From IMG/VR virus record IMGVR_UViG_2563366875_000005: DNA of 35,327 nucleotides. The stretch is one strand, 5' to 3'. Shown in pieces: positions 1-35,327 of the stretch. Below the pieces are notes generated by a model that saw only the letters and a program-made list of their open reading frames with translations, did no database searches and was not told where the DNA came from. Within the stretch, counting starts at the first letter, position 1. Each line of letters starts with the position of its first letter. This stretch comes from a virus. Its lineage: Duplodnaviria; Heunggongvirae; Uroviricota; Caudoviricetes. The position numbers were made by a program, and so were the translations under genes.

Positions 1-1362
1 ATGTTTAAACCGGAACTCCTTTCCCCGGCGGGAACGCTGAAAAATATGCGTTACGCTTTCGCTTATGGCGCAGATGCTGTTTATGCGGGCCAGCCGCGTT
101 ATTCCCTGCGTGTGCGCAACAACGAATTCAACCACGAAAATCTTCAGCTCGGCATCAATGAAGCCCACGCGCTGGGGAAAAAGTTTTATGTCGTGGTCAA
201 CATTGCACCGCACAACGCCAAGCTGAAAACCTTTATCCGTGACCTGAAACCGGTGGTGGAAATGGGGCCGGATGCGCTGATTATGTCCGATCCAGGGCTG
301 ATTATGCTGGTGCGTGAGCACTTCCCTGAAATGCCGATCCACCTTTCGGTGCAGGCTAACGCCGTGAACTGGGCGACGGTGAAATTCTGGCAGCAAATGG
401 GCCTGACCCGCGTGATCCTCTCTCGCGAGCTGTCGCTGGAAGAGATTGAAGAGATCCGCAATCAGGTGCCGGATATGGAGATCGAGATCTTCGTTCACGG
501 CGCGCTGTGCATGGCCTACTCCGGTCGCTGCCTGCTCTCTGGCTATATCAACAAGCGCGACCCGAACCAGGGCACCTGCACCAACGCCTGCCGCTGGGAG
601 TACAACGTCCAGGAAGGGAAAGAAGATGATGTTGGCAACATCGTACACAAGTACGAGCCGATTCCGGTGCAAAATGTTGAGCCGACGCTGGGTATCGGCG
701 CACCAACCGACAAAGTGTTTATGATCGAAGAGGCCCAGCGTCCGGGCGAGTATATGACCGCGTTTGAAGATGAGCACGGCACTTACATCATGAACTCGAA
801 AGATCTGCGCGCCATCGCCCATGTAGAACGCCTGACCAAAATGGGCGTGCATTCGCTGAAAATCGAAGGTCGTACCAAATCTTTCTACTATTGTGCACGC
901 ACCGCACAGGTTTACCGCAAAGCTATCGATGACGCCGCTGCGGGAAAACCGTTCGATACCAGCCTGCTGGAAACTCTGGAAGGTCTGGCGCATCGTGGCT
1001 ATACCGAAGGTTTCCTGCGTCGTCATACTCACGACGATTATCAGAACTACGAATACGGTTATTCAGTTTCTGACCGCCAGCAGTTTGTTGGTGAGTTTAC
1101 CGGTGAGCGCAAGGGGGACCTCGCGGCGGTAACGGTGAAAAATAAATTCTCCGTTGGCGACAGCCTTGAGCTGATGACGCCGCAAGGCAACATTAATTTT
1201 ACCCTTGAGCACATGGAAAACGCCAAAGGCGAAGCTATGCCGATAGCACCAGGCGATGGTTATACTGTGTGGCTCCCGGTCCCGCAGGATCTTGAGCTCA
1301 ATTACGCGCTGCTGATGCGTAATTTCTCCGGGGAAACCACGCGTAATCCCCACGGTAAGTGA
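1..1362 (+). CDS. yegQ: U32 family peptidase YegQ (host gene)
   Basis: 453-aa ORF starting MFKPELLSPAGTLKNMRYAFAYGADAVYAGQPRY, which matches E. coli YegQ in sequence and length from memory; about 50% GC host-like composition. Confidence 0.85.
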   Translation: MFKPELLSPAGTLKNMRYAFAYGADAVYAGQPRYSLRVRNNEFNHENLQLGINEAHALGKKFYVVVNIAPHNAKLKTFIRDLKPVVEMGPDALIMSDPGLIMLVREHFPEMPIHLSVQANAVNWATVKFWQQMGLTRVILSRELSLEEIEEIRNQVPDMEIEIFVHGALCMAYSGRCLLSGYINKRDPNQGTCTNACRWEYNVQEGKEDDVGNIVHKYEPIPVQNVEPTLGIGAPTDKVFMIEEAQRPGEYMTAFEDEHGTYIMNSKDLRAIAHVERLTKMGVHSLKIEGRTKSFYYCARTAQVYRKAIDDAAAGKPFDTSLLETLEGLAHRGYTEGFLRRHTHDDYQNYEYGYSVSDRQQFVGEFTGERKGDLAAVTVKNKFSVGDSLELMTPQGNINFTLEHMENAKGEAMPIAPGDGYTVWLPVPQDLELNYALLMRNFSGETTRNPHGK

Positions 1363-1392
1363 TTAATTTCGATTATTTTTCCCGGATGGAAA

Positions 1393-1446
1393 ATTCTTAG
1401 AAACCGATCACATACAGCTGCATTTATTAAGGTTATCATCCGTTTC
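1393..1446 (+). promoter_or_regulatory. Putative cyaR promoter with CRP-like half-site
   Basis: TCACA half-site within ttagaaaccgatcaca (1396-1411), centred about 42 nt upstream of the predicted sRNA 5' end; -10-like tatcat at 1434-1439. Position-based inference only. Confidence 0.4.
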
Positions 1447-1533
1447 GCTGAAAAACATAACCCATAAAATGCTAGCTGTACCAGGAACCACCTCCTTAGC
1501 CTGTGTAATCTCCCTTACACGGGCTTATTTTTT
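1447..1533 (+). ncRNA. cyaR: CyaR (RyeE) Hfq-dependent sRNA
   Basis: gctgaaaaacataacccataaaatgctagctgtaccaggaaccacctccttagcctgtgtaatctcccttacacgggcttatttttt matches my recollection of E. coli CyaR, including the CCUCCUU seed-like stretch and a terminator hairpin plus U-run; it lies immediately downstream of yegQ as in K-12. Confidence 0.8.
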
Positions 1534-1534
1534 A
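1507..1534. repeat. Prophage att core, left copy (28-bp direct repeat)
   Basis: aatctcccttacacgggcttatttttta is repeated exactly at 34825-34852; its reverse complement matches the P2 att core AAAAAATAAGCCCGTGTAAGGGAGATT as I recall it. Overlaps the cyaR 3' end. Confidence 0.8.
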
Positions 1535-1597
1535 CGCGTAATTCAATGAAATAAAAGGATTTATTTCTGGTCACGTCCACACATTGACCACATCGAC

Positions 1598-1621
1598 AAA
1601 AAAGCCCCTCGACTGAGGGGC
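1598..1621 (-). terminator. Rho-independent terminator downstream of ogr
   Basis: Hairpin gcccctc-gact-gaggggc (1604-1621) preceded on the plus strand by an A-run (1598-1603), which is a U-run after the hairpin on the minus strand. Confidence 0.55.
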
Positions 1622-1634
1622 TTTCTGTTTGTAA

Positions 1635-1853
1635 TTACATCCACATAATTTGCTGCCCTGACGGTAACGGGTGCGGCCTTACGGCGTGGACTTCTCCCGG
1701 CTTTACGATGTATCGCTGTACCGACTCATAAGTGATGAACGTGGCGCTGCAATTCACGTTCTGGCACTGGTGATAACGCTCTTTTGTCGTGTCAGTGATA
1801 TAGCGACTTGTACGCGCATGTGCGGCATGCTGGCATAAAGGACAATGAAACAT
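1635..1853 (-). CDS. ogr: Late-gene transcriptional activator Ogr (zinc finger)
   Basis: 72-aa product MFHCPLCQHAAHARTSRYITDTTKERYHQCQNVNCSATF with a Cys4 zinc-finger pattern; ATG at 1853 (plus cat 1851-1853) with GAGG RBS. The track ORF extends to 1916, but the internal start gives the P2 Ogr length. Confidence 0.85.
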   Translation of the reverse strand: MFHCPLCQHAAHARTSRYITDTTKERYHQCQNVNCSATFITYESVQRYIVKPGEVHAVRPHPLPSGQQIMWM

Positions 1854-1934
1854 CGCGAGCACCTCTTCCGGTTTTGTTGATGGTGCCATTTTAGTTAATT
1901 TACCCTTATAAAACAAACAGATAAATAAATCGCA

Positions 1935-3098
1935 TCACTCATCATCTTCTGTTTCGTACTCCACATCAGAAAGCCTTACCTCAAGCTCCAAGGACGTCGT
2001 GAAGCCGCTATTATTGAGACAATGTGTCACCTTAGTGATGGTCCAGTCCTGCTCGTCTATGACGCGCTTAAAGCCTGACACTTTAACCGGTGTTTCCGTG
2101 TAAATATCTGCCCGACCAGTAGCCAGGCTGATGGAAAACTCCGCAACACCCCGTTGCAGTTTATCCCACTTCGCCTGAGCGGCGCGCATGGCCTGTGCTT
2201 TCGTGGCATATACCGTGGTCAGGGCAAAAACGTTGTCAGCCTCACCGGCCATGTATTCACCTTCGCGCGCTTCCGGTACTTTTGGCTCTTTCTTCTGCCT
2301 GACCGGTTTCGCTTTCGGGTGCTCCAGTGCGCGCAGGTGTTTCTCTTTCTTTTTGCGTTTCAGTTTTACCTTCTGCTTTTGCGGCTTCGGGTCTTTGGTG
2401 TGTAACCACTTTGCCGTAACGCCGGTATAGGCTCCACGGTCAGCAATCGCAAAATGATGACGGTCGCCGTCGCTGCGGGTGATGGTGACCTGCGGGATTT
2501 TTTTACCGCTGGCCGTCACCCCCTGCCCCGCTTTGAGAAACAACAGTTTTCCCATTTTTACCGACACCTCACCGCCGTTGCGTTCTGCAAGACGGGTCAG
2601 GAATTTCGCATCAGACTCCTGCGACTGGTCGATGTGCGGGATTTTAATTCCGGCCAGTGACGGAGCGACACTGGCCTCCAGCTTGTTACGGGAGGCTATC
2701 GCCTCAACAATCGCACCGAGTGTGGTGTCATGCCAGGAGCCTTCCCGGCGGGAATTGAGCGTCCCGCGAAAATCTGCACTCCGGGCGCGGATGGTGACCA
2801 CATCCGGCGCGCCCCGGTGTTCAACCTCATCAACGGTAAATTTCCCTTTGCATACCAGGGCAAAACCTTTCCAGCCGATATACACCGTCAGGACAGCGCC
2901 ACGAACCGGCAGCCCGACCTGCCCGTCGGCATCGTTCAGTTCAATATCAAGCTGGTCAGCCTCAAAGCCCCGGTTATCCGTCAGGGTCATGCTCATCAGA
3001 TGGTCGCTGATATTGCCGGTAATATCCCTGCTGTCGAGCATCAGCATGTAATCCGGCGTCAGCGTACTGCCTGCATCAAATGTCAGCGCATCCAACAT
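1935..3098 (-). CDS. D: P2 gpD-like late tail protein D
   Basis: 387 aa, the same length and position as P2 D (after U, before ogr); ATGA-type overlap with the U stop at 3098. Confidence 0.85.
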   Translation of the reverse strand: MLDALTFDAGSTLTPDYMLMLDSRDITGNISDHLMSMTLTDNRGFEADQLDIELNDADGQVGLPVRGAVLTVYIGWKGFALVCKGKFTVDEVEHRGAPDVVTIRARSADFRGTLNSRREGSWHDTTLGAIVEAIASRNKLEASVAPSLAGIKIPHIDQSQESDAKFLTRLAERNGGEVSVKMGKLLFLKAGQGVTASGKKIPQVTITRSDGDRHHFAIADRGAYTGVTAKWLHTKDPKPQKQKVKLKRKKKEKHLRALEHPKAKPVRQKKEPKVPEAREGEYMAGEADNVFALTTVYATKAQAMRAAQAKWDKLQRGVAEFSISLATGRADIYTETPVKVSGFKRVIDEQDWTITKVTHCLNNSGFTTSLELEVRLSDVEYETEDDE

Positions 3099-3577
3099 TA
3101 TCCCGCCCCCGTCATACCCGTGAATCTGGTCGCCATACTGCCAGCCTTACCGATGAGCGATTCCGCCTGTTTACCGATATCGCCATACAGCGCGGACAGT
3201 GATTCATCAACGCGGGTGAGCGACAGCGTAAAATCAATTTTTCGGGGTGTGCCGTCTGCAAAGAAAATACTCCCTGTTTCACTCACCTTGCTGATGACAT
3301 ACATGCCGTAAATCATGCCAGTGCCATCCAGCAACGGCCACGCCCGGCCTTCCTCAGCCATCAGCCTGAGCGTGGTCATCGTCAGCTTTCCGCCGGTCAG
3401 TTCGGGATAAAGCACACCGGCAAGCGTGATGTTTTCCTCACCCACACCGAGAAATTGAAAGGCATCCCGTTTGCCGATACGGGAATTTGACGGCCAGCGA
3501 TAATCTGATTCACGCTGCATGGTCTGGTGTGGCAGCGTCTGGCGCATAAAAACAAACATACCTAACGCGAGCATCAT
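3098..3577 (-). CDS. U: Tail protein U (gpU-like)
   Basis: 159 aa; position between T and D as in P2. Confidence 0.85.
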   Translation of the reverse strand: MMLALGMFVFMRQTLPHQTMQRESDYRWPSNSRIGKRDAFQFLGVGEENITLAGVLYPELTGGKLTMTTLRLMAEEGRAWPLLDGTGMIYGMYVISKVSETGSIFFADGTPRKIDFTLSLTRVDESLSALYGDIGKQAESLIGKAGSMATRFTGMTGAG

Positions 3578-3591
3578 TTTTCGTCACCTCC

Positions 3592-6039
3592 TTAACCATC
3601 ATGCATCATGCTGGCACGGGCGCGCGCACGTTTATCCCGCTCGTATTTTTCGAGCGCATCCTGTAACTGGCGGTCAAGCTGTGTCCCCGGCGCAGTACCA
3701 CCCGTCAGGCTGATGTGATATTCGTTTTTACTCTGGTCCACATAAGAGCGGCCAGCCGGTGCCGTAACCGGCTGATAAGCCTGATAACCTGCATAAGAGC
3801 TGGTCGCCGGAATATAACCACCGGTGCCATACGTGGCGGCATGAGTTCTGGCGGCGGTCTGGTCAAGTGTGTCTGACTCTTTGTTGATAACCCCGAGTTT
3901 TTCCAGTACCCAGTCAATACCGCTGCGCAGTTTGTTGAACGCATTAAGCGGCAGCATCAGCGCGTCAGCCAGTGCCTGCCCGAACATGACCCCCGTGTCA
4001 CGGCAACGGTTCAGGGTGTCCTGTGTGGCTTTAACCGGGGCAATCAGATTTTTAAACCACTGCCACGCGGCCTGTAACTTTTCGCCCAGCCAGTCAAACA
4101 CCGGTTTCAGTGGCGTGAACAGCTCCCTCACCGGCGCAAATGCCGCTTTCAGCCCTTCAACCACACCGCCAAAGAATGCGCTGACAGGCTCCCAGTATTT
4201 ACGGATAAGCAACGCCCCGGCGACAATGGCGGCCACCACAGCCACAACCGGCCAGCTAATCGCCCCGATGGCCGTCATAACGGCACTGCCAACCGTCGTG
4301 AAGATTGCACCCATTGCGCCTGCTGCCGCGATGATGGCATTAATGCCGGTGATAACCGGCCAGGCTACGAGGCCAATGGCACCGATGACACCAGTCAGCG
4401 CCAGTGCACCACCGACAATGATGCCGATGGTTGACGCCAGTGATTTGTTTTTCTGTATCCAGCCGTCGAGTTTTAACACATACTTTGTGGCCGTCTGCGT
4501 GAGCTTACGCAGTGCGCCTTCCTGCTGGTCAAACAGGTCAGTCCCCACCGCCTCATAAGCGGACTGAAACTCCTTAAAGTCACCGCCTAGGTTGTCCTGC
4601 ATGATATTTACCAACTCTGCGGTCTTTCCGTCTGAGGCTTTAAACGCAGCGGTCAGTTTGTCCAGCTTTCCGGTTGAGGCGGCAGTCATCAGCACGGCGG
4701 CGGCTGAGCTGGCCTCCTCCCCGAAAATGGTTTTCATGTATTCAGCCTGCTGGGCAGTACCGAGCCGGTTTTTCTCAAAACTGGCCTGCATTTCTTTCAG
4801 AATGGTAAATACTGGTCGAGTATTCCCTTTACTGTCTGAGGTTTTCACGCCAAGCTCTTTCAGTGCATCCCATGCTTTTCCCGTCGGTGCCTGCAGGCGA
4901 CTTAACACGGCACGGCTTCCCGTCCCCGCCATTGAACCGGTAATTTTTGCATCATGCAGCGCCCCGACCATTGCGGCGGTTTCTTCAATGCTGACACCAG
5001 CATTTTTTGCCACAGGTGCGGCATAGGTCAGCGCATCGCTCATGCCATCAAAATCGGCGGCGGTTTTGTTCATCGTCATGGAGAGAACATCCCCGATATG
5101 AGCGACCTTATCGTTTGAAAGCTGAAAGGCGGATTTCATCCCCATCAGCAGGGCGGCGTTTTCTTCCATCGTGCGACGGTTCGCCAGCGCCATATTCAGC
5201 GTGACCGGCGTTGCCGCCTGAATGGCATCAACATCCCCACCGGCTTTCGCAATAATAATCTGCGCACCGGCTGCATCATCTGCCGAGGCTGCGGTATTGT
5301 CGCCGAGCTGGCGCGCCTGCTTGCGTAGTGCAGCCATTTCGGCGGAGTCTTTTGCCACACCGAGCACAGCCTGCAATTCTGAGTTTTTCTGCGCAAACTC
5401 ATAACCGGGCATCAGCAGCTTAACTCCGGCCATCGTTCCCGCAGCAGCAATCCCCACACCGGCAGCGCCCACTGAGGCCATATTTCCGGCCAGTTCCTTT
5501 CCGGCCTGATAACGCTGTTTTACTGCGTTAAGTTTTGCCTGTTGTGCACTGACACGCGCCAGCGCGTCACGCTGACGGTTAAGCTGTGCGGTGGTTTCAC
5601 TGATACGGTTTTTCAGTCCCTGCTCATCATGTGCAAGATTGCGGGTATTAATTCCCACAGCGGCCAGTTCCCGCTGCTGGCGTTTAATGGAATCTGTCAG
5701 GCGGTTATATTTCGCCTGTAAGTCCTCCGCCGCACGCTTTGCGGATTCCAGCACTTTCGCCTGAGCACGGGTCGGACGTTCAGTGTTTTTAAACTGTGTG
5801 GCAAGGGCTTCGGCTTCCTGCCGTGCCTTTTCAAGTGCATGACCAGTCACGGCAAGCTGTGCGCTGGTCTTGCGAAATCCCTCAATACGGGATGCGTGAC
5901 CGTTCAGCTCGCGCAGTGATTTTTGTGTTTCCCGGATATCCCCCGACAGCGACTTACTCGCTGTGCGGATGGATTTAAACGGGCGGGATGCCTGGTCAAC
6001 AGCCCTGAGCAATACCTGTAATTTTACATTGTTACTCAT
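3592..6039 (-). CDS. T: Tail tape measure protein (gpT)
   Basis: 815 aa; long coiled-coil N-terminal half, then Gly/Ala-rich hydrophobic segments typical of tape measure proteins; follows E/E'. Confidence 0.9.
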   Translation of the reverse strand: MSNNVKLQVLLRAVDQASRPFKSIRTASKSLSGDIRETQKSLRELNGHASRIEGFRKTSAQLAVTGHALEKARQEAEALATQFKNTERPTRAQAKVLESAKRAAEDLQAKYNRLTDSIKRQQRELAAVGINTRNLAHDEQGLKNRISETTAQLNRQRDALARVSAQQAKLNAVKQRYQAGKELAGNMASVGAAGVGIAAAGTMAGVKLLMPGYEFAQKNSELQAVLGVAKDSAEMAALRKQARQLGDNTAASADDAAGAQIIIAKAGGDVDAIQAATPVTLNMALANRRTMEENAALLMGMKSAFQLSNDKVAHIGDVLSMTMNKTAADFDGMSDALTYAAPVAKNAGVSIEETAAMVGALHDAKITGSMAGTGSRAVLSRLQAPTGKAWDALKELGVKTSDSKGNTRPVFTILKEMQASFEKNRLGTAQQAEYMKTIFGEEASSAAAVLMTAASTGKLDKLTAAFKASDGKTAELVNIMQDNLGGDFKEFQSAYEAVGTDLFDQQEGALRKLTQTATKYVLKLDGWIQKNKSLASTIGIIVGGALALTGVIGAIGLVAWPVITGINAIIAAAGAMGAIFTTVGSAVMTAIGAISWPVVAVVAAIVAGALLIRKYWEPVSAFFGGVVEGLKAAFAPVRELFTPLKPVFDWLGEKLQAAWQWFKNLIAPVKATQDTLNRCRDTGVMFGQALADALMLPLNAFNKLRSGIDWVLEKLGVINKESDTLDQTAARTHAATYGTGGYIPATSSYAGYQAYQPVTAPAGRSYVDQSKNEYHISLTGGTAPGTQLDRQLQDALEKYERDKRARARASMMHDG

Positions 6040-6459
6040 TCGTGTTTCCGCTTCGCCGGAGCGCCTTTTCGCGCCATGTGATGAGTTCGGTCAGACTCAT
6101 GGGATACAGTTCTGATGGCGGCCAGTGAAATATCACTGCCACATCCGCCATCAGGTCATCGACCGACAGATTTTTCGGAAACGTCACTGCACCGAGTTCG
6201 GCAACAAAAAACCGACCACCTTACCGGCCAGCGCCACAAGGTCAGGCAGTTCCAGCGCGGCGACTTCCTGCTCGGTCAGCATCGGTGCCGTCATGCGCGG
6301 CAGCACTTTAATCAGTGCATCGACTTCGGAGTTCGCGACTGCAGCCAGACTGACACCGCGCAGCGTCCCGGCATTGGGTTTCATCAGCGTGACCTGTTCG
6401 ATAACCTGCTCACCACGTTTGACCGGATTGTCCAGGGTAATGACGTTTTCTTTGTTCAT
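6032..6459 (-). CDS. E': Tail assembly chaperone E+E' (-1 programmed frameshift product)
   Basis: Slippery heptamer TTTTTTG on the minus strand (plus 6205-6211) within codons GGT TTT TTG near the E 3' end. I translated the -1 frame by hand: it continues VAELGAVTFPKNLSVDDLMADV...REKALRRSGNTNE and stops at TAA (plus 6032-6034), overlapping the T start. This gives about 142 aa total, as for P2 E+E'. Confidence 0.65.
6184..6459 (-). CDS. E: Tail assembly chaperone E
   Basis: 91 aa, MNKENVITLDNPVKRGEQVIEQ...; position between FII and T. Confidence 0.85.
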   Translation of the reverse strand: MNKENVITLDNPVKRGEQVIEQVTLMKPNAGTLRGVSLAAVANSEVDALIKVLPRMTAPMLTEQEVAALELPDLVALAGKVVGFLLPNSVQ

Positions 6460-6515
6460 GGTTTTCTCACTTCTGAATCGGGGTTAACCGGTCAGCCAGG
6501 CTGACCGGATGAAAA

Positions 6516-7034
6516 TCACAGGCCGATATTGCGGCGGTGTTGCTCCAGCCGGTCGACGCCGTTCACCTTCTCAATCATGTTGATGGTGTCGATTTCGACC
6601 AACTCCTTACCGTCCATCGTCAGCCGGAAATAGGTGCAGACCACGGAGATTTTCGACTCGGTGTCTTCTCCCTGTTTGCCCTCGCCGGTGTCGATTTCTT
6701 TCTGACGTCCACGCATGACCACCTCGACGGCCACCGTTTCGCCGGTATCGTCGCGCTGGTAAGAGCCTGCAAAACGAATCGGTACGGCATCCACACCGGT
6801 TGCGGCGTAAAGCTCCCAGATAACCGAATCCGGGAAGCCACCGAGCGACCACTCCATTGACAGCGCATCGTCATCAAGGCCGAGGTCTACCGGTGCGCTG
6901 CCGTTCATCCCCGCACCGCGATAGTTTTCGAGCTTACGGGTCAGTTTTGGCAGCGTGACGGACTTCGCGACGCCCTGATAGCTGTAGCCGTTCAGAAAGA
7001 CGTTCATTAACTTGAGTTTGCGCGGCATTGCCAT
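6516..7034 (-). CDS. FII: Tail tube protein (gpFII)
   Basis: 172 aa, immediately downstream of the sheath gene. Confidence 0.9.
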   Translation of the reverse strand: MAMPRKLKLMNVFLNGYSYQGVAKSVTLPKLTRKLENYRGAGMNGSAPVDLGLDDDALSMEWSLGGFPDSVIWELYAATGVDAVPIRFAGSYQRDDTGETVAVEVVMRGRQKEIDTGEGKQGEDTESKISVVCTYFRLTMDGKELVEIDTINMIEKVNGVDRLEQHRRNIGL

Positions 7035-7046
7035 CGGTCAGGCTCC

Positions 7047-8237
7047 TTAATTGCTGTTAACCGAGGTGACCAGATTTGCCAGGTATTTATCAGTAATACG
7101 CTGGCGCAGGGTCAGGTTTTCAAGAGGAGGCACCGGGGTATAGTCGTAGTCGATATACAGTTTTCCGGCCTTGAGGGTTTCCGCATCGTTGGATTCTTCG
7201 CTGAACCAGCAGGTCGCATCCACGATATAGCCGTTTGTTTTCAGCTCACGGAATTTGGCATTGATGCCGTCAACGATGTCGCGAATCAGCGTTGCGGTGA
7301 TGGGCTTGTCCACCGCCCACATGTGCGCCTCAGCCATCGTGTCGGCCAGCACCTGCGCGGTGCGGGTGTAGTTTTCAAAGAGGAACAGCGGGTCATCAGA
7401 GCAGGTACGGTTACCCCAGAAGCGAAAACCGTCGCGGCGAATCAGCGTTGTGACGCCTGACTCGTTAAGCAGGTCAGCATCGGTGCCGGACTCCTGCAAA
7501 TCCCAGAATACAGAGGCGCTGATGCCGGTAACACCGTTCACCCCGACATTGGACAGCGTTTTATGCCAGCCCTGCTCCTGGTCGATTTTAGCGCGCAGCC
7601 CCAGCGCACGGGCGGTGGCATACGCGGTGGCGGTGGTACTGGTGACCGTATCCCATGCGAGGAAATCCGGCCAGATGACCATCAGCTCACGCTGGCTGAA
7701 ATTCTGACGGTAGGCTTTCACCTCGGAAATGGTTTTACAGCCCCATGCGCTGATATACCCGAAAGCGCGCAACTTCTGACAGACTGATGCCAGTGCAACA
7801 GCCACCTCTTTGGTGTCCAGTCCCGGCACGCCGAGAATACGCGGTTTAACACCGGTTACCGACTCCGCCGCCAGCAGGGCTTTCAGTCCGGTGTACTGAC
7901 CGTTTTCGTCGGTGGTGCCGATGATATTGGAAACGGTCTGCGCGAGTTTCGTTTCCTCGTCGTCGCCGGTGCCGTCTTCCACACGCACGACAACGGTGAC
8001 CGGTTTTGACTGGTCGGCGATGGCCTGCAACGATGCCGCCAGCGTGCCTTTTTTACCGGCCTTTGCAATTGCGCTCTGCACATTGGTAATCAGCACCGGT
8101 TTATTGAGGGGGAAGGTTTCCGCATCCGCATCGCTGGCCGTGCAGACCATGCCGACAATGGCAGTGGATACGGTGGAAATGACGCGGGTGCCGTCGTTAA
8201 TCTCCAGCACCTGCACGCCGTGATGATAGTCACTCAT
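7047..8237 (-). CDS. FI: Contractile tail sheath protein (gpFI)
   Basis: 396 aa, MSDYHHGVQVLEINDGTRVIS..., the length and N-terminus of P2 FI from memory. Confidence 0.9.
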   Translation of the reverse strand: MSDYHHGVQVLEINDGTRVISTVSTAIVGMVCTASDADAETFPLNKPVLITNVQSAIAKAGKKGTLAASLQAIADQSKPVTVVVRVEDGTGDDEETKLAQTVSNIIGTTDENGQYTGLKALLAAESVTGVKPRILGVPGLDTKEVAVALASVCQKLRAFGYISAWGCKTISEVKAYRQNFSQRELMVIWPDFLAWDTVTSTTATAYATARALGLRAKIDQEQGWHKTLSNVGVNGVTGISASVFWDLQESGTDADLLNESGVTTLIRRDGFRFWGNRTCSDDPLFLFENYTRTAQVLADTMAEAHMWAVDKPITATLIRDIVDGINAKFRELKTNGYIVDATCWFSEESNDAETLKAGKLYIDYDYTPVPPLENLTLRQRITDKYLANLVTSVNSN

Positions 8238-8330
8238 CCGTTTAACTCCGTGGTTAATGGGTGCAACTATTTTCTGTTGTGCAGAGCATGAGACGCTATT
8301 TGACCTGGCTGGTCAGTGGATGAAACAACA

Positions 8331-8360
8331 GATAAAGAAAAGGCGGGCAATCAGCCCGCC
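8331..8360 (-). terminator. Terminator-like hairpin at the backbone/cargo boundary
   Basis: ggcgggc-aatca-gcccgcc (8342-8360) preceded on the plus strand by aaagaaaa, giving a T-rich tract after the hairpin on the minus strand. Confidence 0.45.
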
Positions 8361-8595
8361 TGTCCTGACTTGCATTCACTCATTTTCCAACTGACGGTTT
8401 ACATAGCCCAAACGTTATCAAATCTGACAGCCTGCTTTGAGCGAACAGCAGAATTTCACAACTGTCATCGCCATTGAGGATGCTCAGCTAACCTTTTACA
8501 TGTTAATCGACAGGGAGCACCTCAGCACCACATGCCACTTAACAGGTTTACTCATTGATTTTTATATGAAAAAACCTTGCTTTCAATAGCACGCC

Positions 8596-8623
8596 TTGAT
8601 TTCTATCGCTGTAATGTTAGAAT
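8596..8623 (+). promoter_or_regulatory. Putative sigma70 promoter for the cargo operon
   Basis: TTGATT (8596-8601), 16-bp spacer, TAGAAT (8618-8623), about 28 bp upstream of the ATG at 8651. By-eye match only. Confidence 0.3.
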
Positions 8624-8650
8624 GTAAAAAAACTCATTTATACAGCATTT

Positions 8651-9031
8651 ATGGATAATATATCTCTTGATTACTTCCCTGTTATAATATTGGTTTTAGC
8701 TTTTTTTATGAAAGTTTCTATAGGTAGAGGTTTTGCCTTAAGTAATTATGGAGTTGGTTTATTAGAACTACCTGTTGACCTATTTTTTGTTTCAATTTCA
8801 ATATTTGCCACAACTATTCTTACTCATTCCGATAATATCCAGCAAAAAATTCAAACCCTAATTATATATTTAATATTTACTGTAGTGTCAGCAATTCTTT
8901 GGCGTTTCAATGAGACCCTATTCTTATCACAAACAAAGAAAAGATGGTGGTGCGCTCTTTTGATCCCTGCAAACATAATAATTGCATTTTATTTCTTTAT
9001 GATCACAATTGATTTGGTGAAGCAACAATGA
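8651..9031 (+). CDS. Small multi-pass membrane protein (cargo gene 1)
   Basis: 126 aa with about four hydrophobic helices (YFPVIILVLAFFM, LPVDLFFVSISIFATTIL, IQTLIIYLIFTVVSAILW, WWCALLIPANIIIAFYFFMITIDLV); very AT-rich; stop overlaps the next start (ATGA at 9028-9031); no obvious Shine-Dalgarno. Confidence 0.7.
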   Translation: MDNISLDYFPVIILVLAFFMKVSIGRGFALSNYGVGLLELPVDLFFVSISIFATTILTHSDNIQQKIQTLIIYLIFTVVSAILWRFNETLFLSQTKKRWWCALLIPANIIIAFYFFMITIDLVKQQ

Positions 9032-9756
9032 ATATCATTCGAGAATTTACCTCTAATTTGAATGGCGAGTTTTTCGCAATTATGTTTGCTATATTTTCTT
9101 TATTGTGTGTAATAATATCTCTTTTATTACTCAAAAAAAGAGAGACCATTTACAATGAAAAACTAAATAGAATTGAACTTGATTTTATGCGTTCAAATTA
9201 TGAAAATAAGATTTATGAATTAAATGAAAAGTTAACTTTTGAAAAGAAAAGATGGTTAGATAATAATCATTTTTTCGCAAATATGCCTAATGACGATCGG
9301 AAGATAGGTGCAATCAATCAAGCGATCAATCCACATTTTTTTCTAGAGAACATGGGGTTAAACCCTGATGCATTGAACATTAAACCAAAGAGTGTATTTA
9401 TCCTCACTCCATTTAATGATAGGTATCTTAATGATTACAAAGCTATTGAACAGGCTTGTATCAACATTGGTATATCTGTTTCTCGTGGAGATGAAGAACG
9501 CATAAATGGTGATATCTTATCCTATATAGTTTCTCAAATTTGTTCATCTCAATTGATTATCGCTAATATTTCTGGTAGAAATCCTAATGTTTTCTATGAA
9601 CTAGGTATTGCCCAGGCATTAGGAAAGCCGGCCATAATAGTCAGTAAAGGTGCAAAGGATATACCTTTCGACTTAAAAAATAGACAGGTTTTCATTTACG
9701 AGAGTTTATCTGATTTAACATCAAAAATCCAGAAAGCCGTTGTGAGTCTTCTTTAA
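9028..9756 (+). CDS. Membrane-anchored protein with C-terminal NDT/TIR-like (SLOG-fold) domain (cargo gene 2)
   Basis: 242 aa; N-terminal TM helix (FFAIMFAIFSLLCVIISLLLL) followed by KKRE; charged helical linker; the C-terminal ~120 aa carry VFILTPFND and LIIANISGRNPNVFYELGIAQALGKPAIIV, resembling the catalytic-Glu motif of nucleoside 2-deoxyribosyltransferase-like / TIR-like domains. The candidate Glu is E191 (codon 9598-9600). Confidence 0.75.
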   Translation: MNIIREFTSNLNGEFFAIMFAIFSLLCVIISLLLLKKRETIYNEKLNRIELDFMRSNYENKIYELNEKLTFEKKRWLDNNHFFANMPNDDRKIGAINQAINPHFFLENMGLNPDALNIKPKSVFILTPFNDRYLNDYKAIEQACINIGISVSRGDEERINGDILSYIVSQICSSQLIIANISGRNPNVFYELGIAQALGKPAIIVSKGAKDIPFDLKNRQVFIYESLSDLTSKIQKAVVSLL

Positions 9757-9885
9757 TTCATAGTTCTGTATTTCCCCTCAGGGCGGCAATGTCGTCCTGA
9801 GTAGTCCAGCGAAAGAATTGTCAGCATTGTCTCATATTAGTCATATACCATTATTACTGCTATTTAGTTTCTGAACCACTTATAA

Positions 9886-9903
9886 CTAGAAATATATTTC
9901 TAG
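9886..9903. repeat. 18-bp perfect palindrome ctagaaatatatttctag
   Basis: Read directly; it is its own reverse complement. Lies inside the 724-bp ORF-free gap between cargo genes. Confidence 0.85.
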
Positions 9904-10231
9904 CATCCCATTACCCATCGCATACCATTATTAAAATTCTATAAGTCCTTTATCCGAAGGGCGGCTTTATATATACAGACGCTTTGCATGGATACAGACT
10001 CGCGAAGAATTCCTTAGTTATATGTCCGTTGCAGTTCAAGTATAATCGTGAACCACCGTCTACGTAGATAGCCATAATCTCCCCTTCAAAAGATACCAGC
10101 AACGAGTTAGTCGAAAAAGATATCTCAAATCGGCGGATAAGGGGCTCTCACCAGACTGAATGAGCCTCCTAAAAAACCGGGGATGATAGTAACTATTATG
10201 TAGGCTTATCCGTAGCGATTAATTTGCTACT

Positions 10232-10259
10232 AATGCCCGCTGCTGGCACAGAGCAGACC
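10232..10259. repeat. GC-rich hairpin element, copy 1
   Basis: aatgcccgctgctggcacagagcagacc shares the core ctggcacagagc with copy 3. Confidence 0.6.
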
Positions 10260-10273
10260 ATCGGACTGAACTG

Positions 10274-10304
10274 AATGTCCGCTCTGAGCGAGGAGCGGAA
10301 GTCC
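10274..10304. repeat. GC-rich hairpin element, copy 2
   Basis: aatgtccgctctgagcgaggagcggaagtcc; 7-bp stem tccgctc/gagcgga; shares aatgtccgct with copy 3. Confidence 0.6.
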
Positions 10305-10417
10305 ATAATCATTCCCACCTTTGGCAAGAGCAATACTAATTTCTGATGGGATAGGATAATTAATAGACAACTGGCTAGTCGGAAATGCAGAGTTTTAACT
10401 TATATCGCATGTATACA

Positions 10418-10445
10418 TTGACCATTTTTAAATCGATAGTAACAT
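10418..10445 (+). promoter_or_regulatory. Putative sigma70 promoter for cargo gene 3
   Basis: TTGACC (10418-10423), 16-bp spacer, TAACAT (10440-10445); AGGAA RBS at 10471-10475 before the ATG at 10481. Confidence 0.35.
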
Positions 10446-10480
10446 CTTTCAAGACAATTGAGTATATATAAGGAATAAGA

Positions 10481-11239
10481 ATGAGCTTGCACCCTGAAAT
10501 ACTATTTCATTTTACAGATAAAGACGGGTTGTTAAATATACTTGAACACACATTTAAAATATCATACGCGAGAGAAAGGATACAAGGTAAGAATGAAATA
10601 AGAGAATTTGGTATTCCTATGGTTTCTTTTTGTGATATCAAACTTTCCGATCTAAAGGATCATATTGATAAGTATAGGGATTATGGCATTGGGTTAAATA
10701 AAGCATGGGCAAATTCAAAAGGACTCAATCCAGTTTGGTATGTAAGTAAAAATAGCGAATTCCCCGATGCATTTACCTCTGCATTAAACTCTTTATATCG
10801 AAAAATGGATTCTATATTGGACAATAAAGAGTATAAAGAATTTAATGAAACTTACATGAAATTCATGGATATATATAGATATCTTAAAAATTACGAGGGG
10901 GAACTAAAAAGATCCAAAGAAGTAATTAAAAACTATAGATTTGCGGATGAAAAAGAATGGAGATTCGTTCCAAGTATCAGCGAAGAAGATATATTACCAT
11001 TCGTACCTATTACTAAAATAAAAACAAAAAACCAGAAAGCGGAATATAATAATCAGATCAGTCATCTTCGCTTGAGCTTTGAGCCAAAAGATATAAAGTA
11101 TATCATTGTCAAAGATGAACATGATATTATTGATATTGTTAATCATCTTAAAATGGTTAAAAGTAGATTCTCTTCTCTTGATATAACACAACTACAAACG
11201 CGCATATTGACTACTGAGCAAATAAAAACTGACATGTGA
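10481..11239 (+). CDS. Hypothetical soluble cargo protein (cargo gene 3), possible Abi-like single-gene defence or exclusion protein
   Basis: 252 aa, no TM segments, Lys/Glu/Tyr/Asn-rich, very AT-rich with its own promoter and RBS; N-terminus MSLHPEILFHFTDKDGLLNILEH. I could not place it in a family from sequence alone. Confidence 0.75.
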   Translation: MSLHPEILFHFTDKDGLLNILEHTFKISYARERIQGKNEIREFGIPMVSFCDIKLSDLKDHIDKYRDYGIGLNKAWANSKGLNPVWYVSKNSEFPDAFTSALNSLYRKMDSILDNKEYKEFNETYMKFMDIYRYLKNYEGELKRSKEVIKNYRFADEKEWRFVPSISEEDILPFVPITKIKTKNQKAEYNNQISHLRLSFEPKDIKYIIVKDEHDIIDIVNHLKMVKSRFSSLDITQLQTRILTTEQIKTDM

Positions 11240-11285
11240 TGATATTATTAACTATTCAAAGGTTAATAATACAACCAGCGGTATC

Positions 11286-11316
11286 AATGTCCGCTTCTGG
11301 CACAGAGCGGACTGTC
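11286..11316. repeat. GC-rich hairpin element, copy 3
   Basis: aatgtccgcttctggcacagagcggactgtc; 7-bp stem gtccgct/agcggac with a 10-nt loop; 47 bp after the gene 3 stop and 58 bp before the G stop on the other strand. Confidence 0.6.
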
Positions 11317-11373
11317 AGATTAGGCTTTACTCTGTGCCATAGATATGTAAGCTCACACCAGAGATCATACAAC

Positions 11374-11901
11374 TTATTGCGGCATTTCCGGCCATTCGGG
11401 ATTTGCAGGATCCACACGACTGACCAGAACGCTGTAGCGTTCCCATGCTTCCAGTCGGCTGCGTTCCTCATCCGTCGCCATATTCAGCCTGACAGCGCGT
11501 TCCAGCGGCAAAATCACGGATTCAGCTTCGGAAAGTAAAGCTGCCTTTTGTGATTCTGCCAGTTGCTGCTGTTCATCTGCCGTATAAATCCGCTTAATCA
11601 CGGCACCATCCTTAAACATCCATTTACCTGAGTCATCAGCACGTCGGTTGGCGGTAATATCAGGAACCTCGACAACGCTAAAACCTTCAGGGTTAAGCGT
11701 TGAAACATCTCTGGTGATGCCGACAATTATATTATTCTCGTCGTAAACAATCTTTATCGTGTCTTCCTGAAAATTACTTACTTCCTCATACCAGTTTTTT
11801 CCGTCTTCAGACCATAACCAGATAACATCAAAATTTTTTGTCAGTTGATATTGGGCAACAGTTTTGGGATTACCCGCAGTAATATTTTTTAAATGCTGCA
11901 T
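11374..11901 (-). CDS. G: Tail fiber assembly chaperone (gpG)
   Basis: 175 aa, immediately downstream of the tail fiber gene; N-terminus [20 protein letters not shown]. Confidence 0.85.
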
Positions 11902-11904
11902 AAA

Positions 11905-13863
11905 TTACACCTGTGCGACGTTATACCATGTGCCATTAATGTATTTTTGTATTGGTCTGAATACTGCCGGATCATCGCCATCAACTTCGCCGACAATGCC
12001 AAGTCCTGTAATTGCATGCCCTGCTTTCTCATACATCACGCCTTTTTGCATGGTCTGAACAACACGCGTACCCAGGCGAATATCTTTCACATAGCGGGAA
12101 TCAAAATTTCCGTAATCTGATGGGTTAACACGTCCAGTAACATTTAATCCATGCCCAATTGAAACAGCACCATTGGCGTTGTTAATAGTAAGTGGTCTTA
12201 AATTATTCCATGAGCCAAATCTGTCACCAGATGCAGTCAGCATAAAATAAGTATCTTTGCCGTCATTTCTGATAAAGAAACCATAATTGCCATAAGCAAC
12301 GCGCAGACCATTAGCACTGAGCGATGTAATTTCACCTCTTGAACGAAGACCATAAGCAGAGCTGAGTGATAATTCTTCCTGAGCATCAGTATTACCTGTC
12401 GCCCAGCGAATTACCCCGCCCTGTACTGTTTCATGCCAGATAGTGTCTCCTTCTCCACCACGAAACTTTCTGAGATATTTTTTGCCGCCTCTGGTGCCTG
12501 AACATAAGGCCGTAGACATATAGGCATTCTGGCTTCCGCCATCCTGATTAATCGTTCCGGTCATTGCGTCGCCCTGACGATTCCAGTCACGACGCCAGCC
12601 GGGGGAGTAGCCGTCCCCATGATTTATGTAAGTGAATTGCGCGCTGGTTGTACCGCCACCGCTTGATGTTGTTGGCGTGGTCACTCGGATAGTGATTGCA
12701 GATTTAGTTCCCATGACCTCGACGACACAACCAGCCAGGTGGATATCACCACATCCGGTATCCGTAATGATTTTGTTATTTGCATATGACCAGGAGCCTT
12801 TGCACATCCAGTACGGATGATTAAATGCACCACGGGAATCCAGCCATTCAATAAACTGAGCGGTTGTCCAGTTTCCGGCTTCAGTGCTCAAAGCGCCGCT
12901 ATAAGCACGACAGGCACCGATATTTTTCGTGAAGGTATCCTTTCCCGGAATATCCGCACCGTTCTGATCTTTCTGAAGACGTTTTTCAGCATTGTCATAG
13001 GCAGACTTCACTGCTTTTGGCGTTGCCGCGAGGGTTTCAGAATCACTGTTGGTGGCGCTACTGAGCTGGACAAGACCTTTTCGCGCCGTGGTGGCATCCT
13101 GTGCAGTGTATTTCCCGTTAGCAAGGTCATACGCTGTCTTAACCGCCTTTGGCGTTGCCGCAAGCGTTTCAGACGTGCTGTTGGTGGCACTACTGAGCTG
13201 GACAAGACCTTTTCGCGCTGTGGTAGCGTCCTGTGCGGTATATTTCCCGTTAGCAAGGTCATAGGCGGCCTTAACCGCTTTCGGCGTTGCGGCCAGTGTT
13301 TCAGACGTGCTGTTGGTCGCATTGCTTAACTGAGTAAAACCTTTTGCAGTCAGTGAGGCGTCCGGGTGGCGTCGTGACTGTTCGTGTTCTGCAATTTTGT
13401 CATCAACGTAATCCTGCGTCGCCATCACCGTTGTGGTGTCAATGGTCAGCGCCACTGAGGCCACACTGCTGACGATGATGACCATGCGGCAGGTCTGCGA
13501 ACGCCCTGAGCCTTCGGCAAGAGCGGGTTTATAACTTTCGGCCATGTTCGCCACGGCAATTAACGTTCCCGCATCATCGTACAGGCCAAGCTCACGCATC
13601 CAGAAACCGCCCACCTCCGGCGGAATAACCAGCTCTGCGATAATATAATTACTGTTTCGTTTGTCCTGGCTGATTTTGTTCAGCGCATGTCGCCAGACTT
13701 CATGGATAAGCCCGGTCTGTCCGGCATCCGGGACAGGCAATTTACCACCACCATCCCCGACGGCCATCGTGGTAATGTTGACCTTCCGCCCTCCCGGTGC
13801 GGTTGCTGCTGCCAGCTTTGCTGCACCGGCAGTGGTGATAACGGTTCTGAATTTTGTGCTCAT
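11905..13863 (-). CDS. H: Tail fiber protein (gpH)
   Basis: 652 aa; N-terminus MSTKFRTVITTAGAAKLAAATAPGG; contains tandem 44-aa repeats; position between I and G. Confidence 0.85.
   Translation of the reverse strand: MSTKFRTVITTAGAAKLAAATAPGGRKVNITTMAVGDGGGKLPVPDAGQTGLIHEVWRHALNKISQDKRNSNYIIAELVIPPEVGGFWMRELGLYDDAGTLIAVANMAESYKPALAEGSGRSQTCRMVIIVSSVASVALTIDTTTVMATQDYVDDKIAEHEQSRRHPDASLTAKGFTQLSNATNSTSETLAATPKAVKAAYDLANGKYTAQDATTARKGLVQLSSATNSTSETLAATPKAVKTAYDLANGKYTAQDATTARKGLVQLSSATNSDSETLAATPKAVKSAYDNAEKRLQKDQNGADIPGKDTFTKNIGACRAYSGALSTEAGNWTTAQFIEWLDSRGAFNHPYWMCKGSWSYANNKIITDTGCGDIHLAGCVVEVMGTKSAITIRVTTPTTSSGGGTTSAQFTYINHGDGYSPGWRRDWNRQGDAMTGTINQDGGSQNAYMSTALCSGTRGGKKYLRKFRGGEGDTIWHETVQGGVIRWATGNTDAQEELSLSSAYGLRSRGEITSLSANGLRVAYGNYGFFIRNDGKDTYFMLTASGDRFGSWNNLRPLTINNANGAVSIGHGLNVTGRVNPSDYGNFDSRYVKDIRLGTRVVQTMQKGVMYEKAGHAITGLGIVGEVDGDDPAVFRPIQKYINGTWYNVAQV
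12975..13345 (-). repeat. Tandem 132-bp (44-codon) repeats inside tail fiber gene H, about 2.8 copies
   Basis: Units begin near 13016, 13148 and 13280; they encode repeated SATNSTSETLAATPKAVK.AYDLANGKYTAQDATTARKGLVQLS. Confidence 0.7.
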
Positions 13864-13873
13864 TATTCCTCAC

Positions 13874-14404
13874 TTATCCGGGGTAAACCGTAATTACATC
13901 GCCGTCATAAGCCACACCACCGGCGAACAGGTAGCCGGGAATGTCCCGGGTAATGTTCAGACCAATAAGGTGACGGCTTGCAGGTTTGGCATCGGCAATC
14001 AGCCGTTCCATTTCCTGATACATTGCCTCTGTGATACCGCTTTCCAGTACACCAATATCAAGCCGGAAAGTGCCGGGCGGGTCACTGTTTTCCCACCACT
14101 CCGTCACGTTGATGAGATAGCCTAGCGGCTCCACCACACGCCGGATTGCGCCGATAGTGCCTTTATGACAGTGGATGAAATAGGCATCGCGGATAACGGC
14201 GCGTTTTGTCGCTTCCGGCCACTTTTCATCCCACCTGTCGACCGAAAACGCCCACGCCAGCCACGGCAGCAGATTTGCCGGGCAGGTGTCCGGGTTCCAC
14301 AGCTCACGAATACTGACCGGTGTTTTTTCAATTTCCGCACAGGCTTTTGCGGCGGCAACTTCAAGCGGTGATGAGCCGGTCGGCAGCAGTCGCGAATCAC
14401 TCAT
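13874..14404 (-). CDS. I: Baseplate protein gpI
   Basis: 176 aa; 8-bp overlap with J; P2 order. Confidence 0.85.
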   Translation of the reverse strand: MSDSRLLPTGSSPLEVAAAKACAEIEKTPVSIRELWNPDTCPANLLPWLAWAFSVDRWDEKWPEATKRAVIRDAYFIHCHKGTIGAIRRVVEPLGYLINVTEWWENSDPPGTFRLDIGVLESGITEAMYQEMERLIADAKPASRHLIGLNITRDIPGYLFAGGVAYDGDVITVYPG

Positions 14405-15305
14405 CCGAGCCTCCGGTCACGACGCGGTATTCGGTACAGAAAGACGCCTGCGTATTGTTGAGCACGATGTCGGCCAGCGGTGCAGCCAGTTCGACACGCT
14501 GCACACCTTCCACATGCAAAGCGGCATAAATGGCAGACAGACGGATGTCGCGCCCCAGCCGGTGCTGTGCCGTGATGTATGCTTCCAGTTTTTTCACGGC
14601 GGCCGCGCGGATGGGTTCGCTTTCGGGACCAGGGTAAAGGTAAAGCGTGGCGTTTATCTGGTATTCAACAATGGCGGCAGACTGCACGGTCACGCGGTCG
14701 GCCACCGGTCTGACGTCCTCGCCATTCAGGGCGTTACGCACCACGGCCAGCAGGTCTTCGGATGCGACACCGTTATTTTCACGTGACAGCACAGAGATGG
14801 TGACGCAGGCAGGAGACGGACTGGTGACAGAAATATCGGCGACACGCCCGTCGGCACTGCGACCATGATACTGATAAGCTCCCACTGACCCGGCGACGCT
14901 TAAGCCCTCAAAAGCCTGCTGAATACGCAGACGATAATCGGTGTCAGACTCCATCACTGCCGGTGTCGGCGGGAGGGTCGAATCATCTGCCGGAGTGATA
15001 GTCAGGCGCGTGGTGTTGTAATTGGCACCAATCACATCAAGGTCATTACCGGCGGCACAGGCCAGCATTACCGCCCGTGCGGCCTCATTCACACGCTGAC
15101 GCCAGATAAGCTCACGATAAGCATTTTCCTCCAGCAGTTTGACGAGAGGCTCAGATTCCAGCGTCAGGGTACGGGCGACCGCCTCCTGCTGGTCTTCCGG
15201 GTAAAGGGAAATCAGTGTCGCCTTGCGTTCGGCGAGAATGGTTTCAAAGTCCAGCTCCTCGACCACATCCGGTGCGGGTAGCTGGTTCAGGTCGATAATC
15301 GGCAT
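14397..15305 (-). CDS. J: Baseplate assembly protein gpJ
   Basis: 302 aa; P2 order and length. Confidence 0.88.
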   Translation of the reverse strand: MPIIDLNQLPAPDVVEELDFETILAERKATLISLYPEDQQEAVARTLTLESEPLVKLLEENAYRELIWRQRVNEAARAVMLACAAGNDLDVIGANYNTTRLTITPADDSTLPPTPAVMESDTDYRLRIQQAFEGLSVAGSVGAYQYHGRSADGRVADISVTSPSPACVTISVLSRENNGVASEDLLAVVRNALNGEDVRPVADRVTVQSAAIVEYQINATLYLYPGPESEPIRAAAVKKLEAYITAQHRLGRDIRLSAIYAALHVEGVQRVELAAPLADIVLNNTQASFCTEYRVVTGGSDE

Positions 15306-15309
15306 GGTT

Positions 15310-15657
15310 TCAACTCACAGGGATGGTTAACGAAAGTGGCTGGCCGGTGTCGTTGTGCTGGCCGGTTAACGTGACCGTCATTCGCCCGTCAAAACTGCGC
15401 TCAGTGGTGACGGATGACAGGGTGACGCGGGGTTCCCATTTCAGCACCGCCATGTAACAGGCGACCTTAATCTGCAACTCAAGCGCCGGGGTCTGCGGCT
15501 GGTCAATCATTGACGCCAGCAATGAGCCGTAATCACGACGCATCACCCGTGAGCCGACCGGCGTGCGCAGGATATCGCCGATACTCTGGCTGATATGCTC
15601 AAGGTCAGTGACCGTCAGGCCATCACTGCGATTCATTCCGAGATAACGCGCTGTCAT
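15310..15657 (-). CDS. W: Baseplate wedge protein gpW
   Basis: 115 aa; P2 order and length. Confidence 0.85.
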   Translation of the reverse strand: MTARYLGMNRSDGLTVTDLEHISQSIGDILRTPVGSRVMRRDYGSLLASMIDQPQTPALELQIKVACYMAVLKWEPRVTLSSVTTERSFDGRMTVTLTGQHNDTGQPLSLTIPVS

Positions 15658-16289
15658 AGAGGACTCCCGGTTGTGCCGCCGCTGTCGCCGGGGTGTTTAT
15701 GGGTATGCAGTACCTTACCGTTTGATGAGAGTTCACCGCCGGTATGCGCGATGTTGCCGCGCATCGTCCCGCCCTTCTGCACTTCCAGCGTGCCGGTAAT
15801 CAGTTTGTTGGTGCAGACCACTTCCGGTGTGTCCAGGGTGACGCGGGTTGATGCTTTCACCGTGACCACCGGCACCGTGGCAGTAACAGAATCAGAAGCC
15901 ATCACGCTGGCCGTTTTAATTCCGCTTACCGTGAGTGCACTGGTTTCAGGTTCATACTCAATCACCGCCCCGTCAGGGAAACGGATATGCAGGGCATCCG
16001 CCGACGCAGACGGCGCGGGGTTATCGCCGGAATAAATCCCCGGCAGAACGAACGCCGTGTCGAGTTCACCGCCCACGGCCAGAATCAGCACCTGTTCCCC
16101 CACGGAAGGTGCCCACCATGTGCGCGAACGTCCGGCGCGACAGGTCAGCCACTGAAGCCAGTCGGTGCACATGCCGCCGGTCTGCACACGGCAGCGACCG
16201 GCGTTAAGGTCGGTTTCGACGATAATGCCGGTGCGGATCATGTTGCGCAGTGCGCGCGCGAGTTCCTGAATATTTGTGAGAGTGTTCAT
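15654..16289 (-). CDS. V: Baseplate assembly/spike protein gpV
   Basis: 211 aa; first gene of the V-W-J-I-H-G block. Confidence 0.85.
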   Translation of the reverse strand: MNTLTNIQELARALRNMIRTGIIVETDLNAGRCRVQTGGMCTDWLQWLTCRAGRSRTWWAPSVGEQVLILAVGGELDTAFVLPGIYSGDNPAPSASADALHIRFPDGAVIEYEPETSALTVSGIKTASVMASDSVTATVPVVTVKASTRVTLDTPEVVCTNKLITGTLEVQKGGTMRGNIAHTGGELSSNGKVLHTHKHPGDSGGTTGSPL

Positions 16290-16355
16290 AACGGGAAGGA
16301 TGCCGCCGGGTCATACCGGCGGCAATGTGACGATGAGGTGTCGGGAATGGCACAA

Positions 16356-16808
16356 CTAACGGTCGAGGTGAGCCAGGATAATCTCTTCAATCATCTGCAC
16401 ATCCTCACCGGTAAAGCCGAGCAGAGGACGCGCCGGATAATCAATTTTCTTACCGTCTTTCCGGTTTTCTTCCGACAGACCGAACTGATGCACGCTGGCG
16501 ATTTTCGGTGACTTCCCGCCGTAAAATTCCATTGATGCCTGTTCCGGGCTGGCGCGGATATGCAAAAAACGGCTGGTGATAAGTTTCGCAAACATTTTTC
16601 GCTTAACACGACCGGTCTTTTTTCTGGCGCTCTGCTGCTGGCGTGGTGCGTAGGGTGTGCCGTCCGGGGCTTTCTGTGCCATCACCCGACGCTGCTGACT
16701 CTGACGCAGACGTTTCGCCAGTTCGGCGCTCAGTCGCCGACGCCCTGACGGTGACAGCGACTCAATAAGTCCGGTCAGCCTGTCTTCAAAACGCTTAAAC
16801 TCATTCAT
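16356..16808 (-). CDS. S: Tail completion protein gpS
   Basis: 150 aa; overlaps R by 8 bp. Confidence 0.85.
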   Translation of the reverse strand: MNEFKRFEDRLTGLIESLSPSGRRRLSAELAKRLRQSQQRRVMAQKAPDGTPYAPRQQQSARKKTGRVKRKMFAKLITSRFLHIRASPEQASMEFYGGKSPKIASVHQFGLSEENRKDGKKIDYPARPLLGFTGEDVQMIEEIILAHLDR

Positions 16809-17268
16809 CCCACTTACTCACCAGTTCGCCATTGATATAAAGCTCCATCGGGCGGGTGACCGGCTCCGGCGGCGGAGGTTCCGGGATATTCTTCACATGC
16901 AGCGCGCCATCCACCTCACTGACCAGCGTGCGCTCGGTCAGCATCAGGCTGATGCTGATATCAAAGCTGCTGTCATTGTTGATGTCTGCATAAAACGTGA
17001 AGCCCTTTTTCTGGCCTTCGTCGGTGGTCATGATGTCGGGCTGATTTTCCCGCAGCCACGCCAGCACCGGCACGATGAGCAGGTCAAAATCACCGGTAAA
17101 GTCGGTCACAATCACGTTGAGCGTGTAACGCTTTTCGAATGACAGCGACGTCGCCAGTGTGGAGGCAATACTCCCGTTATCCACGAATATCCGCAGCATC
17201 TCGGGGCTTGTTTTCAGCACCGTGACGGCATCAGTCAGCGCCCTGCGCAGGCTGTCGGGTTTGAGCAT
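16801..17268 (-). CDS. R: Tail completion protein gpR
   Basis: 155 aa; P2 order. Confidence 0.85.
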   Translation of the reverse strand: MLKPDSLRRALTDAVTVLKTSPEMLRIFVDNGSIASTLATSLSFEKRYTLNVIVTDFTGDFDLLIVPVLAWLRENQPDIMTTDEGQKKGFTFYADINNDSSFDISISLMLTERTLVSEVDGALHVKNIPEPPPPEPVTRPMELYINGELVSKWDE

Positions 17269-17521
17269 CGTTTTCGTCCTGACAGTGTTTAATCATTTTT
17301 ACCTGGCTGGCACAGCGTGCCAGCGCGTTCTCAAGCTGCCGGATATCAGCACTTAAATCGCCGTTCGTCTGCGGGTCACTGCCCGGCATCGGGCAAAGGC
17401 TCACTTTCGGGCAGGCGTTGTGGACAATCACTGGCGTCGGTGCAGGCGGGGCGCTGGTGCAACCGGCGCACAGCATCAGGCAGGACAGCACCGTACCAGC
17501 GGCGAAAATCCTCGTTTTCAT
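17231..17521 (-). CDS. lysC: LysC, Rz1-like outer-membrane lipoprotein (o-spanin-like), embedded in lysB in another frame
   Basis: 96-aa product from the ATG at 17521: MKTRIFAAGTVLSCLMLCAGC, a signal peptide with lipobox Cys, then a Pro-rich segment. Lies within and overlaps lysB, the classic Rz/Rz1 arrangement. Confidence 0.7.
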   Translation of the reverse strand: MKTRIFAAGTVLSCLMLCAGCTSAPPAPTPVIVHNACPKVSLCPMPGSDPQTNGDLSADIRQLENALARCASQVKMIKHCQDENDAQTRQPAQGAD

Positions 17522-17801
17522 TAAGTAACCTCGTGATGGTTTTCTCGCGCAGTGCTTCACGCTTCGCGGCGTTCTCCAGTTCCTGACGCAGTACCACCTG
17601 CGCCAGCTCGTTTTTGTCTGCCCTGGTGAGGGCAACATGAAGCTGATTTTTCAGCATGGTGATGGTCGTCTGCTGCCCGCTGGCGACGTTGTTCGCCCTG
17701 TCCAGTGAGGTGCGCAGGCTGGCGTTTTCATGCTTCGCCAGAAACAGACCGACCACCGCCAGTGATAACAACACAACCAGCACAATCATCAGCTTTGACA
17801 T
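17376..17801 (-). CDS. lysB: LysB, Rz-like inner-membrane spanin-like lysis protein
   Basis: 141 aa; N-terminal TM (MSKLMIVLVVLLSLAVVGLFLA) then a coiled coil. Confidence 0.8.
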   Translation of the reverse strand: MSKLMIVLVVLLSLAVVGLFLAKHENASLRTSLDRANNVASGQQTTITMLKNQLHVALTRADKNELAQVVLRQELENAAKREALREKTITRLLNENEDFRRWYGAVLPDAVRRLHQRPACTDASDCPQRLPESEPLPDAGQ

Positions 17802-18214
17802 GGTTCCCGCCCCTCAAGACGCTGACGGCAGGCCGTACGTATCAGCCGGAAAAACAGCGCCGCCACGAGATAAATCAGCGCGGTAAAAATCCACCCGGCA
17901 GCGACCAGCGAGATAAACGTCGCCACCATCACTACCAGAGCCACTGACCGCCTGCGCCACGGCACCGGCTGCAAAAACAGCGCCGTGACAATCTTCACGG
18001 CCAGCGATTCCGGCGGCAGCTCCCGCCCGTAGCGTTCCAGTACATACTCCGTGGCATACACGCCGACACCACCGGCAACCACACAGATAACCGTCGCCAG
18101 AATCGCCCAGGCGGCGACAAAATTGACGGCCACGCTCTGCGGGTAAATCAGGGACAGTGCCAGCATCAGCGCCAGCGACACATTCAGCATCAGTGAAAGG
18201 GATAATTTCTTCAT
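17789..18214 (-). CDS. lysA: LysA, membrane protein of the lysis cassette (lysis timing)
   Basis: 141 aa, multiple hydrophobic helices; between K and lysB. Confidence 0.75.
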   Translation of the reverse strand: MKKLSLSLMLNVSLALMLALSLIYPQSVAVNFVAAWAILATVICVVAGGVGVYATEYVLERYGRELPPESLAVKIVTALFLQPVPWRRRSVALVVMVATFISLVAAGWIFTALIYLVAALFFRLIRTACRQRLEGREPCQS

Positions 18215-18228
18215 GGTGTTTACTCCGT

Positions 18229-18726
18229 TTAAGCCGGTACGCCGCCAGCGGTACGCCAGACGGTGACCAGTTTTTCCAGTGAATGCTCACGCTGACCGTA
18301 ACCGGCTCCCGGCAGGGACGCCCAGATATTGCGACAGCGTGAAATGGCGCGCTCAATACGTCCCGCCCGGATGTCATCCAGCGCACCGCGTTCGCGGATC
18401 AACTGAATGGCGAGTCTGTCCTGTGACAACGGACTGAAATCCGGCAGGGCAAGCTGTTTGCGGTAATGCGGCCAGAACAGGTAAAGCTGCTGATAGCGAC
18501 CGGAGGCCGTGGATTTTTCACCGCGACGGTTAAACACCTTCGCCGGTCGGCCATGCGCGAACGGGTGGTCACTGTAGTCGGTGAAAATTTCCGGCTTCCC
18601 GTCCAGTCCGGTGACTATCACGTCATAGCCCCGGTTTTTCGTCAGCGGATGATTCGCCGTCCCTTCGGACACGGCCAGCATGTCGAGAAAGGCGGCGATA
18701 TTCTGATGCGTGTTAATTACCGGCAT
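18229..18726 (-). CDS. K: Endolysin (gpK lysozyme)
   Basis: 165 aa, MPVINTHQNIAAFLDMLAVSEGT...; follows the holin with a 1-bp overlap. Confidence 0.9.
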   Translation of the reverse strand: MPVINTHQNIAAFLDMLAVSEGTANHPLTKNRGYDVIVTGLDGKPEIFTDYSDHPFAHGRPAKVFNRRGEKSTASGRYQQLYLFWPHYRKQLALPDFSPLSQDRLAIQLIRERGALDDIRAGRIERAISRCRNIWASLPGAGYGQREHSLEKLVTVWRTAGGVPA

Positions 18727-19007
18727 TACGGTTTCCCCCTGCCCTTAAAACGGCGCTGAATGGCAATCTCAATCACCTGATAACCGGCGATACCCAGCAT
18801 GGAGCCGATGCCGCACACCGCAGGCAGTGACAGGTCAGGAAACTGCACCAGAACAACACCGGCAACCATCGAGACAAAACCACCGAGCAACATGCGCCCG
18901 ATAAACAGACGCGGGGTGATGGGTTCACCACCGGCAAGCACCTTGCCGACAACAATCAGCACCCCAATCATGAAAAGCGACAGGACGCTTTTTTCTTCTG
19001 CTGTCAT
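18726..19007 (-). CDS. Y: Holin (gpY)
   Basis: 93 aa with three hydrophobic helices and a charged C-terminus. Confidence 0.85.
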   Translation of the reverse strand: MTAEEKSVLSLFMIGVLIVVGKVLAGGEPITPRLFIGRMLLGGFVSMVAGVVLVQFPDLSLPAVCGIGSMLGIAGYQVIEIAIQRRFKGRGKP

Positions 19008-19010
19008 GCG

Positions 19011-19214
19011 TTACTCCCACAGATTGACAGTTTCAGCCACGGGCGCGGTCTGAACGTCGGGCAGTTCGACGGCGGTGCCGTGTGGCAGCACCGCGCCCAG
19101 TTCAGCCAGTCCCGGATTTGCGGCGAGCACGGCCTCGACCACGCCCTCAGTGCGCCCGTAATACCGGACACAAATGGCGTCGAGCGTGTCGCCCTGTAGC
19201 GCAAAGGTCTTCAT
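19011..19214 (-). CDS. X: Tail protein X (LysM-like)
   Basis: 67-aa product from the ATG at 19214 (MKTFALQGDTLDAICVRYYG...); ATGA overlap with the L stop. The track ORF extends upstream, but the internal start gives the P2 length. Confidence 0.8.
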   Translation of the reverse strand: MKTFALQGDTLDAICVRYYGRTEGVVEAVLAANPGLAELGAVLPHGTAVELPDVQTAPVAETVNLWE

Positions 19215-19723
19215 CAGATTTGACTCACGATGCAGCGCGACTTGTCCTGGATGCGCGCCACTGCCCAGCGCATATCCCGCCACAGCTCATCAATGGTGCT
19301 GTCTATGCTGTCGGCCTTTTTGTCGCCCTTGGCACTGGCATCCACGCCGCGATAACGCTCATAAAGCGACGCGGTCGCCATCGCACACACGGCGCGCTCG
19401 TAGTAAAAAACTTTGATGCTTTCACCGTCGATGTCGTCCGCCGGGACGTCCGCCAGACGCGTAAAACCGGCAGTAATTTTCTGTTCGCGGTACTCGTACA
19501 GCTCCGCATTTGTTTCCGCCATGCCTGACTTGATGGCCTCACGCAGACGGGCGGGGGCGACGGTCTGCTCAAGGCGCATACGTTCCCGGACGCGCTTCGG
19601 GTCGATATCGGGAAAAAAGAACGTGTTTTTAATCACCGGCTCGTCGCCTGCCGGTTGCGGGATGACCACCGTACCCTCACCGGACACGGGAGCCTCCTTT
19701 CGCGGAATAATCAGCGTCATCAT
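19214..19723 (-). CDS. L: Head completion/stabilization protein gpL
   Basis: 169 aa from the ATG at 19723 (MMTLIIPRKEAPVSGEG) with GAGG RBS. Confidence 0.85.
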   Translation of the reverse strand: MMTLIIPRKEAPVSGEGTVVIPQPAGDEPVIKNTFFFPDIDPKRVRERMRLEQTVAPARLREAIKSGMAETNAELYEYREQKITAGFTRLADVPADDIDGESIKVFYYERAVCAMATASLYERYRGVDASAKGDKKADSIDSTIDELWRDMRWAVARIQDKSRCIVSQI

Positions 19724-19822
19724 GACTACCTCAGAAAAGTCGGGCGGTGGACGCCGGTACAGTGTCAGGTGATTCACCCACACTGACCGGCGTGCCGCCC
19801 TGGCGCGGGGCGCATTCGGTTG

Positions 19823-20566
19823 TTAACTGGCTTTCTTTTTCGGGCGTCCACGTTTTGCCGGTGTCACGCTCCGGGTCTTACGCGGGGTACGGGTGGCCGC
19901 TTTGGGCTGCGGCTCCGGCTTCGGTTTCAGCTCCCGCTCCAGTCGTTCAATCTCTTTTTTGACGCCTGCCTGACAGTCGAGCTGTGTCGCACGTTGCAGG
20001 TGAGCCAGCGCACCGGCGGCATCACCAGCGTCACGCAGAAACAGACCGGTGATTTTGTGCAGCTTTGCGCGCACTTCATCAGGCATGTCTGCCGTGGCGG
20101 TCAGTGCAAGGGTCTCCGTCAGCAGGCGGGTATCCACAGACTCACCGGCAGCGTGGGCGCGCATGGCCGCGAGCGCCACCTCCTCGGTGAACATGTACGG
20201 CGGGGTGCGGCGGTGTTTACCCGGCATGGTCAGACCGTACTTCAGGGCATAACGGGCAATCTCCAGCGCACCGGCAATATCGCCGGTATCCAGACGCCAC
20301 AGCATGACCGTCATCAGAATGTCATCCTGTGCACCTTTTCCCTGCTCCAGCACGCCGTTCACCCACGGCAACCAGAACGGCAGCAGTTCGCGCTTTTTCG
20401 CGGCCTTAAGCTCTTTTGAATAAATCGCTTTCAGTGTGCGCTGGTCTGCGGCGAGCTTAACCAGCATCTGCTCATAGACAGTTGCATGTCGCAGCGGGGC
20501 GGCGTCCCGCTGCGCGGTCATCGCTGCCGAGACCCGCATCATGTGGCGCTGTGCGGGACTCGTCAT
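19823..20566 (-). CDS. M: Terminase small (endonuclease) subunit gpM
   Basis: 247 aa; basic C-terminal tail; P2 order. Confidence 0.85.
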   Translation of the reverse strand: MTSPAQRHMMRVSAAMTAQRDAAPLRHATVYEQMLVKLAADQRTLKAIYSKELKAAKKRELLPFWLPWVNGVLEQGKGAQDDILMTVMLWRLDTGDIAGALEIARYALKYGLTMPGKHRRTPPYMFTEEVALAAMRAHAAGESVDTRLLTETLALTATADMPDEVRAKLHKITGLFLRDAGDAAGALAHLQRATQLDCQAGVKKEIERLERELKPKPEPQPKAATRTPRKTRSVTPAKRGRPKKKAS

Positions 20567-20569
20567 CGG

Positions 20570-21643
20570 TTACGCTCCCGGCTCTGCGGTCGCTTTAGCC
20601 AGTGTGGAGAAATCACCGACCTTAATTTTTTCCACCAGACAACCGGCGGCGTAGTCTTCCACCACGTAATCAATGTTCATTGACTCGTAGTTCTCCACGC
20701 GGTCGAGTTTCGGGTTTTCCTCAATCACGCGGCGATGGCTGTCATCCATGTAGTAGATGGACAGGTTTTCCAGCTTCGTGATGAGCATCGCATCCGCCGG
20801 GAAGTACGGGACGCGTACCGCTGGCAGGTTACCGATGCGTTTCTGGCTGATGATGACGTCAGCAGCCAGCATTTCGCTGTTATCCTGCTCCCTGTTGACG
20901 ATGGGGAAATACTTGTCCGCCAGTAGCTGACGCCCCACAATCACCACAAGGTCAGGGTCTTCCTGATACCACGGCTCAATCAGGTTGTTGGTCGCATCCA
21001 TCACCAGTGCATCGAGGCTGGCATAATCACCGCCCTTACCCACGCGGATGACCTCAGAGGTGGTGCGGCCTTCCTCGTCAGTGACCTTGCTCATCACGCG
21101 AGCCGGGGCTTCATTGCGGTATTTCTGCAGCCAGCCGACCGCCACATCCTGCAGCATCGGATTGCTGCTGCGGTCAGAGGTTTCTGCACGCTTCACGCCG
21201 TTAAAACCGGCCATGATGAAATCAAGGGACTGACGTTTGATAATGGCGTTACGGACACGGAGCTGGAAATCCTGATAACGCGCCCACAGGTCAAGCGTTT
21301 TGTAGCGGATATAAAAATCGAAGTTAATCTGGTCGCATTCGTACTTGTTTGACGCCAGCTTCGAGAAGTCCTTCGGCTGACGCTCGGTGCCACCGGCGGT
21401 GTCGGTGGTGCTGGCGATGGAGCCGGTGACACCGATGCCAATTTTTTCCCCTTTCATTTCGCTGACCGGCACAATGTTGATGCGGGTCAGAAAGTCAGAG
21501 GACTCCTGCATGGTGTTCATCAGGGTCTGGGTGACCGACGGTTCAACGGTGAATTTTTTCGACACATCACCGGCGTCGATGCCGTTCAGTTCGGCAACAC
21601 GGGACAGGTAGGCATTAAATTTAAAGCGGGTTTCCTGGCGCAT
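20570..21643 (-). CDS. N: Major capsid protein gpN
   Basis: 357 aa; P2 order and length. Confidence 0.9.
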   Translation of the reverse strand: MRQETRFKFNAYLSRVAELNGIDAGDVSKKFTVEPSVTQTLMNTMQESSDFLTRINIVPVSEMKGEKIGIGVTGSIASTTDTAGGTERQPKDFSKLASNKYECDQINFDFYIRYKTLDLWARYQDFQLRVRNAIIKRQSLDFIMAGFNGVKRAETSDRSSNPMLQDVAVGWLQKYRNEAPARVMSKVTDEEGRTTSEVIRVGKGGDYASLDALVMDATNNLIEPWYQEDPDLVVIVGRQLLADKYFPIVNREQDNSEMLAADVIISQKRIGNLPAVRVPYFPADAMLITKLENLSIYYMDDSHRRVIEENPKLDRVENYESMNIDYVVEDYAAGCLVEKIKVGDFSTLAKATAEPGA

Positions 21644-21701
21644 AGTTTTTCCTGAAATTAAGGGTTAATCGTGAAGGTTTTCCCGGACTGACTGACGCCG
21701 G

Positions 21702-22556
21702 TCAGCAGTTCGTCATCAGGGCGTCACCGCCACCGCCGGTGGCCTTGCTGCGGCGCTGCTGGGTCAGACTTTCGGTGTGGTCGAGACTGTTTTTCAGGCG
21801 GCTGAATGCCTGGCTGGTTTCATCCGCCCTGTCAGTCACCTCCTGCTTAAGTGCGGAAAAGGCGGTTTCCACCTCAGCGAGGCGCTGCTCAGTGGCGCTC
21901 AGTTTTTCCTGCACATGTTCAGCAACAGCGGTCACCGCTTCATGCACGTCATTCAGACGGGCGTCATCGCTGGCCTGTTTGCGGCCAAAAATGGATTTCA
22001 CCTTTTCGGTCAGGGCGGTGAACACGGTTTCAGGCAGGTCTTCAAATTCCAGCTCAACGGGCGTTGCCACTGAAATCAGGTTTTCAGGGCTTAATTTGAA
22101 GCGGTTCAGGGGGTTGTGTTTTGCCGTGCGGCAGAATTCCAGGTATTCCGTGCCGAGGCTTGCCGGGTCATCGGTGACGGCCAGACCCACCAGATAACAT
22201 TTGCCGGTATTGGCAAAGTTCGGCTGAATTTCCATTGAGGTATAGACCTTCTGCGCGGCCTTGTTCATCGCGATAAGGTCATCGGTCGGGGTGATTTTCG
22301 CAAACAGCGCCCATTTGCCTTTCAGCGCCGAATCATCGTCAATCTTTTCGGCCTTCAGTTCGGCCACATCGCCATAACGCTTAAAAATACCGTCAGGCAG
22401 GATGCCGCGCAGATGTTCCAGGTTAATGCGGCAACCATAGACTCGCGGGTCAAAGGTTTCGGCCATTTCCTGAATATCCTGCGCACTGATGACACGCCCG
22501 TCACAGGTGTCACCCTCTACGCCGATACGAAAGAATTTTGAGACTTTTTTTGCCAT
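21702..22556 (-). CDS. O: Capsid scaffolding protein gpO
   Basis: 284 aa from the ATG at 22556 (MAKKVSKFFRIGVEGDTCDGR). Confidence 0.85.
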   Translation of the reverse strand: MAKKVSKFFRIGVEGDTCDGRVISAQDIQEMAETFDPRVYGCRINLEHLRGILPDGIFKRYGDVAELKAEKIDDDSALKGKWALFAKITPTDDLIAMNKAAQKVYTSMEIQPNFANTGKCYLVGLAVTDDPASLGTEYLEFCRTAKHNPLNRFKLSPENLISVATPVELEFEDLPETVFTALTEKVKSIFGRKQASDDARLNDVHEAVTAVAEHVQEKLSATEQRLAEVETAFSALKQEVTDRADETSQAFSRLKNSLDHTESLTQQRRSKATGGGGDALMTNC

Positions 22557-22729
22557 TGTCAGGAGTCCTGAATAGTGATTAGAGGAGTCACATGTCGGCA
22601 TCAGTTTCCCGACGATGCGCATCCTCCGCCATCAGTCCCGGATGGCTTATCACTGACACAACAGCACCTTAGCGAATCGCGGGGCGCGACTCAGTAGCCT
22701 TGCCGTGTATTCATCACGGCGAGGTATTC
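22557..22729. promoter_or_regulatory. Divergent late promoter region between O and P (Ogr-dependent, inferred)
   Basis: Intergenic region between divergently transcribed late operons; near-match to the P2 late-promoter dyad TGT-N12-ACA (TGG-N12-ACA at 22643-22660). Inferred from P2 biology, not demonstrated. Confidence 0.45.
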
Positions 22730-24502
22730 ATGACCATCACCACAGACACCACTCTTTTACACGACCCGCGTCGTCAGGCGGCGCTGCTGTACTGGCAGGG
22801 GTTTTCCGTGCCGCAGATTGCCGCCATGTTGCAGATGAAACGCCCGACGGTGCAGAGCTGGAAACAGCGCGACGGCTGGGACAGCGTTGCCCCCATCAGC
22901 CGTGTCGAAATGAGTCTGGAAGCGCGGCTGACCCAGCTCATCATCAAACCGCAGAAAACCGGCGGTGACTTCAAGGAAATTGACCTGCTGGGACGCCAGA
23001 TTGAACGACTGGCACGGGTCAACCGCTACAGCCAGACCGGCAACGAGGCAGACCTTAATCCGAACGTCGCTAACCGCAACAAAGGCGGGCGGCGCAAACC
23101 GAAAAAGAATTTTTTCAGTGACGAGGCCATCGAAAAGCTGGAGCAGATTTTCTTTGAGCAGTCTTTCGACTATCAGTTGCACTGGTATCGTGCCGGGCTT
23201 GAGCACCGCATCCGCGATATCCTGAAATCCCGCCAGATTGGCGCAACGTTTTATTTTTCCCGCGAGGCGCTGCTGCGCGCCCTGAAAACCGGCCATAACC
23301 AGATTTTTCTGTCAGCCAGTAAAACGCAGGCGTATGTGTTCCGCGAATACATCATCGCCTTTGCCCGTCTGGTTGACGTTGACCTGACCGGTGACCCGAT
23401 TGTCCTGGGCAATAACGGCGCAAAACTGATTTTTCTCGGCACCAACTCCAACACCGCGCAGAGCCATAACGGCGACCTGTACGTCGATGAGATTTTCTGG
23501 ATCCCGAATTTTCAGGTACTGCGTAAGGTGGCATCAGGTATGGCCTCACAGAGTCACCTGCGCTCGACCTATTTCTCCACCCCGTCCACGCTGGCGCATG
23601 ACGCCTACCCGTTCTGGTCGGGTGAACTGTTCAACCGGGGACGCGCCAGCGCCGCCGAACGCGTGGAAATCGACGTCAGTCATAACGCCCTTGCCGGAGG
23701 TCTTCTCTGTGCGGACGGCCAGTGGCGGCAGATTGTCACCATTGAGGACGCCCTGAAAGGTGGCTGCACACTGTTCGACATTGAGCAGCTCAAACGTGAA
23801 AACAGCGCCGACGATTTTAAAAACCTGTTCATGTGTGAATTTGTTGACGACAAGGCGTCGGTGTTCCCGTTCGAGGAGCTGCAACGCTGCATGGTCGACA
23901 CGCTGGAAGAATGGGAAGACTATGCGCCGTTTGCCGCCAATCCGTTCGGCTCCCGTCCGGTATGGATTGGTTACGACCCGTCACACCGTGGCGACAGCGC
24001 CGGATGCGTGGTACTGGCACCGCCGGTGGTGGCCGGTGGCAAATTCAGAATACTTGAGCGTCACCAGTGGAAAGGCATGGACTTTGCCACCCAGGCGGAA
24101 TCCATCCGCAAACTCACCGAAAAATACAACGTCGAATACATCGGCATTGATGCCACCGGCCTCGGTGTCGGCGTGTTCCAGCTCGTGCGCTCGTTCTATC
24201 CCGCCGCGCGCGATATCCGCTACACGCCGGAAATGAAAACCGCAATGGTGCTCAAGGCAAAAGACGTTATCCGCCGTGGCTGTCTGGAATATGACGTCAG
24301 CGCCACCGACATCACCAGCTCGTTTATGGCTATCCGCAAGACCATGACCAGCAGCGGACGCAGCGCCACCTATGAGGCCAGCCGCAGCGAGGAAGCCAGC
24401 CACGCCGACCTCGCCTGGGCGACCATGCACGCCCTGTTAAATGAGCCACTCACCGCCGGTATCAGTACCCCGCTGACATCCACCATTCTGGAGTTTTACT
24501 GA
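22730..24502 (+). CDS. P: Terminase large (ATPase) subunit gpP
   Basis: 590 aa from the ATG at 22730 (MTITTDTTLLHDPRRQAALLYWQG) with GAGGT RBS; the track start at 22700 is a TTG. Confidence 0.9.
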   Translation: MTITTDTTLLHDPRRQAALLYWQGFSVPQIAAMLQMKRPTVQSWKQRDGWDSVAPISRVEMSLEARLTQLIIKPQKTGGDFKEIDLLGRQIERLARVNRYSQTGNEADLNPNVANRNKGGRRKPKKNFFSDEAIEKLEQIFFEQSFDYQLHWYRAGLEHRIRDILKSRQIGATFYFSREALLRALKTGHNQIFLSASKTQAYVFREYIIAFARLVDVDLTGDPIVLGNNGAKLIFLGTNSNTAQSHNGDLYVDEIFWIPNFQVLRKVASGMASQSHLRSTYFSTPSTLAHDAYPFWSGELFNRGRASAAERVEIDVSHNALAGGLLCADGQWRQIVTIEDALKGGCTLFDIEQLKRENSADDFKNLFMCEFVDDKASVFPFEELQRCMVDTLEEWEDYAPFAANPFGSRPVWIGYDPSHRGDSAGCVVLAPPVVAGGKFRILERHQWKGMDFATQAESIRKLTEKYNVEYIGIDATGLGVGVFQLVRSFYPAARDIRYTPEMKTAMVLKAKDVIRRGCLEYDVSATDITSSFMAIRKTMTSSGRSATYEASRSEEASHADLAWATMHALLNEPLTAGISTPLTSTILEFY

Positions 24503-25536
24503 TGAGCAAGAAAAAAGGGAAAACACCGCAACCTGCGGCAAAAAAAATGACCGCCAGCGCCCCGAAAATGGAGGCATTCACCTTTGGTGAGCCGGTGCCG
24601 GTACTCGACCGCCGTGACATTCTGGATTACGTCGAGTGCATCAGTAACGGCAGATGGTATGAGCCACCGGTCAGCTTTACCGGTCTGGCAAAAAGCCTGC
24701 GTGCTGCCGTGCATCACAGCTCACCGATTTACGTCAAACGCAATATTCTGGCTTCAACGTTTATCCCGCATCCGTGGCTTTCCCAGCAGGATTTCAGCCG
24801 CTTTGTGCTGGATTTTCTGGTTTTCGGTAATGCGTTTCTGGAAAAGCGTTACAGCACCACCGGTAAGGTCATCAGACTGGAAACCTCACCGGCAAAATAT
24901 ACCCGCCGTGGCGTGGAGGAGGATGTTTACTGGTGGGTGCCGTCCTTCAACGAGCCGACAGTCTTCGCGCCCGGCTCCGTGTTTCACCTGCTGGAGCCGG
25001 ATATCAATCAGGAGCTGTACGGCCTGCCGGAATATCTCAGCGCCCTTAACTCTGCCTGGCTGAATGAGTCGGCCACGCTGTTCCGCCGTAAGTATTACGA
25101 AAACGGCGCACATGCCGGATACATCATGTACGTCACTGATGCCGTGCAGGATCGCAACGATATCGAAGTGCTCCGCGAAAACATGGTGAAGTCGAAAGGC
25201 CGCAACAACTTTAAAAACCTGTTTCTCTACGCCCCGCAGGGAAAAGCCGACGGCATTAAAATTATCCCGCTCAGTGAAGTGGCGACGAAAGACGATTTTT
25301 TTAATATCAAAAAAGCCAGCGCCGCTGACCTGCTGGACGCGCACCGCATCCCCTTTCAGTTGATGGGCGGCAAGCCGGAGAACGTCGGGTCGCTGGGTGA
25401 TATTGAGAAAGTGGCAAAGGTCTTTGTCCGCAATGAGCTTATCCCGTTACAGGACAGGATTCGGGAAATAAACGGCTGGCTCGGTCAGGAGGTCATCCGC
25501 TTTAAAAACTACTCACTGGACACTGACAACGGCTGA
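24502..25536 (+). CDS. Q: Portal protein gpQ
   Basis: 344 aa; start overlaps the P stop. Confidence 0.9.
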   Translation: MSKKKGKTPQPAAKKMTASAPKMEAFTFGEPVPVLDRRDILDYVECISNGRWYEPPVSFTGLAKSLRAAVHHSSPIYVKRNILASTFIPHPWLSQQDFSRFVLDFLVFGNAFLEKRYSTTGKVIRLETSPAKYTRRGVEEDVYWWVPSFNEPTVFAPGSVFHLLEPDINQELYGLPEYLSALNSAWLNESATLFRRKYYENGAHAGYIMYVTDAVQDRNDIEVLRENMVKSKGRNNFKNLFLYAPQGKADGIKIIPLSEVATKDDFFNIKKASAADLLDAHRIPFQLMGGKPENVGSLGDIEKVAKVFVRNELIPLQDRIREINGWLGQEVIRFKNYSLDTDNG

Positions 25537-25540
25537 ACAT

Positions 25541-25565
25541 CGCCGCCTGCGGGCGGCTTTTTTAC
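25541..25565 (+). terminator. Rho-independent terminator after Q
   Basis: cgccgcc-tgcg-ggcggc followed by tttttt, starting 5 bp after the Q stop codon. Confidence 0.7.
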
Positions 25566-25706
25566 ACCCCGTCATCACACCCTCACACGCTCACCACCGC
25601 ACAAAACACCCCGCAGACACACCAACGCCCCGGCAGGCCGACTAAATGCCATCACGACGCGCTGAGACGCTGAAAAAATAAAATCAGCACCACCGCCAGC
25701 GCGCAG

Positions 25707-25725
25707 TGCTTTCCCCGCCTCGCCC
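25707..25725. other. cos cohesive-end site (19 nt)
   Basis: gtgctttccccgcctcgcc is the reverse complement of GGCGAGGCGGGGAAAGCAC, the P2 cohesive-end sequence as I recall it; located between Q and the tin/old-position cargo as in P2. Confidence 0.6.
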
Positions 25726-25852
25726 GCCCGCTTCGTGGGGTGGTTTTCATGCAGTTGCATGAACTAGCCGAATCCGCGCCAGTATTGACATTGACGTTTC
25801 GATATGGATTTGGCGTAAGCATGCAAATTAGGGCACTATCATGCTATTTTCT

Positions 25853-28800
25853 TTACAATGTTGGAGCATCAATCAGACACTTATCTCGCTCCACCTTTAG
25901 TGCCAAAAAACTCAGTCTGATTGATAAATATTTCATATCATCACCTCCTCCACTGATATCAAACTGTTGCTCATTCAACTCCTTAGCATATTCTAACTCT
26001 TTATCATAAGATGAGGTTACACGCCAAATTACAGAACCACGCTTAAATAAGTAGTATAAGCCATTAACATCCCGATACGCTTTCATAAGCTGCCATAACA
26101 CATCGGTACATCTGTTAAAAAGCTCATCTAATCGCTGCAAGAACAAATAATCATAAACGGCCTTTAATTCCCTCACCCCCTCCGCATCAATTTTTTCAAA
26201 CTCTCCGCAACGTACCAACTCTTCATACTTAACAAGTAACGCCCTGGCCTTAGTATACACTCCCCCTTCATTTTTTATGGCATTATCAATGTATTTGAAA
26301 GATGAACCAGAAAACAAATAATGAAGTTTAATGCTAATATTATTAGCCAGCGTGTTATACCCAGCAGCTCGGGACTTTTTCTCGAGAGAAATAAGCTTAT
26401 TAACCCTTTTACCATGAGACAATTCGTCAGCCAAATGAACTTCAGCATTGATATAATAACTAGAAGACTTTGGAGCTATCTTTTTTAATTTTATTGCGTA
26501 TTTTCGTGCTTTTTCATCATTATATTCAGAGCATGCCATCATAATATTATCAAGCATTTTAAAATAATATTCCTTTTGACAAAACTCTTTTGCCTCGAAC
26601 TCATCACTTAAAGGCTCAATAAATTCAACACTTTGTTCAACCTCATCAATCATTCTTAAACTTGTAGCCAAAAAATACGCAGCCCTAAATTTATCAAGAA
26701 TATCCAAATGAGAAATATTAGAATAAAGCATCCGAGAAAATGCGACGAGTTCTTTATAGTAACATGCACTCTTTAAAAAGATGCAATATCCTATAGAAAC
26801 ATGTATTAATGATTTAACTTCTCGATCATAATGATTAATATCTATTAATGAAAAGTATGAACTAATAGCTGAATGGACATTTCCAGGATAAAACTCCGGG
26901 CTTTCAAGCATCATCTTCACTGTAGGAGAGACTCTCACTTTCCCTGACATCCAATCGCTACCGATACAAAGTCCTAGGGATTTTTTTACAAGTTCATACC
27001 GTTGGTTAGGATCCATACCCTGCTTTACAAAATCACTAACAACTGGTGATATCCTTAATATTTTATAATTATCCTTTGTAATTGTATAAATCAGACCATA
27101 TCTTTCTAGTTTTGCGAAATCATCAAAATGAAAATCATACGATGAATAATAAGAGCGAATATTTGTCAATTTCTCCCCATATTCAAGCATAGAGAAAATG
27201 CATAGTAATGAATATAGTTTTCTATTATCACTTCTAATCTCGTTTATTTGCTTGGATATGTAGTGTGGAATGTCCGTATTTGTTCCCTCTGCCGAAACAA
27301 CAATATTTCCTGCATCAAGGACTTCATCAAATGACATTAACTCATAATACTCTTTAACCTTATCTAATTTTAAAGGTATTCCATTTGTTATTTCATACAA
27401 CCTATCAAGTTTCTCTCTTTTTATTTCAGTAATATCAGTGCCAACTTTAATATACTCCTTTATATCATCTAAAGATAAAGGCTGTAATTCCACTATACCA
27501 GAGCATATCCCGTTACATGTCGCTGATACAAAAATAACTTTCACACCAGAACTAAGATCTGATGATAATTTCGCAATCTCAGAAAAGAAAGCTTTAGTTG
27601 ATGGAGGAAGTCTGGCTATGTTATCAAGAATTAAAATCCGCTTTCCTAATCCATTATTAGATATGAAGGTTGCAATATCGATACCGATATCCTGTTTTAT
27701 TTTAACTTCAATATCATGAGATTCAGTCAATCCATTGACATCACTATAATAACATGTAAAATCATAAAATTCATCATGAATAAAAGAATATAAAAAACCT
27801 GCTTTTCCGTATCCCCAACCAGAAACAAGCTCAAAATGATTGTTATTATTTAAATAATCAGTGGCTTTTTTTTGCTCTACTAATCTAATTATATCATGCG
27901 CAGGCTCAACTGAAAGGTTATAGGGTCTCAGCGAAATAACTATGCTTTCTGTTATCGGCTGTAATCCAGTTTTTTTTACAACAAACTTACTTAATTGTTT
28001 TTTTTTACTAATCTCAGCCAAAGCATCTTCAAAGTATGTATTACAGTCAACCCCAACATATCCTTGAAAACGAGCATTAACAAGCGCTGGTTGAATAATT
28101 TCAATCAATCGTGAATGTTCTTTACTCACATCATCAATTGAGTTTTTATAAAAACCCCATCTAACATTATAACTTGGCTGAAACTCATGGACGATGTTTC
28201 TTAACGCCTGTAGAAAAACATCATCCCAACCTGCATATCCAATAACATATAATTTACTTGTATCCAATATATTTTTTATTGACAACTCAATTTTTTTCCT
28301 CAATGAAGAAAGCTGAGTTTGAGTATGCATAGTATCTCCATCCCAAACTCCATGTAAATGCACTACGGGAATGGATTCGCCTGAATAGCTGGTAACGCTA
28401 CCAATTGGTTGATCTACAATAAGATTATGTACATTACAATTTCTATTTACTCTAAACAATGCCTCTTCAATCAATGGATCAAAATTTGTTGTAAGTATGC
28501 ATTTTACTTTAATGCTAGTTTCTGAAATAAGCCTTGAAAAATCATCAAGTGATTTAGTAATTAACCATTTGTCGCCGCTCCTTGCATTATTCATTGCAAG
28601 AGCCATTATTTCTTTAACTTCATCTTGATCACCTACCTTCAAAAGGTATTCGAAACTTTTTTGATATTTATCAGTTTCACTTAAACCGATTATGTTACTT
28701 TCAAAGCCATCATAAATATCTAAATCAATCATATATTGCCGCAGAATATCATTCATCCCTGAAACGCCCGGTACCCCATTCCCCTCCGGCGAGCAACTCA

Positions 28801-28888
28801 CGGCTGACCCCAGAAGAAAACTAACGTCTTTACCTTTCCGAATATCCAATACCAAAGACTTTACAAATTCAGTATAAGAATTAAACAT
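25853..28888 (-). CDS. Large SIR2-domain defence protein (DSR2-like defence-associated sirtuin)
   Basis: About 1011 aa from the ATG at 28888 (AGGGA RBS); N-terminal SIR2 motifs FLLGSAVS, ILTTNFD and VVHLHG, then about 700 aa of mostly helical sequence; very AT-rich. The track ORF starts at 28981, but the 31-residue extension looks non-native. Confidence 0.8.
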   Translation of the reverse strand: MFNSYTEFVKSLVLDIRKGKDVSFLLGSAVSCSPEGNGVPGVSGMNDILRQYMIDLDIYDGFESNIIGLSETDKYQKSFEYLLKVGDQDEVKEIMALAMNNARSGDKWLITKSLDDFSRLISETSIKVKCILTTNFDPLIEEALFRVNRNCNVHNLIVDQPIGSVTSYSGESIPVVHLHGVWDGDTMHTQTQLSSLRKKIELSIKNILDTSKLYVIGYAGWDDVFLQALRNIVHEFQPSYNVRWGFYKNSIDDVSKEHSRLIEIIQPALVNARFQGYVGVDCNTYFEDALAEISKKKQLSKFVVKKTGLQPITESIVISLRPYNLSVEPAHDIIRLVEQKKATDYLNNNNHFELVSGWGYGKAGFLYSFIHDEFYDFTCYYSDVNGLTESHDIEVKIKQDIGIDIATFISNNGLGKRILILDNIARLPPSTKAFFSEIAKLSSDLSSGVKVIFVSATCNGICSGIVELQPLSLDDIKEYIKVGTDITEIKREKLDRLYEITNGIPLKLDKVKEYYELMSFDEVLDAGNIVVSAEGTNTDIPHYISKQINEIRSDNRKLYSLLCIFSMLEYGEKLTNIRSYYSSYDFHFDDFAKLERYGLIYTITKDNYKILRISPVVSDFVKQGMDPNQRYELVKKSLGLCIGSDWMSGKVRVSPTVKMMLESPEFYPGNVHSAISSYFSLIDINHYDREVKSLIHVSIGYCIFLKSACYYKELVAFSRMLYSNISHLDILDKFRAAYFLATSLRMIDEVEQSVEFIEPLSDEFEAKEFCQKEYYFKMLDNIMMACSEYNDEKARKYAIKLKKIAPKSSSYYINAEVHLADELSHGKRVNKLISLEKKSRAAGYNTLANNISIKLHYLFSGSSFKYIDNAIKNEGGVYTKARALLVKYEELVRCGEFEKIDAEGVRELKAVYDYLFLQRLDELFNRCTDVLWQLMKAYRDVNGLYYLFKRGSVIWRVTSSYDKELEYAKELNEQQFDISGGGDDMKYLSIRLSFLALKVERDKCLIDAPTL

Positions 28889-29070
28889 TAAGCAATCCCT
28901 TTCGTTATATGACGAAACTACAAGCAGAGAATTTCTGATAATTTTTACATTATGAAACCAAAGCATCAACACATAATACAAAACAAAAGTAACTTATTGA
29001 TTTGTATATAATTTCCATTATAAGTCTACACGTAATGCTACAGGAGCATTTTGAAGACCACTCCCCGCTT

Positions 29071-31173
29071 TTATATAAAATCACCAATCATGAGTAAACA
29101 TGAATCTAGGGAGCGAGCTGTGTCTCGCAGATAATTTTGTGTCCTTAGACCGTGTTTTAGTGCACCTCTAAGCGCCCTCACGACCTCCGGGTCATTCCAT
29201 TCGATAACACCGTCATCAACCAGATTAAGCACTGCTGCGGCGTGCTCAGAAGGCGTGGGAGCCGGTAACGAAGTATCACCACCGGTGAGCTTTCCACAGT
29301 TATTGACAGGACTCCGAGGCGCGGCGATGCCGCTTTTTAAAGTCAAAGGCTCAACGACCGGCACTTTCGGAACAATGCGCCAGTCCGTCGTTCTAGTGAT
29401 ATGAATATGACGCGCGCCGAGATGCGGCGCGTAAATGCCGACCACTCTCTCGACTTCTTCCTCGTACTCGTTAACGTCATCCGACGGGCTACGGGCAACC
29501 CTGACAGTCTGACAATCGCGCGGGACATTTGCCCCACCCTGCGCGCTGATATACAACGCAAAATCACCACTGTCTGCGGCGGCGCGTGCAGCCTCGACGC
29601 GCTCGTCAAACTCATCAGCAATGCTGACGCCGCGAGGCAATTTGCGTAGTTCACGGTAAGCCCCCATTGTCGGCAGGCCAACCGTTTTAAATTGCGGAAT
29701 GCGCCACGTTGACGCCCATGCGGTAACAGCCGCGGCAGTATCTTTCAGCGGTCTGCCGGTATCGTTATCGAGCTGCCCATCCAGTGCATAGCCGTCGATA
29801 TTTTTTGAGATGTATTTCGCGATATACCCCGCAGCACCGCCCCGATTAAGATGTTTTGCCTGAAAACGGTTTCGCGCGGCTCCTCTTTCGTCGCCATCCT
29901 CTTTGAGCGCATAGCGACGCATGATTTCGATAATCTGGTTACGCTGGCGTGGATTACAAAAAAGCATCATATGCCAGTGCGGCGTTCCGTCGTGGTGTGG
30001 CTCGACGACTCGCAAACCGTAGACCTGTAAATCATTATCCTTGAATGCCGTGCGCATCAGGCTCCAGATACGGCAGAGATAACGCTGCGCATCCTTTGGA
30101 TTAAATGCCTCATCGTTCCAGCCGTGATTAAGCTGAACGGTTTTACTTTCGCCTTTTCCGACCTGACGTGTCGGGTGATACTTTGACGGCGCGGTCAGCG
30201 TGATAAACATCCCCACATCACCCTCTGCGGCGGCGTAACGCTCAATACCGGCAATGGTGTTCATCAGCTCCATCCGGCGAATTTCAGGATTAGAAATACT
30301 GCCCATCACCTTACTGATAAGGTCGATGCGCTCGCCGGTTTCCCTGTTTTCAAGGTCACACGATTTAAGAAATTCCAGATTTGCCTGGCGGCGCGCACGC
30401 ACATCACGAATGGCGTGTTTACTGGCATAAGGAGAACGGTCTTTATTGACCTCCCCGACAGCTATCAGTAACGCCTCATGCCAGCGCATACGCTGGCCTT
30501 TAAGCTGATGAGTCCACCACTCATCGTTAAACAGGCGGGCAATGGCAGAATATGCCTGCCTCGTGGTCATCTGTCCTTTACGGTATTTTTTCCAGTAGAG
30601 CGGGGAAATATTGAAAGCACGTGCAGCGCCAGCAACATGACCATACAGGTGAGCCTGCGCCTCATCCGTAAACAGCGATTCTTTTTCACCATGCGCATCA
30701 ACCCATGCATCGCAGAGTTCCTCATACATCATGAAAAGCTGCGATGAGATACGGGCGGCAAACTTTTTCAGCTCCTTGTCATTCATTCCCGGCAGGCGCG
30801 CATAGTGGTCACGCTCTGCCAGAAACAGCAACGACGCGTCGGTGTTCATTTCATGGCGCTGATTCACACGCTCAATGCGCGGCCATAAACGACGCTGAAA
30901 AGTAGATGTGAGGAAATAAAACCCGTGCACCGGGCTTTTATTGCGCCGGATGTAGTCATAGCGTGAAGTAAACAGCGAGCGCAAAAAGTAAGGCAGGCGA
31001 TTAATCGTGGATAAAACACCTTGCACCTGACGCATCTCGTCACGTGTAAGGGGTCTTTCGCGCCCGACAGCCTCGCGTGGCGCGTTCCATGCATAAGCAC
31101 CGGTAAACGTCTTACCGGTGCCTGCGGCAAATGCTGACGGAGGGACAAAACGCCCGGAGGCTTTAACGGCCAT
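29071..31173 (-). CDS. A: Rolling-circle replication initiator gpA (HUH nickase)
   Basis: HUH motif PHWHMMLF and active-site tyrosine motif GYIAKYISKNIDG; ATG at 31173 gives MAVKASGRFVPPSAFAAGTGK (700 aa); the track start at 31215 is a TTG. Confidence 0.85.
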   Translation of the reverse strand: MAVKASGRFVPPSAFAAGTGKTFTGAYAWNAPREAVGRERPLTRDEMRQVQGVLSTINRLPYFLRSLFTSRYDYIRRNKSPVHGFYFLTSTFQRRLWPRIERVNQRHEMNTDASLLFLAERDHYARLPGMNDKELKKFAARISSQLFMMYEELCDAWVDAHGEKESLFTDEAQAHLYGHVAGAARAFNISPLYWKKYRKGQMTTRQAYSAIARLFNDEWWTHQLKGQRMRWHEALLIAVGEVNKDRSPYASKHAIRDVRARRQANLEFLKSCDLENRETGERIDLISKVMGSISNPEIRRMELMNTIAGIERYAAAEGDVGMFITLTAPSKYHPTRQVGKGESKTVQLNHGWNDEAFNPKDAQRYLCRIWSLMRTAFKDNDLQVYGLRVVEPHHDGTPHWHMMLFCNPRQRNQIIEIMRRYALKEDGDERGAARNRFQAKHLNRGGAAGYIAKYISKNIDGYALDGQLDNDTGRPLKDTAAAVTAWASTWRIPQFKTVGLPTMGAYRELRKLPRGVSIADEFDERVEAARAAADSGDFALYISAQGGANVPRDCQTVRVARSPSDDVNEYEEEVERVVGIYAPHLGARHIHITRTTDWRIVPKVPVVEPLTLKSGIAAPRSPVNNCGKLTGGDTSLPAPTPSEHAAAVLNLVDDGVIEWNDPEVVRALRGALKHGLRTQNYLRDTARSLDSCLLMIGDFI

Positions 31174-31438
31174 ATGAGCCAAAAGCCTCTGAAAAACGCT
31201 TGCTGAGTTGCTCAACCTGCGCGTTTAAATCAGCAAAAGACTTTGCGCTTCCGGTCAGAATATCGTGATGCATCAGGCCGGAAACGAGCTGGCTTAATTT
31301 CGGGTAATAACCAACCACCGCCAGCCATTCCTGACCGGCGTTTTTACCGCTTTCCGCTCTCTTTTTCTCGTGGAGAATAAACTGAAAGCTGTCACTGGTA
31401 ACGACATAACGTTCGCCAATTTCAATACGAATACTCAT
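31163..31438 (-). CDS. P2-family early-operon small protein (91 aa)
   Basis: 91 aa upstream of A, with overlapping stop/start codons with its neighbours. Confidence 0.65.
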   Translation of the reverse strand: MSIRIEIGERYVVTSDSFQFILHEKKRAESGKNAGQEWLAVVGYYPKLSQLVSGLMHHDILTGSAKSFADLNAQVEQLSKRFSEAFGSYGR

Positions 31439-31659
31439 GCCGTTCTCCGGTAATGTTTGTTTTTTGCTTCAAAGACTGACTGGCAGGAAACACAACGCGT
31501 GGCTGACGGATAAGCCGCACGACGGGCAGCAGGTATTGGCGCGTCACACTCTTCGCAAACCAGCGCAGAAACACCGCAATGCTTTACCCTTGCCGCGTTA
31601 ATCTGGCGCTCCAGTAATTCAGCCTGTTGTTCCTGAATAAAATCTACGTTGTCCGGCAT
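31435..31659 (-). CDS. C4-type zinc-finger protein (TraR/DksA-like), early operon
   Basis: 74 aa with CxxC...CxxC (VCEECDAPIP ... RCVSCQ). Confidence 0.7.
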   Translation of the reverse strand: MPDNVDFIQEQQAELLERQINAARVKHCGVSALVCEECDAPIPAARRAAYPSATRCVSCQSVFEAKNKHYRRTA

Positions 31660-31964
31660 TACCAGCTCCTTTTGTCGTTAAGTTTTTTAAATTCATCAGC
31701 GCAATAGCTGGCAATTTCTGTCGTTAATTTCGTCAGTTCGTCCACGGAGGAGATTTGCTTGTGAAATACAGCGCGTTTAACAAGTAAATTGACCACATCA
31801 GACAGGAGATTTAATTCGTTCTGATAAATCGCGATAACAGACTCAGTTATTTCGCGTTTTTCTTTATCAAGACCAAGTTGAATAAGAGATAAATCGCCAT
31901 TTTTCATAACGGCGATTTTTAAGGCGTTATTCAGTAATACAACTGAACGAGAACAGGACATCAA
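31659..31964 (-). CDS. P2-family early-operon small protein (101 aa)
   Basis: ORF with coupled stop/start codons within the early operon. Confidence 0.6.
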
Positions 31965-32185
31965 AGCACCTCCCCGCGAGACAATCCGATATTGTGAAAT
32001 TTTTCCGACTCCTGACTGAGCAGCTCGACTATCTCCACGCGGGATAACTCCGCCTTTGTGATATGGCGAATCATGGCGTCAAGATGAGAAGAAAAGCGCG
32101 TCGCTGCGTCGGCCTGTGCTTCGGTTCTGGTCTGTTGCAGCAGTAATGCGTATTTACCGCACTGATTTTCAGAAACTGTATGCAT
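31961..32185 (-). CDS. P2-family early-operon small protein (74 aa)
   Basis: ATG at 32185 with GGAG RBS ([12 protein letters not shown]...); the track ORF extends to 32218. Confidence 0.6.
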
Positions 32186-32248
32186 GACTTTCTCCAGGCA
32201 AAAAGAAGCCCCGCACAATTAAGTGCGTTAAAAACTCTGGTTAATTAC

Positions 32249-32749
32249 TTAATGCAGATATTGCTCTGGTTTTACCGACGTCAGAATTGTCGGTGCATAC
32301 TCAAACAGACTGAATAATTCACGTAATGCACGGAATAAAGCATCACGCCAGTAACATGACTCTTCATTAATTCGCCAGTATGGCTGGTTGAATTCTTTTT
32401 CAGTCAATCCGGCATGCATAAATAAAGTACGACGCTGACTGACTGTTAAAAAACTAATATATGCATACTCACTTGCGCCAACCTGACGGCGTTTTGAGAA
32501 TGCACCACGCAATTCATCAATTGCACATACCAGTCGTTCACGTTCGACGTCGTTCATTTCTTCAAAACACATCGTTGCGTGACGCTGTTTTAACTGAGCA
32601 TGGAAGCAAACCGTTAACCGTTCGCGCTCCATCATCTGATTATAATAATCACATGTATCCTGCCAGCGAGGAACGGCAAGATGCTTACCAATTATCCGGC
32701 GCATAGCTGCTGGCTGTTTTTCAACGAGATTGAGCGTCATCACTGTCAT
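32249..32749 (-). CDS. B: Replication protein B (helicase-loader-like)
   Basis: 166 aa from the ATG at 32749 (MTVMTLNLVEKQPAAMRRIIGKH); an alternative start at 32755 gives 168 aa. Confidence 0.75.
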   Translation of the reverse strand: MTVMTLNLVEKQPAAMRRIIGKHLAVPRWQDTCDYYNQMMERERLTVCFHAQLKQRHATMCFEEMNDVERERLVCAIDELRGAFSKRRQVGASEYAYISFLTVSQRRTLFMHAGLTEKEFNQPYWRINEESCYWRDALFRALRELFSLFEYAPTILTSVKPEQYLH

Positions 32750-32940
32750 TTCCATACCCTCCGGCTTTTCAGAAAGGTCAGAGCCTTTTTTAACGGACTC
32801 TGTTTTTTGGTGCGGATAATGATTCCCTTACGCCCCTTACCGTGGGTGATGGTGAAGTCAATCGCCCTGGGGCTTTCGTTACGCAGTAACTGAGCAATAC
32901 AACGAGGCTCATTCATACGGTTCTCCTTAACGTGGTTCAC
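32746..32940 (-). CDS. Small basic early protein (64 aa)
   Basis: Lys/Arg-rich ORF between cox and B, overlapping both. Confidence 0.5.
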   Translation of the reverse strand: MNHVKENRMNEPRCIAQLLRNESPRAIDFTITHGKGRKGIIIRTKKQSPLKKALTFLKSRRVWK

Positions 32941-33202
32941 CGAGACCTAACCACATCAACCAGCCGTCACGAATCTCTTTAGGGCGGCTTTCATAAGCCA
33001 GTTTTAGTCCGTTATTCCATGCCGGAAGGTATACCCAATATTCACCTGCACGACCTGAAGCTGATTGTGGATCGGTCATATCAATTACAGGCAGCTTTCC
33101 TTTATCAATCATCCGACGAACCGCTCCTGTCGATTTTCCTATTAGTTTTGCGAACTCCTGATAAGGAATCGCATCAGTCATGAGTGTTACTTGCTTGCTC
33201 AT
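32927..33202 (-). CDS. cox: Cox, excision/immunity-switch regulator
   Basis: 91 aa, MSKQVTLMTDAIPYQEFAKLIGKSTGAVRRMIDKGKLPV with an HTH-like segment; divergent from C. Confidence 0.8.
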   Translation of the reverse strand: MSKQVTLMTDAIPYQEFAKLIGKSTGAVRRMIDKGKLPVIDMTDPQSASGRAGEYWVYLPAWNNGLKLAYESRPKEIRDGWLMWLGLGEPR

Positions 33203-33316
33203 GTCGTCCTCTAGCCCTCATGAATTGCGTTTAATGTCTTATAATGCCTTTTAGTGCCCACATCCAAGCACTAAACAATCTACATTTAAACTAAATACTA
33301 TTGAGATCTAAACACC
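33203..33316. promoter_or_regulatory. Immunity switch: divergent Pe/Pc promoters and C operator region
   Basis: 114-bp AT-rich intergenic region between divergently transcribed cox and C, with short direct repeats (ctaaac/ttaaac). Confidence 0.6.
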
Positions 33317-33616
33317 ATGTCAAACACGATAAGCGAGAAGATAGTCTTAATGCGAAAATCAGAGTATTTGAGCAGACAACAACTTGCTGATTTAACAGGG
33401 GTTCCGTATGGCACGCTGAGTTACTATGAAAGTGGTCGTTCAACACCTCCAACAGATGTCATGATGAACATCCTGCAGACCCCACAATTCACCAAATACA
33501 CTTTATGGTTCATGACCAATCAGATCGCTCCTGAGTCCGGGCAAATTGCGCCCGCTCTCGCACACTTTGGGCAAAACGAAACAACGTCGCCCCACTCCGG
33601 TCAAAAGACTGGTTAA
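33317..33616 (+). CDS. C: Immunity repressor C
   Basis: 99 aa, MSNTISEKIVLMRKSEYLSRQQLADLTGVPYGTLSYYESGR, an HTH domain. Confidence 0.85.
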   Translation: MSNTISEKIVLMRKSEYLSRQQLADLTGVPYGTLSYYESGRSTPPTDVMMNILQTPQFTKYTLWFMTNQIAPESGQIAPALAHFGQNETTSPHSGQKTG

Positions 33617-33731
33617 CAATTCATCGTGAATATATTCATCACAAGTGCCTACTATTGGTGGCTAAATTTCAGCCACCACGAAAAAAGCGATTAGTAGTCG
33701 CAAAAAAACACACCACTCGGAGGGTTTTCTG

Positions 33732-34745
33732 ATGGCAATCAAAAAACTCGATGATGGTCGATATGAAGTGGACATCCGCCCTACTGGACGTAATGGAAAA
33801 CGCATCCGTAGGAAGTTTGATAAGAAAAGCGAAGCTGTCGCTTTCGAGAAATACACGTTGTACAACCACCACAATAAAGAATGGCTATCAAAACCAACAG
33901 ACAAGCGACGTCTGTCGGAGCTGACACAGATCTGGTGGGATTTAAAGGGTAAACACGAAGAGCATGGGAAATCTAATCTTGGAAAAATTGAAATCTTCAC
34001 AAAAATAACGAATGACCCATGCGCATTTCAAATTACGAAATCGCTTATCAGCCAGTACTGCGCCACCCGAAGAAGTCAGGGTATTAAACCTTCGAGTATC
34101 AATCGTGATTTAACATGTATTAGCGGCATGTTTACAGCCCTGATTGAAGCGGAGTTATTCTTTGGTGAGCACCCTATCAGAGGGACAAAAAGGCTTAAGG
34201 AGGAAAAACCAGACACAGGCTATCTCACGCAGGAAGAAATTGCCTTACTGCTTGCTGCTCTTGACGGCGACAACAAAAAGATTGCGATTCTTTGCCTGAG
34301 TACTGGAGCACGTTGGGGAGAAGCAGCTCGCTTGAAAGCAGAAAATATCATCCATAACCGCGTCACGTTTGTTAAAACGAAAACAAACAAACCACGCACC
34401 GTCCCGATCTCAGAGGCTGTTGCCAAAATGATCGCGGATAACAAACGAGGTTTTTTATTCCCTGATGCTGATTACCCTCGCTTCAGACGAACAATGAAAG
34501 CAATAAAACCGGATTTGCCAATGGGGCAAGCCACACATGCACTAAGGCACAGCTTTGCCACTCATTTCATGATTAATGGAGGAAGTATTATCACGCTACA
34601 ACGGATACTAGGTCACACGCGGATTGAGCAAACTATGGTTTACGCTCATTTTGCGCCAGAGTACCTTCAGGACGCCATTTCTCTTAATCCGCTAAGAGGT
34701 GGTACTGAGGCCGAGAGTGTCCACATAGTGTCCACAGTAGAGTAA
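33732..34745 (+). CDS. int: Tyrosine integrase
   Basis: 337 aa; C-terminal catalytic region HALRHSFATHFMINGGSIITLQRILGHTRIEQTMVYAHF with the R...H..R...Y signature; adjacent to attL. Confidence 0.9.
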   Translation: MAIKKLDDGRYEVDIRPTGRNGKRIRRKFDKKSEAVAFEKYTLYNHHNKEWLSKPTDKRRLSELTQIWWDLKGKHEEHGKSNLGKIEIFTKITNDPCAFQITKSLISQYCATRRSQGIKPSSINRDLTCISGMFTALIEAELFFGEHPIRGTKRLKEEKPDTGYLTQEEIALLLAALDGDNKKIAILCLSTGARWGEAARLKAENIIHNRVTFVKTKTNKPRTVPISEAVAKMIADNKRGFLFPDADYPRFRRTMKAIKPDLPMGQATHALRHSFATHFMINGGSIITLQRILGHTRIEQTMVYAHFAPEYLQDAISLNPLRGGTEAESVHIVSTVE

Positions 34746-34824
34746 CGTTTAAGGGCTTTCAGTGGTAATTTATGCCGCTCAAACCCGCATTGTACCGTTG
34801 AAAGCCCCTACTGGTGACACCCTA

Positions 34825-34852
34825 AATCTCCCTTACACGGGCTTATTTTTTA
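34825..34852. repeat. Prophage att core, right copy (28-bp direct repeat)
   Basis: Exact repeat of 1507-1534, immediately after int. Confidence 0.8.
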
Positions 34853-35009
34853 TGCATAAGCCCTATCCCTGGTCACCGTCTTCCATTGACCACATCGATA
34901 GAATCTCCCTTCATAGCACGATGCCTTTCACGTAACGGCATCGTGCTCGCACAGGTTCCGGCTAAGCACAACCAGAACGCGCATGTTTGACGCTTACCAA
35001 AAAATATTC

Positions 35010-35327
35010 TCACTCTCCACATTTGAATGTCAGACGAGCGACGCCATGTAATCCTGCACCTTCTGTCTTCAGGTCAACTATCTGCATTTTTTTGCCCTGA
35101 GTAACACAGAAATGGGCTGCATCATTTTTTACTATATTTTCTGCACCAGATATTCTGCCCCTGGCTAAAGAAGCTTCGGCTTCGGTGTAGTATTGGTTAT
35201 CGAGTTTACGCTGAATATTACTTTTATATGCAAGACCAAATTTACCGATACTTGTCTCATCATTATGCACAGCACAACCAGACACAATAAAAATACTAAT
35301 TAATGATATAGCAGCTATCTTTTTCAT
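35010..35327 (-). CDS. yegR: Small lipoprotein, YegR-like (host gene)
   Basis: 105 aa, MKKIAAISLISIFIVSGC... with lipobox Cys; the position after the cyaR/P2 site and the length match yegR of K-12 from memory. Confidence 0.6.
   Translation of the reverse strand: MKKIAAISLISIFIVSGCAVHNDETSIGKFGLAYKSNIQRKLDNQYYTEAEASLARGRISGAENIVKNDAAHFCVTQGKKMQIVDLKTEGAGLHGVARLTFKCGE

Follow-up and report, generated by a model that had tools for sequence, protein, structure and literature searches.

Small membrane proteins that accompany a second protein acting at the membrane are found in RexAB and Kiwa, two-gene systems of exclusion or defence borne by prophages or islands, where the four-transmembrane (four-TM) partner is RexB and KwaA, respectively. 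In enzymes of the NDT/DNPH1 type, the glutamate of the (Y/F)ELG helix acts as the nucleophile. The active-site tyrosine on strand 1 of NDT and DNPH1 forms a hydrogen bond to this glutamate and has been linked to 2'-deoxy specificity, whereas TIR NADases usually carry Phe or Ala at this beta1 position (PMC11204291). The NDT-like effector of the retron Ec86 requires both its catalytic glutamate and dimerisation, and its substrate is disputed, with adenine derivatives given in one report and NAD+ in another (PMC13276650). Thoeris types V-XI are two-gene operons encoding a TIR enzyme and an effector; some of these effectors are small and membrane-spanning, and in their predicted oligomers the signal is bound by cytoplasmic pockets of positive charge, while ThsI, the effector of type VIII, is a CMP-hydrolase domain (10.64898/2025.12.03.692087). 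As cargo of a P2-like phage, the Rst_2TM_1TM_TIR system (AC1) comprises three genes with a separate TIR protein, is located in the old/tin hotspot and was validated against lambda, LF82_P8 and P2 (PMC9122126).

Here, a window of 35,327 nucleotides, i.e., the whole stretch of viral DNA under analysis, was studied with respect to two adjacent genes, gene 1 and gene 2, carried by a P2-like prophage of E. coli. Most likely, the pair is an unnamed anti-phage system, its role in defence being inferred from context only.

Locus organization and position in the Z/fun hotspot

ORF calling placed both genes exactly where a preliminary description of this DNA had put them (Table 1), including the ATGA at 9028-9031 in which the gene 2 start codon overlaps the gene 1 stop codon, and a GGTGA Shine-Dalgarno-like element is present 8 nt 5' of the gene 2 ATG. 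The same description had pointed out that the pair is more AT-rich than the phage backbone, which is borne out by the GC contents of gene 1 (0.30), gene 2 (0.31) and the sheath gene (0.57). Since dN/dS relative to a Morganella copy is low (gene 1, 0.08; gene 2, 0.15), a search at E<=1e-3 retrieved 984 homologues of gene 2 and the exact protein sequences are recorded in 89 E. coli contigs, both ORFs are real genes rather than chance reading frames. A consensus scan detected a candidate promoter with an extended -10 element 28 nt before the gene 1 ATG, in a region where promoter-like sites are no commoner than in shuffled sequence.

The slot of the pair between FI and G is the P2 Z/fun position, as had been suggested before; the profiles of the flanking genes and the points at which homology to the P2-EC67 Z-region (AJ512685) breaks are in agreement. 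The backbone homology to the latter stops at 8452 and restarts at 11290, and because these breaks fall at the annotated repeats, the cargo lies inside the Z-region inverted repeats and hence in Z/fun. When compared by megablast with 5,426 complete E. coli genomes and a phage collection, the flanks alone matched (about 10% of the query), and other genomes carry differing genes between these flanks; in other P2-like phages, conservation is likewise confined to the flanks. ORF calls, Pfam and PADLOC identified gene 1, gene 2 and a gene for an AbiGi-family protein, and nothing further, as cargo between FI and G. AbiGi, the third AT-rich cargo gene of the hotspot, had been overlooked in the preliminary description, as had the palindromic repeats that divide the hotspot.

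These repeats bound two cassettes, the second of which carries AbiGi. R1 and R3 are 71% identical in direct orientation, and R4 is inverted with respect to R1; in AJ512685, the annotated 'right inverted repeat' has its inner end at R1 and the 'left inverted repeat' at R4. R3 contains a 7-bp hairpin (z = -2.7) and R4 a hairpin fold (z = -3.25). The 1.8-kb module formed by the promoter region, both genes and a non-coding tail shares 99.2% identity with a locus (L104) of a lambdoid E. coli prophage and 92.9% with a locus (L007) on the Morganella chromosome, with coinciding end points in both; Z/fun and a lambdoid prophage thus harbour one and the same module. AbiGi was considered as a third component of the system and rejected, since the pair has no AbiGi neighbour at the lambdoid, Morganella, Klebsiella or any of the distant loci, i.e., AbiGi is missing from every other context, and since AbiGi has its own repeat-bounded cassette. 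A functional element in the 489-nt tail was likewise rejected: the tail has diverged in a neutral-like manner from the Morganella copy (88% identity, about the synonymous rate), its 50-aa minus-strand ORF is broken in Morganella, and it gave no match in Rfam or in E. coli genomes. The repeat-bounded tandem cassettes suggest a cassette-exchange mechanism that could be exploited to search Z/fun, a less explored second hotspot of P2-like phages, systematically for further cargo.

Table 1. Features of the gene pair and its surroundings, given as positions in the window.
Feature	Position	Strand	Basis
Sheath FI, flanking gene	7047..8237	-	Phage_sheath_1 9.8e-34
Repeat R1, left boundary of cassette 1	8421..8461	.	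Repeat comparison
1.8-kb mobile module: promoter region, gene pair and 489-nt tail	8435..10245	+	Shared block
Candidate promoter TTGATT, 16 nt, TG-TAGAAT	8596..8623	+	Consensus scan
Gene 1, four-TM membrane protein, 126 aa	8651..9031	+	ORF call, hydropathy, AF2, 23-partner alignment
ELPVD motif, gene 1	8765..8779	+	Predicted cytoplasmic start of TM2
Gene 2, predicted membrane-anchored NDT/TIR-class enzyme, 242 aa	9028..9756	+	Profile, fold and conservation analyses
Gene 2 TM helix, residues 14-35, then KKR	9067..9132	+	Hydropathy
Juxtamembrane helical region, gene 2 residues 36-84	9133..9279	+	AF2 helix, conservation
NDT/TIR-like domain, gene 2 residues 118-242	9379..9753	+	Fold searches, PF05014, PADLOC, conservation
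E191 codon (GAA), predicted catalytic nucleophile	9598..9600	+	Codon read directly in sequence
Non-coding tail of module	9757..10245	+	Comparison with Morganella copy
Repeats R2 (10232-10265) and R3 (10266-10308), back to back, cassette junction	10232..10308	.	Repeat comparison
AbiGi-family protein, 252 aa, neighbouring cassette	10481..11239	+	Pfam AbiGi 2.8e-31, PADLOC AbiGi 1.4e-47
Repeat R4, right boundary of cassette 2	11286..11323	.	Repeat comparison
Tail fibre assembly G, flanking gene	11374..11901	-	Caudo_TAP 8e-35

Gene 2 and its NDT/TIR-like domain

The architecture proposed for gene 2 in the preliminary description, namely one N-terminal TM helix and a C-terminal domain, was recovered: besides the TM helix listed in Table 1, the AF2 model has a continuous helix over residues 3-71 (pLDDT 90-95) and an alpha/beta domain over residues 122-241. 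By the positive-inside rule, the C-terminal domain is predicted to be cytoplasmic. Residues Y42, R55, E59, R75, W76, N80, H81 and L82 are invariant or nearly so among the homologues.

Fold searches with the C-terminal Rossmann-like domain retrieved the CMP hydrolase MilB, NDTs, DNPH1/Rcl and TIR domains as the nearest folds, in line with the NDT/TIR-like character first ascribed to it from its motifs. The best structural match was a CMP hydrolase, and the fold as a whole is equally close to TIR domains and to NDTs. The domain displays the features of the NDT/DrHyd-TIR-SLOG superfamily, i.e., a three-layer alpha/beta arrangement with five parallel strands, in which the predicted catalytic acidic residue opens the helix after strand 3. 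In Pfam, gene 2 scored below the gathering threshold of PF05014 Nuc_deoxyrib_tr (19.1 vs 28.8 bits, E 0.0014, residues 163-211 only), and for this reason its substrate is not readable from family membership; 104 of the 108 homologues match PF05014 at E<=0.01 (best 2e-7). No TIR family was detected for gene 2 in Pfam at E<=1. Its sole PADLOC match was the CBASS 'Effector/TIR' model (PDLC00733; 5.4e-9), a match limited to about 67 residues surrounding the catalytic helix; this model is matched by all 108 homologues (best E 2e-14). The PADLOC models for ThsB and PycTIR were not matched by gene 2, NCBIfam yielded nothing useful for the pair, and in PHROGs only a weak NDT match and families without an assigned function were retrieved. 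In other proteins, the NVFYELG domain is fused to TIR_2, DUF4062, TPR and CHAT. The full-length family amounts to about 800 clusters at 50% identity and occurs in Proteobacteria, Firmicutes and Bacteroidota.

Three motifs characterise the domain, VF124ILTPF, R153-G-D155-E and GRNPNVFYE191LG. The conservation of E191, which had been named as the likely catalytic residue, was confirmed: it is invariant (108/108 homologues), and its counterpart in Rcl/DNPH1 is the YELG glutamate (GVGYELG in Rcl), as seen when the family profile NVFYELGIAxALGKP is set against Rcl GVGYELGRAVALGKP. Gene 2 shares with NDT and DNPH1 the conserved glutamate in a (Y/F)ELG helix. Moreover, R153, D155, N187, Y190, K200 and D215 are invariant in the 108 homologues, and F124 is kept in 107 of them. 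According to our own motif alignment, F124 would occupy the beta1 position of NDT Tyr7; since NDT/DNPH1 have Tyr and TIR NADases usually Phe or Ala there, this residue may point to a ribo substrate, e.g., NAD+.

Gene 1 and its pairing with gene 2

The suggestion that gene 1 encodes about four TM helices is supported by four hydrophobic segments in the hydropathy profile and by AF2, which models the protein as four long helices (pLDDT 73). This model gave no significant fold match (best E 1.1). Pfam and PADLOC assign gene 1 to no family, DUF2270 and SLATT are not matched, and the 23 gene-1-like partners of gene 2 homologues were likewise without a PADLOC match. Alignment of these 23 proteins revealed conservation of P10, K21, R26, L-P41-x-D43 and W84-R85. 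Within the ELPVD motif, conservation reaches at least 90% for both P41 (23 aligned proteins) and D43 (19 paired sequences), and the conservation of the motif residues spans Proteobacteria, Firmicutes and Bacteroidota.

Pairing was counted in 24 full-length gene 2 loci from species-representative genomes, the partners at L024 and L032 being found on inspection. A gene-1-like multi-TM ORF lies directly upstream of every TM-anchored full-length gene 2 homologue (23/23), with a gap of -41 to +11 nt, and the single homologue that has no TM helix (1/24 loci) also has no gene-1-like ORF. The order gene 1-gene 2 is the same in the Klebsiella, Morganella, Vibrio, Bacillus, Pseudomonas, Pseudoalteromonas, Lysinibacillus and Erythrobacter loci; the pair is conserved as a unit across bacterial phyla.

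The surroundings of these loci belong to the accessory genome. The Vibrio homologue is a superintegron cassette and the Lysinibacillus pair a prophage moron, while the Bacillus pair is set among SIR2_2, putAbiC, FRG and RES genes, the Pseudomonas pair is part of an integrase island that also carries nSTAND, Fic and ParE, and the Morganella pair adjoins a RelA_SpoT pair. Neighbours in the representative genomes include AbiU, PDC-M30, PDC-M41, PDC-S15, a TIR effector and a retron RT; in a raw tally over 20 species-representative loci, many neighbours were housekeeping genes (tRNA synthetases, transporters) and a minority defence genes.

Proposed function and alternative explanations

Taken together, we propose with moderate confidence that the pair is a self-contained, horizontally mobile module that is embedded in the membrane and acts against phages by abortive infection or exclusion, its N-glycosidase effector being controlled by gene 1. 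Gene 2 would be the effector, inserted into the inner membrane by its one TM helix in such a way that the N-terminus is outside and the catalytic domain faces the cytoplasm; its long conserved helix probably oligomerises the protein, and its domain would act as an NDT/TIR-class N-glycosidase with E191 as nucleophile. Gene 1, the synthesis of which would be stoichiometrically coupled to that of gene 2, may touch the TM/juxtamembrane region of the latter and serve as the sensor or regulator that keeps the enzyme inactive until infection. Following membrane perturbation or the arrival of a phage protein at the membrane as trigger, the activated gene 2 protein would cut the N-glycosidic bond of NAD+, adenine or other nucleotides, and the loss of nucleotides or NAD+ would starve phage replication or arrest the cell. 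The computed data fit either partner as sensor or killer.

A bolder form of this proposal, possible at best, sees in the pair a new family-level immune system: the fast-evolving gene 1 would sense a phage event and switch on gene 2 via the juxtamembrane helix, the substrate would be a nucleotide or deoxynucleotide and not NAD+, and the repeats would mediate cassette exchange. The sensed event at the inner membrane could then be, e.g., genome injection or the insertion of a holin or pinholin, and the 1.8-kb cassette could move among P2-like phages, lambdoid phages and chromosomes.

The roles of the two proteins might also be reversed in a Thoeris-like manner, gene 2 making a signal derived from NAD+ or other nucleotides upon infection and gene 1 forming an oligomeric pore opened by this signal. 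A precedent for a TIR enzyme acting with a small membrane effector is provided by Thoeris V-XI (10.64898/2025.12.03.692087), and the same signal-pore logic was proposed by Rousset et al. for the TIR and TM proteins of AC1 (PMC9122126). In line with such a mechanism, the conserved basic residues K21, R26 and R85 of gene 1 lie on predicted cytoplasmic loops and would suit a ThsF-like signal-binding pore equally well, and the gene 2 fold is as near to TIR domains as to NDTs. We nevertheless consider this explanation unlikely: the only PADLOC match of gene 2 is a CBASS effector model, with Pfam TIR families, ThsB and PycTIR all unmatched, its best structural match is a CMP hydrolase, a domain class that serves as effector and not as signal maker in type VIII, tethering the maker of a diffusible signal to the membrane has no obvious purpose, and gene 1 is neither a DUF2270 nor a SLATT protein.

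Less probable still is a toxin-antitoxin or addiction module, in which gene 2 would be a toxin degrading nucleotides or NAD+ and gene 1 its constitutive neutraliser, with stability of the mobile element as the main role and any effect on phages secondary. The tight translational coupling of the two genes, the location of the pair in a Vibrio superintegron, integrative islands and prophages, where toxin-antitoxin modules are common, and ParDE, RelB/ParE and Hok neighbours at several loci are consistent with this explanation. However, neither partner has evident features of a labile antitoxin, both being integral membrane proteins in an ordinary stability class, and the gene order together with the link between gene 1 and the TM anchor fits a structural complex equally well; furthermore, an addiction module overlaps with defence by abortive infection and does not oppose it. 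Finally, a function outside conflict, as an accessory for lysogenic conversion or housekeeping, such as a membrane-associated enzyme that salvages or modifies nucleotides or nucleosides and has a small membrane protein as subunit, would agree with the metabolic roles of the characterised NDT, DNPH1 and MilB/BcmB enzymes, the many housekeeping neighbours in representative genomes and the original annotation of P2 Z-region genes as 'putative lysogenic conversion' proteins, but is very improbable in view of the patchy, horizontally transferred and AT-rich nature of the pair, its occurrence in morons, integron cassettes and defence islands, the failure to find it in 5,426 complete E. coli genomes, and the relation of gene 2 to a CBASS effector model and the fusions of its domain with CHAT, TIR_2 and DUF4062.

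If validated, the gene 1-controlled anti-phage module proposed here would be a widespread two-gene addition to the bacterial immune repertoire and, with about 370 residues, a compact model for the coupling of a membrane event to a nucleotide-cleaving enzyme of the TIR/NDT class. It could then also help to explain how effectors of this class are silenced and triggered.

Comparison with known systems

No matching named system was found in PADLOC 2.0.0 for the two proteins, the 108 gene 2 homologues or the 23 gene 1 partners, and none of the publications consulted, among them Rousset 2022, DefenseFinder, a DrHyd survey, DefensePredictor, an integron cassette screen, work on retron Ec86 and a survey of TIR systems, describes a TM plus NDT/TIR pair matching this one, which is in accordance with the earlier view of the pair as a candidate undescribed module. 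As to the TM plus TIR modules of P2 hotspots to which a loose likeness had been remarked on, AC1 is also cargo of a P2-like phage and also combines TM proteins with a TIR-class enzyme; however, it consists of three genes in old/tin, whereas here two genes, with the enzyme fused to a TM helix, are located in Z/fun. Identity with AC1 ('2TM-1TM-TIR') was therefore rejected by description, gene number and hotspot being different.

With Thoeris types V-XI the pair has in common the two-gene operon of a TIR-class Rossmann-like enzyme and a small multi-TM protein, as well as the occurrence in defence islands and prophages, and type VIII likewise employs a CMP-hydrolase/NDT-type domain as immune effector. 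In contrast to Thoeris, the enzyme itself is membrane-anchored here and has no Pfam TIR, PADLOC ThsB or PycTIR match, gene 1 is not a DUF2270 (ThsF) or SLATT protein, and the pair is without the separate canonical TIR gene that a ThsI-like reading would call for; a ThsI-like candidate at L052 has IS copies on its flanks and no TIR neighbour and is therefore uninformative.

An NDT-fold effector with a catalytic glutamate is also found in Retron-Eco1 (Ec86), where it is active as a dimer, kept inactive by partner components and causes abortive infection through depletion of adenine derivatives or NAD+. Unlike the retron, the pair has neither a reverse transcriptase nor msr/msd RNA: no RT ORF was found between FI and G, and no retron RNA was detected in Rfam at E<=1. 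Control would be exerted by a membrane protein and not by msDNA, and gene 2 possesses a TM anchor and not the C-lobe of the retron effector. The pair also differs from CBASS (PDLC00733, Cap12 TIR-STING) by having no CD-NTase and no STING or SAVED signal-binding domain, and the finding that no cyclase is present in its cargo or in the homologous loci places it outside CBASS.

The resemblance to RexAB and Kiwa is one of functional analogy only, as no sequence or fold relationship was detected and the effector chemistry differs. The fold and the (Y/F)ELG helix with its catalytic glutamate are shared with NDT, DNPH1/Rcl and MilB/BcmB, which are soluble, metabolic enzymes with 11-21% identity to gene 2. 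As compared to these enzymes, gene 2 appears from the motif alignment to carry F124 in place of the active-site tyrosine, and it adds a TM anchor, a conserved helical region and an obligatory membrane partner.

Genetic organization of the cargo region

Both open reading frames lie exactly where the preliminary description had placed them, between the sheath gene FI and the tail-fibre assembly gene G, which is the Z/fun position of P2. The overlap that it noted was confirmed: nucleotides 9028-9031 read ATGA, with the start codon of gene 2 overlapping the stop codon of gene 1; a Shine-Dalgarno-like GGTGA is located 8 nt 5' of this start. The pair is also more AT-rich than the backbone, with a GC content of 0.30 for gene 1 and 0.31 for gene 2 vs 0.57 in the neighbouring sheath gene. 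The suggested variable cargo hotspot holds, since only the two ends of 8238-11373 (about 10% of the query) matched in a megablast search of 5,426 complete E. coli genomes and INPHARED phages, and many different genes were found between the same ends in other genomes. Both are genuine genes, with dN/dS values of 0.08 (gene 1) and 0.15 (gene 2) relative to the Morganella copy. Records from 89 E. coli contigs contain the exact proteins, in each case under the label 'hypothetical protein'. The minus strand bears a strong terminator-like hairpin (8 bp, seven of them G-C, with a T-run) at 8341-8361, just 5' of FI, and late transcription from G would traverse the entire cargo antisense before meeting it.

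Features of the cargo region and modelled elements of the gene 2 protein
Feature	Position	Strand	Remarks
Sheath FI, P2-type	7047..8237	-	flanks cargo
R1	8421-8461		direct repeat with R3
Module	8435-10245		216 nt upstream sequence, gene 1, gene 2, 489-nt tail
Gene 1	8651..9031	+	126 aa, ORF call
Gene 2	9028..9756	+	242 aa, ORF call
R2	10232-10265		direct repeat with R4
R3	10266-10308		hairpin fold z = -2.7
AbiGi-family gene	10481-11239	+	GC 0.31; Pfam 2.8e-31, PADLOC 1.4e-47
R4	11286-11323		hairpin fold z = -3.25
Tail-fibre assembly protein G	11374..11901	-	flanks cargo; fibre gene H further out
Gene 2, continuous helix (AF2)	residues 3-71		TM segment and long stalk
Gene 2, two short helices (AF2)			
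Gene 2, low-confidence loop (AF2)	residues 85-92		pLDDT <50
Gene 2, five-stranded alpha/beta domain (AF2)	residues 122-241		

The cargo is punctuated by four copies (R1 to R4) of a palindromic element of about 35 nt, overlooked in the preliminary description. The R1/R3 set is inverted relative to the R2/R4 set, and R1 and R2 are degenerate. The annotation of the P2-EC67 Z-region (AJ512685) includes a 'right' and a 'left inverted repeat', whose inner ends are R1 and R4, respectively; backbone homology to this record ends at 8452 and picks up again at 11290. The repeats and these break points thus delimit two tandem cassettes, one holding gene 1 and gene 2 and the other the AbiGi-family gene, which is independent of the pair and has no AbiGii partner. 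Elsewhere in the prophage, a 1042-aa AT-rich ORF (25853-28981, minus strand, GC 0.31-0.35) is located between the head/terminase genes and gpA, i.e., in the P2 old/tin hotspot; its residues 157-336 are SIR2-like (PADLOC pAgo-associated SIR2 models, 1e-15; PDC-S65, 7e-9), so that a second candidate for an NAD+-linked defence gene is present in this prophage.

Mobility and genomic settings

Within E. coli, the identical proteins are encoded both in the P2-like Z/fun hotspot, with AbiGi, and in a lambdoid (Rac/DicB-type) prophage, without it. The DNA common to Z/fun, the lambdoid prophage and the Morganella chromosome has identical end points each time, which defines the unit as a 1.8-kb module. 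In the lambdoid prophage and the Morganella chromosome, its breakpoints lie within the palindromic repeats, which suggests that these are a cassette-exchange site. The tail of the module (9757-10245) travels into all three contexts and is 88% identical to Morganella, a neutral-like divergence at about the synonymous rate; no conserved ORF and no known RNA was found in it, and a 50-aa minus-strand ORF within it is disrupted in the Morganella copy. The tail could be what is left of a decayed gene that once lay next to the pair. In the lambdoid loci among the matches listed (L104 and L106, about 6361-12600), the pair is flanked on one side by an AAA_15/AAA_21 ATPase plus 211-aa pair and on the other by HNH, DUF2513 and DUF2971 genes, and this site looks like another prophage defence hotspot.

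In Vibrio hepatarius (L009/L018, 4635-5723), the pair forms a single two-gene superintegron cassette, adjoining infC-rpmI-rplT and a few cassettes away from the integron integrase. It is found in an island with SIR2_2, putAbiC, FRG, RES and DUF2971 genes in Bacillus cereus, in an integrase island with nSTAND, Fic and ParE/RelB in Pseudomonas, as a moron on the opposite strand in a Lysinibacillus prophage, beside a CAP12-type TIR-TPR protein in Bacteroidota, and beside icd and a RelA_SpoT-like pair in Morganella. The latter (Morganella morganii locus L007, 9669-10806, directly 3' of the pair) consists of genes for 118 aa and 259 aa with a weak RelA_SpoT match and could be a toxin-antitoxin pair of the toxSAS type or a defence pair.

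Conservation of the pair

In every locus examined via the contig index (Klebsiella and other Enterobacteriaceae, Morganella, Vibrio, Pseudomonas, Pseudoalteromonas, Bacillus, Lysinibacillus, Erythrobacter and a Bacteroidota MAG), a small multi-TM gene lies 5' of the gene 2 homologue, adjacent or overlapping; in the Bacteroidota MAG it is present although missed by the gene caller. A scan of GTDB for the motif PNV[FM]YELG, with one genome per species, retrieved at least 586 genomes, and 24 of the 80 best loci were full-length; a gene-1-like ORF stood directly upstream in all 23 with an N-terminal TM helix, and the sole soluble variant, from a cyanobacterium, was without one. Gene 1 and gene 2 are conserved as a unit. 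When 1.84 billion cluster representatives were searched with a profile, 812 clusters of roughly full-length architecture were obtained at E<=1e-30 and 17,882 with the domain in any architecture at E<=1e-10.

The two proteins

The approximately four TM helices expected for gene 1 agree with four hydrophobic segments in the hydropathy profile and four long helices in the AF2 model (pLDDT 73). No family match was obtained in Pfam, PADLOC or NCBIfam and no significant match in a fold search of the model, and sequence searches retrieved close relatives only. Positional partners from distant genomes still align with gene 1, sharing P10, K21, R26, L-P41-x-D43 at the start of TM2 and W84-R85 after TM3. 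Given the many basic residues in loops 1 and 3, the predicted orientation of these positions is cytoplasmic, the side on which the conserved juxtamembrane helix of gene 2 would be located.

For gene 2, the single N-terminal TM helix was recovered by hydropathy at residues 14-35; it is followed by KKR, and by the positive-inside rule the remainder would be cytoplasmic. The AF2 model was built from 108 homologues (mean pLDDT 82). The helical linker of the preliminary description is indeed a long helix, and it is no passive tether: Y42, R55, E59, R75, W76, N80, H81 and L82 show complete or near-complete conservation. The assignment of the C-terminal domain as NDT-like was upheld: gene 2 itself scores only 19.1 bits against PF05014, below the 28.8 threshold, but 104 of the 108 homologues match this family at E<=0.01, and the family profile aligns NVFYELGIAxALGKP to Rcl GVGYELGRAVALGKP. 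The putative catalytic E191 is invariant among the homologues, as are R55, R153, D155, N187, V188, Y190, L192, G193, K200 and D215; F124 and T127 are each retained in 107 of them.

The NVFYELG domain is modular. In soluble relatives (ORFs of loci L042, L044 and L052) it is fused to TIR_2, DUF4062 or TPR-like repeats, and in the full-length TM-anchored P0170 (447 aa) it is accompanied by a CHAT caspase-like domain at the C-terminus (1.5e-11 to 8tl0). C-terminal extensions of 250-300 aa also occur in other full-length members, e.g., P0171, P0227 and P0193, that of P0171 being without a PDB sequence match. The domain is also found in lysogeny modules of Streptococcus, Staphylococcus and Enterococcus prophages, many of which have relatives, in agreement with the published remark that a distinct version of TIR occurs in such phages (PMC9503650). 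SpyM3_0974 of Streptococcus prophage 315.2 (259 aa; L111, 2884-3663), with 41% identity over 87 aa, is encoded on the repressor strand of the lysogeny module, between a cro-like gene and the repressor and integrase genes.

Proposed mechanism

We propose, with about an even chance of being right, that gene 2 is the effector, a cytoplasm-facing NDT/TIR-class N-glycosidase that would probably be active only as an oligomer, and that gene 1 is a membrane partner that would sense infection or hold the enzyme in check. Precedents for this are known: the NDT-like effector of retron Ec86 requires its catalytic glutamate and dimerisation and reportedly depletes adenine derivatives or NAD+ (PMC13276650), and the effector of Thoeris type VIII is a CMP-hydrolase (10.64898/2025.12.03.692087). 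At the strand-1 position, NDT and DNPH1 have a tyrosine linked to 2'-deoxy specificity and TIR NADases Phe or Ala (PMC11204291). The near-invariant Phe of the gene 2 family, equivalent by our own motif alignment rather than by a structural one, would point to a ribo substrate, NAD+ for example.

The main rival is a reversed, Thoeris-like logic in which gene 2 would make a signal and gene 1 would be the pore; newly described operons of TIR and a small-TM effector (10.64898/2025.12.03.692087) and the basic residues on the predicted cytoplasmic loops of gene 1 speak for it, and we regard it as unlikely. A toxin-antitoxin or addiction role appears more doubtful, and a metabolic or lysogenic-conversion role outside conflict is slightly less probable still. 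Some neighbours in 20 species-representative loci are AbiU, PDC-M30, PDC-M41, PDC-S15, a TIR effector, a retron-type RT or integrases, and many others are housekeeping genes; this mixed, uncontrolled tally is circumstantial support for a defence role and not a statistic.

Comparison with known systems

TIR effectors are used by CBASS systems, and the C-terminal part of the PADLOC CBASS 'Effector/TIR' model was matched by all 108 gene 2 homologues (best E 2e-14). The pair falls outside several named systems, whose defining features it lacks: no cyclase accompanies it as in CBASS and no RT or ncRNA as in retrons, AC1 2TM-1TM-TIR of P2-like phage is described as three genes in the other hotspot, old/tin, and AbiGi, of AbiGi/AbiGii, occupies a separate cassette. 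The preliminary description could not confirm that it belongs to a named system; PADLOC 2.0.0 does not represent it as a system of its own, nor was a paper naming it found in the literature searched, a very recent or unindexed description being possible. A known effector fold class is used here in an architecture not described before, in which the enzyme is TM-anchored and has an obligatory four-TM partner.

Follow-up and report, generated by a model that had tools for sequence, protein, structure and literature searches.

The DNA analyzed here (IMG/VR record IMGVR_UViG_2563366875_000005) is a stretch of 35,327 nucleotides, referred to throughout as the window, and represents a P2-like prophage of E. 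coli. Its first 1400 bases are yegQ, at 100% identity to E. coli genomes, and an Rfam scan places CyaR after this gene. Between the tail sheath gene FI and the tail-fibre assembly gene G lies an AT-rich island, at the position that the Z/fun lysogenic-conversion genes occupy in P2. The island holds two overlapping ORFs and an AbiGi-family gene, with an ORF-free gap in front of the latter, and ORF and domain annotation finds no integrase in it. The P2-like phage STYP1, in which the FI–G spacer is an empty 128 bp, has neither this cargo nor the repeat units described below. The main features are as follows.

1-1400: yegQ
1445-1530: CyaR, after yegQ
7047-8237, minus strand: tail sheath gene FI
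8238-11373: AT-rich island between FI and G
8651-9031: 126-aa ORF, overlapping the 242-aa ORF
9028-9756: 242-aa ORF with a weak match to a nucleoside-deoxyribosyltransferase/TIR-like domain
9757-10480: ORF-free gap between the 242-aa ORF and the AbiGi-family gene
9777-9801, plus strand: hairpin with an 11-bp stem, 21 nt past the stop of the 242-aa ORF (−18.0 kcal/mol, z = −4.6)
9804-10232: filler, 429 bp of lineage-specific, non-coding DNA
10303-10480, plus strand: putative AbiGi leader, with a promoter-like TTGACC-16-TAACAT at 10418-10445 and a Shine-Dalgarno AAGGA at 10470-10474
10481-11239, plus strand: AbiGi-family gene, 252 aa (Pfam PF10899, E = 2.8e-31; PADLOC AbiGi, E = 1.4e-47)
11374-11901, minus strand: tail-fibre assembly gene G

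Coding capacity and sequence features of the gap

A preliminary description of the window had singled out the gap as devoid of ORFs and as the site of an 18-bp palindrome, a TATAAT hexamer and a GC-richer segment with two hairpins. From the stop of the 242-aa ORF (9756) to the AbiGi start (10481) there is indeed no ORF of at least 60 aa; the longest inside the gap measure 50 aa (9950-10102, minus strand), 46 aa and 45 aa. The palindrome (ctagaaatatatttctag at 9886-9903) is perfect, as described, and is the sole perfect 18-bp palindrome in the window. Its presence is no more than mildly unusual, because first-order Markov simulations give a probability of 0.13 for the window, and 0.03 for the island, of at least one such palindrome. 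The TATAAT is present at 10041-10046, but it is not singled out by a promoter scan, and 13 promoter-like sites are found in the island as a whole versus 13.6 expected from shuffled sequence. In a copy of this region on a Morganella chromosome (locus L061, 92.6% identity), the palindrome reads ccagcaatatatttc-ag, with three changes of which one is a deletion, and the TATAAT has mutated to taaaat. The GC-richer segment is likewise real, with a GC content of 0.46 at 10000-10299 versus 0.26-0.34 in the flanking cassette genes, and its two hairpin elements, at 10233-10258 and 10277-10302, jointly form one long hairpin. The palindrome and the TATAAT, on which the preliminary description had laid most stress, are incidental, and the informative feature is the GC-rich hairpin pair.

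The hairpin at 9777-9801, which lacks a U tract, is probably the 3′-end hairpin of the two-gene operon, whether as terminator or as stabiliser. It is the sole part of the gap still homologous in two related loci (L064 and L066, with 83% protein identity), where homology ends at 9803; in operon copies at 75% identity, homology has already ended at 9701. The filler that follows it, which contains both the 18-bp palindrome and the TATAAT, is absent from the more distant operon copies and is 85-93% identical to the Morganella copy, versus 95% for the ORFs. The suggestion that the gap might be a decayed cargo gene was not borne out: read in any frame, 9757-10232 has no relatives among 5.8 billion proteins, in Pfam or by plasmid tblastn. 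For the filler itself, a concatenated six-frame query against the same 5.8 billion proteins returned no relative at E ≤ 1, and there was no Pfam match at E ≤ 10, no plasmid tblastn match and no Rfam match; a 23-nt probe taken from its best-conserved stretch had no match in viral contigs. One candidate gene, a 41-codon minus-strand ORF with a good Shine-Dalgarno at 9954-10079, was rejected on the Morganella alignment, in which both differences in the first 12 codons are nonsynonymous and a 2-bp deletion shifts the frame near the end.

Two types of palindromic unit bound the cassettes

Alignment resolves the long hairpin into a head-to-head pair of two 26-nt palindromic units. These share the arms GTCCGCT/AGCGGAC and have one of two conserved loop types. 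The consensus of unit A is GTCCGCT-NNGAGCGAGG-AGCGGAA, with a longer form GTCCGCT-NNGAGCGAGG-AGCGGAAGT; that of unit B is GTCCGCT-YTGTGCCAGR-AGCGGAC, with a longer form that ends in AGCGGACRT. Four units are present in the island, and an independent repeat finder places all four in a single family (D1, with inverted repeats I1 and I2).

8430-8455, plus strand: left-edge unit, degenerate type A (GCCTGCTTTGAGCGAACAGCAGAATT), preceded by aaatctgaca; family D1, inverted repeat I2
8438-10241: cassette 1, comprising a leader, the 126-aa ORF, the 242-aa ORF and the first 485 bp of the gap
10233-10258, minus strand: type B unit (GTCTGCTCTGTGCCAGCAGCGGGCAT on the minus strand) at the right end of cassette 1 (nhmmer E = 1e-4)
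10259-10276: 18-nt linker between B and A (catcggactgaactgaat)
10277-10302, plus strand: type A unit (GTCCGCTCTGAGCGAGGAGCGGAAGT) at the left end of cassette 2, whose cargo is the AbiGi-family gene (nhmmer E = 8e-8)
11287-11312, minus strand: right-edge unit, type B (GTCCGCTCTGTGCCAGAAGCGGACAT on the minus strand), followed by tgtcagattaggctttactctgtgc (nhmmer E = 3.5e-9)

Because the four units sit at both island edges and at the internal junction, the layout of the island is [A> cassette 1 <B][A> cassette 2 <B]. The unit at 10277-10302 is an exact match to the consensus, the sole one in the window, with none expected in shuffled sequence, and a scan with the unit profile finds no extra boundary unit inside the filler. 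The internal B-A composite spans 70 bp (10233-10302) and folds at −36.1 kcal/mol (z = −4.4) on the plus strand and at −34.7 kcal/mol on the minus strand. Its linker is semi-conserved across genera, with the consensus aAGCTAACTGAGCTGAAG in an alignment of 40 junction pairs from many Enterobacterales.

The DNA between the composite and the AbiGi start (10303-10480) appears to be the promoter and leader of that gene. In E. coli EC102, the sequence 5′ of a PARIS-like cassette (AAA + DUF4435) is about 70-72% identical to it, promoter hexamers included, and there too follows a matching junction pair.

Conservation of the units is of sequence

The preliminary description had also raised the possibility of a structured non-coding RNA, and neither Rfam matches nor covariation speak for one. 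At the gathering threshold, Rfam returned nothing for the gap, with only microRNA noise at E < 10, and the units had no match in the window, in the gap or in 18 related loci. No covariation was detected in 322 distinct units or in 40 junction pairs, for which the RNAalifold covariation term is 0.03. The consensus pair is retained at 85% of stem positions, and variation on one side of a pair is independent of the other: among the 322 units, pair 4 is CG in 198, CA in 42, TG in 48 and TA in 8 (Fisher p = 0.69). Changes that allow G-U pairing on the unit strand number 68, versus 59 C-A changes, which allow it on the opposite strand only (p = 0.48, with symmetric selection). A one-strand G-U wobble bias, a candidate sign of folded RNA, was rejected as an artefact of a selection that counted G-U as paired. 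The unit loops are conserved as strongly as the arms. Since there is no covariation, what is conserved is the palindromic sequence as such, a pattern more in keeping with a DNA site, or with a repeat of recent spread, than with a structured RNA. A terminator scan of 8238-11373 did not report the units, which lack a U tract and continue with AGTCCAT or ATTGAT.

Cassette 1 recurs in unrelated mobile elements

Two islands in lambdoid prophages (L050 and L053) encode a 242-aa protein identical to that of the window, and their DNA matches cassette 1 at 99.3% identity over 1804 bp, between unrelated flanks. In both, homology begins at 8438, inside the left A unit; its right end falls at 10241 in L050, inside the B unit, and at 10283 in L053. 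The Morganella copy, which adjoins icd, matches 8434-10258 at the 92.6% identity given above, again between unrelated flanks, and it too sits between A> and <B units. Because homology to all three loci ends in units, cassette 1 takes in the first 485 bp of the gap, and AbiGi makes up a cassette of its own; its module is absent where cassette 1 recurs in the lambdoid prophages and in Morganella. The remaining proposal of the preliminary description, a recombination region that separates two independently acquired modules, is supported by the occurrence of the upstream module alone in lambdoid prophages and on the Morganella chromosome.

The junctions themselves differ among these copies. At the right end of cassette 1 there is one unit in L050, two in the window and three in L053, in exact 42-bp steps. 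At the left end, the loop and 3′ arm of the unit move with the cassette, and the 5′ arm varies by context, a pattern that is repeated at the L001/L002 junction; at the Morganella junction the 3′ arm differs too.

Spread of the units and homology breakpoints

When the gap is searched by BLAST against 5,426 complete E. coli genomes, only about 10231-10312 has matches. Matching DNA is present in 357 genomes; it is never annotated, and its surroundings are unrelated. It precedes a dCTP-deaminase defence gene in some of them and, at a site that is not in a prophage, a PARIS-like AAA + DUF4435 pair; elsewhere it adjoins a retron Eco8 effector, conjugation genes or, in lambdoid prophages, the vicinity of Q, and a second P2-like phage also carries it. 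A 34-nt probe finds unit B in 2341 of the 5426 genomes (43%), in 1-6 places each with a median of 1, and never under an annotated feature; it is absent from the other 57%. With a 75-nt consensus, the B-A junction is found in 837 plasmids (Klebsiella 371, Enterobacter 156, Pantoea 112, Escherichia 62, and others), half of which are conjugative, and the pair again never lies under an annotated feature. An exact degenerate pattern for A or B matches at least 120 DNA stretches in a collection with one genome per species, among them stretches from many Enterobacterales genera. A literal literature search for the unit sequence and its spurious translations gave no relevant match.

Adjacent units are head-to-head in 84 of 119 cases, and each of the 58 distinct head-to-head pairs listed joins an A to a B; in several loci, B-A pairs form arrays of a single polarity. 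The genes beside units in other Enterobacterales are for the most part ordinary accessory genes, and a minority are defence genes. The notion that units specifically mark defence genes was rejected, as LysR regulators, dehydrogenases, transporters and acetyltransferases predominate there. A chrB-b Rfam match in one alphaproteobacterial locus is unrelated to the units.

We compared the positions of units with the ends of homology blocks (at least 400 bp at 88% identity or more) among all loci compared. Of 515 internal block ends, 113 lie within 20 bp of a unit, where random placement gives 10.0 (sd 2.9, maximum 18); this excess is about 11-fold over chance, and 59 of 257 ends remain when distinct contexts are counted. 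The loci in this comparison were largely collected because they bear units, so that the sample is biased and the size of the excess provisional. BLAST ends reveal no fixed crossover nucleotide within units; the near-invariant arms let alignments run through the unit, so the crossover point is not placeable. At the level of whole units, the alignments demonstrate that mobile elements with nothing else in common start and cease to be homologous at these sites.

Relation to known inverted repeats of the P2 Z/fun region

The sequence upstream of FI matches four P2-like ‘proviral Z-regions’ records (AJ512676, AJ512682, AJ512683 and AJ512685), in which the matching stretch is annotated as ‘right inverted repeat’ or ‘repeat_region’; these are the records of Nilsson, Karlsson & Haggard-Ljungquist 2004, Mol Biol Evol 21:1. 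Extraction of the repeats from AJ512676 and AJ512683 shows that the left repeat ends in unit B and the right repeat in unit A, and AJ512685 carries the same left and right repeat annotation. The window matches AJ512683 and AJ512685 under the ‘right inverted repeat’ at 90.7-93% identity (8238-8470); its unit at 8430-8455 corresponds to the inner end of the ‘right inverted repeat’ and that at 11287-11312 to the inner end of the ‘left inverted repeat’. P2 itself retains the A-side unit only.

The P2 Z/fun repeats and the window thus agree in locus, between G and FI, and in near-identical sequences at the island edges. They differ in content: AJ512676, AJ512683 and AJ512685 have one ORF between the two repeats, whereas the window has two cassettes in tandem and, because of this, an extra back-to-back B/A pair inside the island. 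The element at the island edge was therefore already known, and the finding here is the internal B/A pair. The title of the 2004 paper by Nilsson and co-authors implies a dedicated recombinase at the repeats.

Discussion

We propose, with a probability of roughly 0.75, that the gap is not a gene or an RNA locus; it is the seam between two separately acquired cargo cassettes at the Z/fun hotspot of a P2-like prophage, and the units would serve as portable recombination joints. The evidence for this seam is comparative genomics. Read from left to right, the seam would consist of the 3′ hairpin of the operon, about 430 bp of filler, the B-A element, and the promoter and leader of AbiGi. As joints, the units would allow cassettes to be swapped among P2-like phages, lambdoid phages, plasmids and islands. 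With 26-75 bp shared, exchange could proceed by short homology, through RecA or phage enzymes of the Red/RecET type, or by a dedicated recombinase.

The placement of many units counts against a joint as their primary role: the plasmid copies and several of the E. coli copies often lie between convergent genes or past a 3′ end, which also fits a primary role at 3′ ends or as an insulator. The composite palindrome might accordingly be mainly transcriptional, a bidirectional terminator, an insulator or a 3′-end stabiliser of the REP/BIME kind, with recombination a by-product of a dispersed repeat. We regard this as a serious possibility, though one at rather less than even odds. It would account for the strong hairpin on both strands and for the many loci just past a gene 3′ end or between convergent genes; in 13 of 27 loci from Alphaproteobacteria, a hairpin with the same arms follows a convergent gene, 0-36 nt from its stop codon, and the two inverted unit types with a conserved linker resemble the BIMEs of E. 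coli. It accords poorly with hairpins that have no U tract and go unflagged by the terminator scan, with the lack of covariation and of a wobble strand bias, and with loops as conserved as the stems, for which a simple terminator has no need. Such a terminator or insulator function, with which the frequent position after 3′ ends is compatible, partly overlaps with one in recombination, and the two may coexist. More specific, and in our judgment unlikely, is the idea that a dedicated system for site-specific recombination acts in trans on the units as its core sites; A and B would then be heterospecific and, inverted at the cassette ends, would permit exchange without excision. The arms ATGTCCGCT/AGCGGACAT around an asymmetric 10-bp centre (9-10-9) are laid out like the sites of tyrosine recombinases, but such a centre exceeds the usual overlap region of 6-8 bp. 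Arms and loops are conserved in sequence across many genera and the flanks are not; every cassette has one A and one B pointing inward, with arrays of one polarity; and the loop and 3′ arm travel with the cassette, with the 5′ arm dependent on context. In Morganella, however, the 3′ arm also differs, so that breakpoints are not demonstrably fixed, and the 42-bp steps in copy number look like homology-driven slippage. A passage of a review (PMC8987985), citing Nilsson 2004, states that the repeats ‘enable site-specific recombination’, a proposal for the island-edge repeats that it attributes to Nilsson et al. 2004. Against this, no recombinase is consistently linked to the units, and no integrase family is among the commonest Pfam matches of 134 neighbouring ORFs.

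Two further explanations address the gap more than the units. The filler could be the remnant of a decayed cargo gene or an eroded third cassette: it is somewhat GC-richer than the neighbouring genes, has minus-strand stop-free stretches of 65 and 52 codons, and diverges faster than the ORFs. With no protein, Pfam, plasmid tblastn or viral-contig match and no internal unit, we think this quite improbable. Least credible of all is a structured ncRNA encoded by the gap, or a role of the 18-bp palindrome as the operator of a protein that regulates the cargo genes. The window has no second palindrome of this kind and several segments of the gap fold better than shuffled controls, but there is no Rfam family at the gathering threshold and no covariation, the palindrome has three changes in Morganella, and the segment is missing from distant operon copies.

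The reading of the gap as a seam invites comparison with other repeat systems. REP and BIME elements are extragenic palindromes, often 3′ of genes, and are known hot spots of rearrangement. Like REP, BIME and REPIN sequences, the units are short GC-rich extragenic palindromes of two types, in inverted pairs with a conserved linker; unlike them, they are present in 1-6 copies per E. coli genome, not hundreds, occur in horizontally acquired DNA only, and have a different sequence that lacks the GTAG head. The Y1 transposase (RAYT) family is absent from the top Pfam families of the 134 ORFs beside units. The attC arrays of integrons resemble the island in their single-gene or small-operon cassettes, imperfect palindromes, single polarity and boundary inside the palindrome. 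The island differs in that no IntI, attI or Pc is nearby and no integrase is enriched near units; moreover, attC conserves structure, not sequence, whereas the units conserve sequence without covariation, and integron cassettes have one attC where the cassettes here have two inverted ends each. The Xer-dependent pdif modules of Acinetobacter plasmids are similar to the cassettes as accessory modules between short inverted site-like repeats in different replicons, and the same module can be present in several of these; by inspection against the dif consensus, however, the units bear no resemblance to the 28-bp site with its XerC and XerD arms, and no sign of Xer involvement emerged. In 2010, Arbiol, Comeau and Krisch reportedly described PeSL stem-loop cassettes that flank hypervariable genes of T4-type phages, for which shuffling by short homology was proposed. 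PeSLs are, like the units, short conserved stem-loops beside variable genes; they differ in having an early promoter inside, in belonging to lytic T4-type phages and in a sequence unrelated to the units.

The molecular mechanisms by which cargo and defence genes turn over at prophage hotspots have been described as unknown (Rousset et al., 2022; PMC9122126). The locus provides a worked example, in which two unrelated phage families share a 1.8-kb cassette at 99.3% identity, another genus has it at 92.6%, and the exchange points lie inside a 26-bp palindromic unit. Although widespread, unit B and the B-A pair are unannotated in the E. coli genome and plasmid records examined; a model of the units could delimit cargo cassettes automatically, and the units offer a defined substrate for tests of homology versus recombinase. 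A and B may even be heterospecific core sites of an unrecognised, trans-acting cassette-exchange system across Enterobacterales, integron-like and without a linked integrase, that would assemble accessory and defence cassettes and pass them among P2-like and lambdoid phages, conjugative plasmids and islands, which is a doubtful prospect; if it were true, the same-arm hairpins in soil Alphaproteobacteria would point to an ancient recognition module. The wider picture, which we consider moderately interesting, is of a boundary element of accessory cassettes that goes unannotated although it is common in the prophages, plasmids and islands of enterobacteria.

Insertion point and boundary units

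The insertion point of the island separates gene G from the apparent original terminator of G's operon, which we place as follows:

8341-8361, minus strand: canonical intrinsic terminator, an 8-bp GC-rich stem followed by TTTCTTT

This terminator lies directly upstream of the FI promoter region and is retained in STYP1, a P2-like phage with an empty site; it looks like the one that originally served G's operon.

At the right junction of cassette 1, the number of boundary units is unstable, because near-identical junctions carry one unit in L050 (6206-6233), three in L053 (6206-6317) and two in the window (10233-10302), and these counts differ by exact 42-bp steps. L050 and L053 are lambdoid prophage islands, and the three sequences are otherwise 99% identical at this junction. 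The loop region of the window's B unit (10233-10258, minus strand) reads GTGCCAGCAGC, where other copies read CTCCGTGCCAGGAGC. GTGCCAGCAGC equals an 11-nt stretch of the 530-loop of 16S rRNA, where the 515F primer sequence lies, a match that is most likely a coincidence.

Hairpins with the same arms as the units (ATGTCCGCT...AGCGGACAT) also occur in soil Alphaproteobacteria, in tandem arrays of two or three at L068, L096, L104, L129, L162 and about 20 further loci (Pseudolabrys, Xanthobacteraceae and Hyphomicrobiales MAGs). These arrays usually follow an ordinary, convergently oriented gene, 0-36 nt beyond its stop codon, and a search of Rfam returned no family matching them. Their loops are of three types: TTGTGCCAGA, which matches the enterobacterial B loop exactly, and TTGGGTCATT and TTACCCCCAAA, which by inspection contain the complementary runs TTTGGG and CCCAAA.

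Cargo genes

The coding features considered here are:

8651-9756, plus strand: overlapping ORFs of 126 aa (no family) and 242 aa (weak nucleoside 2-deoxyribosyltransferase/TIR-like match)
10481-11239, plus strand: solitary AbiGi-family gene, by family match
25853-28981, minus strand: 1042-aa ORF with a SIR2-type domain (PADLOC Aga_SIR2/pAgo-associated models, E = 1e-15)

Neither the ORF list nor domain searches revealed an AbiGii partner ORF in the AbiGi cassette. The exact AbiGi protein was found solely in the same two-cassette P2 context, and no copy of the cassette was present among 5,426 complete E. coli genomes. Its leader (10303-10448) is ~70-72% identical, promoter-like hexamers included, to positions 4067-4207 of L003 (E. 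coli EC102), which precede a PARIS-like AAA + DUF4435 pair. From this alignment, a promoter/leader module seems to be common to unrelated cargo genes.

The SIR2-type ORF, in the prophage's other variable region, is probably a second defence cargo; a search of the window found no boundary units around it.

The 126-aa/242-aa ORF pair is a mobile operon. Relatives of the 242-aa protein (979 at E <= 1e-5) are spread over many phyla, and in the lambdoid islands its gene is surrounded by defence genes. The operon is a candidate for an uncharacterised defence system.

Follow-up and report, generated by a model that had tools for sequence, protein, structure and literature searches.

A two-cassette island in the P2 Z/fun hotspot

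The window (the whole stretch of DNA that we analyzed, 35,327 nucleotides) contains an AT-rich island between the core genes for gpFI and gpG, with a GC content of 30–41% over 8.5–11.5 kb versus ~55% for the backbone. This island is the P2 Z/fun hotspot. It is laid out as L–cassette 1–R'–spacer–L'–cassette 2 (AbiGi)–R, where L and R are two types of short inverted-repeat sites (Table 1). The sequence-only reading had described three related hairpin elements around the 252-aa gene. All three are real and are placed as described, with a pair 177 nt upstream of the ORF and another element 47 nt downstream, but a fourth copy, at the left border of the island, was overlooked. Also, given the layout of the island, the upstream pair of "hairpins" is an R-L doublet that joins two cassettes. 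Rather than being two hairpins of the same kind, its members are one R-type site and one L-type site, 11 nt apart.

Table 1. Features in and around the island. Coordinates are positions in the window.
Feature	Coordinates	Strand	Details
gpFI tail sheath gene	7047–8237	-	Pfam Phage_sheath_1, 9.8e-34; aligns to FI of P2, Wphi, and others; conserved core gene, left of the hotspot
Intrinsic terminator of the late V-G operon	8341–8361	-	8-bp GC stem, then TTTCTTT; backbone, outside the repeat family
L site, left island border	8417–8460	+	arms 8430–8436 and 8447–8453; center GAGCGA, 8439–8444
Cassette 1	8457–10230	+	126-aa ORF (8651–9031) and 242-aa ORF (9028–9756)
R' site, right end of cassette 1 (element 1)	10231–10261	+	arms 10235–10241 and 10252–10258; center TGGCAC, 10244–10249
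Linker between R' and L'	10262–10272	+	the R-linker-L doublet is 10231–10303
L' site, left end of cassette 2 (element 2)	10273–10303	+	arms 10277–10283 and 10294–10300; center GAGCGA, 10286–10291
Cassette 2	10304–11285	+	AbiGi-family gene (10481–11239, 252 aa); Pfam AbiGi, 2.8e-31; PADLOC AbiGi, 1.4e-47
R site, right island border (element 3)	11286–11324	+	arms 11289–11295 and 11306–11312; center TGGCAC, 11298–11303
gpG tail-fiber assembly gene	11374–11901	-	Pfam Caudo_TAP, 8e-35; aligns to G of P2-like phages; conserved core gene, right of the hotspot

The 242-aa ORF of cassette 1 has weak TIR-like similarity (PADLOC TIR effector, 5.4e-9), and its match to Pfam Nuc_deoxyrib_tr (1.4e-3) is below the family cutoff. 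Among the ORFs and Pfam hits of the island, there is no integrase gene. The R site at the right border is followed by a P2-specific tail, TGTCAGATTAGG. The operon terminator is retained in "empty" P2-like loci (L012 and L066–68), which are missing 8364–11373.

Two types of sites

The four elements fall into two conserved types of inverted-repeat site. Both types have 12–13-bp inverted arms that flank a near-invariant asymmetric hexamer, which is GAGCGA in L and TGGCAC in R. The consensus of L is GAAsGTCyGCTTy-GAGCGA-rrAGCrGACrTT and the consensus of R is yAAyGTCCGCTyy-TGGCAC-AGAGCGGAC. The hexamers, which would be the loops of the hairpins, are the most conserved columns and are conserved at least as well as the stems, although site conservation derives in part from motif-selected sets, and the flank-anchored control is limited to P2 borders. 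The outer flanks are just yAAy and rTT, and the next four positions are neither conserved nor complementary.

The relatedness of the elements is apparent in both orientations: 10232–10265 is 82% identical to 11286–11319 over 34 nt, and 10266–10299 is 79% complementary to 11290–11323. R is approximately the reverse complement of L. On the opposite strand, the center of R reads GTGCCA, which differs from GAGCGA at 2 of 6 positions. L and R are best related as inverted copies (79% complementary, with 7/10 loop positions matching after reverse complementation), although the stems are self-complementary, so a direct reading may also hold. The two outer copies (8417–8460 and 11286–11324) are 75% complementary.

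Using nhmmer with profiles of the family against a 1.8-Mb database, the four sites of the window were found with E = 9e-9, 1e-6, 2e-5, and 2e-5 (individually, 8.8e-9 for R, 1.1e-6 for L', and 1.7e-5 for R'). In a separate search, the E-values for the outer sites were 4.9e-15 (L, 8417–8460) and 5.2e-17 (R, 11286–11324). By itself, the 7-N10-7 pattern does not reach significance in the window (4 matches versus 1.5 expected). A loose structural finder based on regular expressions was too noisy, and we dropped it.

The stems are not conserved as RNA structures

GC stems had been proposed for all of the elements. Stems of 7–8 bp are predicted at 10277–10300 and 11289–11312, where the folding z-scores are -2.0 to -2.6, but 10235–10258 (z = -0.4) folds no better than shuffled sequence and is recognizable from its sequence alone. 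Together, R' and L' form a 62-nt imperfect palindrome (ΔG = -36 kcal/mol; z = -4.7). Across loci, the doublets are imperfect palindromes of 66–72 nt and their sequence is conserved.

GC-rich 7–8-bp stems in AT-rich DNA, located at gene ends and between cargo that is transcribed against the late genes, might be RNA signals: terminators, insulators, or mRNA-stabilizing hairpins that shield the late operon from transcription of the cargo and vice versa. The stability of the doublet is also in favor of this explanation, and terminators or insulators were among the functions first suggested for the elements. However, a consensus terminator scan did not call any of the sites, while it did call the true operon terminator at 8361–8341. 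There is no T-run on either strand (columns 29–32 of the site alignments). Given the lack of a U-tract and of base-pair covariation, the sites are not terminators. The fractions of paired stem positions are 0.872 and 0.875, versus 0.869 and 0.881 after shuffling, so there is no compensatory change in the L and R stems. We also saw no covariation between the two ends of a cassette or across the doublet. C-A mismatches are tolerated, and T8 and A25 never occur together in R. Conservation of the loops equals that of the stems, genes are found both ways round with respect to the polarity of the sites, and there is no match to any Rfam family. With the terminator scan, the folding of single elements, Rfam, and covariation all unsupportive, we rejected the structured RNA reading, and we consider RNA signals of any of these kinds to be very improbable. 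If the sites are recombination targets, then the "hairpins" are the arms of double-stranded sites and not RNA structures.

Ordered arrays in prophages, islands, and plasmids

To describe how the sites are arranged, we used a set of 350 elements from 140 loci. In 139 of the 140 loci, every element is on the same strand. Intervals from L to R are 335–7530 bp (n = 112), while 76 intervals from R to L are 10–14 nt between the ends of the hits, and just 2 are long. R-spacer-L doublets divide cassettes in lambdoid prophages, in an island of CFT073, and in plasmids of Pantoea, Klebsiella, and Enterobacter. Lambdoid prophages are major hosts of the doublets. Cultured phages seldom carry them: searching isolated phages with a doublet gave only 3 records. 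The CFT073 island also contains an R site with the P2-type tail.

The sites are found at 48 genome loci, all in Enterobacterales except for three single-site matches and one contig labeled Veillonella. We also found sites in 410 plasmid records, with up to 15 copies per plasmid. A plasmid from Pantoea ananatis has 30 same-strand sites around single-gene cassettes, all within 62 kb of the 150 kb that we read. In E. coli, the sites are rare (517/5,426 genomes, with a median of one place per positive genome) and are confined to the cargo regions of mobile elements. The cassettes in arrays are small and mostly contain one gene, in either orientation relative to the sites. Their cargo includes GNAT, glyoxalase/VOC, and NUDIX proteins and defense genes. 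An IS110 element directly adjoins one R site. In the Erwiniaceae (Pantoea and Erwinia), sites are found between ordinary accessory genes, where they might represent a different kind of intergenic repeat.

The distribution raises the question of whether the whole family might be akin to REP, BIME, or REPIN elements, that is, selfish or structural intergenic palindromes, possibly spread on single-stranded DNA by a HUH (RAYT-type) transposase, that lie at cassette borders just because the borders are intergenic. Like those elements, L and R are two palindromic variants in alternating orientation, and they form doublets with short, semi-conserved linkers that fold as long imperfect hairpins. The sites between accessory genes in Pantoea and Erwinia, the high copy number on some plasmids, and the neighboring IS110 would also fit. 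REP-type elements are present in hundreds of copies, dispersed in both orientations, and are linked to a RAYT gene. In the loci and plasmids that we covered, L and R number in the tens, cluster in variable regions, and keep a single-strand polarity: on the P. ananatis plasmid, one strand carries all 30 sites, and L and R alternate strictly across the loci. A search for a REP-like distribution had been suggested as a check on the elements, and its outcome was mixed: there are copies outside P2, yet they form ordered arrays on one strand around cassettes instead of being scattered. Furthermore, the stems do not covary, inspection of the sequences shows no GTAG-type 5' motif, the sites in E. coli are rare and confined to mobile cargo, and identical cassettes in unrelated contexts terminate in the sites. 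A REP-type origin seems quite unlikely.

Homology between cassettes ends within the sites

At P2-like Z/fun loci, L is at a fixed position in 64/72 and R in 62/72, and P2 itself is included in both counts. The border sites of the window match P2's own copies around fun(Z) (L001, 525–565 and 2632–2668). Across 68 P2-like hotspots, the same L and R enclose 31 distinct sets of cargo.

Cassette 1 is also found at two loci that are not from P2-like phages (L093 and L097), with 99.3% identity and bounded by the sites. In L093, the homology to the window begins at 8438, in the center of L. At the other end, the homology of cassette 1 either stops in R' (at 10241) or continues through the doublet as far as the center of L': the window and L097 diverge straight after the GAGCGAG of L'. 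At least five more families of cassettes are shared across contexts in the same way and end in sites. For instance, the P2-like locus L003 and the lambdoid locus L119 are homologous from position 5 of L to position 28 of R.

When L borders are anchored by the backbone, conservation is 90% or above across the left arm and GAGCGA and falls to 50–60% beyond, and R is the mirror image. The same switch between backbone and cassette is seen at the lambdoid border and in pairwise breakpoints. Because all of the sites share the conserved blocks, breakpoints are resolved just to those blocks, and they are more diffuse in R than in L. These alignments show that backbone gives way to cassette at the central hexamer, and that the inner arm of each site (the right one in L, the left one in R) moves with the cassette. 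The comparisons similarly show that the sites are the points of cassette exchange among P2-like phages, lambdoid prophages, genomic islands, and plasmids.

The original suggestion that the elements are traces left by recombination that brought in the gene as a cassette is thus supported, both by the ends of homology between contexts and the 31 cargo sets at the P2 locus and by the sites that separate cassettes in arrays elsewhere. The sites are more than passive footprints, as they are conserved, typed, and oriented. We also considered whether the backbone of P2 was swapped by homology in G and FI. We rejected this because the sites recur within islands and outside P2 and because the inner arms vary with the cassette.

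Relation to known systems

[quoted passage not shown] As described in that passage, the repeats occur in P2-like coliphages and in enterobacterial genomes and would permit site-specific exchange between phages and bacterial genomes. Insofar as the passage describes them, those repeats are like ours in both the G-FI locus and the cargo flanked by inverted repeats, and fun(Z) of P2 bears the same L and R. In the window, too, an inverted-repeat pair (8417–8460 and 11286–11324) surrounds a non-essential insert between G and FI, and L093 and L097 have the same repeats around the same cargo outside P2. The R-L doublet with its two-cassette layout, the array syntax, and the 12-6-12 anatomy with two centers may go beyond that work, as may the mapping of exchange to the centers and the occurrence in lambdoid prophages, plasmids, and Erwiniaceae. 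In the literature text that we searched, no paper contains the core sequences, and we found nothing relevant on integron-like prophage cassettes or on CALIN in Pantoea.

The arrays are similar to integrons in having small, mostly one-gene cassettes that are divided by same-orientation imperfect palindromes of 66–72 nt, with a fixed exchange point near one end of the palindrome, so that the shared unit is a cassette plus the palindrome that follows it. The attC sites of integrons are imperfect palindromes of ~57–141 nt whose structure is conserved over sequence, with the boxes RYYYAAC and GTTRRRY. In our sites, it is the sequence that is conserved and not the structure (pairing is no better than shuffled). 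We rejected canonical attC because its boxes are absent. Also, no intI, attI, or Pc lies beside the arrays, no integrase recurs in 45 of them, the cargo is either way round, and single L and R sites are found at the outer borders.

The pdif (XerC/XerD) modules of Acinetobacter plasmids are inversely oriented sites with an arm-6 bp-arm structure that are strung together and served in trans by an enzyme of the host. The 12/13-6-12/13 anatomy and the inverted L and R about each cassette are similar, but neighboring cassettes here are separated by two sites (R and L) instead of one shared site, and the hosts are Enterobacterales. Compared by eye, the arms (GTCyGCTTy) look unlike the dif/cer-type Xer consensus, GGTGCGCATAA / TTATGTTAAAT. 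IS200/IS605 and PATE elements have left and right subterminal hairpins that are alike on the same strand, and their TnpA (Y1) acts in cis or in trans. Engineered cassette exchange with lox or FRT is an analogy of design: two sites that differ in the central spacer are inverted around a cassette, and like pairs could recombine while unlike pairs could not.

A Pfam survey of 128 ORFs near 45 arrays did not identify any recurrent recombinase or transposase. Similarly, the annotations of the CFT073 island, one end of a lambdoid prophage, and one Pantoea plasmid show no linked recombinase or transposase, and P2 and the lambdoid phages have no obvious recombinase candidate in common. The tyrosine recombinases of the P. 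ananatis plasmid are over 17 kb away from the arrays. An integrase fragment lies beside one R in CFT073 and is not recurrent. On the opposite strand, the center of R reads GTGCCA(A/G), which is similar to the 7-bp core (GTGCCAA) of the shufflon sfx sites on which the tyrosine recombinase Rci acts, and is a possible lead.

A model for cassette exchange

We propose that the four elements belong to a family of DNA sites with two members, which mark the ends of exchangeable gene cassettes, and that they are recombination sites for cassette exchange. We give this a probability of roughly 60%. Each cassette has L on its left and R on its right, with neighbors joined by an R-(~18 nt)-L doublet. The anatomy of the sites appears to be that of a core site for a tyrosine recombinase, and a putative site-specific recombinase acting in trans might recombine L with L and R with R. 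A double exchange would swap the cassette, much as heterospecific lox or FRT sites are used in engineered exchange. One L × L event alone would excise or insert a circle, [cassette-R-linker-L]. Insertion of such a circle would explain the two-cassette island in the window. Also in favor of the model, one junction carries one, two, or three sites depending on the genome.

More specifically, we speculate that a site-specific recombinase acting in trans uses L and R as heterospecific core sites, in a natural system of recombinase-mediated cassette exchange with integron-like excision and insertion of circles that spans P2-like and lambdoid prophages, islands, and plasmids of the Enterobacterales. 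This version is tentative, at about one chance in three. We saw neither a circular intermediate nor an empty site of the kind that the model predicts. In the four "empty" P2-like loci, the sites are missing completely, together with ~55 nt on each side.

The exchanges might not involve any dedicated enzyme. If the sites are instead ~25–35 bp shared linkers, then RecA or phage recombinases (Red/RecET/Erf) could swap the cassettes. Recombination via 25–35 bp would leave an identical pattern, with breakpoints anywhere in the shared blocks and diffuse in R. At one junction, L097 has a 42-bp duplication and L093 has a single hybrid site, which resemble unequal exchange or slippage between direct repeats of 10–13 nt. 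The 45 arrays surveyed lack a linked recombinase gene, and lambdoid prophages, which are carriers of such recombinases, host many of the doublets. On the other hand, 24–32 bp at 80–90% identity barely reaches, or falls short of, what efficient homologous exchange usually requires. Also, shared linkers leave unexplained the conservation of the sequences across the Enterobacterales, the existence of two types, the asymmetric near-invariant centers, the 12-6-12 symmetry, and the strict order and strand. We consider homologous exchange through the linkers to be unlikely, though to be taken more seriously than a REP-type origin.

Implications for the exchange of phage defense genes

The sites bear on how phage defense genes are exchanged. 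In recent large studies of the defense hotspots of P2 and P4, the mechanism of the very fast swapping of defense systems is described as unknown (PMC9122126, PMC13586616). These studies discuss cos ends, homology of the flanking genes, and illegitimate recombination, with no mention of the repeats. The sites give this question a concrete handle: two ~30-bp sequences with a mapped region of exchange. They would allow the borders of cassettes to be annotated at the level of single bases (for instance, separating the TIR-like pair from AbiGi within one island) and would permit the traffic of cassettes among phages, plasmids, and islands to be traced. With phylogenetic profiling, they would also help in looking for the recombinase. 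Should the sites work as heterospecific recombination targets, they would be a ready-made natural cassette-exchange system for the Enterobacterales. And if the model is true, gene cassettes would here be moved by a system that has neither an integron integrase nor attC, and this would be the missing mechanism for the rapid swapping of anti-phage defenses in phage hotspots.

Two cassettes in the Z/fun hotspot

The window is a P2-like prophage whose late genes lie on the minus strand. Phages P2, Wphi, L-413C, and many other P2-like phages align to both flanks (gpFI and gpG) of an AT-rich interior, but not to the DNA between. The interior, at about 8.46–11.29 kb, has a GC content of 30–41%, versus ~55% in the backbone. 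We therefore identified this stretch as the classical Z/fun cargo hotspot. It holds two cassettes, bounded by sites of one inverted-repeat family with two types, L and R (R' and L' are the inner copies). The order is L, cassette 1, R', 11 nt, L', cassette 2, and R.

Features of the Z/fun hotspot, in window coordinates
Feature	Position	Strand	Evidence
gpFI tail sheath	7047-8237	-	ORF annotation
L site	8417-8460		
126-aa ORF, function unassigned (cassette 1)	within 8651-9756	+	ORF call
242-aa ORF, weak TIR-like similarity (cassette 1)	within 8651-9756	+	PADLOC 5.4e-9
R' site	10231-10261		
L' site	10273-10303		
252-aa AbiGi-family protein (cassette 2)		+	Pfam 2.8e-31, PADLOC 1.4e-47
R site	11286-11324		
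gpG tail-fibre assembly protein	11374-11901	-	ORF annotation

In a comparison of 8200-11500 with the 5426 complete E. coli genomes, the flanks of the hotspot match 1832; at megablast sensitivity, none of the 5426 carries the hotspot's cargo. Many draft assemblies encode the exact cargo proteins.

A sequence-only reading had described three GC-rich hairpins here, at 10232-10259, 10274-10304, and 11286-11316. All three are present, and a fourth copy, at 8421-8461, had been overlooked. The region 10232-10265 is 82% identical to 11286-11319, and 10266-10299 is 79% complementary to 11290-11323. The proposed GC stems hold for two of the elements (7–8 bp, z about -2 to -2.6), while 10235-10258 folds no better than shuffled sequence. 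Jointly, the adjoining elements at 10231-10303 make up an imperfect palindrome of 62 nt (dG -36 kcal/mol, z -4.7). Within the window, the stem pattern alone lacks significance (4 matches versus 1.5 expected), and the family profiles match exactly these four places (E = 9e-9 to 2e-5) and nothing else.

A second AT-rich island (25853-28981, minus strand, 30–37% GC) occupies the old/tin hotspot, between the portal gene and gpA. It encodes a single protein, of 1042 aa, that has a SIR2-like domain at its N terminus (Pfam SIR2_2, 2.6e-7; PADLOC SIR2-type models, down to 1e-15). The profile scan of the window found no L or R sites in this island, so in this phage the family is restricted to the Z/fun hotspot.

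Anatomy and order of the sites

The two types have the same stem arms and differ in their loops, TTGAGCGARR in L and YYTGGCACAG in R; R is approximately the reverse complement of L. In a census of 350 elements from 140 loci, all sites were on one strand in 139 loci. L was followed by R in 112 cases, at intervals of 335–7530 bp (median 1.5 kb), and R was followed by L in 76 cases, with 10–14 nt between the ends of the hits. R followed by a distant L was seen only twice. The close R-spacer-L junction, or doublet, of the window is also found inside other multi-cargo P2 hotspots.

Are these elements terminators? No run of T follows the stems, and an Rfam search of the elements returned no family. 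Also, the stems pair no better than when the 3' arms are shuffled among the sequences (0.872 versus 0.869 for L, and 0.875 versus 0.881 for R). In the R stems, C-A and T-G combinations are frequent but the compensating T-A never occurs, and tests for covariation were negative both between the ends of one cassette and across the doublet. The complementarity extends past the 7-nt stem (positions 2–13 with 31–20 in the column profile), and the best-conserved part is the central hexamer, GAGCGA in L or TGGCAC in R. Because of the lack of pairing beyond shuffled levels and of covariation, the longer arms, and the conserved centre, the elements are best read as double-stranded 12/13-6-12/13 inverted-repeat sites with an asymmetric centre, to which exchange maps; the terminator reading is not supported.

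A 12/13-6-12/13 site with an asymmetric centre is the anatomy of the core sites of tyrosine recombinases, such as dif, lox, and FRT. The likeness of L and R to these core sites is a resemblance and not a demonstration. Read inward from the cassette sides, L has the centre GAGCGA and R has GTGCCA, with 2 of 6 positions different. Such centres would permit L x L and R x R recombination but not L x R; pairing like with like through differing centres is the design of engineered cassette exchange.

The sites border the P2 hotspot

We retrieved 80 loci with close relatives of gpG, excised the G-FI interval, and compared 72 intervals. Sites at fixed positions were found on the left in 64/72 intervals and on the right in 62/72. 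The left site reads ATCAAATCTGACA-GTCTGCT-TTGAGCGAGA-AGCGGAC-ATT, and the right one reads AAT-GTCCGCT-CTTGGCACAG-AGCGGAC-TGTCAGATTAGG. Between the sites, the 68 occupied hotspots have 31 different cargo contents; fun(Z) of phage P2 itself is flanked by both sites.

In four empty P2-like loci (L012 and L066-L068), the stop of G is joined directly to the conserved terminator (window 8361-8341). These loci lack both sites, and on each side they also lack ~55 nt of flank that is otherwise conserved (window 8364-8420 and 11322-11373). The whole block, from flank and L to R and flank, resembles an old insertion in the P2 backbone.

The central region of R, TGGCACAGAG (11298-11307), recurs inverted as CTCTGTGCCA (11330-11339), 22 nt downstream in the conserved P2 flank. 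The minus strand there resembles a remnant half-site, then a spacer and the border site; this would be a degenerate doublet.

Cassettes are exchanged at the sites

The exact cassette-1 protein is also encoded in a non-P2 locus (L093/L097), which is 99.3% homologous to the window at the nucleotide level from 8438, in the centre of L, to 10241, within R'. In L097, the homology extends across the doublet as far as the L' centre, beyond which an HNH cassette replaces AbiGi. L093 is an array with sites between successive cassettes. The neighbours of cassette 1 in L093/L097 are DUF968/HNHc_6, Hok, an AAA_15 ATPase, HNH, DUF2513, and DUF977. In both contexts, cassette 1 has neighbours of defence type. 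Cassette 1 is widespread (186 index blocks), and its gene pair did not match any PADLOC system as a pair. We consider it a candidate two-gene anti-phage system. Its 242-aa protein weakly resembles TIR or nucleoside 2-deoxyribosyltransferase domains.

At least five further cassette families from an all-against-all search are common to unrelated contexts, with homology that ends in L and R. Examples are the P2-like locus L003 with the lambdoid locus L119, and a viral contig with Enterobacter chuandaensis. These ends support the earlier suggestion that the elements may mark recombination that brought in a gene as a cassette.

The junction after cassette 1 varies: it is R'-L' in the window, R'-R'-L' in L097 (a 42-bp tandem duplication of R' and the linker, at 7199-7321), and one hybrid site in L093 (7205-7237, the left arm of R' joined to the centre and right arm of L). 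This polymorphism suggests slippage or unequal exchange between shared (CTG)AATGTCCGCT blocks. The main rival to site-specific exchange is homologous recombination through short shared sequences, which could give the same pattern, and these slippage-like variants show that events of that kind do occur at the sites.

We also profiled borders that were located by their backbone flanks alone, which avoids motif bias. At L borders, conservation stays at 90% or more across the left arm and GAGCGA, and drops to 50–60% thereafter. At R borders, it is low up to the two pyrimidines that vary, and reaches 90% or more from TGGCAC on. The lambdoid border has the same break directly after YGAGCGA. Pairwise breakpoints place exchange at L between positions 13 and 20, and are more diffuse at R. 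The comparisons show that L and R bound the cassettes, that the inner arms move with the cassette while the outer arms and linker remain with the context, and that blocks from one L centre to the next move between contexts.

Distribution of the sites

Among complete E. coli genomes, 517/5426 contain doublet-like sequences, always intergenic and at a median of one place. One of these sequences is in a CFT073 island, and another is at the end of a lambdoid prophage, where a retron Eco8 cassette lies between an L and an R. The CFT073 island (L099) also has an R site followed by the P2-specific tail TGTCAGATTAG (13253-13294); this end of the cassette probably came from a P2-type hotspot. Another R in the island adjoins an integrase fragment (11116-11718).

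Scanning IMG/VR with an exact pattern gave 47 contigs, mostly of 40–70 kb; in the single locus annotated, the doublet is in the P-to-Q region beside a LexA-DNA-binding/DUF968/Q block. The same pattern had 91 hits in species-representative genomes, with an estimated ~33 expected by chance. Among these hits, 48 loci have true sites, and 45 of them have two or more. All 45 are from Enterobacterales (Pantoea, Erwinia, Mixta, Enterobacter, Klebsiella, Citrobacter, Leclercia, Raoultella, Serratia, Ewingella, Chimaeribacter, Buttiauxella, Phytobacter, and Scandinavium), except for a contig labelled Veillonella with a lambdoid border. This 4.1-kb contig (L201, uncultured Veillonella sp.) has an enterobacterial lambdoid hotspot border and three doublets, and is probably a mis-binned enterobacterial prophage fragment.

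Outside E. coli, the cargo consists of ordinary accessory genes. The 128 ORFs contain 123 Pfam families, the commonest being AraC, LysR, glyoxalase, GNAT, aldo-keto reductase, and MFS. No integrase or transposase recurs among the 128 ORFs.

Plasmids gave 410 matching records (including 127 from Pantoea, 113 from Klebsiella, and 106 from Enterobacter), with up to 15 places each. In the 150 kb covered of P. ananatis plasmid NZ_CP020945.2, 30 sites, all on one strand and within 60.8–122.8 kb, frame single-gene cassettes (GNAT, VOC, NUDIX, ASCH, metallophosphoesterase, and others). In the same plasmid (L241), an IS110-family transposase gene (122735-123787) directly follows the R with which a duplicated GNAT-VOC cassette pair ends. 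Palindromic recombination sites are known targets of some IS110/IS1111 elements.

A model for cassette exchange

We propose that like sites are exchanged by a recombinase acting in trans. A double event would swap one cassette, and a single L x L event would excise or insert a circle of cassette-R-linker-L. If a cassette-1 circle were inserted at the L of a hotspot that carried AbiGi, the result would be exactly the layout of the window.

The repeats at the borders, and the proposal that exchange is site-specific, are prior art from a 2004 study, as reported in PMC8987985. Recent hotspot studies do not mention the border repeats and call the mechanism open, and the core sequences of L and R were absent from the literature that we searched. 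Relative to the account of the 2004 study, the tandem doublet, the syntax of the arrays, the anatomy of the sites, and the heterospecific centres may be new, as may the spread of the sites into lambdoid prophages, plasmids, and Erwiniaceae. Elements of this kind are known but have been neglected, and the window adds a new instance with two cassettes. The finding matters because the sites make it directly testable how defence cassettes are swapped.

Follow-up and report, generated by a model that had tools for sequence, protein, structure and literature searches.

A solo AbiGi-family gene with a predicted DarT-like ADP-ribosyltransferase fold as a single-gene cargo cassette of a P2-like prophage

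The window analysed here is the whole 35,327-nucleotide stretch of a Caudoviricetes record (IMGVR_UViG_2563366875_000005) and corresponds to an enterobacterial P2-like prophage. A low-GC island was found at approximately 8450-11290, flanked by a P2-type tail sheath gene (7047..8237, minus strand) and a tail-fibre assembly gene (11374..11901, minus strand). A first-pass annotation, made from the sequence alone, had placed the gene at 10481-11239 in the Z/fun hotspot. Pfam labels on a 98%-identical E. coli locus confirmed the location between the sheath and tail-fibre genes, which is the Z/fun position on the P2 map. The features on which the analysis relies are given below; L065, L066 and L067 designate three other P2-like prophages used for comparison.

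8431..8452, no strand: left-type hairpin bounding the entire cargo island on the left, where homology to other P2-like prophages stops (repeat families and homology comparison)
10236..10257, no strand: right-type hairpin at the end of the upstream (TM + TIR-like) cassette, making up with 10278-10299 the right-left junction of the two tandem units (repeat families and homology comparison)
10278..10299, no strand: left-type hairpin TCCGCT-CTGAGCGAGG-AGCGGA, left edge of the AbiGi cassette (repeat families D1/I1; type as at the left boundary in L066 and L067)
10418..10445, plus strand: sigma-70 promoter-like site TTGACC-16-TAACAT, 9/12, candidate own promoter (consensus scan)
10470..10474, plus strand: Shine-Dalgarno AAGGA, 6 nt 5' of the ATG (read from the sequence)
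10481..11239, plus strand: CDS of 252 aa with an ATG start, solo AbiGi-family protein with a predicted ADP-ribosyltransferase-like (DarT-like) fold
11290..11311, no strand: right-type hairpin TCCGCT-TCTGGCACAG-AGCGGA, right edge of the AbiGi cassette, where P2-like prophage homology resumes (repeat families; homology with L065, L066 and L067 from 11286-11290)

At this site, other P2-like prophages carried DUF4145, a 447-aa hypothetical protein or HNH cargo, and comparison with L065-L067 showed that homology to prophages with other cargo ended precisely at short hairpins. Two patterns could be distinguished, a left type (TCTGCT-TTGAGCGAnn-AGCAGA) and a right type (TCCGCT-nnTGGCACAG-AGCGGA). Single-cargo prophages displayed one hairpin of each type in two of three cases (L066 and L067), the pattern search in L065 returning the right type alone. 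With hairpins in the order left (8431), right (10236), left (10278), right (11290), the window holds a tandem of two complete hotspot units, the second of which contains only the AbiGi gene, and this prophage is a clean example of such a fusion. P2 fun(Z) and the other cargo of sheath/tail-fibre hotspots share with the AbiGi gene the same position and the AT-rich, moron-type character, but their proteins are unrelated to AbiGi, and here two cargo units are joined. The right-left junction (76 nt, 89.5% identity) also lies between a retron Eco8 system and an unrelated gene in a further E. coli genome; matches to the junction region were present in 349 of 5,426 E. coli genomes. Within the hotspot, these hairpins could serve as joints for recombination or as barriers to transcription. 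In a 2026 paper on P2/P4 hotspots, the main text mentions neither hairpins nor palindromes nor terminators, and calls the recombination process unresolved.

The gap of 724 bp to the upstream ORF (9757-10480), already reported in the first-pass annotation, can be accounted for by these boundaries: it comprises the 3' tail of the first cassette (9757-10231), the junction hairpins (10232-10299) and 181 bp upstream of the AbiGi gene. Nothing in it could be recognised as a decayed gene, and the hairpin junction alone matched other E. coli genomes; one match of 72% identity to the gap region, located upstream of an AAA ATPase and DUF4435 pair, was uninformative. On its late-gene strand, the island has just one strong intrinsic-terminator-like site, at 8341-8361 (minus strand; AGGCGGGC-TGATT-GCCCGCCT followed by a T run), to the left of both cassettes and just upstream of the sheath gene region. 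Given this position, it can be speculated that, in lytic growth, late transcripts from the tail-fibre assembly gene may cross the two cargo cassettes in the antisense direction.

The upstream cassette encodes a 126-aa protein with about four hydrophobic segments (8651-9031, plus strand), which overlaps by 4 nt a 242-aa protein (9028-9756, plus strand) with a single TM helix at its N-terminus and, at its C-terminus, a domain that is TIR-like or nucleoside-deoxyribosyltransferase-like. The latter matched the PADLOC 'Effector TIR' profile (5e-9) and PHROG 3634 (3e-22), its match to Pfam PF05014 being below cutoff. This organisation is reminiscent of the TIR + TM system of the P2-like phage AC1, which Rousset reportedly validated in 2022.

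The 252-aa ORF at 10481..11239 can be considered a real gene. When the 2.8-kb AT-rich island was shuffled 300 times, the longest stop-free run had a mean of 84 codons and a maximum of 144, so that an ORF of 252 codons lies far beyond chance, and hundreds of full-length homologs were also retrieved. The AT-rich composition and the lack of TM segments reported in the first-pass annotation were both verified: GC content was 0.306 (GC3 0.265) versus 0.546 for the phage genes to the left (window positions 1-8200), and the 19-residue Kyte-Doolittle mean peaked at 0.75. Its claim of own expression signals held for the ribosome binding site, AAGGA being present, but less so for the promoter. The promoter-like site at 10418-10445 does exist, but it constitutes weak evidence, since such sites were no more common in the AT-rich region (13 found) than expected from shuffled sequence (14.6). 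An Rfam scan of the cargo island returned no RNA element.

Profile searches clearly assigned the 252-aa protein to the AbiGi family, with 109.4 bits against a cutoff of 22.4 for Pfam PF10899 (E 2.8e-31) and an E-value of 1.4e-47 for the PADLOC AbiGi profile, residues 6-251 covering positions 18-259 of 260. The protein also matched PHROG 13416, to which PHROG assigns no function (E 2.4e-112). The first-pass annotation had been unable to name a family by eye and had proposed such a search; its guess of a protein of Abi type proved right, and no housekeeping or phage structural family was matched. Against the NCBIfam equivalog for lactococcal AbiGI (NF042957), the score of 51.2 bits fell far below the cutoff of 300, indicating a member of the AbiGi family and not an ortholog of lactococcal AbiGI; BLASTP against the annotated lactococcal abiGI product gave 27% identity over 230 residues (E 2e-17). 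Close relatives are labelled 'abortive infection system antitoxin AbiGi family protein' at NCBI.

Conserved features of the window protein include His10 (in LFHFT), Glu32, Pro46-Met47..Phe50-Cys51-Asp52, Tyr65, Lys74, Tyr87, Lys136, Asp156-Glu157-x-Glu159-Trp160-Arg161 and Asp251. Among 108 mutually diverse representatives, residues F25, E32, F50, Y65, W76, Y87, K136, E157, E159, R161 and D251 were invariant, while H10, T12, P46, M47, C51 and D52 were conserved in at least 90%. The lactococcal AbiGi of system AbiG (plasmid pCI750; PF10899, NF042957) is homologous over essentially the whole length at the 27% identity level, likewise resides on a mobile element, and shares E32, PM..FCD, H61, Y65, K74, Y87, K136, DE-x-EWR and D251 with the window protein. 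Differences concern the carrier, a lactococcal plasmid for AbiG versus a P2-like prophage here, and the partner gene AbiGii, which is absent here. They also concern the first motif, in which His10 of the solo clade (LFHFT) is replaced by Asn in lactococcal AbiGI (LFNFM), a segment that the annotated Enterococcus protein lacks. The ExE and PM..FCD motifs were kept in the window protein and in both paired AbiGi (Lactococcus, L071 2800-3681; Enterococcus, L073 2968-3699). On this sequence basis, the motif-I His may separate catalytic solo forms from partner-dependent ones, a lead and not a result since just two paired sequences were compared. AbiG has been known since 1996 and, to our knowledge, a mechanism is still lacking.

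Genomic neighbourhoods were compared by clustering all ORFs within 3.5 kb of AbiGi homologs in 55 loci, of which 50 came from reference genomes spanning many phyla and five from elsewhere. The AbiGi homolog itself was the only family present in more than four loci, and no family was seen more than three times among the 90 immediate neighbours scanned with Pfam and PADLOC. These neighbours included type I RM methylases, HNH proteins, ResIII/UvrD helicases, TIR effectors, PDC-S35 and mad2, a set typical of a defence island. AbiGii was found beside none of the 55 homologs; in the plasmid loci of Lactococcus and Enterococcus used as positive controls, it starts 2-3 bp downstream of AbiGi. In the window, 134 bp separate the AbiGi stop codon from the convergent tail-fibre assembly gene; a decayed AbiGii at this place was considered and rejected, as this interval leaves no room for it. 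The two-gene AbiG organisation, with AbiGii directly downstream in one operon, is thus not that of 10481..11239, and annotation rules built on it would not report this single-gene candidate as a complete system. In Vibrio parahaemolyticus, the homolog (L009 6001-6762) was the sole gene between consecutive attC-like repeats (5844-5974 and 6766-~6906). The stand-alone character proposed in the first-pass annotation, independent of the upstream operon, is shown by the gene's own pair of boundary hairpins, by the lack of any conserved neighbour in the 55 loci and by this integron cassette, purifying selection on copies carried by different elements (see below) being a further line: the gene is a self-contained single-gene cassette without its usual AbiGii partner.

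The database name would make AbiGi an antitoxin whose toxin is encoded elsewhere. This name is the sole support for such a function, which we rank last and regard as extremely improbable. Neither a conserved partner nor an adjacent toxin gene was found in the 55 loci, and the predicted enzyme-like fold with its invariant ExE (see below) is atypical for an antitoxin. Moreover, lactococcal abiGi and abiGii have each been found non-toxic in E. coli (PMC3985639), so that the term 'antitoxin' lacks an experimental basis, and AbiG has not been shown to be a toxin-antitoxin pair.

Another explanation is that AbiGi needs a partner and acts as a sensor or adaptor, possibly with a catalytically dead ART-like domain, the partner being either an AbiGii-like protein encoded at an unlinked site or the neighbouring cassette upstream (TM + TIR-like). 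The sole experimentally characterised AbiGi does act in a two-gene system, the TM/TIR-like pair accompanies the gene in all near-identical E. coli copies retrieved, and TIR-domain neighbours were observed at two further loci. However, no partner was conserved over the 55 loci and their many phyla, relatives with 71-85% identity reside in other elements without the TM/TIR pair, and the Vibrio copy is a single-gene cassette. In addition, the solo clade retains the motif-I His that lactococcal AbiGI lacks. The separate hairpin-bounded units argue for independent acquisition of the two cargoes and make a functional link to the upstream pair unlikely. Dependence on a partner seems improbable on the whole.

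A word-indexed search retrieved 786 relatives. The best showed 99% (E. coli), 83% (Phytobacter) and 82% (Yersinia) identity and were followed by a broad plateau at about 50% identity covering Vibrio, Paraburkholderia, Flavobacterium, Spirosoma and Arcobacteraceae. An exhaustive profile search yielded 3,585 clusters at 50% identity with E <= 1e-3, including 900 with E <= 1e-30, and nearly all were 240-260 aa in length and matched end to end. The solo clade, with its more than 3,500 clusters, extends over Proteobacteria, Bacteroidota and others. The cargo was absent from all 5,426 complete E. coli genomes searched by megablast, in which the hotspot flanks alone matched, and a tblastn search of 50,697 deposited phage genomes detected no AbiGi protein; AbiGi cargo does occur in draft and metagenomic assemblies. 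Sequence comparison placed the gene under purifying selection, with dN/dS values of 0.10-0.18 among copies on a P2-like prophage, a CP4-57-type island, an ICE-like region and a P4-type island.

A solo homolog with 40% identity was common on IncF-type plasmids, being present on 46 E. coli plasmids. On plasmid pSD_88 of Salmonella Dublin (L072 2956-3777), the homolog lies between psiB/parB/DUF905 leading-region genes, encoded on the opposite strand, and the Avs4 defence gene. The proximity of such homologs to the psiB/parB leading region of many IncF plasmids could suggest that AbiGi serves the mobile element otherwise than by defence, as a plasmid establishment factor or as an ADP-ribosyltransferase devoted to anti-defence or host takeover; phage ARTs that reprogram the host, such as Alt, ModA and ModB of T4, are well known. 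Such a role appears distinctly unlikely. The pSD_88 gene is on the strand opposite to psiB and parB and adjoins Avs4, the prophage gene is divergent from the late genes, and many copies are chromosomal, outside phages, beside RM and other defence genes. The absence of homologs from the deposited phage genomes also speaks against it, as does the location, P2 hotspots being well documented as sites that store defence genes (PMC9122126). In P4 hotspots, 11 systems were rated incomplete by DefenseFinder or PADLOC, and 8 of them still gave protection (PMC13586616).

Structure prediction, also proposed in the first-pass annotation, resulted in a confident AlphaFold2 model (59-sequence alignment; mean pLDDT 90.5, pTM 0.85). 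Foldseek searches of the PDB ranked three Thermus DarT entries on top (E 0.05-0.17, probability 0.75-0.51), and phage DarT came third in the viral library; the closest structures were transferases acting on nucleic acids (DarT, Tpt1). PDB searches using only sequence, with the protein or the family profile, returned nothing meaningful. Comparison with a DarT profile by hhalign gave short, collinear, non-significant matches, this profile being poor (three sequences, from chains with an engineered Glu-to-Ala change). A first segment placed AbiGi 8-24 on DarT 11-27, so that His10 falls on DarT His13, and a second one placed AbiGi 199-225 on DarT 166-192, which form the strand and helix after the strand of catalytic Glu160. 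The succession of His, aromatic residue and ExE is the kind of pattern that defines ART active sites, and these residues may share one NAD+ pocket. An ART core closest to DarT is thus moderately supported by the model, with insertions consisting of a helical hairpin (~94-132) and a loop (~165-197), and with a short conserved C-terminal tail. A link between AbiGi and the ART fold had already been published: a survey of ARTs counts AbiGi (PF10899) as a known ART-like family and reports significant similarity of DUF2971 to both AbiGi and DarT (bioRxiv 10.1101/2024.07.30.605764), and a genome paper presented profile-profile evidence for a novel ART family including DUF4433 (DarT) and AbiGi (PMC6192313). 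A 2026 review of lactococcal Abi systems found no significant PDB match for AbiGi or AbiGii (PMC13064643).

[quoted passage not shown] AbiGi could be an NAD+ glycohydrolase which, once activated, would deplete NAD+ like TIR or SIR2 effectors and thereby abort infection. The fold and motif evidence is identical for both activities, and TIR-like and SIR2 cargo are found in the same prophage; the nearest structures are nonetheless nucleic-acid transferases. The present data do not discriminate hydrolysis from transfer, and we consider hydrolysis as the main activity to be unlikely.

Despite the similarity in fold, the window protein differs from DarT (DUF4433), the ssDNA thymidine ADP-ribosyltransferase toxin of DarTG, in several respects. 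Sequence identity is just 10-14%, with a profile link that is not significant, an ExE motif takes the place of the single catalytic Glu, and AbiGi adds the two insertions and the C-terminal tail. The DarG-type macrodomain antitoxin, adjacent in DarTG, is absent beside the window gene: a DarG macrodomain gene was found neither in the window island nor among the 90 scanned neighbours. Another related system is Aristaios, a lactococcal single-gene DUF2971 protein with a predicted ART fold that is a validated antiphage system (PMC11381338). Like the window gene it combines a single-gene organisation, an ART-like fold and an ExE motif, and in its case an abortive-type phenotype has been validated; it differs in Pfam family (PF11185) and size (316 aa). 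In a Paraburkholderia-like contig (L012), a 486-aa protein with a faint DUF2971 match (6862-8322) is encoded 99 bp downstream of an AbiGi homolog. This DUF2971-like gene follows an HNH_2 gene, near type II/Eco57I-like methylases, so that two ART-like genes stand side by side in one defence islet. Such direct succession in one locus indicates that AbiGi and DUF2971 are distinct proteins.

Taken together, the predicted fold, the conserved motifs and the solitary organisation lead us to prefer, tentatively and a little short of an even call, the interpretation that solo AbiGi is itself the effector, an ART-type one-gene anti-phage enzyme and not an antitoxin. In the lysogen, AbiGi would be made from the strand that does not encode the late tail genes, and kept in an inactive or harmless state. 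Upon infection by another phage, it would use NAD+ to modify a target (nucleic acid or protein) by ADP-ribosylation, or would hydrolyse NAD+; either activity would block phage gene expression or replication, resulting in abortive infection or exclusion. By analogy with the two-gene AbiG system, a structural protein of the phage could be the trigger. Catalysis, target, trigger and anti-phage phenotype are what we infer for the solo form, and a literature search for experiments on solo AbiGi returned none. Defensive cargo is expected in this hotspot; what is new is the occurrence of AbiGi without AbiGii, as a solo, antitoxin-less variant forming a cassette of a P2-like prophage, for which a defence role is a plausible candidate.

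A wider proposal can be put forward for the family, albeit a doubtful one. The solo clade would consist of antitoxin-less, DarT-like ADP-ribosyltransferases of nucleic acids or proteins, acting as autoinhibited one-gene effectors triggered by a phage structural protein. The paired AbiGi of Firmicutes, devoid of the motif-I His, would be a degenerate sensor handing over to AbiGii. If this is true, the 'antitoxin' annotation is wrong for the whole AbiGi family. A wrong label on this large family is in any case probable, and some 3,600 protein clusters may be concerned. Compact, widespread and conserved, solo AbiGi offers a simple handle on AbiGi action, with a single gene, E. coli as the host and a P2 prophage as the setting.

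Another low-GC cargo gene was observed at 25853-28981 (minus strand, GC ~0.31). Its 1,042-aa product has a SIR2-like domain, matching Pfam SIR2_2 (2.6e-7) and PADLOC SIR2-type profiles (down to 1e-15), and the gene is flanked by ORFs of 344 aa (24502..25536, plus strand) and 714 aa (29071..31215, minus strand). From their positions on the P2 map, we take these to be the portal gene Q and the replication gene A, respectively, in which case the site would be a hotspot of old/tin type. The TIR-like, SIR2-like and AbiGi genes represent three NAD-related candidate defences in one prophage.
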